A stretch of 64,000 nucleotides of DNA from Nemertoderma westbladi (lineage: Eukaryota; Animalia; Xenacoelomorpha), in assembly GCA_032718475.1 (NCBI GenBank), contig JAUCBJ010008852.1, forward strand, positions 1 through 64,000, given 5' to 3'. A program made the position numbers and the translations under genes. The notes under the pieces are model-generated. The model did no database searches. It saw nothing but the letters and a program-made list of their open reading frames with translations, and was not told where the DNA came from. Shown here piece by piece: positions 1 to 64,000 of this stretch (position 1 is its first letter; each line of letters opens with the position of its first letter).

Positions 1-1290
1 ATGTAGAAGTTCGGTGTAGTTGGGGTAGGAACGTGTACAGTAAAACTCACCAGTATTAGTTGGAGTTGTAGAAGTGCGGAGTAGTTGGGGTAGGAACGTG
101 TACAGTAAAACTCACCAGTATTAGTTGGAGTTGTAGAAGTTCGGTGTAGTTGGGGTAGGAACGTGTACAGTAAAACTCACCAGTATTAGTTGGAGTTGTA
201 GAAGTTCGGTGTAGTTGGGGTAGGAACGTGTACAGTAAAACTCACCAGTATTAGTTGGAGATGTAGAAGTTCGGAGTAGTTGGGGTAGGAACGTGTACAG
301 TAAAACTCACCAGTATTAGTTGGAGTTGTAGAAGTTCGGAGTAGTTGGGGTAGGAACGTGTACAGTAAAACTCACCAGTATTAGTTGGAGTTGTAGAAGT
401 TCGGTGTAGTTGGGGTAGGAACGTGTACAGTAAAACTCACCAGTATTAGTTGGAGTTGTAGAAGTACGGAGTAGTTGGGGTAGGAACGTGTACAGTAAAA
501 CTCACCAGTATTAGTTGGAGTTGTAGAAGTTCGGTGTAGTTGGGGTAGGAACGTGTACAGTAAAACTCACCAGTATTAGTTGGAGTTGTAGAAGTTCGGT
601 GTAGTTGGGGTAGGAACGTGTACAGTAAAACTCACCAGTATTAGTTGGAGTTGTAGAAGTTCGGAGTAGGAACGTGTACAGTAAAACTCACCAGTATTAG
701 TTGGAGTTGTAGAAGTTCGGTGTAGTTGGGGTAGGAACGTGTACAGTAAAACTCACCAGTATTAGTTGGAGTTGTAGAAGTTCGGTGTAGTTGGGGTAGG
801 AACGTGTACAGTAAAACTCACCAGTATTAGTTGGAGTTGTAGAAGTTGGGGTAGGAACGTGTGCAGTAAAACTCACCAGTATTAGTTGGAGTTGTAGAAG
901 TACGGAGTAGTTGGGGTAGGAACGTGTACAGTAAAACTCACCAGTATTAGTTGGAGTTGTAGAAGTTCGGAGTAGTTGGGGTAGGAACGTGTACAGTAAA
1001 ACTCACCAGTATTAGTTGGAGTTGTAGAAGTTCGGTGTAGTTGGGGTAGGAACGTGTACAGTAAAACTCACCAGTATTAGTTGGAGTTGTAGAAGTTCGG
1101 TGTAGTTGGGGTAGGAACGTGTACAGTAAAACTCACCAGTATTAGTTGGAGTTGTAGAAGTTCGGTGTAGTTGGGGTAGGAACGTGTACAGTAAAACTCA
1201 CCAGTATTAGTTGGAGTTGTAGAAGTTCGGTGTAGTTGGGGTAGGAACGTGTACAGTAAAACTCACCAGTATTAGTTGGAGATGTAGAAG
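1..1290. repeat. Satellite A, 65-bp tandem repeat (~20 units, runs off the left edge)
   Basis: Unit AGTTGTAGAAGTTCGGTGTAGTTGGGGTAGGAACGTGTACAGTAAAACTCACCAGTATTAGTTGG repeats every 65 bp, with occasional ~10-bp internal deletions (near 665 and 845). It ends abruptly at the LTR TG at 1291. Confidence 0.97.
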
Positions 1291-2290
1291 TGTAATGGTA
1301 GAGCGTCTATGAATCTCAGATCCAATTTACATTTATACATTACACACCAATTATGTTCAGTAACAATGCCAATATATTACGGTACACTCTATTCGACATA
1401 CCTATTCAGCAGAAGCCGTCCTCTGATTGGCCCTGCATCAGATTATTAATGCCGTTATTATTACAGCCAATTATGTTGCTCAGTTCCTAATGGTAATAAG
1501 TAATTATAGAGGTCAACTCTTATACTATATAATAGCAGTAACAACAATTTATTTGCACTCTCTCCTTGTTATTCAGTTGACTCTGTTGGTAGCTTTAATT
1601 AGTTTTGGAGGGATGGTAATTTACTCCTATTTGTTACCAGGTTCAGGTTCAGGTTCAGCTTCAGACACTTAAATTACAAATTATCATTAACACTTGTGCT
1701 ATTAAACTCTTACAATTACAACGTATTTTACAGTCAGACATAATATTTACATCCCTCCATTGTTTATTATTTCAAGTATTACGTAGTCCAATATGGCCGT
1801 ATTATCTAGTTAAGTTAAGTTTTATGCTGTAATATTTATTTGTGTGCGGATCTTCTCATAGACGCAAGGCCTACAGTGCAGTGCAATTCAGGAGGAACGG
1901 GTGGTAGCGTCCGGACGAATTATTTGTTGGTAAGTGTATATCAATATTACAAATTACGTAACCCTTTGTTTCAATCAATACTAAATATACAACATATTAT
2001 ATTCTTTGATATTGATGTTATTGTCCACCTGCGTAAGCAAAAGGGGGAAGTAATTGCCATCCTGTCCGTAGCTATTGATGTACCCTGTACCCTTCTGCCC
2101 ATTCTCCTCGGGAAAACAAGTGCCACTGGGAAGGGCCTTTGTTGGATTAGAAGTGTGTGGTAGCCGACGGACGTAAAGTAACGGGTTACTACGCTAGCGG
2201 TTGCTAGAGTGGCTGTGGCATTTCGGTGGCCGGCGTTATCTTTCACATTAAGGCAGTGGGGATAGACGCATGCAGCGGGGGTCCCATACA
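1291..2290 (+). repeat. 5' LTR of BEL element (1000 bp)
   Basis: TGTAATGGTAGAGC...GGGTCCCATACA. It matches 13459-14457 with about 10 differences counted by eye, including a 1-bp indel. TATATAA at 1526-1532 and a (GGTTCA)n tract at ~1640-1663. Confidence 0.96.
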
Positions 2291-2303
2291 GTAACAAATA
2301 GGA
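2291..2303 (+). promoter_or_regulatory. Primer-binding-site position occupied by a sequence complementary to the LTR (candidate self-priming PBS)
   Basis: GTAACAAATAGGA directly follows the LTR CA and is the exact reverse complement of TCCTATTTGTTAC at 1625-1637. There is no TGG-initiated tRNA PBS. Confidence 0.65.
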
Positions 2304-2528
2304 ATATTTTGACTGAATCAGAAGGGTACCGGTACAATACTGTAGACCCTAATTATTATTTTACAGCTATCGATTATTACATTGCAGGTATTTTGGCTGG
2401 AAATAACTAAAGTTTAATTATACATCAATTTTTTTTCAGTTTTGTTTTTTTTCAAAATTATTCCGAATTTTTTTTTCGTCAAAATTTTGTTATCCCAGTA
2501 ACATAATATTTAATACGGAAGCACCACG

Positions 2529-2558
2529 GCTGCAGATTGAGTCGACGCGATCTGCAGC
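2529..2558 (+). other. Leader hairpin with palindromic loop (DIS-like)
   Basis: GCTGCAGATTG-AGTCGACG-CGATCTGCAGC forms an 11-bp stem (one G-U) with the GTCGAC palindrome in an 8-nt loop. Confidence 0.5.
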
Positions 2559-2974
2559 AGTTGGACCAACAGTATTAAACAAATAAAAAAAAAACTTTAT
2601 AAATTTTGCATATTCACAAAAACCCCCTAATCTGCAGTTAGCCGGTTTTTGCGTGAGGGTTTATAAGTTACCGGCAGAGTCAAATGTGTGAGAGAGTCCT
2701 TTGTCCCATAGCGTCCTACCGTGGGGTAAGTATACAGTAAGTTCAATTTAGAGCATTCATCTCATCATTCACTATTTTTTTGTATTTGTTTCTTTGCATT
2801 TATTTTCTCATTTCGCCCTATTGTCTCGTAACATACAGTATGATACACTATTCTGTACTATTTGTGTATGATTTACTTCCCGTAAGCTCGGTACTGTAAG
2901 CTCGTATTGAATATACTGTATAGCTGTATATAGTAAGTACGCCTATATGCAGTATAACTTTATATACTACATTT

Positions 2975-3195
2975 TCTATGTACTGAACTTCCGCTAAGGT
3001 AAACGCGGTATAGTATTACAAGTACAGTATAACTTTATGTACTAAACTTCCGCTAAGGTAAACGCGGTATAGTATTACAAGTACAGTATAACTTTATGTA
3101 CTGAACTTCCGCTAAGATAGACGCGGTATAGTAGTACAAGTACAGTATAACTTTATGTACTAAATTTTCCGCTAAGTTAGACGCGGTACAGTATA
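2975..3195 (+). repeat. 59-bp tandem repeat (~3.7 copies) in BEL 5' leader
   Basis: Unit TATGTACTGAACTTCCGCTAAGGTAAACGCGGTATAGTATTACAAGTACAGTATAACTT with a few substitutions. Confidence 0.9.
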
Positions 3196-3515
3196 CACTT
3201 TATATGCTATTTTTATAAGCTAAGGTTGACGTAAAGTAGTTTATACTGCAGCAGCGCCAGCGAAGTAAAGGTATACATTCCGGTATAAATCCAGCAATAC
3301 TAGGCGTACTTTATTTTATTATACAGTATACTGTTAGTGTAACTGTTAATTATTCTTTCACTCAACTCAACTAATTGTATATTTTTCTTATATATATATA
3401 TATATACTTTCTGTATTTTTAAATTTGAATAATTATTGTAACTTTATTGTCACACTTTATTATTTACATTTCTTTCATTGGCTTGTTTACATTTCTCCAT
3501 CGATAAGGTTTGATT

Positions 3516-6500
3516 ATGTCTCATCATAACCTATCTAGTAGTAGTAAATCAGGCATCTCTGAGATACAGAGAACCGTTATGCCAGTAGATCCTGGTAGTG
3601 GTAATAGTGACCAAGGATCTTTGGGAAACGGAACTGACAATGACAGACCGACATCAATGGACGAATACCAATCTGCAACGTCTGCTCTCAACTCACGTCA
3701 ATCAGTTCAGCCCACACTTCCATCTCCTATTCTAGGAAGCGCGACAAATGTGCCAAGGCCATTGCGGTCTACAGGGACTGCGCCCATAAATGTGGCACGA
3801 CCTTCACGATCCACAGTTTCTGTTGAGCCCCGTAGAGATGAAGAGAGGACTAGTGAACCGAATGCACAATATACACTTAGGGACAAAACTCGACACAAAA
3901 GTACTTTTTCAGTGACATACGAAAAATTTTTGGTTGAGAAAAAATCGTTGTCTGGTTATAAAAGCCAACTCACCCGCTGTTATAATTTATATCAGCATTA
4001 TGACTCATTGGATCTAAAGTTAGTGTCTTTAAAACAGATCCAGGAGCTCGAAACAGCATTAGAAACAGCCTACCATAAATGCCTTTGTGTTTTTGAGCGA
4101 ATTATTTCAGCAACTACATCAATGGGTGATGAGGAGAACTCACGAAAATATGGTGGAGAAGCTGAGGTGCTTCGTGAAAAATACCAGAGACATCGTGAGG
4201 CCTTGTTTCAAATGTTTAAGGAGAGAAACAAATTGTACACTGTTGGATTCCGAAGTAGCATACTGGAATCTATTGCAACAGACCCACCTGTTGTGGAAAA
4301 TACAAATATTTTGACACCCATAGTAAATAACATGCCGACTTTGGCGCAAGAAGATTACACCATTGTCAGTCAAGCTAATCCTTCTCCTATTCCCTTAGGT
4401 ACAGCAGGAACTAGTGATGGATATGGACATGGACATGGACATGTACAAGCAACCAATCTGCGAACGGATTCAGAATGTAGTATTGCATCGATAGATAACG
4501 TTGCAACACACCAGAAGCCGTCAGAGCAAGGTGAGTCCGTTGCACACTATCACCCATCCCAGTCATGGCGCGGTGTCCCTTTGGATATCGAAAACCCACA
4601 GTGTCTTATAAATCCAGACGATTCTGTGAGTCAAATTAAAGGTAAACGGAGGTCAAAGGGAAGTGCACACACTAGGTCGAGTCGTAGTAGTAGAGTTTCT
4701 GACACTAGTATTTCCGCTATTATGGCTATTGAAAGAGATGCAGCGGCATTGCAGTTAAAGTCAGCGCAAGTGCAGAAACGTAATTCCGCTCAATTAATGA
4801 TGCAAAAGGCACATGCTGATATGCAAAAGGCGCAAGCTGATATGCAAAAGGCGCAAGCTGATATGAAAGCTGAAATGGATAACCAGTTAGCCGCCGATGA
4901 AGCCGAGATGGCTGCATTCAAAGTAACTCTTTTAAAACAAGATCGTATCAGGAAATTGCAACCTGATAAAAATATTCTTAGTTCACAAGACACTGGGGGT
5001 AATGGTGAGTCACCCATGACTGCTGGAGTTACTATTTTACCTAATAGACTACCGGTCAGTACTGTAGCTATTAGTGCCTCTTCAGGTATGTGTGAGGGAC
5101 CTATTATTGATATAGCGAGTACACCAAACGTACAAGTAAGGGGTGTGGATGAATGCCATATGGAAATTGGTGAGTTAAGTTCTGATAACTTGAATGTGTT
5201 GATTCCAAATAAAACTAAACCAGAAGGCACTATGCGTGTCTGTTCTGATACCAATGAGCTCAGTAGAAGCCCTATCACCTCTATCAAATTGCACCAAGTG
5301 CATACTGATCATTGTAGTGGTAGTAATGATTTACCTGTAGGTAAGCACCAGTCGGGTATGGGGGGCGATAATCCAATTTTCGATACCATTGGGGTGTGCA
5401 ATGGAACTCACCTTGATTCAGACGGTAAGACTTCAATTAACCCAGCACCGGTAGCGGCTACACCAAAAAGGGGACCTTTGAACCCAAATTGTTCTCGGGC
5501 CAACGCCCAAAATAAACCCAGTGCTACACATACACAATTTGTAACAAAACAAGAACTGCAAGAATCAATTGCACAACAAATGCAACAATTTATTGGTAGC
5601 AGTTCATTTCCGACTACTACTTCTAGGCAGTCTACACCCATTAGCACAATTTGGTCAACGCCTAGCACCAAGGCAGTGTCATCCAGGGCAGCACTGAAGC
5701 AGCGATATCCATTTTTAACACCGATTCCAGAAGCCAGTGTCGAGGGGCACATAAGCAATGAAGGGTGTGTATTTTGTGATGCAATTGGTCCGGCATCTAC
5801 TATCTATTATAGCACCAAAGGTGACCCATATCACAAGTACAATGCTGGTAATATAGCAACACCTTTCCCACACCCAACACCAATAATGCCAGATACATAT
5901 TCAACAGCAATGCACAATAATATCACAATTAGCGACCCCTCTGTCGAGCATCCGCATCTAGTAACTGAGCCACACTTACCAGCAGCTCCTATAGTCTCAA
6001 TGGCAACTCCCGAGGTGCAATCAATCACAAACACAAAGGAATCATTCCCTCATAATGCTGAGCACATAACTTACCCGATCCCAGTATTATCCACATCTGC
6101 ACAGTCTGAACGAAAACGAAGGCAATGGCTAGCAGGTATGGCTGATTCCAGGAATGCTGATCCTCGAAATGTAACAGACATGGGAGACTCAACTGAAAAC
6201 AAACATGCACCCAGCATTCAACTGCAGAAGTCGCTAAGGGATACAGCATTGAGCAGGGCAGACGAAGCCTTTACCAAAGTATTGGGCATACGAGCACCGC
6301 GGCAACCAGAGCATACACCAGTTGCAGGAGAAGTCTCACAAATTGGTCAACTTGGGGCGAGCCATATAGCAGGGCAGCCGGAGACGCAGCTACTCAAGGA
6401 GATATCAATGCGGCTACGACTTCCACCTCAATTCCCAACCCCATTTGATGGTGATCCTGTTAAATTTATGGGATTCATACAGAACTTTTATGATCGGGTC

Positions 6501-9245
6501 CATATCAGTGATATAACAGACTCTGAGAAACTGACTATGTTATTAATGTGCACTGAAGGGCAACCAAAGGAACTCATACAGAGTTATGTGGGTATACAAG
6601 ATGGATACGGGGAAGCCTTGCAAATTCTACAAGAACGTTACGGCTTACCAAATGTAATAATAGAAAGAGCGATTACTCGTCTGATAGATCATGATATGAT
6701 TGCGGAAAATGATAGAGAAGCACTGCGGAATTATGCAGATAAAATAAAACATTCGATGATAGTTCTAGAACAACTCAATAAACCCCAGGAATTGTACACA
6801 CAAAGTAATATGAAGAAAATAATGGCAAATTGCCCCATTCATGTGCAACGCAGATGGAATCGTAAGGTTTATGATGTGCGAGAATGCCTTAATAGAGAAC
6901 CAAACTTAGACGAAATGGCGATGTTTATACGTCGGAGTGCCGAAATACAAAACGAAAATGTTTTTAAGATTGATGAGTCACGGAAGCACTATGTCAAGAG
7001 TTCTACTTCAACTTTAAAGATGAGACACGATGAGATTATGCCAATAAGGAAGGAGACTACACTAATAGCACCTATGATGCCCAAGGATGACCAAAGATTT
7101 AAGGAAACCCAGCCAGCGAATAAACCTATAGAGGCTAACAAGGCTCGGCAATATAATAAACAACGGCAATCAACACCGCAACAACTACAACGTAATGTTT
7201 TACCGCCAGAGTACCCACTTGTATTGCAGCAACCTTTCCAGCAGCAACCATTGCATTTCTCAAATCCACAGCAATATCCACAAGCATCACCACAATTTCA
7301 ACAGTATACAACATATCCAGACCAGCAGCAATTTATGCGACCTGATCACCAGGCGCAGCAAAGATGGCAGCAATATCCTAGACAATCTAACCCGCGGCAA
7401 CTAAACACTTATGTAGTGCCAACACATCAAAATACGTCATATGGGAGACAACAAAATGGTACAGATCCTGTAGCTTTTAAAGAAGTTCGTCAAGCCTTTT
7501 GTAAATATTGCAAGGTTACCGGACATCGTGTATATGGTTGCTCGAAATTCGCAGAGTTAAGCTTCGATGAAAGAATGACTTACATTAAAGGAAATGGAAA
7601 CTTGTGTTATAATTGTTTTGGTGGACACTCACTGGAAAATTGCAAATCACAAGGAAAATGTGCAACATGCGACTCAAAGACGCACCACTCACTTTTACAC
7701 CCGCCACAAACAAAGGAAGGAAACAAACTAAGCTCCAAACAGGAGCTCGGACTAGTGATGCATGCAGAAGAAAGATACACTAGCATGTTACCTGTAGTTC
7801 CAGTCGAAATAAAGGTTCCCGGATCATCAAGAGGAATCACAACGTATGCATTACTAGACTCTGGAGCAACAACATGTTTCGTTGACAAACAAATTGTCAC
7901 CAAGCTCAATCTTGAAGTTGCGACAAGAAATGTATTAGTAGGAACGCTATTTGGACCAGATGAGGAAATTTCAATATCAAGAACGACATGCACAGTTTCA
8001 GCTATTTTACCAGGTTATCATAGCGAAATTTTAGTAAAAGACCTTAATGTACATGAAGAGATGCATTTTGACTCGCAATTGCCGGATAAATCTGTTTCAA
8101 AACGTTGGCCTCATTTATATCATCTTCATGATCAGCTCGATTATCCTTCACTTGACATTAATAAAGTGTTCATAATCATAGGAGTAAATATACCATTAGC
8201 CCACTATCGAAAGAATCAGTGCTTTGGAGGTGGTAATAAACGGGAACCATTTGCTATTGAATCTTTATTCGGATGGTGTGTTGCAGGTCCGAAAAGAAAT
8301 AATATAATTAGCGAGGAGAGACACAAGGTAGCTTTTATTAACTCGAGTATAATGAAAGAAGGTCCAGTGTATGATACAATGAATTACCCCTTACCAAATC
8401 CAGACAATGATTTACAGAAACAGCTACAACACTTCTGGACATTGGAAGGACAAGGTTTCAATACACCAGCAGATAAAGTAGAAAAGGCCCCAGAGGATAT
8501 TAGAATTGATAATTTAATGACAGAAATCAAACTGTCACCAGACAACCATTACGAAATGCCGTTGCTATGGAAACATGATCACCCTGTACTAATTAACAAT
8601 TATCCATTGGCATTATCCCGGTTAAATAGTTTAAAAAGAAGATTCGCGACGCAACCTGGCAAGGAAGATGAATGTAGAGAAATTATTAATGAATACATAG
8701 AAAAGGGATATGCAAGGAAAATGTTGCCTCATGAACTCGTAAACAAGCCAGCCACGTATTATTTGCCATGGCACTTTGTTACAAATCCAAACAAGGAAAA
8801 GATTCGTATAGTGTGTGATGCAGCAGCCGTGTACAGAGGCATGTCACTTAATTCACAACTATTAGAAGGTCCACCTCAAACTAGCCTTCTATTAGGCGTG
8901 TTACTCAGATTTAGACAGGAACAAATAGCCTTTGGGTGCGACATTAAGTCTATGTTCTATCAGGTTAGGGTATCAACGAATGATGCAGATAGTCTGCGCT
9001 TTCTATGGTTTGATAAAGGACAGGGCCATCTCCCACCAACCATATATCAGATGCTAGTCCAAGTATTCGGTTTACGTTCATCGCCACATAACGCAAGCAA
9101 GGGATTGCGAAAGACAGCTAAGGACAATGAAGAAACATTCGGCAAAGAAGTTGTTGAAACCGTAAATAAACATTTCTATGTCGATGATGGTATGAAGTCA
9201 TGTCGAACTATAGCAGCCGCCATCAATCTTGCTATAATAAGTTGA
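3516..9245 (+). CDS. BEL polyprotein, N-terminal part: long Gag, aspartic protease and RT up to YVDD
   Basis: Gag core (FDGDPVKFMGFIQNF...LQERYG), knuckles CKYCKVTGHRVYGC / CYNCFGGHSLENC / CATCDSKTHHSLLH, protease ALLDSGA, RT motifs YYLPWH, KIRIVCDAAA, DIKSMFYQV, FGLRSSP, FYVDD. First ATG at 3516. Confidence 0.93.
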   Translation: MSHHNLSSSSKSGISEIQRTVMPVDPGSGNSDQGSLGNGTDNDRPTSMDEYQSATSALNSRQSVQPTLPSPILGSATNVPRPLRSTGTAPINVARPSRSTVSVEPRRDEERTSEPNAQYTLRDKTRHKSTFSVTYEKFLVEKKSLSGYKSQLTRCYNLYQHYDSLDLKLVSLKQIQELETALETAYHKCLCVFERIISATTSMGDEENSRKYGGEAEVLREKYQRHREALFQMFKERNKLYTVGFRSSILESIATDPPVVENTNILTPIVNNMPTLAQEDYTIVSQANPSPIPLGTAGTSDGYGHGHGHVQATNLRTDSECSIASIDNVATHQKPSEQGESVAHYHPSQSWRGVPLDIENPQCLINPDDSVSQIKGKRRSKGSAHTRSSRSSRVSDTSISAIMAIERDAAALQLKSAQVQKRNSAQLMMQKAHADMQKAQADMQKAQADMKAEMDNQLAADEAEMAAFKVTLLKQDRIRKLQPDKNILSSQDTGGNGESPMTAGVTILPNRLPVSTVAISASSGMCEGPIIDIASTPNVQVRGVDECHMEIGELSSDNLNVLIPNKTKPEGTMRVCSDTNELSRSPITSIKLHQVHTDHCSGSNDLPVGKHQSGMGGDNPIFDTIGVCNGTHLDSDGKTSINPAPVAATPKRGPLNPNCSRANAQNKPSATHTQFVTKQELQESIAQQMQQFIGSSSFPTTTSRQSTPISTIWSTPSTKAVSSRAALKQRYPFLTPIPEASVEGHISNEGCVFCDAIGPASTIYYSTKGDPYHKYNAGNIATPFPHPTPIMPDTYSTAMHNNITISDPSVEHPHLVTEPHLPAAPIVSMATPEVQSITNTKESFPHNAEHITYPIPVLSTSAQSERKRRQWLAGMADSRNADPRNVTDMGDSTENKHAPSIQLQKSLRDTALSRADEAFTKVLGIRAPRQPEHTPVAGEVSQIGQLGASHIAGQPETQLLKEISMRLRLPPQFPTPFDGDPVKFMGFIQNFYDRVHISDITDSEKLTMLLMCTEGQPKELIQSYVGIQDGYGEALQILQERYGLPNVIIERAITRLIDHDMIAENDREALRNYADKIKHSMIVLEQLNKPQELYTQSNMKKIMANCPIHVQRRWNRKVYDVRECLNREPNLDEMAMFIRRSAEIQNENVFKIDESRKHYVKSSTSTLKMRHDEIMPIRKETTLIAPMMPKDDQRFKETQPANKPIEANKARQYNKQRQSTPQQLQRNVLPPEYPLVLQQPFQQQPLHFSNPQQYPQASPQFQQYTTYPDQQQFMRPDHQAQQRWQQYPRQSNPRQLNTYVVPTHQNTSYGRQQNGTDPVAFKEVRQAFCKYCKVTGHRVYGCSKFAELSFDERMTYIKGNGNLCYNCFGGHSLENCKSQGKCATCDSKTHHSLLHPPQTKEGNKLSSKQELGLVMHAEERYTSMLPVVPVEIKVPGSSRGITTYALLDSGATTCFVDKQIVTKLNLEVATRNVLVGTLFGPDEEISISRTTCTVSAILPGYHSEILVKDLNVHEEMHFDSQLPDKSVSKRWPHLYHLHDQLDYPSLDINKVFIIIGVNIPLAHYRKNQCFGGGNKREPFAIESLFGWCVAGPKRNNIISEERHKVAFINSSIMKEGPVYDTMNYPLPNPDNDLQKQLQHFWTLEGQGFNTPADKVEKAPEDIRIDNLMTEIKLSPDNHYEMPLLWKHDHPVLINNYPLALSRLNSLKRRFATQPGKEDECREIINEYIEKGYARKMLPHELVNKPATYYLPWHFVTNPNKEKIRIVCDAAAVYRGMSLNSQLLEGPPQTSLLLGVLLRFRQEQIAFGCDIKSMFYQVRVSTNDADSLRFLWFDKGQGHLPPTIYQMLVQVFGLRSSPHNASKGLRKTAKDNEETFGKEVVETVNKHFYVDDGMKSCRTIAAAINLAIIS

Positions 9246-12200
9246 TAGAATGTCTCAAAATGGGCGGTTTCAGACTTACCAAATTCGTGAGTAACTCAAA
9301 GGAATTTATGTCAGCTATACCAAAGGAGGATAGAGCTAGTCCAGACTTGGATTTAGACCTAGATAGAATGCCAATTACTAGAGCTCTAGGAGTTAAATGG
9401 GACACTGGGACTGACATGATAGGGATACAATCAACACCATGGAAAACCATAACAACTAAGAAGGAATGTCTGTCTCTGATAGCCAGCATTTATGACCCTC
9501 TTGGACTTGTTAGCCCAGTAATTCTAATTGGGAGGCGATTCATGAGAGAACTAACCCTTACTGTACCTAAATGGGACACTAAACTTAGCAACGAGTTTCT
9601 AACAAGATGGTCTACTTGGTCTGACCAACTCTATTTATTGAAGCAAATTCAGTACCCTAGAGCATATTTTCCAGACCAACAGAACTCAGATCAAATAGAA
9701 TTGCACGTTTTTTGTGATGCATGCGAAACAGGTTATGGAGTAGTTGCATACCTTCGACAATTACGGCATATTTTTCCACCTTCGGTATGTCTCGATATAT
9801 ATGAAGCCGAGCAGCACGACACAAAGTCAATTGCCTATGAAGCCCGTACCGCATTTGTATCATCACGAGTGAGGACTGTAGATCATAAGTTTTTATCTAT
9901 TCCGCGAAAAGAATTACAGGCAGCACTGTTAGGATCGAGGATGGGTTCGAATCTCACAGAAGAATTGCAATTTTCATTTACTGCTATTCACTATTGGAGT
10001 GACTCGAAATCAACATTAAATTACATTGCAAATTATGGCAGACGTTACCCCACCTTCATTCTTAATAGAGTCCATGAGATAACAACAGTGTCCAAGCCAT
10101 CACAATGGCACCATGTAAAGGGAAAAGAAAACCCCGCCGATATAGCTAGTAGGGGAGCTTTCCCTCAAGAGTTTGTTAATAAATTTCCAAAGTGGAAATC
10201 TGGTCCTTCATTTCTGAAATCTAATGAATTAGCTTGGCCTTCATCGGAAGACATGTATACTGGTAGACCTCCGATTGCGGGAATGGAGCTCAAATCGCAG
10301 CCAAAGGCTGGGGACATGAATCCAAGAGATGATGTCGCATACATTGAAGATCCATGCCCAAAAATACAGACTTTAAATAGTAACGAAGATTTAAAACTTA
10401 GGGAGAAAATAATACTAACAAGCATCAAACAAGTTGATTCCACAAGAAAGTCATCTGAAATTTCTAAACGGGAGTATTGGAAGAACATAGAACTAGCACA
10501 AATTCGGAAGTTAACAGTTATTAATCCACCAATCTCACGAAATTATACTAATGCAGAAAGTTTAGATGTTGTGAAGGTTACTGACGAAGATACCTTGTTA
10601 GATCCATTAAATTGGGAACTAAGACCGTTGATACATGATCTATTACCGCCAACACATACAATCATGAATGATAATGTTATTGACATCAACAAACAAGTAA
10701 TAACTGGCGTCAAAACCACAATTTCTGATAATGAAATATTCAAGATACCTTACCAGAACAATACTGAAACAGCGAGTATTGGTATCGATAATGTATCAGA
10801 AATAATAAGTGACCCATCTTATCAAAGGTTTGAAGTAGCAATAGTTTCGAATAGCGTCATTGAAAATAACCTAATACTGGACTTATTGATAGAACGCAGT
10901 GGTAAATGGAATCATATAGTCAATCAAGTGGGATGGTTAACTCGTTTTAAGCGATGGATTCAACAGATAGCAAGAATAAGTCCTAAGGTGAGGCAAGACT
11001 TTGAAATGAAGAAATCTACAAACTTACCCGCATCACAGATGTGTAAGGCACATAAATGTATCAAATCATATACCATGGAGATAATGGAGCGAATGTCGTT
11101 AAGAAAGGAAGAGAGTAGGAGACTGAGTTCATATGAATTCTACGATGCAGAAAGACAACTTATACGATATAGTCAAGCTAGGAAATTCCCAGTAGAACTT
11201 GGCAGGCTAAAAAGGGGATTTTTAGTAAACAAATCAAGTCCGTTGTATAAACTCCGCCCTTTTTTGGACGAGAATAATGTTATTCGTATGGGATCTCGAA
11301 TTATTAAGGCGCCATTTGATCGAGATATGAAAGCACCCATCATCATACATCGAAGTGATATAATCGCAACTCGTATAGTTCATCAAATTCACCGCTATAA
11401 TTTACATGCAGGAAGAGACCACACTCTAACCAATGTCAGGAAGCGATTTTGGATTGTGGGGGGCCAAGCTTTAGTGAGAAATATATTATCAAACTGCATC
11501 ATTTGCAAGCGTAATCATCCAACTGTGATGAAACAACTCATGGCGCCATTGCCACTTGAAAGATTAACCGCCTACGAACCTCCTTTTACTTTCACGGGTG
11601 TGGACTATTGGGGACCCATGACTGTTAAGATCGGTCGACGAAGTGAGAAGCGCTGGGGTGCGATATTCACTTGTCTAACCAGCCGAGCAGTTGCATTGGA
11701 TATTGCATACGATGCATCAGCTGCATCATTTATCAATGTATATAGACGTTTTATTTGTTGCCATGGAGATGTGAAACTCATCAGATCAGACAATGGTACT
11801 TGTTTCGTAGGGGCGGAGCGGGAACTTCGGGAAGCCATGGTAGAGTGGGATTCTGGAATAATTGAGAACAGCTTAGGACCAGAGACTAAGTGGAAGTTCC
11901 ACACCCCATATGCTAGCCATACATCTGGTGTTTGGGAGCGCCTTATAAAGATCGTTAAGGACGCCCTAAGGTCGTCCATTGGTAGCCATTTAGTTGATGA
12001 GGATACTTTACGTACAGCTTTAGCGGAAATTGCCAGGTCATTGAACTCTAGACCACTTTACGCGGCATCTGACGACCCTACTGCAGATCAACCGTTAACT
12101 CCAAATGACTTGTTGCTACGGCGGCCAGCTTCGAAGGTTCCAGGTCAATTCGACACCAATGCTATATATTCGAAACGAACTTGGCAGCAAGGGCAGATCC

Positions 12201-12514
12201 TGGCTAAGGTGTTCTGGGATCGATGCATTCCATTGTTGAGAGAGCGACAGCGATGGTTCACAAAGAAACGTAACATTCGTAAGGGAGACCTAGTATTAGT
12301 GATGACCGATACCAAGGTGAGGGGAACATGGGTAACGGCGGTAGTAGACTCTGTTGATGCGGGAGAAGACAACCTAGTGCGTTCAGTGAAAGTTCGCTAC
12401 AACGGCCGCATATACTCCAGAGATATTTCGAAACTCTGCTTGCTAGAGGGTTCTACATTTCCCGCTAACAATGCAGGAAGGGAAGAAGTGAATTCTTCAG
12501 TCATAGAAGATTAA
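9200..12514 (+). CDS. BEL polyprotein, C-terminal part: RT end, RNase H (Pao peptidase_A17-like region), integrase; continues ORF1 across a frameshift at ~9230
   Basis: GGFRLTKFVSN, YDPLG, LHVFCDAC, SIPRKELQAA, WSDS, NPADIASRG, integrase H-H-C-C (HRYNLHAG...CIIC), GVDYWGP, SDNGT, GVWERL and C-terminal GDLVLV...VRSVKV. Confidence 0.93.
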   Translation: MSNYSSRHQSCYNKLIECLKMGGFRLTKFVSNSKEFMSAIPKEDRASPDLDLDLDRMPITRALGVKWDTGTDMIGIQSTPWKTITTKKECLSLIASIYDPLGLVSPVILIGRRFMRELTLTVPKWDTKLSNEFLTRWSTWSDQLYLLKQIQYPRAYFPDQQNSDQIELHVFCDACETGYGVVAYLRQLRHIFPPSVCLDIYEAEQHDTKSIAYEARTAFVSSRVRTVDHKFLSIPRKELQAALLGSRMGSNLTEELQFSFTAIHYWSDSKSTLNYIANYGRRYPTFILNRVHEITTVSKPSQWHHVKGKENPADIASRGAFPQEFVNKFPKWKSGPSFLKSNELAWPSSEDMYTGRPPIAGMELKSQPKAGDMNPRDDVAYIEDPCPKIQTLNSNEDLKLREKIILTSIKQVDSTRKSSEISKREYWKNIELAQIRKLTVINPPISRNYTNAESLDVVKVTDEDTLLDPLNWELRPLIHDLLPPTHTIMNDNVIDINKQVITGVKTTISDNEIFKIPYQNNTETASIGIDNVSEIISDPSYQRFEVAIVSNSVIENNLILDLLIERSGKWNHIVNQVGWLTRFKRWIQQIARISPKVRQDFEMKKSTNLPASQMCKAHKCIKSYTMEIMERMSLRKEESRRLSSYEFYDAERQLIRYSQARKFPVELGRLKRGFLVNKSSPLYKLRPFLDENNVIRMGSRIIKAPFDRDMKAPIIIHRSDIIATRIVHQIHRYNLHAGRDHTLTNVRKRFWIVGGQALVRNILSNCIICKRNHPTVMKQLMAPLPLERLTAYEPPFTFTGVDYWGPMTVKIGRRSEKRWGAIFTCLTSRAVALDIAYDASAASFINVYRRFICCHGDVKLIRSDNGTCFVGAERELREAMVEWDSGIIENSLGPETKWKFHTPYASHTSGVWERLIKIVKDALRSSIGSHLVDEDTLRTALAEIARSLNSRPLYAASDDPTADQPLTPNDLLLRRPASKVPGQFDTNAIYSKRTWQQGQILAKVFWDRCIPLLRERQRWFTKKRNIRKGDLVLVMTDTKVRGTWVTAVVDSVDAGEDNLVRSVKVRYNGRIYSRDISKLCLLEGSTFPANNAGREEVNSSVIED

Positions 12515-12838
12515 TATCGGTAGTCATTGTAATTTAGAAGCTATATTGATTTATGCTAACAAACTAGAAAGATAATAAACTTTAATTATGTGGGAAATAT
12601 TGAAGTCATAATTGTTTGAATCGGGAATGATTTTCATCAATTTGATTTGTATGTATGTGTATTATATGTATCTACGTAAATAAGTAACTAATTCATATTC
12701 ATTTCGTTTTCATGTGCTCTACTTGGCTTCGATGTATCTACGGGGACCTATCACCAAGCTGAAATCTAAGTATGAATGAAGTTTTAGCAAAGATGACGTC
12801 GTATATCAGTTCATTATGGGTATATCAGTTCATTATGG

Positions 12839-13010
12839 GATTAATTCGCTAGCGCAGGGAGCGCTGGTGTTGAGTCGGTTTCGTTCGATTAATTCGCTAG
12901 CGCAGGGAGCGCTGGTGTTGAGTCGGTTTCGTTCGATTAATTCGCTAGCGCAGGGAGCGCTGGTGTTGATTCCGTGTTCGTTTCGATTAATCCAGAGAGC
13001 GCTAGGGTTG
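12839..13010 (+). repeat. 48-bp tandem repeat (~3.5 copies) in BEL 3' UTR
   Basis: Unit GATTAATTCGCTAGCGCAGGGAGCGCTGGTGTTGAGTCGGTTTCGTTC. Each unit has a CTAGCGC/GCGCTGG mini-hairpin. Confidence 0.9.
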
Positions 13011-13458
13011 AATAAACATAATCGGGTCGATGACGTCACGAAGTACCGACATATCACAACTGATTCGACGACACTGATGCACACAATGAGATTCTCATGG
13101 ATTGTTATGACTTCAACAGACTCGGATCTATCGTAAACTCAAGAGTTCAGCTTAGGTGAACTATGGGACCTTTTGGTGACGGCTTTAGTAGAAATATTAA
13201 GTAACATATAACATATTTTTTAAGCAAAATGATAACTTGTGCAATTTGTAGTGTAGGGACAACGCCACTCGTTCATTCCAAAGGGTTATGGGTTTTCAGT
13301 TTCATAAATTTATCAAATTGGGAGGTGTGGGTATATAACTGGAATTTACTTTCAGTTTCAAATAGGCCTATATCAATTTCGCTGACATGTCTCTGTAGAT
13401 TCATATCCGGGTTTTTAAAAATAAATTTTTTTCAAAAAATATTTTTTTTAGGAAGCAC

Positions 13459-14457
13459 TGTAATGGTAGAGCGTCTATGAATCTCAGATCCAATTTATAT
13501 TTATACATTACACACCAATTATGTTCAGTAACAATGCCAATATATTACGGTACACTCTATTCGACATACCTATTCAGCAGAAGCCGTCCTCTGATTGGCC
13601 TTGCATCAGATTATTAATGCCGTTATTATTACAGCCAATTATGTTGCTCAGTTCCTTATGGTAATAAGTAATTATAGAGGTCAACTCTTATACTATATAA
13701 TAGCAGTAACAACAATTTATTTGCACTCTCTCCTTGTTATTCAGTTGACTCTGTTGGTAGCTTTAATTAGTTTTGGAGGGATGGTAATTTACTCCTATTT
13801 GTTACCAGGTTCAGGTTCAGGTTCAGGTTCAGACAGTTAAATTACAAATTATCATTTACACTTGTGCTATTAAAATCTTACAATTACAACGTATTTTACA
13901 GTCAGACATAATATTTACATCCCTCCATTGTTTATTATTTCAAGTATTACGTAGTCCAATGTGGCCGTATTATCTAGTTAAGTTAAGTTTTATGCTGTAA
14001 TATTTATTTGTGTGCGGATCTTCTCATAGACGCAAGGCCTACAGTGCAGTGCAATTCAGGAGGAACGGGTGGTAGCGTCCGGACGAATTATTTGTTGGTA
14101 AGTGTATATCAATATTACAAATTACGTAACCCTTTGTTTCAATCAATACTAAATATACAACATATTATATTCTTTGATATTGATGTTATTGTCCACCTGC
14201 GTAAGCAAAGGGGGAAGTAATTGCCATCCTGTCCGTAGCTATTGATGTACCCTGTACCCTTCTGCCCATTCTCCTCGGGAAAACAAGGGCCACTGGGAAG
14301 GGCCTTTGTTGGATTAGAAGTGTGTGGTAGCCGACGGACGTAAAGTAACGGGTTACTACGCTAGCGGTTGCTAGAGTGGCTGTGGCATTTCGGTGGCCGG
14401 CGTTATCTTTCACATTAAGGCAGTGGGGATAGACGCATGCAGCGGGGGTCCCATACA
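13459..14457 (+). repeat. 3' LTR of BEL element (999 bp)
   Basis: TG...CA copy of 1291-2290, preceded by a T-tract and only a short purine stretch (AGGAAGCAC). Confidence 0.96.
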
Positions 14458-17400
14458 CACTCACACAGATACTTTACACGAACCCCCTTCGATCGAGGCT
14501 TTATTTGCACTCACACAGATACTTTACACTGCCCCCACTTCGAGGCTTTATTTGCACTCACACAGATACTTTACACTGCCCCCACTTCGAGACTTTATTT
14601 GCACTCACACAGATACTTTACTCTGCCCCCACTTCGAGGCTTTATTTGCACTCACATAGATACTTTACACGAACCCCCTTCGATCGAGGCTTTATTTGCA
14701 CTCACACAGATACTTTACACTGCCCCCACTTCGAGACTTTATTTGCACTCACACAGATACTTTACACTGCCCCCACTTCGAGGCTTTATTTGCACTCACA
14801 CAGATACTTTACACTGCCCCCACTTCGAGGCTTTATTTGCACTCACACAGATACTTTACACTGCCCTCACTTCGAGGCTTTATTTGCACTCACACAGATA
14901 CTTTACACTGCCCCCACTTCGAGGCTTTATTTGCACTCACACAGATACTTTACACTGCCCCCACTTCGAGGCTTTATTTACACTCACACAGATACTTTAC
15001 ACTGCCCCCACTTCGAGGCTTTATTTGCACTCACACAGACACTTTACACTGCCCTCACTTCGAGGCTTTATTTGCACTCACACAGATACTTTACACGAAC
15101 CCCCTTCGATCGAGGCTTTATTTGCACTCACACAGATACTTTACACTGCCCCCACTTCGAGGCTTTATTTGCACTCACACAGATACTTTACACTGCCCCC
15201 ACTTCGAGGCTTTATTTGCACTCACACAGATACTTTACACTGCCCCCACTTCGAGGCTTTATTTACACTCACACAGATACTTTACACTGCCCCCCACTTC
15301 GAGGCTTTATTTGCACTCACACAGATACTTTACACTGCCCCCACTTCGAGGCTTTATTTGCACTCACACAGATACTTTACACGAACCCCCTTCGATCGAG
15401 GCTTTATTTGCACTCACACAGATACTTTACACTGCCCCCACTTCGAGGCTTTATTTGCACTCACACAGATACTTTACACTGCCCCCACTTCGAGGCTTTA
15501 TTTGCACTCACACAGATACTTTACACTGCCCCCACTTCGAGGCTTTATTTACACTCACACAGATACTTTACACTGCCCCCCACTTCGAGGCTTTATTTGC
15601 ACTCACACAGATACTTTACACGAACCCCCTTCGATCGAGGCTTTATTTGCACTCACACAGATACTTTACACTGCCCCCACTTCGAGACTTTATTTGCACT
15701 CACACAGATACTTTACACTGCCCCCCACTTCGAGGCTTTATTTGCACTCACACAGATACTTTACACGAACCCCCTTCGATCGAGGCTTTATTTGCACTCA
15801 CACGGATACTTTACACTGCCCCCACTTCGAGGCTTTATTTGCACTCACACAGATACTTTACACGAACCCCCTTCGATCGAGGCTTTATTTGCACTCACAC
15901 AGATACTTTCCCTTTCCCCACTTCGAGGCTTTATTTGCACTCACACAGATACTTTACACTGCCCCCACTTCGAGGCTTTATTTGCACTCACACAGATACT
16001 TTACACTGCCCCCACTTCGAGGCTTTATTTGCACTCACACAGATACTTTACACGAACCCCCTTCGATCGAGGCTTTATTTGCACTCACACAGATACTTTA
16101 CACTGCCCCCACTTCGTGGCTTTATTTGCACTCACACAGATACTTTACACTGCCCCCACTTCGAGGCTTTATTTGCACTCACACAGATACTTTACACTGC
16201 CCCCACTTCGAGGCTTTATTTGCACTGACACAGATACTTTACACTGCCCCCCACTTCGAGGCTTTACTTGCACTCACACAGATACTTTACACGAACCCCC
16301 TTCGATCGAGGCTTTATTTGCACTCACACAGATACTTTACACTGCCCCCACTTCGAGGCTTTATTTGCACTCACACAGATACTTTACACTGCCCCCACTT
16401 CGAGGCTTTATTTGCACTCACACAGATACTTTACACTGCCCCCACTTCGAGGCTTTATTTGCACTCACACAGATACTTTACACTGCCCCCACTTCGAGGC
16501 TTTATTTGCACTCACACAGATACTTTACACTGCCCCCACTTCGAGTCTTTATTTGCACTGACACAGATACTTTACACTGCCCCCACTTCGAGGCTTTATT
16601 TGCACTCACACAGATACTTTACACTGCCCCCACTTCGAGGCTTTATTTGCACTCACACAGATACTTTACACTGCCCCCACTTCGAGGCTTTATTTGCACT
16701 CACACAGATACTTTACACTGCCCCCACTTCGAGGCTTTATTTGCACTCACACAGATACTTTACACTGCCCCCACTTCGAGGCTTTATTTGCACTCACACA
16801 GATACTTTACACTGCCCCCACTTCGAGGCTTTATTTGCACTCACACAGATACTTTACACTGCCCCCACTTCGAGGCTTTATTTGCACTCACACAGATACT
16901 TTACACTGCCCCCACTTCGAGGCTTTATTTGCACTCACACAGATACTTTACACTGCCCCCACTTCGAGGCTTTATTTGCAATCACACAGATACTTTACAC
17001 TGCCCCCACTTCGAGGCTTTATTTGCACTCACACAGATACTTTACACTGCCCCCACTTCGAGGCTTTATTTGCACTCACACAGATACTTTACACGAACCC
17101 CCTTCGATCGAGGCTTTATTTGCACTCACACAGATACTTTACACTGCCCCCACTTCGAGGCTTTATTTGCACTCACACAGACACTTTACACTGCCCTCAC
17201 TTCGAGGCTTTATTTGCACTCACACAGATACTTTACACTGCCCCCACTTCGAGGCTTTATTTGCACTCACACAGACACTTTACACTGCCCTCACTTCGAG
17301 GCTTTATTTGCACTCACACAGATACTTTACACTGCCCCCACTTCGAGGCTTTATTTGCACTCACACAGACACTTTACACTGCCCTCACTTCGAGGCTTTA

Positions 17401-20400
17401 TTTGCACTCACACAGATACTTTACACTGCCCCCACTTCGAGGCTTTATTTGCAATCACACAGATACTTTACACTGCCCCCACTTCGAGGCTTTATTTGCA
17501 CTCACACAGATACTTTACACTGCCCCCACTTCGAGGCTTTATTTGCACTCACACAGACACTTTACACTGCCCTCACTTCGAGGCTTTATTTGCACTCACA
17601 CAGATACTTTACACTGCCCCCACTTCGAGGCTTTATTTGCAATCACACAGATACTTTACACTGCCCCCACTTCGAGACTTTATTTGCACTCACACAGATA
17701 CTTTACACTGCCCCAACTTCGAGGCTTTATTTACACTCACACAGATACTTTACACTGCCCCAACTTCGAGGCTTTATTTACACTCACACAGATACTTTAC
17801 ACTGCCCCCACTTCGAGGCTTTATTTGCACTCACACAGATACTTTACACTGCCCCCACTTCGAGGCTTTATTTGCACTCACACAGATACTTTACACGAAC
17901 CCCCTTCGATCGAGGCTTTATTTGCACTCACACAGATACTTTACACTGCCCCCACTTCGAGGCTTTATTTGCACTCACACAGACACTTTACACTGCCCCC
18001 ACTTCGAGGCTTTATTTGCACTCACACAGATACTTTACACTGCCCCCACTTCGAGGCTTTATTTGCACTCACACAGATACTTTACACTGCCCCCACTTCG
18101 AGGCTTTATTTGCAATCACACAGATACTTTACACTGCCCCCACTTCGAGGCTTTATTTGCACTCACACAGATACTTTACACTGCCCCCACTTCGAGGCTT
18201 TATTTGCACTCACACAGATACTTTACACTGCCCCCACTTCGAGGCTTTATTTACACTCACACAGATACTTTACACTGCCCCCACTTCGAGGCTTTATTTG
18301 CACTCACACAGATACTTTACACTGCCCCCACTTCGAGGCTTTATTTGCACTCACACAGATACTTTACACGAACCCCCTTCGATCGAGGCTTTATTTGCAC
18401 TCACACAGACACTTTACACTGCCCCCACTTCGAGGCTTTATTTGCACTCACACAGATACTTTACACTGCCCCCACTTCGAGGCTTTATTTGCACTCACAC
18501 AGATACTTTACACGAACCCCCTTCGATCGAGGCTTTATTTGCACTCACACAGATACTTTACACTGCCCCCACTTCGAGGCTTTATTTGCACTCACACAGA
18601 CACTTTACACTGCCCCCACTTCGAGGCTTTATTTGCACTCACACAGATACTTTACACTGCCCCCACTTCGAGGCTTTATTTGCACTCACACAGATACTTT
18701 ACACGAACCCCCTTCGATCGAGGCTTTATTTGCACTCACACAGACACTTTACACTGCCCCCACTTCGAGGCTTTATTTGCACTCACACAGATACTTTACA
18801 CTGCCCCCACTTCGAGGCTTTATTTGCAATCACACAGATACTTTACACTGCCCCCACTTCGAGGCTTTATTTGCACTCACACAGATACTTTACACTGCCC
18901 CCACTTCGAGGCTTTATTTGCACTCACACAGATACTTTACACTGCCCCCACTTCGAGGCTTTATTTGCACTCACACAGACACTTTACACTGCCCTCACTT
19001 CGAGGCTTTATTTGCACTCACACAGATACTTTACACTGCCCCCACTTCGAGGCTTTATTTGCACTCACACAGACACTTTACACTGCCCTCACTTCGAGGC
19101 TTTATTTGCACTCACACAGATACTTTACACTGCCCCCACTTCGAGGCTTTATTTGCACTCACACAGACACTTTACACTGCCCTCACTTCGAGGCTTTATT
19201 TGCACTCACACAGATACTTTACACTGCCCTCACTTCGAGGCTTTATTTGCACTCACACAGATACTTTACACTGCCCCCACTTCGAGGCTTTATTTGCAAT
19301 CACACAGACACTTTACACTGCCCTCACTTCGAGGCTTTATTTGCACTCACACAGATACTTTACACTGCCCCCACTTCGAGGCTTTATTTGCACTCACACA
19401 GACACTTTACACTGCCCTCACTTCGAGGCTTTATTTGCACTCACACAGATACTTTACACTGCCCCCACTTCGAGGCTTTATTTGCACTCACACAGACACT
19501 TTACACTGCCCTCACTTCGAGGCTTTATTTGCACTCACACAGATACTTTACACTGCCCCCACTTCGAGGCTTTATTTGCACTCACACAGATACTTTACAC
19601 TGCCCTCACTTCGAGGCTTTATTTGCACTCACACAGATACTTTACACTGCCCCCACTTCGAGGCTTTATTTGCACTCACACAGACACTTTACACTGCCCT
19701 CACTTCGAGGCTTTATTTGCACTCACACAGATACTTTACACTGCCCCCACTTCGAGGCTTTATTTGCACTCACACAGACACTTTACACTGCCCTCACTTC
19801 GAGGCTTTATTTGCACTCACACAGACACTTTACACTGCCCTCACTTCGAGGCTTTATTTGCACTCACACAGATACTTTACACTGCCCCACTTCGAGGCTT
19901 TATTTGCACTCACACAGATACTTTACACTGCCCCCACTTCGAGGCTTTATTTGCAATCACACAGATACTTTACACTGCCCCCACTTCGAGGCTTTATTTG
20001 CACTCACACAGATACTTTACACTGCCCCCACTTCGAGGCTTTATTTGCACTCACACAGACACTTTACACTGCCCTCACTTCGAGGCTTTATTTGCACTCA
20101 CACAGATACTTTACACTGCCCCCACTTCGAGGCTTTATTTGCAATCACACAGATACTTTACACTGCCCCCACTTCGAGACTTTATTTGCACTCACACAGA
20201 TACTTTACACTGCCCCAACTTCGAGGCTTTATTTACACTCACACAGATACTTTACACTGCCCCAACTTCGAGGCTTTATTTACACTCACACAGATACTTT
20301 ACACTGCCCCCACTTCGAGGTTTTATTTGCACTCACACAGATACTTTACACTGCCCCAACTTCGAGGCTTTATTTACACTCACACAGATACTTTACACTG

Positions 20401-23400
20401 CCCCAACTTCGAGGCTTTATTTACACTCACACAGATACTTTACACTGCCCCCACTTCGAGGCTTTATTTGCACTCACACAGATACTTTACACTGCCCCAA
20501 TTTCGAGGCTTTATTTACACTCACACAGATACTTTACACTGCCCTCACTTCGAGGCTTTATTTGCACTCACACAGATACTTTACACTGCCCCAACTTCGA
20601 GGCTTTATTTGCACTCACACAGATACTTTACACTGCCCCAACTTCGAGGCTTTATTTACACTCACACAGATACTTTACACTGCCCCAACTTCGAGGCTTT
20701 ATTTACACTCACACAGATACTTTACACTGCCCCCACTTCGAGGCTTTATTTGCACTCACACAGATACTTTACACTGCCCCAACTTCGAGGCTTTATTTAC
20801 ACTCACACAGATACTTTACACTGCCCCAACTTCGAGGCTTTATTTACACTCACACAGATACTTTACACTGCCCCCACTTCGAGGCTTTATTTGCACTCAC
20901 ACAGATACTTTACACTGCCCCAACTTCGAGGCTTTATTTACACTCACACAGATACTTTACACTGCCCCAACTTCGAGGCTTTATTTGCACTCACACAGAT
21001 ACTTTACACTGCCCCAACTTCGAGGCTTTATTTACACTCACACAGATACTTTACACTGCCCCAACTTCGAGGCTTTATTTACACTCACACAGATACTTTA
21101 CACTGCCCCCACTTTGAGGCTTTATTTGCACTCACACAGATACTTTACACTGCCCTCACTTCGAGGCTTTATTTACACTCACACAGATACTTTACACTGC
21201 CCTCACTTCGAGGCTTTATTTACACTCACACAGATACTTTACACTGCCCTCACTTCGAGGCTTTATTTGCACTCACACAGATACTTTACACTGCCCCAAC
21301 TTCGAGGCTTTATTTACACTCACACAGATACTTTACACTGCCCCCACTTCGAGGCTTTATTTGCACTCACACAGATACTTTACACTGCCCCCACTTCGAG
21401 GCTTTATTTGCACTCACACAGATACTTTACACTGCCCCCACTTCGAGGCTTTATTTGCACTCACACAGATACTTTACACGAACCCACTTCGATCGAGACT
21501 TTATTTGCACTCACACAGATACTTTACACGAACCCACTTCGATCGAGACTTTATTTGCACTCACACAGATACTTTACACGAACCCACTTCGATCGAGACT
21601 TTATTTGCACTCACACAGATACTTTACACGAACCCACTTCGATCGAGACTTTATTTGCACTCACACAGATACTTTACACGAACCCACTTCGATCGAGACT
21701 TTATTTGCACTCACACAGATACTTTACACGAACCCACTTCGATCGAGACTTTATTTGCACTCACACAGATACTTTACACTGCCCCCACTTCGAGACTTTA
21801 TTTGCACTCACACAGATACTTTACACTGCCCCCACTTCGAGACATTATTTGCACTCACACAGATACTTTACACTGCCCCCACTTCGAGGCTTTATTTACA
21901 CTCACACAGATACTTTCCCTTTCCCCACTTCGAGACTTTATTTACACTCACACAGATACTTTACACTGCCCCCACTTCGAGGCTTTATTTGCACTCACAC
22001 AGATACTTTACACTGCCCCCACTTCGAGACTTTATTTGCACTCACACAGATACTTTACACTGCCCCCACTTCGAGACTTTATTTGCAATCACACAGATAC
22101 TTTACACTGCCCCCACTTCGAGGCTTTATTTGCACTCACACAGATACTTTACACTGCCCCCACTTCGAGGCTTTATTTGCACTCACACAGATACTTTACA
22201 CTGCCCCCACTTCGAGGCTTTATTTACACTCACACAGATACTTTACACTGCCCCCACTTCGAGGCTTTATTTGCACTCACACAGATACTTTACACTGCCC
22301 CCACTTCGAGGTTTTATTTGCACTCACACAGACACTTTACACTGCCCCCACTTCGAGGCTTTATTTGCACTCACACAGATACTTTACACTGCCCCCACTT
22401 CGAGGTTTTATTTGCACTCACACAGACACTTTACACTGCCCCCACTTCGAGGCTTTATTTGCACTGACACAGATACTTTCCCTTTCCCCACTTCGAGGCT
22501 TTATTTGCACTCACACAGATACTTTACACTGCCCCCACTTCGAGGCTTTATTTGCACTCACACAGACACTTTACACTGCCCTCACTTCGAGGCTTTATTT
22601 ACACTCACACAGATACTTTACACTGCCCCCACTTCTAGGCTTTATTTGCACTCACACAGATACTTTACACTGCCCCCACTTCGAGGCTTTATTTGCACTC
22701 ACACAGATACTTTACACTGAACCCACTTCGAGGCTTTATTTGCACTCACACAGATACTTTACACTGCCCCCACTTCGAGGCTTTATTTACACTTACACAG
22801 ATACTTTACACGAACCCACTTCGATCGAGACTTTATTTGCACTCACACAGATACTTTACACTGAACCCACTTCGAGGCTTTATTTGCACTCACACAGATA
22901 CTTTACACTGCCCCCACTTCGAGGCTTTATTTGCACTCCCACAGATACTTTACACGAACCCACTTCGATCGAGACTTTATTTGCACTCACACAGATACTT
23001 TACACTGAACCCACTTCGAGGCTTTATTTGCACTCACACAGATACTTTACACTGCCCCCACTTCGAGGCTTTATTTGCACTCCCACAGATACTTTACACG
23101 AACCCACTTCGATCGAGACTTTATTTGCACTCACACAGATACTTTACACTGAACCCACTTCGAGGCTTTATTTGCACTCACACAGATACTTTACACTGCC
23201 CCCACTTCGAGGCTTTATTTGCACTCCCACAGATACTTTACACGAACCCACTTCGATCGAGACTTTATTTGCACTCACACAGATACTTTACACGAACCCA
23301 CTTCGATCGAGACTTTATTTGCACTCACACAGATACTTTACACTGCCCCCACTTCGAGGCTTTATTTGCACTCACACAGATACTTTCCCTTTCCCCACTT

Positions 23401-26400
23401 CGAGGCTTTATTTGCACTCACACAGATACTTTACACTGCCCCCACTTCGAGGCTTTATTTGCACTCACACAGATACTTTACACTGCCCCCACTTCGAGGC
23501 TTTATTTGCACTCACACAGATACTTTCCCTTTCCCCACTTCGAGGCTTTATTTGCACTCACACAGATACTTTACACTGCCCCCACTTCGAGGCTTTATTT
23601 GCACTCACACAGATACTTTCCCTTTCCCCACTTCGAGGCTTTATTTGCACTCACACAGATACTTTACACTGCCCCCACTTCGAGGCTTTATTTGCACTCA
23701 CACAGATACTTTCCCTTTCCCCACTTCGAGGCTTTATTTGCACTCACACAGATACTTTACACTGCCCCCACTTCGAGGCTTTATTTGCACTCACACAGAT
23801 ACTTTACACTGCCCCCACTTCGAGGCTTTATTTGCACTCACACAGATACTTTACACTGCCCCCACTTCGAGGCTTTATTTGCACTCACACAGATACTTTA
23901 CACTGCCCCCACTTCGAGGCTTTATTTGCACTGACACAGATACTTTCCCTTTCCCCACTTCGAGGCTTTATTTGCACTCACACAGATACTTTACACTGCC
24001 CCCACTTCGAGGCTTTATTTGCACTGACACAGATACTTTCCCTTTCCCCACTTCGAGGCTTTATTTGCACTCACACAGATACTTTACACTGCCCCCACTT
24101 CGAGGCTTTATTTGCACTCACACAGATACTTTACACTGCCCCCACTTCGAGGCTTTATTTGCACTCACACAGATACTTTACACTGCCCCCACTTCGAGGC
24201 TTTATTTGCACTGACACAGATACTTTCCCTTTCCCCACTTCGAGGCTTTATTTGCACTCACACAGATACTTTACACTGCCCCCACTTCGAGGCTTTATTT
24301 GCACTCACACAGATACTTTACACTGCCCCCACTTCGAGGCTTTATTTGCACTCACACAGATACTTTACACTGCCCCCACTTCGAGGCTTTATTTGCACTC
24401 ACACAGATACTTTACACTGCCCCCACTTCGAGGCTTTATTTGCACTGACACAGATACTTTCCCTTTCCCCACTTCGAGGCTTTATTTGCACTCACACAGA
24501 TACTTTACACTGCCCCCACTTCGAGGCTTTATTTGCACTGACACAGATACTTTCCCTTTCCCCACTTCGAGGCTTTATTTGCACTCACACAGATACTTTA
24601 CACTGCCCCCACTTCGAGGCTTTATTTGCACTCACACAGATACTTTCCCTTTCCCCACTTCGAGGCTTTATTTGCACTCACACAGATACTTTACACTGCC
24701 CCCACTTCGAGGCTTTATTTGCACTCACACAGATACTTTACACTGCCCCCACTTCGAGGCTTTATTTGCACTCACACAGATACTTTCCCTTTCCCCACTT
24801 CGAGGCTTTATTTGCACTCACACAGATACTTTACACTGCCCCCACTTCGAGGCTTTATTTGCACTCACACAGATACTTTACACTGCCCAACCCTCGAGGC
24901 TTTATTTGCACTCACACAGACACTTTACACTGCCCAAACTTCGAGGTTATATTTGCACTCACACAGATACTTTACACTGCCCCCACTTCGAGGCTTTATT
25001 TGCACTGACACAGATACTTTCCCTTTCCCCACTTCGAGGCTTTATTTGCACTCACACAGATACTTTACACTGCCCCCACTTCGAGGCTTTATTTGCACTC
25101 ACACAGATACTTTACACTGCCCCCACTTCGAGGCTTTATTTGCACTCCCACAGATACTTTACACTGCCCCCACTTCGAGGCTTTATTTGCACTCACACAG
25201 ATACTTTACACTGCCCCCACTTCGAGGCTTTATTTGCACTCACACAGATACTTTACACTGCCCAAACTTCGAGGTTTTATTTGCACTCACACAGATACTT
25301 TACACTGCCCCCACTTCGAGGCTTTATTTGCACTCACACAGATACTTTCCCTTTCCCCACTTAGAGGCTTTATTTGCACTCACACAGATACTTTCCCTTT
25401 CCCCACTTCGAGGCTTTATTTGCACTCACACAGATACTTTACACTGCCCCCACTTCGAGGCTTTATTTGCACTCACACAGATACTTTACACTGCCCCCAC
25501 TTCGAGGCTTTATTTGCGCTCACACAGATACTTTACACTGCCCCCACTTCGAGGCTTTGTTTGCACTCACACAGACACTTTACACTGCCCTCACTTCGAG
25601 GCTTTATTTGCACTCACACAGATACTTTACACTGCCCAAACTTCGAGGCTTTATTTGCACTCACACAGATACTTTACACTGCCCCCACTTCGAGGCTTTA
25701 TTTGCACTCACACAGACACTTTACACTGCCCTCACTTCGAGGCTTTATTTGCACTCACACAGATACTTTACACTGCCCTCACTTCGAGGCTTTATTTGCA
25801 CTCACACAGATACTTTACACTGCCCAAACTTCGAGGCTTTATTTGCACTCACACAGATACTTTACACTGCCCCCACTTCGAGGCTTTATTTGCACTCACA
25901 CAGATACTTTACACTGCCCCCACTTCGAGTCTTTATTTGCACTGACACAGATACTTTACACTGCCCTCACTTCGAGGCTTTATTTGCACTCACACAGATA
26001 CTTTACACTGCCCCCACTTCGAGGCTTTATTTGCACTCACACAGATACTTTACACTGCCCCCACTTCGAGGCTTTATTTGCACTCACACAGATATCCTAC
26101 ACTGCCCCCACTTCGAGGCTTTATTTGCACTCACACAGATACTTTACACTGCCCCCACTTCGAGGCTTTATTTGCACTCACACAGATACTTTACACGAAC
26201 CCCCTTCGATCGAGGCTTTATTTGCACTCACACAGATACTTTACACGAACCCCCTTCGATCGAGGCTTTATTTGCACTCACACAGATACTTTACACTGCC
26301 CCCACTTCGAGGCTTTATTTGCACTCACACAGATACTTTCCCTTTCCCCACTTCGAGGCTTTATTTGCACTCACACAGATACTTTACACTGCCCCCACTT

Positions 26401-27496
26401 CGTGGCTTTATTTGCACTCACACAGATACTTTACACTGCCCCCACTTCGAGGCTTTATTTGCACTCACACAGATACTTTACACTGCCCCCACTTCGAGGC
26501 TTTATTTGCACTCTCACAGATACTTTACACTGCCCCCACTTCGTGGCTTTATTTGCACTCACACAGATACTTTACACTGCCCCCACTTCGAGGCTTTATT
26601 TGCACTCTCACAGATACTTTACACTGCCCCCACTTCGAGGCTTTATTTGCACTCACACAGATACTTTACACGAACCCCCTTCGATCGAGGCTTTATTTGC
26701 ACTCACACAGATACTTTACACTGCCCCCACTTCGAGGCTTTATTTGCACTCACACAGATACTTTACACTGCCCCCACTTCGAGGCTTTATTTGCTCTCAC
26801 ACAGATACTTTACACTGCCCCCACTTCGAGGCTTTATTTGCACTCACACAGATACTTTACACTGCCCCCACTGTGACGGGATCAGGGGATCCCGACCGGT
26901 TTATTTCGTTACGCGTCACCGTGTAATTGAGAAGAAGATAGTTTGTGGTTGTCGTTGTGATATTGTCATATGTTAACGCAAATATAAAATAACTGATATA
27001 AATGTGATAGCACAGTTGAACAAGGAATGTACAGATAACTGATGATATATTATACCGGTAGTAATGGTGACGGAACGAAATGTCACTGGTCCCCACTGTG
27101 TGACTGAGATAACTGAACGGTAATGTAATTAACTGGTAATATATATTCACCCCTACGCTACTGTGGCCTTACTACCTAGCGGATGCTCTCCCTCGCCCCT
27201 CATTGGCTAACAACCTAATTCTCGGCTCCCACCTTTGTGGGAGTGCTTCCCCCCCCCCCCCCCCCCCCCCCCGCTGCTGCTGTTACTTTCCCTCTCGAGG
27301 TAGCTTGACCTCTAACCTCTTTTGTGTGGCCTTCGGGGATGTGTGTTGTCCCCGTTATTGGGGGTGATACGAGATTAATTGTGATTAACCTCGTATCCCC
27401 AATTTGCTGAAAAGGTGCCACTTCCCAACTTTATGGGGATAGTGAGGCGGAATTGAATCCGCTCACACCCACTTCGAGGCTTTATTTGCACTCACT
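14458..27496. repeat. Satellite B, 47-bp tandem repeat (~12.4 kb, roughly 260 units), interrupted near its end by a solo LTR
   Basis: Unit CACTCACACAGATACTTTACACTGCCCCCACTTCGAGGCTTTATTTG, with a 50-bp variant (CACGAACCC[C/A]CTTCGATCGAG) and a 46-bp variant (TTTCCCTTTCCCC). Confidence 0.98.
26872..27467. mobile_element. Solo LTR (596 bp) of an unrelated LTR family inserted in satellite B
   Basis: TGTGACGG...CCGCTCACA termini (TG..CA, short imperfect IR), flanked by the 5-bp duplication CCCAC (26867-26871 and 27468-27472). The satellite unit resumes in register afterwards. No coding capacity. Confidence 0.85.
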
Positions 27497-27555
27497 TTAT
27501 TTGAACAGAATGCCGTAAAGCGCTACTTTACGAACATAAATTAACTATTTTGTAG

Positions 27556-27705
27556 GAAACCCATCGGATTTAGAACAAAACATTGATGGTGTTGTCGACA
27601 TGATCCGGAAAGTTGGCGATAATTTGGCCTTACTTTGCCATGGAAACGGGAGTTATTACATGTATCCCCAACAACATGAACCCTATAAGTGGAGATTTCA
27701 CAAAG
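27556..27705 (+). CDS. Exon a of Ig-domain receptor gene (VEGFR/PDGFR-like): N-half of Ig domain 1
   Basis: tttgtag| ... |gttggt, phase 1-1. Encodes NPSDLEQNIDGVVDMIRKVGDNLALLCHGNGSYYMYPQQHEPYKWRFHK (G-D-x-L-x-L-x-C...W Ig pattern). Confidence 0.8.
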
Positions 27706-27982
27706 GTTGGTTTTAATATTAATAATACGTCGGAATATCTAACGGTTAGCTCATCTCGTCAAAGACTAAAAATAATCATATTTTCTGTCAATCATTTATC
27801 ATTGTCTGCTTGAAAACACTCAGTGAAACAGCTTGAAACATAAAGACTCAAGACCTGTACAAAACATACATGTGTTAACTTTCGTTTATTGTTATGGTCT
27901 GTAACCTGCTTCTTTATTAACCTGCTCCTCTAAATGGCAATGGGACCGACCTAACGTTCTTTGGGACCTAATCAACTTTACC

Positions 27983-30900
27983 TCTTTGTTTTGTACAGAG
28001 GGTCCCTGGGTCTTTGTTTTGTACAGAGGGTCTTGTGTCTTTGTTTTGTACAAAGGGTCCTGGGTCATTGTTTTGTACAGAGGGTCCCGGGAATTTGTTT
28101 TGTACAGAGGGTCCTTGGGTCTATGTTTTGTACAGAGGGTCCTTGGGTCTTTGTTTTGTACAGAGTGTCCTGGGTCTTTGTTTTGTACAGAAGGTCCTGG
28201 GTCTTTGTTTTGTACAGAGGGTCCTTGGGTCTTTGTTTTGTACTGAGGGTCTTGGTTCTTTGTTTTGTACTGAGTGTCTTGGGTCTTTGTTTTGTACAGA
28301 GGGTCCCTGGGTCTTTGTTTTGTACAAAGGGTCCTGGGTCTTTGTTTTTTTCAGAGGGTCCTTGGGTCTTTGTTTTGTACAGAGGGTCCTGGGTCTTTGT
28401 TTTGTACAGAGGGTCCTTGGGTCTATGTTTTGTACAGAGGGTCCTTGGGTCTTTGTTTTGTACAGAGGGTCCTGGGTCTTTGTTTTGTACAGAGGGTCCT
28501 TGGGTCTTTGTTTTGTACAAAGGGTCCTGGGTCTTTGTTTTTTTCAGAGGGTCCTTGGGTCTTTGTTTTGTACAGAGGGTCCTGGGTCTTTGTTTTGTAC
28601 AGAGGGTCCTTGGGTCTATGTTTTGTACAGAGGGTCCTTGGGTCTTTGTTTTGTACAGAGGGTCCTGGGTCTTTGTTTTGTACAGAGGGTCCTTGGGTCT
28701 TTGTTTTGTACTGAGGGTCTTGGTTCTTTGTTTTGTACAGAGGGTCCTGGGTCTTTGTTTTGTACAGAGGGTCCTTGGGTCTATGTTTTGTACAGAGGGT
28801 CCTTGGGTCTTTGTTTTGTACAGAGGGTCCTGGGTCTTTGTTTTGTACAGAGGGTCCTTGGGTCTTTGTTTTGTACTGAGGGTCCTTGGGTCTTTGTTTT
28901 GTACAGAGGGTCCTTGGGTCTTTGTTTTGTACTGAGGGTCTTGGTTCTTTGTTTTGTACAGAGGGTCCTGGGTCTTTGTTTTGTACAGAGGGTCCTTGGG
29001 TCTTTGTTTTGTACAGAGGGTCCTGGGTCTTTGTTTTGTACAGAGGGTCCTTGGGTCTTTGTTTTGTACTGAGGGTCTTGGTTCTTTGTTTTGTACATAC
29101 TGTCTTGGGTCTTTGTTTTGTACAGAGGGTCTTGGTTCTTTGTTTTGTACAGAGTGTCTTGGGTCTTTGTTTTGTACAGAGGGTCCTTGGGTCTTTGTTT
29201 TGAACATAGTGTCTTGGGTCTTTGTTTTGTACAGAGGGTCCTGGGTCTTTGTTTTGTACAGAGGGTCCCTGGGTCTTTGTTTTGTACAGAGGGTCCTGGG
29301 TCTTTGTTTTGTACAGAGGGTCCTTGGGTCTTTGTTTTGTACAGAGGGTCCTGGGTCTTTGTTTTGTACAGAGGGTCCTTGGGTCTTTGTTTTGTACAGA
29401 GGGTCCTTGGGTCTTTGTTTTGAACATAGTGTCTTGGGTCTTTGTTTTGTACAGAGGGTCCCTGGGTCTTTGTTTTGTACAGAGGGTCTTGGGTCTTTGT
29501 TTTGTACAGAGGGTCCCTGGGTCTTTGTTTTGTACAGAGGGTCTTGGGTCTTTGTTTTGTACAGAGGGTCCTTTGGTCTTTGTTTTGAACATAGTGTCTT
29601 GGGTCTTTGTTTTGTACAGAGGGTCCTGGGTCTTTGTTTTGTACAGAGGGTCCTTGGGTCTATGTTTTGAACATAGTGTCTTGGGTCTTTGTTTTGTACA
29701 GAGGGTCCTTGGGTCTATGTTTTGTACAGAGGGTCCTTGGGTCTATGTTTTGTACAGAGGGTCCTTTGGTCTTTGTTTTGAACATAGTGTCTTGGGTCTT
29801 TGTTTTGTACAGAGGGTCCTTGGGTCTATGTTTTGTACAGAGGGTCCTTGGGTCTATGTTTTGTACAGAGGGTCCTTGGGTCTATGTTTTGAACATAGTG
29901 TCTTGGGTCTTTGTTTTGTACAGAGGGTCCTTGGGTCTATGTTTTGTACAGAGGGTCCTTGGGTCTATGTTTTGTACAGAGGGTCCTTGGGTCTTTGTTT
30001 TGTACAGAGGGTCCCTGGGTCTTTGTTTTGTACAGAGGGTCTTGGGTCTTTGTTTTGTACAGAGGGTCCTTTGGTCTTTGTTTTGAACATAGTGTCTTGG
30101 GTCTTTGTTTTGTACAGAGGGTCCTGGGTCTTTGTTTTGTACAGAGGGTCCCTGGGTCTTTGTTTTGTACAGAGGGTCCTGGGTCTTTGTTTTGTACAGA
30201 GGGTCTTGGTTCTTTGTTTTGTACAGAGGGTCTTGGGTCTTTGTTTTGTACAGAGGGTATTGGGTCTTTGTTTTGTACAGAGGGTCTTGGGTCTTTGTTT
30301 TGTACAGAGGGTCTTGGGTCTTTGTTTTGTACAGAGGGTCCTGGGTCTTTGTTTTGAACATAGTGTCTTGGGTCTTTGTTTTGTACAGAGGGTCCTTGGG
30401 TCTTTGTTTTGTACAGAGGGTCCTTTGGTCTTTGTTTTGAACATAGTGTCTTGGGTCTTTGTTTTGTACAGAGGGTCCTTGGGTCTATGTTTTGTACAGA
30501 GGGTCCTTGGGTCTATGTTTTGTACAGAGGGTCCTTGGGTCTTTGTTTTGTACAGAGGGTCCCTGGGTCTTTGTTTTGTACAGAGGGTCTTGGGTCTTTG
30601 TTTTGTACAGAGGGTCCTTTGGTCTTTGTTTTGAACATAGTGTCTTGGGTCTTTGTTTTGTACAGAGGGTATTGGGTCTATGTTTTGTACAGAGGGTCCT
30701 TGGGTCTATGTTTTGTACAGAGGGTCCTTGGGTCTTTGTTTTGTACAGAGGGTCCCTGGGTCTTTGTTTTGTACAGAGGGTCCTTGGGTCTATGTTTTGT
30801 ACAGAGGGTCCCTGGGTCTTTGTTTTGTACAGAGGGTCCCTGGGTCTTTGTTTTGTACAGAGGGTCCTTGGGTCTTTGTTTTGTACAGAGGGTCCTTGGG

Positions 30901-33900
30901 TCTATGTTTTGTACAGAGGGTCCTGGGTCTTTGTTTTGTACAGAGGGTCCCTGGGTCTTTGTTTTGTACAGAGGGTCCTGGGTCTTTGTTTTGTACAGAG
31001 GGTCCCTGGGTCTTTGTTTTGTACAGAGGGTCCTGGGTCTTTGTTTTGTACAGAGGGTCCCTGGGTCTTTGTTTTGTACAGAGGGTCCTTGGGTCTTTGT
31101 TTTGTACAGAGGGTCCTTGGGTCTTTGTTTTGTACAGAGGGTCCTTGGGTCTTTGTTTTGTACAGAGGGTCCTGGGTCTTTGTTTTGTACAGAGGGTCCC
31201 TGGGTCTTTGTTTTGTACAGAGGGTCCTGGGTCTTTGTTTTGTACAGAGGGTCCTGGGTCTTTGTTTTGTACAGAGGGTCCTGGGTCTTTGTTTTGTACA
31301 GAGGGTCCTGGGTCTTTGTTTTGTACAGAGGGTCCTGGGTCTTTGTTTTGTACAGAGGGTCCTTGGGTCTTTGTTTTGTACAGAGGGTCCTTGGGTCTTT
31401 GTTTTGAACATAGTGTCTTGGGTCTTTGTTTTGTACAGAGGGTCCTTGGGTCTTTGTTTTGTACAGAGGGTCCTTGGGTCTTTGTTTTGTACAGAGGGTC
31501 CTTGGGTCTTTGTTTTGTACAGAGGGTCCTTGGGTCTTTGTTTTGTACAGAGGGTCCTGGGTCTTTGTTTTGTACAGAGGGTCCTTGGGTCTTTGTTTTG
31601 TACAGAGGGTCCTGGGTCTTTGTTTTGTACATAGGGTCTTGGGTCTTTGTTTTGTACAGAGGGTCCTTGGGTCTTTGTTTTGTACAGAGGGTCCTTGGGT
31701 CTTTGTTTTGTACAGAGGGTCCTTGGGTCTTTGTTTTGAACATAGTGTCTTGGGTCTTTGTTTTGTACAGAGGGTCCTGGGTCTTTGTTTTGTACAGAGG
31801 GTCCTTGGGTCTTTGTTTTGTACAGAGGGTCCTGGGTCTTTGTTTTGTACAGAGGGTCCTGGGTCTTTGTTTTGTACAGAGGGTCCTGGGTCTTTGTTTT
31901 GTACAGAGGGTCCTGGGTCTTTGTTTTGTACAGAGGGTCCCTGGGTCTTTGTTTTGTACAGAGGGTCCTGGGTCTTTGTTTTGTACAGAGGGTCCTGGGT
32001 CTTTGTTTTGTACAGAGGGTCCTGGGTCTTTGTTTTGTACAGAGGGTCCTTGGGTCTTTGTTTTGTACAGAGGGTCCTTGGGTCTTTGTTTTGTACAGAG
32101 GGTCTTGGGTCTTTGTTTTGTACAGAGGGTCCTGGGTCTTTGTTTTGTACAGAGGGTCCTTGGGTCTTTGTTTTGTACAGAGGGTATTGGGTCTTATGTT
32201 TTGTACAGAGGGTCCTTGGGTTTTTGTTTGGTACAAAGGGTCCCTGGGTCTTTGTTTTGTACAGAGGGTCCTTGGGTCTTTGTTTTGTACAGAGGGTCTT
32301 GGTTCTTTGTTTTGTACAGAGGGTCCTGGGTCTTTGTTTTGTACAGAGGGTCCTTGGGTCTTTGTTTTGTACAGAGGGTCCTTGGGTCTTTGTTTTGTAC
32401 AGAGGGTCCTGGGTCTTTGTTTTGTACAGAGGGTCCTTGGGTCTTTGTTTTGTACAGAGGGTCCTTGGGTCTTTGTTTTGTACAGAGGGTCCTTGGGTCT
32501 TTGTTTTGTACAGAGGGTCTTGGGTCTTTGTTTTGTACAGAGGGTCCTGGGTCTTTGTTTTGTACAGAGGGTCCTTGGGTCTTTGTTTTGTACAGAGGGT
32601 CCTGGGTCTTTGTTTTGTACAGAGGGTCCTTGGGTCTTTGTTTTGTACAGAGGGTCTTGGGTCTTTGTTTTGTACATAGTGTCTTGGGTCTTTGTTTTGT
32701 ACAGAGGGTCCTTGGGTCTTTGTTTTGTACAGAGTGTCTTGGGTCTTTGTTTTGTACAGAGGGTCCTGGGTCTTTGTTTTGTACAGAGGGTCCTGGGTCT
32801 TTGTTTTGTACAGAGGGTCCTTGGGTCTTTGTTTTGTACAGAGGGTCCTGGGTCTTTGTTTTGTACAGAGGGTCCTTGGGTCTTTGTTTTGTACAGAGGG
32901 TCCTTGGGTCTTTGTTTTGAACATAGTGTCTTGGGTCTTTGTTTTGTACAGAGGGTCCTTGGGTCTTTGTTTTGTACAGAGGGTCCTGGGTCTTTGTTTT
33001 GTACAGAGGGTCCTTGGGTCTTTGTTTTGTACAGAGGGTCCTGGGTCTTTGTTTTGTACAGAGGGTCTTGGGTCTTTGTTTTGTACAGAGGGTCCTTGGG
33101 TCTTTGTTTTGAACATAGTGTCTTGGGTCTTTGTTTTGTACAGAGGGTCCTGGGTCTTTGTTTTGTACAGAGGGTCCTGGGTCTTTGTTTTGTACAGAGG
33201 GTCCTTGGGTCTTTGTTTTGTACAGAGGGTCCTGGGTCTTTGTTTTGTACAGAGGGTCCTTGGGTCTTTGTTTTGTACAGAGGGTCCTTGGGTCTTTGTT
33301 TTGTACAGAGGGTCTTGGGTCTTTGTTTTGTACAGAGGGTCCTTGGGTCTTTGTTTTGTACAGAGGGTCCTGGGTCTTTGTTTTGTACAGAGGGTCCTTG
33401 GGTCTTTGTTTTGTACAGAGGGTCCTTGGGTCTTTGTTTTGTACAGAGGGTCTTGGGTCTTTGTTTTGTACAGAGGGTCCTTGGGTCTTTGTTTTGTACA
33501 GAGGGTCCTGGGTCTTTGTTTTGTACAGAGGGTCCTTGGGTCTTTGTTTTGTACAGAGGGTCCTTGGGTCTTTGTTTTGTACAGAGTGTCTTGGGTCTTT
33601 GTTTTGTACAGAGGGTCCTTGGGTCTTTGTTTTGTACAGAGGGTCTTGGGTCTTTGTTTTGTACAGAGGGTCCTTGGGTCTTTGTTTTGTACAGAGGGTC
33701 CTTGGGTCTTTGTTTTGTACAGAGGGTCCTGGGTCTTTGTTTTGTACAGAGGGTCTTGGGTCTTTGTTTTGTACAGAGGGTCTTGGGTCTTTGTTTTGTA
33801 CAGAGGGTCTTGGGTCTTTGTTTTGTACAGAGGGTCCTGGGTCTTTGTTTTGTACAGAGGGTCTTGGGTCTTTGTTTTGTACAGAGGGTCTTGGGTCTTT

Positions 33901-36900
33901 GTTTTGTACAGAGGGTCTTGGGTCTTTGTTTTGTACAGAGGGTCCTTGGGTCTTTGTTTTGTACAGAGGGTCCTTGGGTCTTTGTTTTGTACAGAGGGTC
34001 TTGGGTCTTTGTTTTGTACAGAGGGTCTTGGGTCTTTGTTTTGTACAGAGGGTCCTTGGGTCTTTGTTTTGTACAGAGGGTCCTGGGTCTTTGTTTTGTA
34101 CAGAGGGTATTGGGTCTTTGTTTTGTACAGAGGGTCTTGGTTCTTTGTTTTGTACAGAGGGTCTTGGGTCTTTGTTTTGTACAGAGGGTCCTTGGGTCTT
34201 TGTTTTGTACAGAGGGTCTTGGGTCTTTGTTTTGTACAGAGGGTCTTGGGTCTTTGTTTTGTACAGAGGGTCTTGGGTCTTTGTTTTGTACAGAGGGTCT
34301 TGGGTCTTTGTTTTGTACAGAGGGTCCTTGGGTCTTTGTTTTGTACAGAGGGTCTTGGGTCTTTGTTTTGTACAGAGGGTCCTTGGGTCTTTGTTTTGTA
34401 CAGAGGGTCCTGGGTCTTTGTTTTGTACAGAGGGTCTTGGGTCTTTGTTTTGTACAGAGGGTCTTGGGTCTTTGTTTTGTACAGAGGGTCTTGGGTCTTT
34501 GTTTTGTACAGAGGGTCCTTGGGTCTTTGTTTTGTACAGAGGGTCTTGGGTCTTTGTTTTGTACAGAGGGTCTTGGGTCTTTGTTTTGTACAGAGGGTCT
34601 TGGGTCTTTGTTTTGTACAGAGGGTCTTGGGTCTTTGTTTTGTACAGAGGGTCCTTGGGTCTTTGTTTTGTACAGAGGGTCTTGGGTCTTTGTTTTGTAC
34701 AGAGGGTCCTTGGGTCTTTGTTTTGTACAGAGGGTCCTTGGGTCTTTGTTTTGTACAGAGGGTCCTTGGGTCTTTGTTTTGTACAGAGGGTCCTTGGGTC
34801 TTTGTTTTGTACAGAGGGTCTTGGGTCTTTGTTTTGTACAGAGGGTCTTGGGTCTTTGTTTTGTACAGAGGGTCTTGGGTCTTTGTTTTGTACAGAGGGT
34901 CTTGGGTCTTTGTTTTGTACAGAGGGTCCTTGGGTCTTTGTTTTGTACAGAGGGTCCTGGGTCTTTGTTTTGTACAGAGGGTCTTGGGTCTTTGTTTTGT
35001 ACAGAGGGTCCTTGGGTCTTTGTTTTGTACAGAGGGTCTTGGGTCTTTGTTTTGTACAGAGGGTCCTTGGGTCTTTGTTTTGTACAGAGGGTCCTGGGTC
35101 TTTGTTTTGTACAGAGGGTCCTTGGGTCTTTGTTTTGTACAGAGGGTCCTTGGGTCTTTGTTTTGTACAGAGGGTCTTGGGTCTTTGTTTTGTACAGAGG
35201 GTCCTTGGGTCTTTGTTTTGTACAGAGGGTCCTTGGGTCTTTGTTTTGTACAGAGGGTCTTGGGTCTTTGTTTTGTACAGAGGGTCCTTGGGTCTTTGTT
35301 TTGTACAGAGGGTCTTGGGTCTTTGTTTTGTACAGAGGGTCTTGGGTCTTTGTTTTGTACAGAGGGTCCTTGGGTCTTTGTTTTGTACAGAGGGTCTTGG
35401 GTCTTTGTTTTGTACAGAGGGTCCTTGGGTCTTTGTTTTGTACAGAGGGTCCTTGGGTCTTTGTTTTGTACAGAGGGTCTTGGGTCTTTGTTTTGTACAG
35501 AGGGTCCTTGGGTCTTTGTTTTGTACAGAGGGTCTTGGGTCTTTGTTTTGTACAGAGGGTCTTGGGTCTTTGTTTTGTACAGAGGGTCTTGGGTCTTTGT
35601 TTTGTACAGAGGGTCTTGGGTCTTTGTTTTGTACAGAGGGTCCTTGGGTCTTTGTTTTGTACAGAGGGTCTTGGGTCTTTGTTTTGTACAGAGGGTCCTT
35701 GGGTCTTTGTTTTGTACAGAGGGTCCTTGGGTCTTTGTTTTGTACAGAGGGTCCTTGGGTCTTTGTTTTGTACAGAGGGTCCTTGGGTCTTTGTTTTGTA
35801 CAGAGGGTCTTGGGTCTTTGTTTTGTACAGAGGGTCCTTGGGTCTTTGTTTTGTACAGAGGGTCTTGGGTCTTTGTTTTGTACAGAGGGTCTTGGGTCTT
35901 TGTTTTGTACAGAGGGTCCTTGGGTCTTTGTTTTGTACAGAGGGTCCTTGGGTCTTTGTTTTGTACAGAGGGTCTTGGGTCTTTGTTTTGTACAGAGGGT
36001 CTTGGGTCTTTGTTTTGTACAGAGGGTCTTGGGTCTTTGTTTTGTACAGAGGGTCCTTGGGTCTTTGTTTTGTACAGAGGGTCTTGGGTCTTTGTTTTGT
36101 ACAGAGGGTCCTTGGGTCTTTGTTTTGTACAGAGGGTCCTGGGTCTTTGTTTTGTACAGAGGGTCCTTGGGTCTTTGTTTTGTACAGAGGGTCTTGGGTC
36201 TTTGTTTTGTACAGAGGGTCTTGGGTCTTTGTTTTGTACAGAGGGTCTTGGGTCTTTGTTTTGTACAGAGGGTCCTTGGGTCTTTGTTTTGTACAGAGGG
36301 TCCTTGGGTCTTTGTTTTGTACAGAGGGTCTTGGGTCTTTGTTTTGTACAGAGGGTCCTTGGGTCTTTGTTTTGTACAGAGGGTCCTGGGTCTTTGTTTT
36401 GTACAGAGGGTCCTTGGGTCTTTGTTTTGTACAGAGGGTCTTGGGTCTTTGTTTTGTACAGAGGGTCTTGGGTCTTTGTTTTGTACAGAGGGTCCTTGGG
36501 TCTTTGTTTTGTACAGAGGGTCCTTGGGTCTTTGTTTTGTACAGAGGGTCCTTGGGTCTTTGTTTTGTACAGAGGGTCTTGGGTCTTTGTTTTGTACAGA
36601 GGGTCCTTGGGTCTTTGTTTTGTACAGAGGGTCCTGGGTCTTTGTTTTGTACAGAGGGTCTTGGGTCTTTGTTTTGTACAGAGGGTCCTTGGGTCTTTGT
36701 TTTGTACAGAGGGTCCTTGGGTCTTTGTTTTGTACAGAGGGTCCTGGGTCTTTGTTTTGTACAGAGGGTCCTTGGGTCTTTGTTTTGTACAGAGGGTCCT
36801 TGGGTCTTTGTTTTGTACAGAGGGTCCTTGGGTCTTTGTTTTGTACAGAGGGTCCTTGGGTCTTTGTTTTGTACAGAGGGTCTTGGGTCTTTGTTTTGTA

Positions 36901-39900
36901 CAGAGGGTCCTTGGGTCTTTGTTTTGTACAGAGGGTCTTGGGTCTTTGTTTTGTACAGAGGGTCCTTGGGTCTTTGTTTTGTACAGAGGGTCCTTGGGTC
37001 TTTGTTTTGTACAGAGGGTCCTTGGGTCTTTGTTTTGTACAGAGGGTCCTTGGGTCTTTGTTTTGTACAGAGGGTCCTTGGGTCTTTGTTTTGTACAGAG
37101 GGTCCTTGGGTCTTTGTTTTGTACAGAGGGTCCTTGGGTCTTTGTTTTGTACAGAGGGTCTTGGGTCTTTGTTTTGTACAGAGGGTCCTTGGGTCTTTGT
37201 TTTGTACAGAGGGTCCTGGGTCTTTGTTTTGTACAGAGGGTCCTTGGGTCTTTGTTTTGTACAGAGGGTCCTTGGGTCTTTGTTTTGTACAGAGGGTCCT
37301 TGGGTCTTTGTTTTGTACAGAGGGTCCTTGGGTCTTTGTTTTGTACAGAGGGTCCTTGGGTCTTTGTTTTGTACAGAGGGTCCTTGGGTCTTTGTTTTGT
37401 ACAGAGGGTCCTTGGGTCTTTGTTTTGTACAGAGGGTCCTTGGGTCTTTGTTTTGTACAGAGGGTCCTTGGGTCTTTGTTTTGTACAGAGGGTCCTTGGG
37501 TCTTTGTTTTGTACAGAGGGTCCTTGGGTCTTTGTTTTGTACAGAGGGTCTTGGGTCTTTGTTTTGTACAGAGGGTCCTTGGGTCTTTGTTTTGTACAGA
37601 GGGTCCTTGGGTCTTTGTTTTGTACAGAGGGTCCTGGGTCTTTGTTTTGTACAGAGGGTCTTGGGTCTTTGTTTTGTACAGAGGGTCCTTGGGTCTTTGT
37701 TTTGTACAGAGGGTCCTTGGGTCTTTGTTTTGTACAGAGGGTCCTGGGTCTTTGTTTTGTACAGAGGGTCCTTGGGTCTTTGTTTTGTACAGAGGGTCCT
37801 TGGGTCTTTGTTTTGTACAGAGGGTCCTTGGGTCTTTGTTTTGTACAGAGGGTCCTTGGGTCTTTGTTTTGTACAGAGGGTCTTGGGTCTTTGTTTTGTA
37901 CAGAGGGTCCTTGGGTCTTTGTTTTGTACAGAGGGTCCTGGGTCTTTGTTTTGTACAGAGGGTCCTTGGGTCTTTGTTTTGTACAGAGGGTCTTGGGTCT
38001 TTGTTTTGTACAGAGGGTCTTGGGTCTTTGTTTTGTACAGAGGGTCCTTGGGTCTTTGTTTTGTACAGAGGGTCCTTGGGTCTTTGTTTTGTACAGAGGG
38101 TCCTTGGGTCTTTGTTTTGTACAGAGGGTCCTTGGGTCTTTGTTTTGTACAGAGGGTCCTTGGGTCTTTGTTTTGTACAGAGGGTCCTTGGGTCTTTGTT
38201 TTGTACAGAGGGTCCTTGGGTCTTTGTTTTGTACAGAGGGTCCTTGGGTCTTTGTTTTGTACAGAGGGTCCTTGGGTCTTTGTTTTGTACAGAGGGTCCT
38301 TGGGTCTTTGTTTTGTACAGAGGGTCTTGGGTCTTTGTTTTGTACAGAGGGTCCTTGGGTCTTTGTTTTGTACAGAGGGTCCTTGGGTCTTTGTTTTGTA
38401 CAGAGGGTCCTTGGGTCTTTGTTTTGTACAGAGGGTCCTTGGGTCTTTGTTTTGTACAGAGGGTCTTGGGTCTTTGTTTTGTACAGAGGGTCCTTGGGTC
38501 TTTGTTTTGTACAGAGGGTCTTGGGTCTTTGTTTTGTACAGAGGGTCCTTGGGTCTTTGTTTTGTACAGAGGGTCTTGGGTCTTTGTTTTGTACAGAGGG
38601 TCCTTGGGTCTTTGTTTTGTACAGAGGGTCCTTGGGTCTTTGTTTTGTACAGAGGGTCCTTGGGTCTTTGTTTTGTACAGAGGGTCCTTGGGTCTTTGTT
38701 TTGTACAGAGGGTCCTTGGGTCTTTGTTTTGTACAGAGGGTCTTGGGTCTTTGTTTTGTACAGAGGGTCCTTGGGTCTTTGTTTTGTACAGAGGGTCCTT
38801 GGGTCTTTGTTTTGTACAGAGGGTCCTTGGGTCTTTGTTTTGTACAGAGGGTCCTTGGGTCTTTGTTTTGTACAGAGGGTCCTTGGGTCTTTGTTTTGTA
38901 CAGAGGGTCCTTGGGTCTTTGTTTTGTACAGAGGGTCCTTGGGTCTTTGTTTTGTACAGAGGGTCTTGGGTCTTTGTTTTGTACAGAGGGTCCTGGGTCT
39001 TTGTTTTGTACAGAGGGTCCTTGGGTCTTTGTTTTGTACAGAGGGTCCTTGGGTCTTTGTTTTGTACAGAGGGTCCTTGGGTCTTTGTTTTGTACAGAGG
39101 GTCCTGGGTCTTTGTTTTGTACAGAGGGTCCTTGGGTCTTTGTTTTGTACAGAGGGTCCTTGGGTCTTTGTTTTGTACAGAGGGTCCTGGGTCTTTGTTT
39201 TGTACAGAGGGTCCTGGGTCTTTGTTTTGTACAGAGGGTCCTTGGGTCTTTGTTTTGTACAGAGGGTCCTTGGGTCTTTGTTTTGTACAGAGGGTCCTTG
39301 GGTCTTTGTTTTGTACAGAGGGTCCTTGGGTCTTTGTTTTGTACAGAGGGTCTTGGGTCTTTGTTTTGTACAGAGGGTCCTTGGGTCTTTGTTTTGTACA
39401 GAGGGTCCTGGGTCTTTGTTTTGTACAGAGGGTCCTTGGGTCTTTGTTTTGTACAGAGGGTCCTTGGGTCTTTGTTTTGTACAGAGGGTCTTGGGTCTTT
39501 GTTTTGTACAGAGGGTCCTTGGGTCTTTGTTTTGTACAGAGGGTCCTGGGTCTTTGTTTTGTACAGAGGGTCCTGGGTCTTTGTTTTGTACAGAGGGTCC
39601 TTGGGTCTTTGTTTTGTACAGAGGGTCTTGGGTCTTTGTTTTGTACAGAGGGTCCTTGGGTCTTTGTTTTGTACAGAGGGTCCTTGGGTCTTTGTTTTGT
39701 ACAGAGGGTCCTTGGGTCTTTGTTTTGTACAGAGGGTCCTGGGTCTTTGTTTTGTACAGAGGGTCCTGGGTCTTTGTTTTGTACAGAGGGTCCTTGGGTC
39801 TTTGTTTTGTACAGAGGGTCTTGGGTCTTTGTTTTGTACAGAGGGTCTTGGGTCTTTGTTTTGTACAGAGGGTCCTGGGTCTTTGTTTTGTACAGAGGGT

Positions 39901-42900
39901 CCTGGGTCTTTGTTTTGTACAGAGGGTCCTTGGGTCTTTGTTTTGTACAGAGGGTCCTGGGTCTTTGTTTTGTACAGAGGGTCCTGGGTCTTTGTTTTGT
40001 ACAGAGGGTCCTTGGGTCTTTGTTTTGTACAGAGGGTCCTGGGTCTTTGTTTTGTACAGAGGGTCCTGGGTCTTTGTTTTGTACAGAGGGTCCTGGGTCT
40101 TTGTTTTGTACAGAGGGTCCTGGGTCTTTGTTTTGTACAGAGGGTCTTGGGTCTTTGTTTTGTACAGAGGGTCTTGGGTCTTTGTTTTGTACAGAGGGTC
40201 CTTGGGTCTTTGTTTTGTACAGAGGGTCCTGGGTCTTTGTTTTGTACAGAGGGTCTTGGGTCTTTGTTTTGTACAGAGGGTCCTTGGGTCTTTGTTTTGT
40301 ACAGAGGGTCCTGGGTCTTTGTTTTGTACAGAGGGTCCTGGGTCTTTGTTTTGTACAGAGGGTCCTGGGTCTTTGTTTTGTACAGAGGGTCCTTGGGTCT
40401 TTGTTTTGTACAGAGGGTCCTTGGGTCTTTGTTTTGTACAGAGGGTCCTGGGTCTTTGTTTTGTACAGAGGGTCCTTGGGTCTTTGTTTTGTACAGAGGG
40501 TCCTTGGGTCTTTGTTTTGTACAGAGGGTCCTGGGTCTTTGTTTTGTACAGAGGGTCCCTGGGTCTTTGTTTTGTACAGAGGGTCCTGGGTCTTTGTTTT
40601 GTACAGAGGGTCTTGGGTCTTTGTTTTGTACAGAGGGTCCTTGGGTCTTTGTTTTGAACATAGTGTCTTGGGTCTTTGTTTTGTACAGAGGGTCCTGGGT
40701 CTTTGTTTTGTACAGAGGGTCCCTGGGTCTTTGTTTTGTACAGAGGGTCCTGGGTCTTTGTTTTGTACAGAGGGTCCTTGGGTCTTTGTTTTGTACAGAG
40801 GGTCCTTGGGTCTTTGTTTTGTACAGAGGGTCCTGGGTCTTTGTTTTGTACAGAGGGTCCCTGGGTCTTTGTTTTGTACAGAGGGTCCTGGGTCTTTGTT
40901 TTGTACAGAGGGTATTGGGTCTTTGTTTTGTACAGAGGGTCCTTGGGTCTTTGTTTTGAACATAGTGTCTTGGGTCTTTGTTTTGTACAGAGGGTCCTGG
41001 GTCTTTGTTTTGTACAGAGGGTCCCTGGGTCTTTGTTTTGTACAGAGGGTCCTGGGTCTTTGTTTTGTACAGAGGGTCTTGGTTCTTTGTTTTGTACAGA
41101 GGGTCTTGGGTCTTTGTTTTGTACAGAGGGTCTTGGGTCTTTGTTTTGTACAGAGGGTCTTGGGTCTTTGTTTTGTACAGAGGGTCTTGGGTCTTTGTTT
41201 TGTACAGAGGGTCCTGGGTCTTTGTTTTGTACAGAGGGTCCCTGGGTCTTTGTTTTGTACAGAGGGTCCTGGGTCTTTGTTTTGTACAGAGGGTCCCTGG
41301 GTCTTTGTTTTGTACAGAGGGTCCTGGGTCTTTGTTTTGTACAGAGGGTATTGGGTCTTTGTTTTGTACAGAGGGTCCTTGGGTCTTTGTTTTGAACATA
41401 GTGTCTTGGGTCTTTGTTTTGTACAGAGGGTCTTGGGTCTTTGTTTTGTACAGAGGGTATTGGGTCTTTGTTTTGTACTGAGGGTCTTGGGTCTTTGTTT
41501 TGTACAGAGGGTCCTTGGGTCTTTGTTTTGTACAGAGGGTCCTTGGGTCTTTGTTTTGTACAGAGGGTCCTTGGGTCTTTGTTTTGTACAGAGGGTCCTG
41601 GGTCTTTGTTTTGTACAGAGGGTCCTTGGGTCTTTGTTTTGTACAGAGGGTCCTTGGGTCTTTGTTTTGTACAGAGGGTCTTGGGTCTTTGTTTTGTACA
41701 GAGGGTCTTGGGTCTTTGTTTTGTACAGAGGGTCCTTGGGTCTTTGTTTTGTACAGAGGGTCCTGGGTCTTTGTTTTGTACAGAGGGTCCTGGGTCTTTG
41801 TTTTGTACAGAGGGTCTTGGGTCTTTGTTTTGTACAGAGGGTCTTGGGTCTTTGTTTTGTACAGAGGGTCTTGGGTCTTTGTTTTGTACAGAGGGTCTTG
41901 GTTCTTTGTTTTGTACAGAGGGTATTGGGTCTTTGTTTTGTACTGAGGGTCTTGGGTCTTTGTTTTGTACAGAGGGTCTTGGGTCTTTGTTTTGTACAGA
42001 GGGTCCTGGGTCTTTGTTTTGTACAGAGGGTCCCTGGGTCTTTGTTTTGTACAGAGGGTCTTGGGTCTTTGTTTTGTACAGAGGGTCTTGGGTCTTTGTT
42101 TTGTACAGAGGGTCCTTGGGTCTTTGTTTTGTACAGAGGGTCTTGGTTCTTTGTTTTGTACAGAGGGTCTTGGGTCTTTGTTTTGTACAGAGGGTATTGG
42201 GTCTTTGTTTTGTACAGAGGGTCCTTGGGTCTTTGTTTTGTACAGAGGGTCCTTGGGTCTTTGTTTTGAACATAGTGTCTTGGGTCTTTGTTTTGTACAG
42301 AGGGTCCTGGGTCTTTGTTTTGTACAGAGGGTCCCTGGGTCTTTGTTTTGTACTGAGGGTCTTGGTTCTTTGTTTTGTACATACTGTCTTGGGTCTTTGT
42401 TTTGTACAGAGGGTCTTGGTTCTTTGTTTTGTACAGAGTGTCTTGGGTCTTTGTTTTGTACAGAGGGTCCTTGGGTCTTTGTTTTGAACATAGTGTCTTG
42501 GGTCTTTGTTTTGTACAGAGGGTCCTTGGGTCTTTGTTTTGAACATAGTGTCTTGGGTCTTTGTTTTGTACAGAGGGTCCTGGGTCTTTGTTTTGTACAG
42601 AGGGTCCTGGGTCTTTGTTTTGTACAGAGGGTCCCTGGGTCTTTGTTTTGTACAGAGGGTCCCTGGGTCTTTGTTTTGTACTGAGGGTCTTGGTTCTTTG
42701 TTTTGTACATACTGTCTTGGGTCTTTGTTTTGTACAGAGGGTCTTGGTTCTTTGTTTTGTACAGAGTGTCTTGGGTCTTTGTTTTGTACAGAGGGTCCTT
42801 GGGTCTTTGTTTTGAACATAGTGTCTTGGGTCTTTGTTTTGTACAGAGGGTCCTTGTGTCTTTGTTTTGTACAGAGGGTCCCTGGGTCTTTGTTTTGTAC

Positions 42901-45900
42901 AGAGGGTCCTTGGGTCTTTGTTTTTTACTGAGGGTCCTTGGGTCTTTGTTTTGTACAGAGGGTCCTGGGTCTTTGTTTTGTACAGAGGGTCCTTGGGTCT
43001 ATGTTTTGTACAGAGGGTCCTGGGTCTTTGTTTTGTACAGAGGGTATTGGGTTTATGTTTTGTACAGAGGGTCCCTGGGTCTTTGTTTTGTACAGAGGGT
43101 CCTTGGGTCTTTGTTTTGAACATAGTGTCTTGGGTCTTTGTTTTGTACAGAGGGTCCCTGGGTCTTTGTTTTGTACTGAGGGTCTTGGTTCTTTGCTTTG
43201 TACATACTGTCTTGGGTCTTTGTTTTGTACAGAGGGTCTTGGTTCTTTGTTTTGTACAGAGTGTCTTGGGTCTTTGTTTTGTACAGAGGGTCCTTGGGTC
43301 TTTGTTTTGAACATAGTGTCTTGGGTCTTTGTTTTGTACAGAGGGTCCCTGGGTCTTTGTTTTGTACTGAGGGTCCTTGGGTCTTTGTTTTGAACATAGT
43401 GTCTTGGGTCTTTGTTTTGTACAGAGGGTCCCTGGGTCTTTGTTTTGTACTGAGGGTCTTGGTTCTTTGTTTTGTACATACTGTCTTGGGTCTTTGTTTT
43501 GTACAGAGGGTCCTTGGGTCTATGTTTTGTACAGAGGGTCCTTGGGTCTTTGTTTTGTACAGAGGGTCCTTGGGTCTTTGTTTTGTACAGAGGGTCTTGG
43601 GTCTTTGTTTTGTACAGAGGGTCCTGGGTCTTTGTTTTGTACAGAGGGTCCTTGGGTCTTTGTTTTGTACAGAGGGTCCTTGGGTCTTTGTTTTGTACAG
43701 AGGGTCCTGGGTCTTTGTTTTGAACATAGTGTCTTGGGTCTTTGTTTTGTACAGAGGGTCCTTGGGTCTATGTTTTGTACAGAGGGTCCTTGGGTCTTTG
43801 TTTTGTACAGAGGGTCCTGGGTCTTTGTTTTGAACATAGTGTCTTGGGTCTTTGTTTTGTACAGAGGGTCCTTGGGTCTATGTTTTGTACAGAGGGTCCT
43901 TGGGTCTATGTTTTGTACAGAGGGTCCTTGGGTCTTTGTTTTGAACATAGTGTCTTGGGTCTTTGTTTTGTACAGAGGGTCCTTGGGTCTATGTTTTGTA
44001 CAGAGGGTCCTTGGGTCTTTGTTTTGTACAGAGGGTCCTGGGTCTTTGTTTTGTACAGAGGGTCCTTGGGTCTTTGTTTTGTACAGAGGGTCTTGGGTCT
44101 TTGTTTTGTACAGAGGGTCCTGGGTCTTTGTTTTGTACAGAGGGTCCTTGGGTCTTTGTTTTGTACAGAGGGTCCTGGGTCTTTGTTTTGTACAGAGGGT
44201 CCTTGGGTCTATGTTTTGTACAGAGGGTATTGGGTTTATGTTTTGTACAGAGGGTCCCTGGGTCTTTGTTTTGTACAGAGGGTCCTTCGGTCTTTGTTTT
44301 GAACATAGTGTCTTGGGTCTTTGTTTTGTACAGAGGGTCCCTGGGTCTTTGTTTTGTACTGAGGGTCTTGGTTCTTTGTTTTGTACATACTGTCTTGGGT
44401 CTTTGTTTTGTACAGAGGGTCTTGGTTCTTTGTTTTGTACAGAGTGTCTTGGGTCTTTGTTTTGTACAGAGGGTCCTTGGGTCTTTGTTTTGAACATAGT
44501 GTCTTGGGTCTTTGTTTTGTACAGAGGGTCCTTGGGTCTATGTTTTGTACAGAGGGTCCTGGGTCTTTGTTTTGTACAGAGGGTCCCTGGGTCTTTGTTT
44601 TGTACAGAGGGTCCTGGGTCTTTGTTTTGTACAGAGGGTCCTTGGGTCTATGTTTTGTACAGAGGGTCCTGGGTCTTTGTTTTGTACAGAGGGTATTGGG
44701 TTTATGTTTTGTACAGAGGGTCCCTGGGTCTTTGTTTTGTACAGAGGGTCCTTGGGTCTTTGTTTTGAACATAGTGTCTTGGGTCTTTGTTTTGTACAGA
44801 GGGTCCCTGGGTCTTTGTTTTGTACTGAGGGTCTTGGTTCTTTGTTTTGTACATACTGTCTTGGGTCTTTGTTTTGTACAGAGGGTCTTGGTTCTTTGTT
44901 TTGTACAGAGTGTCTTGGGTCTTTGTTTTGTACAGAGGGTCCTTGGGTCTTTGTTTTGAACATAGTGTCTTGGGTCTTTGTTTTGTACAGAGGGTCCTTG
45001 GGTCTATGTTTTGTACAGAGGGTCCTTGGGTCTTTGTTTTGTACAGAGGGTCCTTGGGTCTTTGTTTTGTACAGAGGGTCTTGGGTCTTTGTTTTGTACA
45101 GAGGGTCCTGGGTCTTTGTTTTGTACAGAGGGTCCTTGGGTCTTTGTTTTGTACAGAGGGTCCTTGGGTCTTTGTTTTGTACAGAGGGTCCTGGGTCTTT
45201 GTTTTGAACATAGTGTCTTGGGTCTTTGTTTTGTACAGAGGGTCCTTGGGTCTATGTTTTGTACAGAGGGTCCTTGGGTCTTTGTTTTGTACAGAGGGTC
45301 CTGGGTCTTTGTTTTGAACATAGTGTCTTGGGTCTTTGTTTTGTACAGAGGGTCCTTGGGTCTATGTTTTGTACAGAGGGTCCTTGGGTCTATGTTTTGT
45401 ACAGAGGGTCCTTGGGTCTTTGTTTTGAACATAGTGTCTTGGGTCTTTGTTTTGTACAGAGGGTCCTTGGGTCTATGTTTTGTACAGAGGGTCCTTGGGT
45501 CTTTGTTTTGTACAGAGGGTCCTGGGTCTTTGTTTTGTACAGAGGGTCCTTGGGTCTTTGTTTTGTACAGAGGGTCTTGGGTCTTTGTTTTGTACAGAGG
45601 GTCCTGGGTCTTTGTTTTGTACAGAGGGTCCTTGGGTCTTTGTTTTGTACAGAGGGTCCTGGGTCTTTGTTTTGTACAGAGGGTCCCTGGGTCTTTGTTT
45701 TGTACTGAGGGTCTTGGTTCTTTGTTTTGTACATACTGTCTTGGGTCTTTGTTTTGTACAGAGGGTCTTGGTTCTTTGTTTTGTACAGAGTGTCTTGGGT
45801 CTTTGTTTTGTACAGAGGGTCCTTGGGTCTTTGTTTTGAACATAGTGTCTTGGGTCTTTGTTTTGTACAGAGGGTCCTTGGGTCTTTGTTTTGTACAGAG

Positions 45901-48900
45901 GGTATTGGGTCTTTGTTTTGTACAGAGGGTATTGGGTTTATGTTTTGTACAGAGGGTCCTTGGGTCTTTGTTTTGTACAGAGGGTCCTTGGGTCTATGTT
46001 TTGTACAGAGGGTATTGGGTTTATGTTTTGTACAGAGGGTCCTTGGGTCTTTGTTTTGTACAGAGGGTATTGGGTTTATGTTTTGTACAGAGGGTCCTTG
46101 GGTCTTTGTTTTGTACAGAGGGTATTGGGTCTTTGTTTTGTACAGAGGGTATTGGGTTTATGTTTTGTACAGAGGGTCCTTGGGTCTTTGTTTTGTACAG
46201 AGGGTCCTTGGGTCTTTGTTTTGTACAGAGGGTATTGGGTCTTTGTTTTGTACAGAGGGTATTGGGTTTATGTTTTGTACAGAGGGTCCTTGGGTCTTTG
46301 TTTTGTACAGAGGGTCCTTGGTTCTTTGTTTTGTACAGAGGGTATTGGGTTTATGTTTTGTACAGAGGGTCCTTGGGTCTTTGTTTTGTACAGAGGGTCC
46401 TTGGGTCTATGTTTTGTACAGAGGGTCCTTGGGTCTATGTTTTGTACAGAGGGTCCTTGGGTCTTTGTTTTGTACAGAGGGTCCTTGGGTCTATGTTTTG
46501 TACAGAGGGTCCCTGGGTCTTTGTTTTGTACAGAGGGTCCTGGGTCTTTGTTTTGTACAGAGGGTCCCTGGGTCTTTGTTTTGTACAGAGGGTCCCTGGG
46601 TCTTTGTTTTGTACAGAGGGTCCTGGGTCTTTGTTTTTTACTGAGGGTCTTGGTTCTTTGTTTTGTACAGAGGGTCCTGGGTCTTTGTTTTGTACAGAGG
46701 GTCCTTGGGTCTTTGTTTTGTACAGAGGGTCCCTGGGTCTTTGTTTTGTACAGAGGGTCCCTGGGTCTTTGTTTTGTACAGAGGGTCCTGGGTCTTTGTT
46801 TTGTACAGAGGGTCCCTGGGTCTTTGTTTTGTACAGAGGGTCCCTGGGTCTTTGTTTTGTACAGAGGGTCCTGGGTCTTTGTTTTTTACTGAGGGTCTTG
46901 GTTCTTTGTTTTGTACAGAGGGTCCTGGGTCTTTGTTTTGTACAGAGGGTCCTGGGTCTTTGTTTTGTACAGAGGGTCCTTGGGTCTTTGTTTTGTACAG
47001 AGGGTCCCTGGGTCTTTGTTTTGTACAGAGGGTCCCTGGGTCTTTGTTTTGTACAGAGGGTCCTGGGTCTTTGTTTTTTACTGAGGGTCTTGGTTCTTTG
47101 TTTTGTACAGAGGGTCCTGGGTCTTTGTTTTGTACAGAGGGTCCCTGGGTCTTTGTTTTGTACAGAGGGTCCCTGGGTCTTTGTTTTGTACAGAGGGTCC
47201 TGGGTCTTTGTTTTTTACTGAGGGTCTTGGTTCTTTGTTTTGTACAGAGGGTCCTGGGTCTTTGTTTTGTACAGAGGGTCCTTGGGTCTTTGTTTTGAAC
47301 ATAGTGTCTTGGGTCTTTGTTTTGTACAGAGGGTCCCTGGGTCTTTGTTTTGTACAGAGGGTCCCTGGGTCTTTGTTTTGTACAGAGGGTCTTGGGTCTT
47401 TGTTTTGTACAGAGGGTCCTTGGGTCTTTGTTTTGTACAGAGGGTCCCTGGGTCTTTGTTTTGTACAGAGGGTCCTGGGTCTTTGTTTTGTACAGAGGGT
47501 CTTGGGTCTTTGTTTTGTACAGAGGGTCCTGGGTCTTTGTTTTGTACAGAGGGTCCTGGGTCTTTGTTTTGTACAGAGGGTCCTTGGGTCTTTGTTTTGT
47601 ACTGAGGGTCCTTGGGTTTTTGTTTTTTACAGAGGGTCCTGGGTCTTTGTTTTGTACAGAGGGTCCTTGGGTCTTTGTTTTGTACTGAGGGTCCTTGGGT
47701 CTTTGTTTTTTACAGAGGGTCTTGGGTCTTTGTTTTGTACAGAGGGTCCTGGGTCTTTGTTTTGTACAGAGGGTCCTGGGTCTTTGTTTTGTACAGAGGG
47801 TCCTTGGGTCTTTGTTTTGTACTGAGGGTCCTTGGGTCTTTGTTTTTTACAGAGTGTCTTGGGTCTTTGTTTTGTACAGAGGGTCTTGGGTCTATGTTTT
47901 GTACAGAGGGTATTTGGTCTATGTTTTGTACAGAGGGTCCTGGGTCTTTGTTTTGTACAGAGGGTCTTGGGTCTATGTTTTGTACAAAGGGTCTTGTGTC
48001 TTTGTTTTGTACAGAGGGTCCTGGGTCATTGTTTTGTACAGAGGGTCCCGGGAATTTGTTTTGTACAGAGGGTCCTTGTGTCTATGTTTTGTACAGAGGG
48101 TCCTTGGGTCTTTGTTTTGTACAGAGGGTCCTTGGGTCTTTGTTTTGTACAGAGGGTCCTTGGGTCTTTGTTTTGTACTGAGGGTCTTGGTTCTTTGTTT
48201 TGTACAGAGTGTCTTGGGTCTTTGTTTTGTACAGAGGGTCCCTGGGTCTTTGTTTTGTACCGAGGGTCCTGGGTCTTTGTTTTGTACAGAGGTTCCTTTG
48301 GTCTTTGTTTTGTACAGAGGGTCCTGGGTCTTTGTTTTGTACAGAGGGTATTGGGTTTATGTTTTGTACAGAGGGTCCTTGGGTCTTTGTTTTGTACAAA
48401 GGGTCCTTGGGTCTTTGTTTTGTACATAGTGTCTTGGGTCTTTGTTTTGTAAGAGGGTCCCTGGGTCTTTGTTTTGTACAGAGGGTCCTTGTGTCTTTGT
48501 TTTGTACAGAGGGTCCCTGGGTCTTTGTTTTGTACAGAGGGTCCTTGGGTCTTTGTTTTTTACAGAGTGTCTTGGGTCTTTGTTTTGTATAGAGGGTCTT
48601 GGGTCTATGTTTTGTACAGAGGGTATTTGGTCTATGTTTTGTACAGAGGGTCCTGGGTCTTTGTTTTGTACAGAGGGTCTTGGGTCTTTGTTTTGTACAA
48701 AGGGTCTTGGGTCTTTGTTTTGTACAGAGGGTCCTGGGTCATTGTTTTGTACAGAGGGTCCCGGGAATTTGTTTTGTACAGAGGGTCCTTGGGTCTATGT
48801 TTTGTACAGAGGGTCCTTGGGTCTTTGTTTTGTACAGAGGGTCCTGGGTCTTTGTTTTGTACAGAGGGTCCTTGGGTCTTTGTTTTGTACTGAGGGTCTT

Positions 48901-49949
48901 GGTTCTTTGTTTTGTACAGAGGGTCTTGGGTCTTTGTTTTGTACAGAGGGTATTGGGTCTATGTTTTGTACAGAGGGTATTGGGTCTTTGTTTTGTACTG
49001 AGGGTCTTGGGTCTTTGTTTTGTACAGAGGGTCCTTGGGTCTTTGTTTTGTACAGAGGGTCCTGGGTCTTTGTTTTGTACAGAGGGTCTTGGGTCTTTGT
49101 TTTGTACAGAGGGTCCTGGGTCTTTGTTTTGTACAGAGGGTCCTGGGTCTTTGTTTTGTACAGAGGGTCCTTGGGTCTTTGTTTTGTACTGAGGGTCTTG
49201 GTTCTTTGTTTTGTACAGAGTGTCTTGGGTCTTTGTTTTGTACAGAGGGTCCTGGGTCTTTGTTTTGTACAGAGGGTCTTGGGTCTTTGTTTTGTACAGA
49301 GGGTCTTGGGTCTTTGTTTTGTACAGAGGGTATTGGGTCCATGTTTTTTACAGAGGGTCCTTGGGTCTTTGTTTTGTACAGAAGGTCCTGGGTCTTTGTT
49401 TTGTACAGAGGGTCCTTGGGTCTTTGTTTTGTACTGAGGGTCTTGGTTCTTTGTTTTGTACAGAGTGTCTTGGGTCTTTGTTTTGTACAGAGTGTCTTGG
49501 GTCTTTGTTTTGTACAGAGGGTCCTGGGTCTTTGTTTTGTACAGAGTGTCTTGGGTCTTTGTTTTGTACAGAGGGTCTTGGGTCTATGTTTTGTACAGAG
49601 GGTATGGGGTCTTTGTTTTGTACAGAAGGTCCTGGGTCTTTGTTTTGTACAGAGGGTCCTTGGGTCTTTGTTTTGTACTGAGGGTCTTGGTTCTTTGTTT
49701 TGTACTGAGTGTCTTGGGTCTTTGTTTTGTACAGAGGGTCCCTGGGTCTTTGTTTTGTACAGAGGGTCCTTGGGTCTTTGTTTTTTACTGAGGGTCCTTG
49801 GGTCTTTGTTTTGTACAGAGGGTCCTGGGTCTTTGTTTTGTACAGAGGGTCCTTGGGTCTATGTTTTGTACAGAGGGTCCTTGGGTCTTTGTTTTGTACA
49901 GAGGGTCTTGGGTCTATGTTTTGTACAGAGGGTCATTGGGTCTATGTTT
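27983..49949. repeat. Satellite C, 27/28-bp minisatellite (~22 kb, roughly 800 units)
   Basis: Unit TCTTTGTTTTGTACAGAGGGT(CCTT/CCT/CTT/CCCT)GGG. It fills the intron between exons a and b almost completely. Confidence 0.98.
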
Positions 49950-49979
49950 GCCCTCAACCCAACAGTTTAAACTTTTCAG

Positions 49980-50117
49980 TTTTAATTGCCAACCAATCAT
50001 TCAATCAATCGTCAACGAGATTGACTATAGAACAACTTCATGTTGAAGATGCAGGCTATTACAAATGCTATGGAAACGACGACACTATTATTCATTCCAC
50101 ATATGTCTACGTCGATG
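49980..50117 (+). CDS. Exon b: C-half of Ig domain 1
   Basis: ttttcag| ... G|gtaagt, phase 1-1. Encodes (V)LIANQSFNQSSTRLTIEQLHVEDAGYYKCYGNDDTIIHSTYVYVD with the L-x-I...D-x-G-x-Y-x-C motif, in frame with exon a. Confidence 0.88.
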
Positions 50118-50879
50118 GTAAGTCTAAACTTTTAACCAGGGTGCTACCGGTAGGCCTACTACTCTTCATTCAGGTACAGCTTTACTGCTGTTTATGCTAC
50201 TTTTGTTTATTTATGGAATAAACAAAATGTTCTAGAATATGATACAATTATTAAATAGAATAAATGGCCTGCATGGGCAGCCTTTTTATTGGTACCATAA
50301 AATAACTATAAGGCTGAAGAATGATTCCTGTAAATTATCGCTGGAGACACCTTTTTCAAAGAATGTAGCTAAAGAATAAAGCAAAAATAAATATTCTAGC
50401 TCATCCACGGAGGAGAAGGGAGGTGAACTATCTGTTTCATATTTCATGCAATCTCATTAAGATTTGTAGAAAAATTTGGGGGGGGGGGGGTCCAGGTACC
50501 TGAATAACGACACTATATTCCAGGACATGGTGTATACTACATAGGACTAACAGGCCATTTTAACTTGATTCAAACTTGATTTTTGTTAACGTACGACATT
50601 ATTTACATACAACCGTATCTCCTAATCTTTGAGATTTAGCGGAACTTGAGCCCAAATCATTGGTTTTACTAAATCATCGAAAAAGTTGTAAATGCAACAT
50701 ATTCCTAGATTTAATTTATTGTGCGTCCATTTTTATGACAAGTATAGCAATTAAATGGGTCTATATCTCACTGATCCAGCAATGTACTGTATGTAAAAAG
50801 TAAAGTAAAGTAAATTTTACAGTTACTGTATCTGTGTCTGTACTGTATCTTACTAATCACAAACAATCTATGTTTATAG

Positions 50880-51064
50880 ACGAGAGTTCTGGATTCGTGC
50901 GTCCAAATCACTACGAGAATTCGAAACCCATTGAACTAACATCTGAAGTCTCCGTCCTGGTTCCTTGCCGTAAGAAACGACCAACTGATAAACGATCCAT
51001 AAGGTATTACAGACCCTCTCAAAAATACTCTCGCCCTTATGTATCATTCTTCCTAGAAGGCGTG
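50880..51064 (+). CDS. Exon c: N-half of Ig domain 2
   Basis: tttatag| ... GTG|gtaagt, phase 1-0. Encodes (D)ESSGFVRPNHYENSKPIELTSEVSVLVPCRKKRP...FLEGV. The YVYVD...FV...VPCR pattern resembles the D1/D2 junction of VEGFR/PDGFR. Confidence 0.82.
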
Positions 51065-51549
51065 GTAAGTTAACTCATGATTATAATTCTAATTGTAGAT
51101 TTCCCACATTTCTAATATTTTGTAAATTTATATTTTGTAAAGTATTATGACAGAGTCAGCATGTTTATAGGCCTGGTACTTTGGTAGCAGTTGGTTACGA
51201 TGTGATCTGTTAATGGCCAGACGCAGAACATGATCGATTTCCTATCATAGATCCATATCGTCGAGCTTTACAGTACTTAAATCGATTCGACCGCGGCTTA
51301 GGCTGCTGTAAGTTCGCAGCTGTTGCGACAGTTTGGCGCTGATATTTCCAATATTATCTGATTCAGTTGTGGCTGCGCTTAAACCCTAATATCAAGTGGA
51401 ATGTAACCCATAATCTAAGCAAATGGACCAACGAATCCCAAACTAACAACGCTTACCAAAATAATAAATTATTGTTTTCTCTTTGATGAACACGAGTTGT
51501 TGACACGTGAACACCATAGTTCCCTATTTAATATATATTAATATTTTAT

Positions 51550-51577
51550 TTAATCCAGGCCGTGTGGCCTGGATTAA
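51550..51577 (-). other. Perfect 12-bp stem-loop followed on the minus strand by an AT-rich AATAAA tail; probable 3' end of a LINE/SINE
   Basis: TTAATCCAGGCC-GTGT-GGCCTGGATTAA. The minus strand continues ATAAAATATTAATATAT. Confidence 0.45.
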
Positions 51578-51648
51578 CAAGAACTTAAATTGGAAAAATT
51601 AACTGAAATTAACTTGGAAAAACAAACAAAAAAATACAAGAAAATATC

Positions 51649-53931
51649 ACAGTTACAGTTACAGTTACAGTTACAGTTACAGTTACAGTTACAGTTACAG
51701 TTACAGTTACAGTTACAGTTACAGTTACAGTTACAGTTACAGTTACAGTTACAGTTACAGTTACAGTTACAGTTACAGTTACAGTTACAGTTACAGTTAC
51801 AGTTACAGTTACAGTTACAGTTACAGTTACAGTTACAGTTACAGTTACAGTTACAGTTACAGTTACAGTTACAGTTACAGTTACAGTTACAGTTACAGTT
51901 ACAGTTACAGTTACAGTTACAGTTACAGTTACAGTTACAGTTACAGTTACAGTTACAGTTACAGTTACAGTTACAGTTACAGTTACAGTTACAGTTACAG
52001 TTACAGTTACAGTTACAGTTACAGTTACAGTTACAGTTACAGTTACAGTTACAGTTACAGTTACAGTTACAGTTACAGTTACAGTTACAGTTACAGTTAC
52101 AGTTACAGTTACAGTTACAGTTACAGTTACAGTTACAGTTACAGTTACAGTTACAGTTACAGTTACAGTTACAGTTACAGTTACAGTTACAGTTACAGTT
52201 ACAGTTACAGTTACAGTTACAGTTACAGTTACAGTTACAGTTACAGTTACAGTTACAGTTACAGTTACAGTTACAGTTACAGTTACAGTTACAGTTACAG
52301 TTACAGTTACAGTTACAGTTACAGTTACAGTTACAGTTACAGTTACAGTTACAGTTACAGTTACAGTTACAGTTACAGTTACAGTTACAGTTACAGTTAC
52401 AGTTACAGTTACAGTTACAGTTACAGTTACAGTTACAGTTACAGTTACAGTTACAGTTACAGTTACAGTTACAGTTACAGTTACAGTTACAGTTACAGTT
52501 ACAGTTACAGTTACAGTTACAGTTACAGTTACAGTTACAGTTACAGTTACAGTTACAGTTACAGTTACAGTTACAGTTACAGTTACAGTTACAGTTACAG
52601 TTACAGTTACAGTTACAGTTACAGTTACAGTTACAGTTACAGTTACAGTTACAGTTACAGTTACAGTTACAGTTACAGTTACAGTTACAGTTACAGTTAC
52701 AGTTACAGTTACAGTTACAGTTACAGTTACAGTTACAGTTACAGTTACAGTTACAGTTACAGTTACAGTTACAGTTACAGTTACAGTTACAGTTACAGTT
52801 ACAGTTACAGTTACAGTTACAGTTACAGTTACAGTTACAGTTACAGTTACAGTTACAGTTACAGTTACAGTTACAGTTACAGTTACAGTTACAGTTACAG
52901 TTACAGTTACAGTTACAGTTACAGTTACAGTTACAGTTACAGTTACAGTTACAGTTACAGTTACAGTTACAGTTACAGTTACAGTTACAGTTACAGTTAC
53001 AGTTACAGTTACAGTTACAGTTACAGTTACAGTTACAGTTACAGTTACAGTTACAGTTACAGTTACAGTTACAGTTACAGTTACAGTTACAGTTACAGTT
53101 ACAGTTACAGTTACAGTTACAGTTACAGTTACAGTTACAGTTACAGTTACAGTTACAGTTACAGTTACAGTTACAGTTACAGTTACAGTTACAGTTACAG
53201 TTACAGTTACAGTTACAGTTACAGTTACAGTTACAGTTACAGTTACAGTTACAGTTACAGTTACAGTTACAGTTACAGTTACAGTTACAGTTACAGTTAC
53301 AGTTACAGTTACAGTTACAGTTACAGTTACAGTTACAGTTACAGTTACAGTTACAGTTACAGTTACAGTTACAGTTACAGTTACAGTTACAGTTACAGTT
53401 ACAGTTACAGTTACAGTTACAGTTACAGTTACAGTTACAGTTACAGTTACAGTTACAGTTACAGTTACAGTTACAGTTACAGTTACAGTTACAGTTACAG
53501 TTACAGTTACAGTTACAGTTACAGTTACAGTTACAGTTACAGTTACAGTTACAGTTACAGTTACAGTTACAGTTACAGTTACAGTTACAGTTACAGTTAC
53601 AGTTACAGTTACAGTTACAGTTACAGTTACAGTTACAGTTACAGTTACAGTTACAGTTACAGTTACAGTTACAGTTACAGTTACAGTTACAGTTACAGTT
53701 ACAGTTACAGTTACAGTTACAGTTACAGTTACAGTTACAGTTACAGTTACAGTTACAGTTACAGTTACAGTTACAGTTACAGTTACAGTTACAGTTACAG
53801 TTACAGTTACAGTTACAGTTACAGTTACAGTTACAGTTACAGTTACAGTTACAGTTACAGTTACAGTTACAGTTACAGTTACAGTTACAGTTACAGTTAC
53901 AGTTACAGTTACAGTTACAGTTACAGTTACA
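51649..53931. repeat. Perfect (ACAGTT)n microsatellite, ~380 copies
   Basis: Uninterrupted hexamer over ~2.28 kb with no visible variant unit. Confidence 0.99.
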
Positions 53932-54319
53932 CACATAGATGACCAAACAACCAAATAACGCAATAAATACTGTAGTGCCAATAATAATAAACAGAAATTC
54001 TACCACACTACGGGCTTGTTGTGTATTTCACACTTCCTGCGAGCACAGAAATGAGAAAAACACACAAACGGTACCGTTCCCTCGTTAATGAGGAGGGATT
54101 ATCTTAAAATAAAATTGATTATCTTATGTTACACGAAGGTACAATGCAATGGATTGATCGTTTATTAAATATAGTGAAATTATTATTTTTGCAGGCTGTT
54201 AACCTGTTTTGCCTTCTCTCCTACTCTCTCGCGAAATATTAGCGAAATATTTAAAGAGTCAATCTTCCATTGAAGGCGGTGTAGCTTAGTTAGTTGAGTG
54301 CCGGGCTTACAAATATCCG

Positions 54320-57300
54320 GCTCTGGGTCGCCACCAGCTTCAGGTTGCATTCGGCTTTGGGTCGCCTCTGCCTTCAGGTCGCCGCAGGCTTCTGGTCGCA
54401 TCAGGCATCGGGTCGCCTCCAGCATCGGGTTGCCTCAGGCTTTGGGTCGCCTCTGGCATCGCGTTGCCTCCAGCATCGGGTCGCCTCAGGCTTCTTCGGG
54501 TCGCCTCAGGCATCCGGTCGCCTGAAGCATTGAGTCGCCTCAGGCTTCGGGTCGCCTCAGGCATCGGGTCTCATCAGGCTTCAGGTCGCCTCCGGCTTTG
54601 TCTCGCCTCAGGCATCGGGTCGCCTCAGGCTTCGGGTCGCCTCAGGCTTTGGGTCGCCTCAGGCTTCAGGTCACCTCAGGCTTCGGGTCTTCTCAGGCAT
54701 CGGGTCGCCTCAGGCATTGGGTCGCCTCAGGCTTTGGGTCGCCTCAGGCTTCGGGTCACCTCAGGCTTCGGGTCGCCTCAGGCATCGGGTCGCCTCAGGC
54801 ATCGGGTCGCCTCAGGCTTCGGGTCGCCTCAGGCTTTGGGTCGCCTCAGGCTTCAGGTCACCTCAGGCTTCGGGTCTTCTCAGGCATCGGGTCGCCTCAG
54901 GCATTGGGTCGCCTCAGGCTTTGGGTCGCCTCAGGCTTCGGGTCACCTCAGGCTTCGGGTCGCCTCAGGCATCGGGTCGCCTCAGGCATCGGGTCGCCTC
55001 AGGCTTCGGGTCACCTCAGGCTTCGGGTCGCCTCAGGCATCGGGTCGCCTCAGGCATCGGGTCGCCTCAGGCTTCAGGTTGCCTCAGGCATTGGGTTGCC
55101 TCAGGCATCGGGTCGCCTCAGGCTTCGGGTTGCCTCAGGCATCGGGTCGCCTCAGGCTTCGGGTCGCCTCAGGCATCGGGTCGACTCAGGCTTCGGATCG
55201 CCTCAGGCATCGGGTCGCCTCAGGCTTCGGGTCGCCTCAGGCTTTGGGTCGCCTCAGGCTTTGGGTCGCCTCAGGCTTCAGGTCACCTCAGGCTTCGGGT
55301 CTTCTCAGGCATCGGGTCGCCTCAGGCATTGGGTCGCCTCAGGCTTTGGGTCGCCTCAGGCTTCGGGTCACCTCAGGCTTCGGGTCGCCTCAGGCATCGG
55401 GTCGCCTCAGGCATCGGGTCGCCTCAGGCTTCGGGTCACCTCAGGCTTCGGGTCGCCTCAGGCATCGGGTCGCCTCAGGCATCGGGTCGCCTCAGGCTTC
55501 AGGTTGCCTCAGGCATTGGGTTGCCTCAGGCATCGGGTCGCCTCAGGCTTCGGGTTGCCTCAGGCATCGGGTCGCCTCAGGCTTCGGGTCGCCTCAGGCA
55601 TCGGGTCGACTCAGGCTTCGGATCGCCTCAGGCATCGGGTTGCGCCAGGCTTTGGGTCGCCTCAGGCATTGAGGACCTTCGAATACGTAAGGGAAAGGCA
55701 TGGGCAGCCTTGAATAAGCTTTCCAGGATTTGGAAGTCACCTAGAATTAATCGGAAACTTAAGATTATTCAGAGCAGCAGTAGTTCCAGTACTCCTCTAC
55801 GGGAGTCAATGCTGGGCTCTAACTGCTGAGGACACCAAATCTCTGGATGGCACATTCACAAGAATGCTACGCCGGGTACATTGTGTCAAGTACAATGCAC
55901 ACATCTCCAACCAGACACTATATAACATTGGAGGTGTCTCATTGGTTCCCCCAAGCTTGACACTAGAACAAAATCGCCTCCGCTTTGCAGGACATTGCTT
56001 TCGCCGTGAGGACCAGCCAGTGCATAATCTTGTACTTTGGCAGCCTCATGGAGTGAATAAGCATGGTGGACAGCCCATGACTTTCTTGAGACGCATCTTA
56101 AAGGACACTGGCCTTAAAGATGCGGATGATCTAGCAAATGTCATGGGTGATAGGGAGTTGTGGCGGTGCAATTTTGTTGACAAGCCGGCACAGCATTCTT
56201 AAAAATGCAGCTGCAATGCAGCATGCCGATCCTAGTAGTAGTAGTAGTAGTGGTTGACTATGTTCTACGCATGTCCTTAGATCATTATAATGATGATGGG
56301 GTGATGATAACTCCACCTACTGGCTCCAAAAGTCGAGGAAATCCTGCCAAGTACCTAACTGATCTAGACTTTGCTGATGACTTAGGAGTACTCTCAGAAT
56401 CATTAGAGGGAGCCCAATGGCTCCTCAGCTCATTAGAACATGCTGCTTCTAGTGTTGGTCTTTTTATTAACTCCAGAAAGACCAAAATTCTGACAGTTAA
56501 CTTTGAAAGTCCTCAGCAAGTCTCTGATCGGATGAGCATAAGGTCAAAGGATGGTATGCTTGAGCATGTGGACGACTTCTGTTACCTGGGATCATGGATC
56601 CGGAAGTCAGGTGAGGACCTTCGAATACGCAAGGGAAAGGCATGGGCAGCCTTGAATAGGCTTTCCAGGATTTGGAAGTCACCGAGAATTAAACGGAAAC
56701 TTAAGGTCCGATTATTTAGAGCAGCAGTAGTTCCAGTACACCTCTACGGGAGTCCATGCTGGGCTCTAACTGCTGAGGACACCAAATCTCTGGATGGCAC
56801 ATTCACAAGAATGCTACGCCGGGTTCATTGTGTCAAGTACAATGCCCACATCTCCAACGAGACACTATATAACATTGGAGGTGTCTCATTGGTTCCCCCA
56901 AGCTTGACACTAGAACAAAATCGCCTCCGCTTTGCAGGACATTGCTTTCGCCGTGAGGACCAGCCAGTGCATAATCTTGTAATTTGGCAGCCTCATGGAG
57001 TGAATAAGCATGGAGGACAGCCCATGACTTTCTTGAGACGCATCTTAAAGGACACTGGCCTTAAAGATGCGGATGATCTAGCAAATGTCATGGGTGATAG
57101 GGAGTTGTGGCGGTGCAATTTTGTTGACAAGCCGGCACAGCATTCTTAAAAATGCAGCTGCAATGCAGCATGCCGATCCTAGTAGTGCCTCAGGCATTGG
57201 GTCGCCTCAGGCATCGGGTCACCTCAGGCTTCGGGTTGCCTCAGGCATCGGGTCACCTCAGGCTTCGGGTTGCCTCAGGCATCGGGTTGCCTCAGGCTTC

Positions 57301-58862
57301 GGGTCGTCTCAGGCATCGGGTCGCCTCAGGCATCGGGTCGCCTCAGGCTTCGGCTCTCCTCAGGCTTCGGGTCGCCTCGGGCATCGGGTCGAACCAGGCT
57401 TCGGGTCGCCTCTGCCTTCGGGTCGCCTCAGGCTTCGGGTCGCCTTAGGCTTCGGGTCGCCTCAGGCATCGGGTCGCCTCAGGCTTCGGCTCGCCTCAGG
57501 CTTCGGGTCGCCTCGGGCATCGGGTCGAACCAGGGTTCGGGTCGCCTCTGCCTTCGGATTACCTCAGGCTTCGGGTCGCCTTAGGCTTCGGGTCGCCTCA
57601 GGCATCGGGTTGCCTCAGGCTTCGGGTCGCCTCTGCCCTTGGGTCGCCTCAGGGTTCGGGTCGCCTCAGGCTCCAGGTCGCCTCAGGCTTCGGCTCGCCT
57701 CAGGCTTCGGGTCGCCTCGGGCATCGGGTCGCCTCAGGCTTTGGGTCGCCTCTGCCTTCGAGTCGCCTCAGGCTTCGGGTTGCCTCAGGCTTCGGGTCGC
57801 CTCAGGCATCGGGTTGCCTCAGGCTTTGGGTCGCCTCTGCCTTCAGGTCGCCTCAGGCTTCGGGTTGCCTCAGGCATCGGGTCGCCCCAGGCTTCGGGTC
57901 GTCTCAGGCATCGGGTCGCCTCAGGCTTCGGGTCGCCTCAGGCATCGGGTCGCCTCAGGCTTCGGCTCGCTTCAGGCTTCGGGTCGCCTCGGGCATTGGG
58001 TCGAACCAGGCTTCGGGTCGCCTCTGCCTTCGGGTCGCCTCAGGCTTCGGGTCGCCTTAGGCTTCGGGTCACCTCAGGCATCGGGTTGCCTCAGGCTTCG
58101 GGTCGCTTCTGTCTTCGGGTTGCCTCAGGGTTCGGGTCGCCTCAGGCTTCGGGTCGCCTCGGGCATCGGGTTGCCTCAGGCTTCTGGTCGCCTCTGCCTT
58201 CGGGTCGCCTCAGGCTTCGGGTCGCCTCAGGCTTTGGGTTGCCTCAGGCATCGGGTTGCCTCAGGCTTCGGGTCGCCTCTGCCTTCAGGTCGCCTCAGGG
58301 TTCGGGTCGCCTCAGGCATCGGGTCACCTCAGGCTTCGGGTCGCCTCAAGCATTGGGTGGCCTCAGGCTTCGGGTCGCCTCAGGCATCGGGTCGCCTCAG
58401 GCTTCGGGTCGCCTCTTCCTTCGGGTCACCTAAAGCTTTAGGTCGCCTCAGGCATCGGGTTGCCTCAGGCATCGGGTCGCCTCAGGCTTTGGGTTGCCTC
58501 AAGCTTCGGGTCGCCTCAGGCATCAGGTCGCCTCAGGCTTTGGGTTGCCTCAAGCTTCGGGTTGCCTCAGGCTTTGGGTCGCCTCAGGCTTCGGGTTTCC
58601 TCAGGCTTCGGGTCGCCTCAGGCTTCGGGTCGCCTCAGGCTTTGGGTCACCTCAGGCTTTGGGTCGCCTCAGGCTTCAGGTAGCCTCAGGCTTTGGGTCG
58701 CCTCTGGCTTTGGGTCGCCTCAGGCTTCAGGTCGTCTCAGGCTTTGGGTCGCCTCTGGCTTTGGGTTGCCTCTGGCTTCGGGTTGCCTCAGGCATCGGGT
58801 CGCCTCTGGCTTCGGGTCGCCTTAGGCATCGGGTCGCCTCCAGCTTCGGGTCGCCTCCAGCT
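54320..58862. repeat. Satellite D, 17-bp GC/CpG-rich repeat (~180 units), split by an RTE insertion
   Basis: Unit GGGTCGCCTCAGGC[T/A]TC with degenerate edges. A 425-bp (25-unit) higher-order duplication is visible (variant block at ~55071-55200 recurs at ~55496-55625). Confidence 0.96.
55671..57186 (+). mobile_element. Two head-to-tail 5'-truncated RTE-clade LINE fragments (55671-~56250 and ~56248-57186)
   Basis: RT C-terminal motifs DLDFADD, INSRKTK, FCYLGS, LYGSPCWAL, RLRFAGHC. Each copy ends in an (AGT)n tail. Candidate TSD GCCTCAGGCATT at 55659-55670 and 57187-57198. Confidence 0.9.
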
Positions 58863-58966
58863 TTGGCCAACTGTTTGCTTTTGCAATCTTCCATAGAATA
58901 AGTTAGCCAAAAGTTAAATTTGTGGAGTACTTTAAGCAACAATAATTATAAATAATTTACTTGCAG

Positions 58967-59111
58967 AAATGGTTGAGAGAAGGAGGAATAATTCATTGGG
59001 ATTCGTTTATGCAAGCTTTGAAACATTTGGGTAGAAATCCAGTGACAATCTATTGCTCCATATATACAGCGTCTGTAAATGAAAGGTCTTATTACAAGCT
59101 CATCTATTCAG
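58967..59111 (+). CDS. Exon d: C-half of Ig domain 2
   Basis: ttgcag| ... CAG|gtatga, phase 0-1. Encodes KWLREGGIIHWDSFMQALKHLGRNPVTIYCSIYTASVNERSYYKLIYS. IxWDS...C resembles VEGFR D2. Confidence 0.8.
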
Positions 59112-59620
59112 GTATGAATAAATATATTATTTATAAATTATTATAAATATATTTTGTTATAAACTAAATCATCTTAAATCCTCTCAAGATTCCTTGTAAA
59201 ACTCATTTCTACACATCGTGTACATATCGTGTACAGTAGTTGATTCTCTTACCGCTAGTAGTGAGAGATAAAAGGTTGATCCTTGGCTTTGGCGGCATAA
59301 ATAATTTATGTTGACAATTACCCTAACTATTGCCGATAGTCCCGCTTGTTGAGTTAAAAAAGGGCCTTTCTGAAAGAATTGAATTGAGAGTATGACATTT
59401 TGAAAAAAAAAATACGTTTATTGTTTTGATTAGAAAAGTCCATCAAAGTAATTTTACTTACAAATTATTTGTACTGGTAATACATTTTTTTTGCGAGGTG
59501 TAAATGAAACCCAAAAATCATTCCCTATCATCCTTGCTTATCCCTTTGCTGCGGCAGCGAAAACCAACCACTATCAGGTTGTGGGGAATTAGCGCAACAC
59601 GCATACACGTTCCAGGATTC

Positions 59621-59694
59621 TCTAAAGTGAAAACACCGAAATCTTTTTAACTGGCACATCACAGTTAAAAAGATTTTGGTGTTTTCACTTTAGA
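59621..59694. repeat. 33-bp inverted repeat with 8-nt loop
   Basis: TCTAAAGTGAAAACACCGAAATCTTTTTAACTG-GCACATCA-CAGTTAAAAAGATTTTGGTGTTTTCACTTTAGA, with one G/T non-WC pair. Confidence 0.9.
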
Positions 59695-59744
59695 AAGACA
59701 GCCTCCAATCTTTCCGTCTACTACTGTATACACGCGATGCGCAT

Positions 59745-59925
59745 TCGGGATACAATAGAACTTATCAATAAGCAGGTTGATGCCATTAACAATAGGCAAT
59801 CAGCCCAGGCAGGACAAACAGTAAACCTGCTCACTGGGAGGAAAAGCCAACCAACCAACCACCAAGGTTTAGACTAAATGCCTCAAAGGTTGGAAGGACC
59901 ACTTTGAGAAGCTTCTAAACATTGA
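59745..59925 (+). mobile_element. Degenerate RTE-like LINE fragment (endonuclease-RT linker region)
   Basis: Reads ...AGQTVNLLTGRKSQP and, after a disruption, CLKGWKDHFEKLLN, resembling the RTE linker motifs LTGRK and WxxHFxxLLN. Confidence 0.55.
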
Positions 59926-60246
59926 AAGGCTTGCCTGATAACTTACTATAACTCTGATATTAATACGTAAACAAAATGTTCTAGATATGGTGTATCTATC
60001 AAATAGAATAATATAGCTTCGTGCAATTCAAAACCATGCAACTTTCCTTAAATAATGCTGAGATATGGGCATTCTTTCGAATGCCCTACCCTTATCTTAG
60101 CTATTTTCAAACGAAGCACAGATTGTGTTTTATTTGGAATTCTTGCATGGTCGGCTATCCATTGCTACCAACAATTCACTGTAAGGTTGAAGACTAACTG
60201 CGGTGTATTCTGGCTCACCCAGAATAAACATATTTTTGTGTTACAG

Positions 60247-60410
60247 CAAACAGACTGACAGCCCAGCCACGTGCAACAGTAGACGAAGACATGCCATATC
60301 GTGTCAAAGGGGAATCCATGACAATATCCTGCTCTGCAAAAGTTGAACAGTATACGGAGAGTGTGCAATGCTTATATTTGTTTTTCAACGGAAACCATCT
60401 CACCAAACGT
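60247..60410 (+). CDS. Exon e: N-half of Ig domain 3
   Basis: tgtgttacag| ... CGT|gttagt, phase 1-0. Encodes (A)NRLTAQPRATVDEDMPYRVKGESMTISCSAKVEQYTESVQCLYLFFNGNHLTKR (G-E-S-x-T-I-x-C). Confidence 0.85.
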
Positions 60411-60632
60411 GTTAGTTTAATTAACACTAAATAGATTCACAATTTAAATCTAATTCATCAAAATGAATTTAGTAACATTGATCTGTTTTAGTAAGTAATA
60501 CTGCCCAAAAATAAAAGGGAATAAAAAGTATAACAAATATAAAAATATAAAATAAAATAAAAAAGGGATTAAATAAATAATTTTCAAATGCATGCGAAAA
60601 AAACATGTTAGGAATGCGGGGATAGTAAATAT

Positions 60633-61207
60633 TACGACTTCCAGTACCCAGGATAATGGCTAGAGAGTAGCAAAAAGGACATAGAAGTTAGGAAAGCAAA
60701 GGCTTGGGTAGCTCTATCAAAAATGGATACCATCTGGAAATCAGATCTCTCCAGGCACCTGAAGACTAAGTTCTTTCGAGCCACAGTGGAAAGTGTATTT
60801 TTATACGGGGGTGAGACCTGGACACTGACTAAATCACTTGAACAACGAATTGATGGTTGCAACACAAGACTACTAAGGGCAGCCCTAAACATCAGCCTGA
60901 GACAACACATGACAAACGCCGAGCTTTATGGTACAATAACACCTGTATCAACCACCCTCCGTGAACGCAGATTAAGATTCAGTGGGCACTGCTGGCGAAG
61001 TAAAGACGAGGTCATACCAGATCTACTTTTCTGGCAACCAACTCATGGAAAGCGTAGTCATGGACGACCGGCCATAACATATAGAGATCAACTTGAAAGG
61101 GATACTGAACTTGGGAGAAACGAAATTGCGACAACTATGGAGAATCGGGAAGCCTGGAAGGATCTCATTTCCACTGTCCGAGTTCGCTCGACCTAGTAGT
61201 AGTAGTA
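60633..61207 (+). mobile_element. 5'-truncated RTE-clade LINE of a second family
   Basis: DFQYP..KDIEVRKAKAW..IWKS..FRATVESVFLYGGETWTL..RRLRFSGHCWR. The stop codon runs directly into an (AGT)n tail. Confidence 0.88.
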
Positions 61208-61545
61208 GAGTAAGTAGTGATTTTTTCTTATTGGCTAGAGTAAGTAGCGTTTCATTCCCTGTAATAAAACTTTCACTTGTAAAAATTAAATATAATATGT
61301 CATTTTTTTAACATTATTTTTAATTTCATTAAATATTATAATAAGTATTATTTATCATAAATAATAATATTATAGAACAAATATTTAATTAATTAAATAA
61401 AAACTATGACAGGTGTAACCATAGTAATGATTCGTTGACAATATCCGGAGTTGGATTGTTATCAAGGAAATGTTATTTAACATTTAAAATAAAATAAAAT
61501 AAAAATTATTTCCAGTCTCTATTTCCCTTTCATATATTTCCATAG

Positions 61546-61714
61546 GAAACTCCAATAAGGTGGGACTCCTGGCCCGATCCCTCGCATACAACAACTCATG
61601 AGTCATGGCAACTCAACACATTAACAGCTGCTGATACTGGCGAATACAAATGTGTGTTAATGAACTGTTATACAGATGTAACTAAGAATGACTCCATCAA
61701 TATCACTGTTTATG
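61546..61714 (+). CDS. Exon f: C-half of Ig domain 3
   Basis: tttccatag| ... TATG|gtaatt, phase 0-1. Encodes ETPIRWDSWPDPSHTTTHESWQLNTLTAADTGEYKCVLMNCYTDVTKNDSINITVY (D-T-G-E-Y-x-C). Confidence 0.87.
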
Positions 61715-62044
61715 GTAATTAATTAAATTATTTATTATTGTATTTAAATTATCTGAGGTTTCTAGACCAATTCTAGACCAAAGTTTCTAGACAATTTACT
61801 GTTTTGGTTAGAATTTTTATACATATTGGGAGCTGTTTTTAAGAAATAATTCTGATATAATTTACTAATTTTCCAGGGCATTTAATATTAATGCGGAACA
61901 AGTAGTCAGAGCAGGTTACAGGTGTAGGCTACATAAAGGATAACTTTATACGCCGCTTGTGAATATTGCGTGGGCTGACTATTAAATAATGTGAACAAAC
62001 TGCAAATTGTAAAATGGGGTACTTAAAGTTGTGTGAATGCACTA

Positions 62045-62330
62045 AGTTGAGCAAGCTGAATATAAAGTTGAGTAAGCGGACAATAAAGTTGAGTAAGCGG
62101 ACAATAAAGTTGTGTAAGAGGACAATAAAGTTGTGTAAGCGGACAATAAAGTTGTGTAAGTGAACTATAAAGTTGTGTAAGTGTACTATAAAGTTGTGTA
62201 AGTGAACTATAAGTTGTGTAAGTGAACTATAAGTTGTATAAGTGGACTATAAAGTTGTGTAAATGTACTATAAAGTTGTGTAAGTGAACTATAAGTTGTA
62301 TAAGTGGACTATAAATTTGTGTGAACTATA
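62045..62330 (-). repeat. 22/23-bp tandem repeat (~12 units) in the 3' UTR of the CRE-like element
   Basis: AAGTTGTGTAAGTGAACTAT(A)-type units starting immediately at the ORF stop codon (62326). Confidence 0.85.
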
Positions 62331-64000
62331 AGTTCCGCGCGTCCGCATTGGCTACCAAGATTGAGGTATCGGCCATATTGTGCAGAATGGGTCGCCTTAG
62401 TGTCGATCTGCTTCCGCGAACACACATTATTACTGAACGTAATAAAGCAAAGCTGATTTTGCGGCGAAGCCACTGAATTGCTTCATTGTAGCTGATCTCT
62501 CTCTTCACTGCTAACAAATCAGCGAGACGTTTAGTGAAGATATGTGCACTCCAACCCATTCCTCCAGTAGCCGCTAGAATGAAGGGATAGAACGTTGACA
62601 TTTCTACATCCCGAACTCTTTCTTCATATTGGGCCCTCTTTCGGTTCTCGTGATGGGTATAAGCTCTATCGACGCCCAAAGAGGAATTGGACGGTGCTAG
62701 GGGGTTAAATACAGAAACATCAATCAACAGTTTCTCATAACGACCTCCCCAGAAACCACTGACAGATACATCTAACCGAGCACCCTCATCCCTTGTGGTT
62801 GTGGAGCGATGGAATGTTTCCCCAGTGATTGGTTGGAGTACAGGCTCGATTGAAATGTCATGAGCAACCTCGGTTAATGTGTTGGCGATGAAATCTCTGA
62901 TTTCATTGTGACGGACTGACGGAAATCCACCTGTGGGGCACGATAAAACGTGGTTTACTGTGAACCGCGCCCCACAGGCACATTCCGCTGGTGTCGCCTG
63001 CAACTGCCATCTGAACCTAAGCTGGATCGCATCCCTGAACTCTGACTTTGTGAGGTGATAGTTGTGCTGGGTTGATGGTCTGGTGTTGAGCCTTCTGTGA
63101 AGATAAGATTCGTAGTTGTTCCTGAACTGGGGATATTGCGACCTGTATACTTTGTATTTCTTCTGCGACCCTTATGTTTTGCTCCGATTTGATAGCTTTG
63201 GATGCTTCTTTCTGTTTTTCCCTGACATCGGCCATTGTATCTGTTGGAAGTCGCTCCATCAATGGCTCACTGATGGCTCTTGAGTTATTGTATTCCTTAC
63301 TAAGATCTGATGGAATGGGTATGCCTAGTCCTCCCAATCTTGTTGGCAGCGCTATTAGTTTCTGTTCGGTTTCAGATAAGTTTACTCTGTTCCCCAGTTT
63401 CATTAGGAAAGTCTTAACTGCCTCGTCGAGTGGTGCCAATAGCAGCTCGATATTGGGGATTACCCGACAAATGAACCGCCACTTCGCAGAGAGTCCAAAC
63501 GAAAGACAGGTAAATGCACAATGCGGGTCAATGTCTGCGATCGGACTCAATCGCTCCACCTGTTGAACAAAAGACTCGACCTTATCAAGAACAAACTGCC
63601 GAATGGAATCGTCACTACCAACTGCACCGCCCAGGATCCTATGACCACCTGCAGATATCTGCACATTGGTTCCTGCAAACAGCATCCTCGCCTCTTCTAA
63701 TAACTCGGGTTTTACTATTAACCAAGTTTTTGAGGCATTTGGAAAATACCCGTATTTAGGTCCCCATTCGACCAATTCTCCCCAATATTTTCTTAGTTGT
63801 TTTAGACGACTGCTAGCATTGGCGTCATCAGCAAACCACTTCTGGGAAGTGGTGGTTACGGCGCCGAGACTATCAATGAGGGGAGTTATGCACAGTCCAT
63901 ATCCGGGCATTGCCACTGGACATCCCTGAGTCATTCCTTCAGATGACATGATATATTCTCCATCTATAAACAATTTGGATGGTTTTTTATAGTAGTTAAG
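62326..64000 (-). mobile_element. CRE-like non-LTR retrotransposon (RT plus CCHC/RLE endonuclease), disrupted, runs off the right edge
   Basis: RT motifs GMTQGCPVAM, WFADD, YGYFPNASKT, LPTRLGGLGI; C-terminal C-A-C-G...H-V-L-S-C..GG...RHNEIRD, RLDV and IDV. A small deletion/frameshift near 63090 joins QK to (W)LNTRP...EFRDAIQLR. Confidence 0.85.

What the first reader, a model, noticed from the sequence alone, without database searches (positions are those of the whole stretch)
1625..2303. BEL/Pao retrotransposon with an apparent tRNA-independent, self-priming PBS
Seen: the 13 nt immediately after the 5' LTR (GTAACAAATAGGA, 2291-2303) are the exact reverse complement of LTR nt 1625-1637 (TCCTATTTGTTAC, also at 13793-13805). 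Pairing stops exactly at the LTR boundary, so the 3' end of the LTR segment sits on G2291 and would be extended straight into U5. No TGG/tRNA-CCA complement is present. Known: this is the geometry of Tf1/sushi (Ty3/gypsy) self-priming, where the transcript 5' end folds onto the PBS and is cleaved to give the primer, whereas BEL/Pao elements are generally described with tRNA PBSs. Inference: a BEL lineage may have independently evolved self-priming. A 13-mer chance match within 1 kb is on the order of 1e-5 to 1e-4. Caveat: TATATAA at 1526 predicts a start near 1555-1575, so the primer segment may be internal rather than at the cap, implying a variant mechanism.
Basis: partly seen in the sequence, partly recalled or inferred. 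Interest (0 to 1): 0.82.

Follow-up and report, generated by a model that had tools for sequence, protein, structure and literature searches.

The report
BEL/Pao retrotransposon primes with own RNA
This jumping gene of the BEL/Pao group has no tRNA landing site where DNA copying must start; it carries there 13 bases that pair exactly with its own terminal repeat, as do most distant relatives that could be tested, each with its own letters, so it likely starts copying with a piece cut from its own RNA, a trick described in the papers we found only for other retrotransposon groups.

Summary
Observation confirmed: 2291-2303, directly after the 5' LTR (1291-2290), is the exact complement of LTR 1625-1637; no TGG follows the LTR. 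The element is BEL/Pao by Pfam and motifs. The junction is family-wide: contigs of two studies cross it unchanged. Of 9 distant relatives (35-40% identity) whose LTR end is fixed by the second LTR, 8 carry a 10-15 nt complement of their own LTR and of no other (0 of 90 cross-pairs reach 10); 5 of the 8 pair only across a canonical LTR intron; 1 has a TGG site. Eight of 10 primers end in AC. So self-priming is likely (about 0.8), and is lineage-wide, not special to this copy. Against the simple Tf1 picture: the primer probably lies about 70 nt inside the transcript and is predicted to be locked by a stronger helix (to 2025-2074) unless transcription starts near 1623. No RNA data and no host tRNA set were available. 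This scan already noted the same signature in other genomes; eight literature searches found no BEL/Pao case.

The parts
1291..2290 (+). 5' LTR, 1000 nt, TGT...ACA
   Evidence: alignment with 3' LTR
1526..1533 (+). TATA box; predicts a start near A1557 (31 nt on)
   Evidence: sequence; start is inferred
1621..1627 (+). initiator-like YYANWYY with A at 1623: second candidate start, which would put the primer at the RNA 5' end
   Evidence: motif scan, (1 of 9 such motifs in 1291-1700, so weak)
1625..1637 (+). candidate self-primer segment, ends in AC
   Evidence: exact complement of 2291-2303
1701..1706 (+). ATTAAA, the only AATAAA/ATTAAA in the LTR; candidate poly(A) signal that would put the primer in R
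   Evidence: use inferred
1930..1935 (+). GTAAGT splice-donor-like site; the 10 nt before it also pair weakly with the PBS (-6.7 kcal/mol)
   Evidence: use not shown
2025..2074 (+). arm predicted to pair with 1600-1647 and hide the primer (-45.5 kcal/mol; 0 of 300 shuffled targets as strong)
   Evidence: prediction
2291..2303 (+). primer-binding site complementary to the LTR, no TGG
2312..2332 (+). leader stretch with further predicted pairings to 1564-1577 and to U5 2084-2097
   Evidence: prediction, significance not tested
3507..9245 (+). ORF1 (first ATG 3516): gag with DUF1759 and three Cys-His boxes (7500-7688), protease LLDSG (7851), RT to YVDD (9177)
9188..12514 (+). ORF2 in another frame: rest of RT, RNase H (Peptidase_A17 family), integrase, DUF5641; the frame break lies within RT
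13450..13458 (+). short purine-rich tract and spacer before the 3' LTR (candidate PPT); its last two bases AC mirror the GT after the 5' LTR
   Evidence: sequence
13459..14457 (+). 3' LTR with second copy of the primer segment at 13793-13805

Best explanation
This is a BEL/Pao LTR retrotransposon whose primer-binding site is the exact complement of a 13-nt stretch of its own LTR, and it likely starts minus-strand DNA synthesis with its own RNA instead of a tRNA. Steps: (1, shown) PBS and LTR segment are complementary and this holds family-wide and, with other letters, in distant relatives; (2, inferred) LTR-derived RNA 1625-1637 anneals to the PBS; (3, inferred by analogy with Tf1) the RNA is cut after the AC at 1636-1637, probably by the element's RNase H, giving a 3'-OH at the LTR boundary; (4, inferred) RT extends through U5, and the DNA jumps to the 3' R; copying the primer back during plus-strand synthesis would keep PBS and LTR matched. 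For this element the most likely primer is a capped fragment of about 80 nt from a start near 1557 (about 0.45); alternatives within the model are a short Tf1-like primer from a start near 1623 (0.2) or a primer supplied in trans or from the 3' R copy, which lack the blocking arm (0.15). A 2-nt shorter primer (GT then being the usual extension removed by integrase) is not excluded.
For: Exact 13-nt match at offset 0, no TGG; meets the published prediction rule of at least 10 nt starting 0-5 nt after the LTR (PMC6317226, passages). Junction unchanged in X1 and X3 contigs. PBS-by-LTR matrix: own LTR at least 10 nt in 9 of 10 elements, 0 of 90 cross-pairs, 2 of 600 leader controls reach 10. In 5 of 9 relatives the match exists only after removing a GTAAG...YAG intron, which points to RNA as the pairing partner. 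Sisters L008 and L003 differ at two primer positions with both PBS positions compensating. 8 of 10 primers end in AC (6e-10 if independent, but they are kin). Five relatives fold primer onto PBS in cis with P 0.5-1.0. RNase H acidic motifs are present. In L008 the spliced primer begins 31 nt after a TATA box, i.e. at the predicted RNA start.
Against: No RNA or cDNA data for this element. In the 1557-2340 RNA the primer:PBS pair probability is 0; the primer pairs with 2025-2074 instead; it rises to 0.58 only with a start at 1623. Removing an intron from donor 1930 to the best-looking acceptor (2071) did not restore pairing (0.002); 10 of 16 candidate acceptors gave over 0.5 at 37 C. A host tRNA match could not be excluded. 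No close sister family of this element could be read at both sites, so covariation is shown only for relatives. 8 of the 10 bounded relatives come from one accession series and may share few hosts. Two loci with a fixed start (L016, L023) gave no match of 10 or more.
Confidence: 0.8

Rival explanations
1. The pairing is a selected RNA structure or switch (packaging, translation or poly(A) control), and priming uses some other, unrecognised host RNA at the same site.
For: The primer segment has competing partners (2025-2074; 1606-1620 with 1745-1759) as a switch would. Priming was not observed.
Against: The match always starts 0-5 nt from the LTR end, is perfect, 10-15 nt long and usually ends in AC; PBS sequences differ in every family, which no single host RNA could serve; the one relative with a TGG site lacks self-complementarity (4 nt).
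Confidence: 0.11
2. A host tRNA fragment (half molecule or internal piece) primes, and the LTR holds a captured copy of that tRNA piece.
For: Half-tRNA priming exists in copia lineages (PMC6317226, passages); the LTR segment continues CA, so it reads like a CCA end; host tRNAs were not testable.
Against: No tRNA or other Rfam family of note in 1200-3600 at E up to 5; ten different primer sequences, five of them existing only after splicing, would each need their own tRNA.
Confidence: 0.06
3. Chance match or a copy-specific deletion of a normal TGG site.
For: This copy is not pristine: no target-site duplication, frame break in RT.
Against: Chance about 1e-3 or less; junction identical in contigs of two studies; L041, and by a looser scan L046 and L072, show the same zero-offset CA|GT geometry.
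Confidence: 0.03

Closest known systems
Tf1/Tf2 (S. pombe), Tj1 (S. japonicus) and the Tf1/sushi group of Ty3/gypsy elements
   Same: PBS right after the 5' LTR is complementary to a short LTR segment; Tf1 pairs its first 11 bases and RNase H cuts between bases 11 and 12 (PMC7175516, passages; PMC4600332, passages). Tf2 controls access to its self-primer by choice of start site (PMC5341516, passages).
   Different: Different superfamily (BEL/Pao). The primer here is probably internal (about +69 to +81), 653 nt from the PBS, and predicted to be masked; relatives often build it across an intron; cleavage not shown.
Tcn1 chromoviruses and TAR (Houba, Osr-1) copia elements
   Same: Self-priming predicted from the same sequence signature (PMC6317226, passages), so the trait has arisen in more than one superfamily.
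   Different: Plant and fungal gypsy/copia; no BEL/Pao case is named in those passages.
Described BEL/Pao elements (Belpaoviridae; Sinbad; Achilles)
   Same: Domain order, triple Cys-His box, LLDSG, YVDD (PMC554778, passages).
   Different: ICTV gives an 18-nt PBS for tRNA-Arg or tRNA-Gly and host-tRNA priming (PMC8742986, whole text); Achilles has a tRNA-Tyr PBS (PMC4580426, passages). At 13.2 kb this element also exceeds the ICTV range of 4.2-10 kb.

Membership tests
BEL/Pao (Belpaoviridae) | Two LTRs flanking gag-pol in the order PR, RT, RH, IN | tested here: met
BEL/Pao (Belpaoviridae) | Pao-specific families and triple Cys-His box | tested here: met
   DUF1759, Peptidase_A17, DUF5641 above cut-off; three boxes at 7500-7688
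BEL/Pao (Belpaoviridae) | 18-nt PBS complementary to a host tRNA 3' end (descriptive in the ICTV profile, not a phylogenetic criterion) | tested here: not met
   no TGG within 100 nt; this is the finding
BEL/Pao (Belpaoviridae) | Target-site duplication | tested here: not met
   flanks differ and are two different satellites; copy-level feature
Named BEL/Pao clade (Sinbad/Sailor, Suzu, Pao, BEL, Tas, Dan, Flow) | RT/RH tree position against reference elements | not testable with these tools
   no named references available; the element is a long branch of unsure place
Tf1/sushi group | Ty3/gypsy chromovirus RT-IN lineage | tested here: not met
   BEL/Pao domains; not a member
Tf1-type self-priming (works like) | At least 10 nt complement to 5' LTR starting 0-5 nt after the LTR | tested here: met
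   13 nt, offset 0 (rule)
Tf1-type self-priming (works like) | Primer is the very 5' end of the transcript | tested here: inconclusive
   TATA predicts 1557 (internal primer); initiator-like motif at 1623; no RNA data
Tf1-type self-priming (works like) | Fold-back forms in cis | tested here: inconclusive
   P 0 from 1557, 0.58 from 1623; 0.5-1.0 in 5 of 5 relatives folded
Tf1-type self-priming (works like) | RNase H cleavage releases the primer and RT extends it | not testable with these tools
   needs 3' end mapping or biochemistry

The most novel reading that the evidence does not exclude
A large part of the BEL/Pao superfamily primes reverse transcription with its own RNA by a mechanism distinct from Tf1: the primer may be internal, is cut after a conserved AC, is in many families assembled by host splicing, and in this family is gated by a long-range helix, so that start-site choice or splicing decides whether a transcript can be copied.
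Probability: 0.35. Interest if true: 0.85.

Novelty: new variant of a known kind. Interest (0 to 1): 0.72.

Why it matters
The ICTV profile calls BEL/Pao replication poorly understood and assumes host-tRNA priming. If these elements self-prime, tRNA-independent initiation is present in all three LTR superfamilies, PBS-based annotation misses or mislabels many animal elements, and such elements would escape control through tRNA supply or tRNA fragments (inference). An internal or splice-made primer with a conserved AC end gives a sharp, cheap test (3' end and strong-stop mapping) of how an RT/RNase H makes a primer from an RNA duplex. The scan has met this signature before in other genomes, so this window adds an independent family, a cross-family specificity test and a possible gating helix, not the first sighting.

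Tried and rejected
No whole genome is held, so no host tRNA search and no copy survey. Viral contigs: 31 pattern hits, no relative. No RNA holder listed among 6 runs; this says nothing on expression. Run X4 gave no cover at the PBS (filters may hide contigs). Sister subfamilies were seen at the primer (one X3 contig with two differences inside the segment) but not at the PBS, so covariation inside this family is untested. A splice-junction primer for this element was sought and not found (no junction-spanning match of 10 or more). An element-encoded tRNA was sought: only sub-threshold ARAGORN calls and no tRNA in Rfam. Of 80 loci, 30 showed a direct repeat; 10 had an LTR end fixed by both copies; L065 was dropped from the matrix because its repeat does not end like an LTR (best match 6 nt). 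The scans (413 and 11,403 candidate ends) are exploratory, give chance hits of 11-12 nt, and are not counted as tests. The 81-row tree finished only in quick mode. Clade naming was not possible. Similar-sequence look-up among earlier findings was empty; same-genome notes were on other subjects; one search was empty. A recalled report that a nematode BEL element (Cer7) encodes its own tRNA-like primer could not be verified (2 unrelated papers listed).

Full report
Observation. The element spans 1291-14457 with LTRs at 1291-2290 and 13459-14457 (9 mismatches, 1 indel). The 13 nt after the 5' LTR are the exact reverse complement of 1625-1637; the match starts at the first base outside the LTR, and extends to 16 nt with one mismatch. 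No TGG occurs in the first 100 nt of the leader. The chance of this match is 3e-4 to 8e-4 with six offsets allowed; 24 of 20,000 simulated LTRs and 0 of 60 leader positions did as well (the latter not even 10 nt).

Identity. Pfam finds DUF1759, Peptidase_A17, integrase H2C2 and DUF5641 above cut-off; the triple Cys-His box, LLDSG and YVDD match the hallmarks given for Sinbad (PMC554778 passages). It is BEL/Pao. Closest database proteins are only 34-41% identical, the named ones nearly all from aquatic animals. This copy has a frame break within RT (ORF1 to 9245, ORF2 from 9188), no target-site duplication and two different satellites as flanks.

Is the junction copy-specific? Four of 6 listed runs were laid. 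An 896-nt X1 contig and a 270-nt X3 contig cross 2291-2303 with no difference in 2170-2400; X1 may be this DNA's source, X3 is another study. X2 (same sample as X1) covers the site in pieces without differences; X4 has no cover. Three other LTR ends run into unrelated sequence, none beginning with TGG. So the family form has no tRNA-type site.

Relatives. A metagenome scan gave 80 BEL/Pao loci (the viral collection gave none). Thirty showed a direct repeat; in 10 the 5' LTR end was fixed by the second copy; L065 was dropped as its repeat lacks an LTR-like end. For the other 9 plus the window element I scored each PBS against each LTR, contiguous or across GTRAG...YAG introns (the splice idea came from earlier notes e1-7811049 and e1-7882409). 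Own-LTR match was at least 10 nt in 9 of 10: contiguous in the window (13), L041 (11), L056 (11), L058 (10); only across an intron in L008 (12), L025 (15), L031 (12), L068 (12), L075 (13). L009 has a TGG site and a 4-nt match. None of 90 cross-pairs reached 10; 2 of 600 leader controls did. L015 (11 nt, spliced) was first found by a looser scan and its end then agreed with a second insertion. That scan also suggested L046 and L072 and found nothing in L016 and L023. Sisters L008 and L003 (about 68% nucleotide identity) differ at two primer positions with both PBS positions compensating (L003's end located by scan and by alignment offset). Eight of 10 primers end in AC, offsets run 0-5 nt. Caveat: 8 of the 10 bounded relatives (with L015) come from one accession series, and kin are not independent. 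In trees of an RT/RNase H stretch the window element is a long branch of unsure place; self-complementary sites occur in two well-supported groups, L009 in a third; contiguous and spliced types are each rejected as one clade (group labels were set before the second tree but after the first).

Mechanism. The position, perfection, family-specific letters and splice dependence fit an RNA primer taken from the element itself, as shown for Tf1 (first 11 bases, RNase H cut; PMC7175516 passages), and meet the prediction rule used for plant elements (PMC6317226 passages). Where the primer sits in the transcript is open. TATATAA at 1526 predicts a start near 1557, making the primer internal (+69 to +81) as in L041, whereas in L008 the spliced primer begins 31 nt after a TATA box. 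An initiator-like motif at 1623 could give a Tf1-like short primer, but is 1 of 9 such motifs. Folding speaks against a simple fold-back from 1557: the primer is predicted to pair with 2025-2074 (-45.5 kcal/mol, the strongest of the LTR windows scanned, 0 of 300 shuffles), and primer:PBS probability is 0, against 0.58 from 1623. The margin is small: opening the primer costs 8.2 kcal/mol in that RNA and 2.5-3.8 in RNAs lacking the arm, against -16.1 for the duplex. Five of 5 relatives folded pair in cis at 0.5-1.0. A GTAAGT site at 1930 lies just upstream of the blocking arm; its use is not shown, and the best-looking acceptor did not restore pairing. ATTAAA at 1701 would place the primer in R, so a second, arm-free copy would sit at the RNA 3' end. 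Long-range folds of 800 nt are unreliable, so the gating helix is a lead; Tf2's start-site switch is a precedent (PMC5341516 passages).

Known or new. ICTV describes an 18-nt tRNA PBS and host-tRNA priming for the family (PMC8742986, whole text); Achilles has a tRNA-Tyr site (PMC4580426 passages). Term searches within three BEL/Pao surveys gave no PBS or tRNA passage (PMC3118150, PMC554778, PMC6238403). Passages of PMC3601003, PMC8220671, PMC4600332, PMC7472051, PMC5443660 and PMC11042837 named no BEL/Pao self-priming. Eight library searches listed no paper on it; other listed papers were seen as listings only. No supplements were read, and subscription papers, Repbase and GyDB entries, where such a remark could stand, are outside the library. 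This scan has noted the same signature in other genomes (7 notes); those are unchecked and are not counted as evidence.

Verdict. Real feature, lineage-wide, best explained by self-priming (0.8); a new variant of a known mechanism in a superfamily held to be tRNA-primed. Interest 0.72: the comparative signal is strong and directly testable, but priming, start site and cleavage remain inferred.

Noticed in passing
window 2-1291 and 14458-26872: The element sits between a 65-bp and a 47-bp satellite with no target-site duplication; probably a recombinant of two insertions or an assembly join, so the 1% LTR divergence does not date it.
   Followed up: partly
window 1548-1560 and the 47-bp satellite: The 47-bp unit shares a 13-mer with the LTR at the predicted start site; may hint that the satellite derives from a related LTR.
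   Followed up: no
window 1880-1929: In run X4 (guessed DNA) a 50-nt identical, deep contig ends exactly at the GTAAGT site and two contigs go on into unrelated sequence, as spliced RNA would; run type unknown and contigs are filtered, so only a weak hint.
   Followed up: no
L008, L025, L031, L068, L075, L015 (LTRs): Primer complement exists only across a canonical LTR intron; contiguous and spliced types are each rejected as single clades (AU test), suggesting repeated intron loss or gain.
   Followed up: yes
L009 56-80: The one bounded relative with a TGG, tRNA-type site falls in a separate group of the tree; tRNA identity not tested.
   Followed up: partly
window 3516-6400: About 970 residues of low-complexity gag N-terminus without Pfam match, with a 21-bp coding repeat at 4800-4865; leader and 3' UTR hold 59-bp and 48-bp tandem repeats.
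   Followed up: no
window 51649-53931: Perfect array of 380 copies of the hexamer ACAGTT; the LTR has a short related CAGGTT run right after the primer (1638-1661).
   Followed up: no
window 27983-64000: 22-kb 27-bp satellite, 17-bp satellite, several non-LTR reverse transcriptase-like fragments (55.7-57.2 kb, 59.7-64 kb) and an immunoglobulin-like exon near 49950 (labels from recalled motifs, not searched).
   Followed up: no
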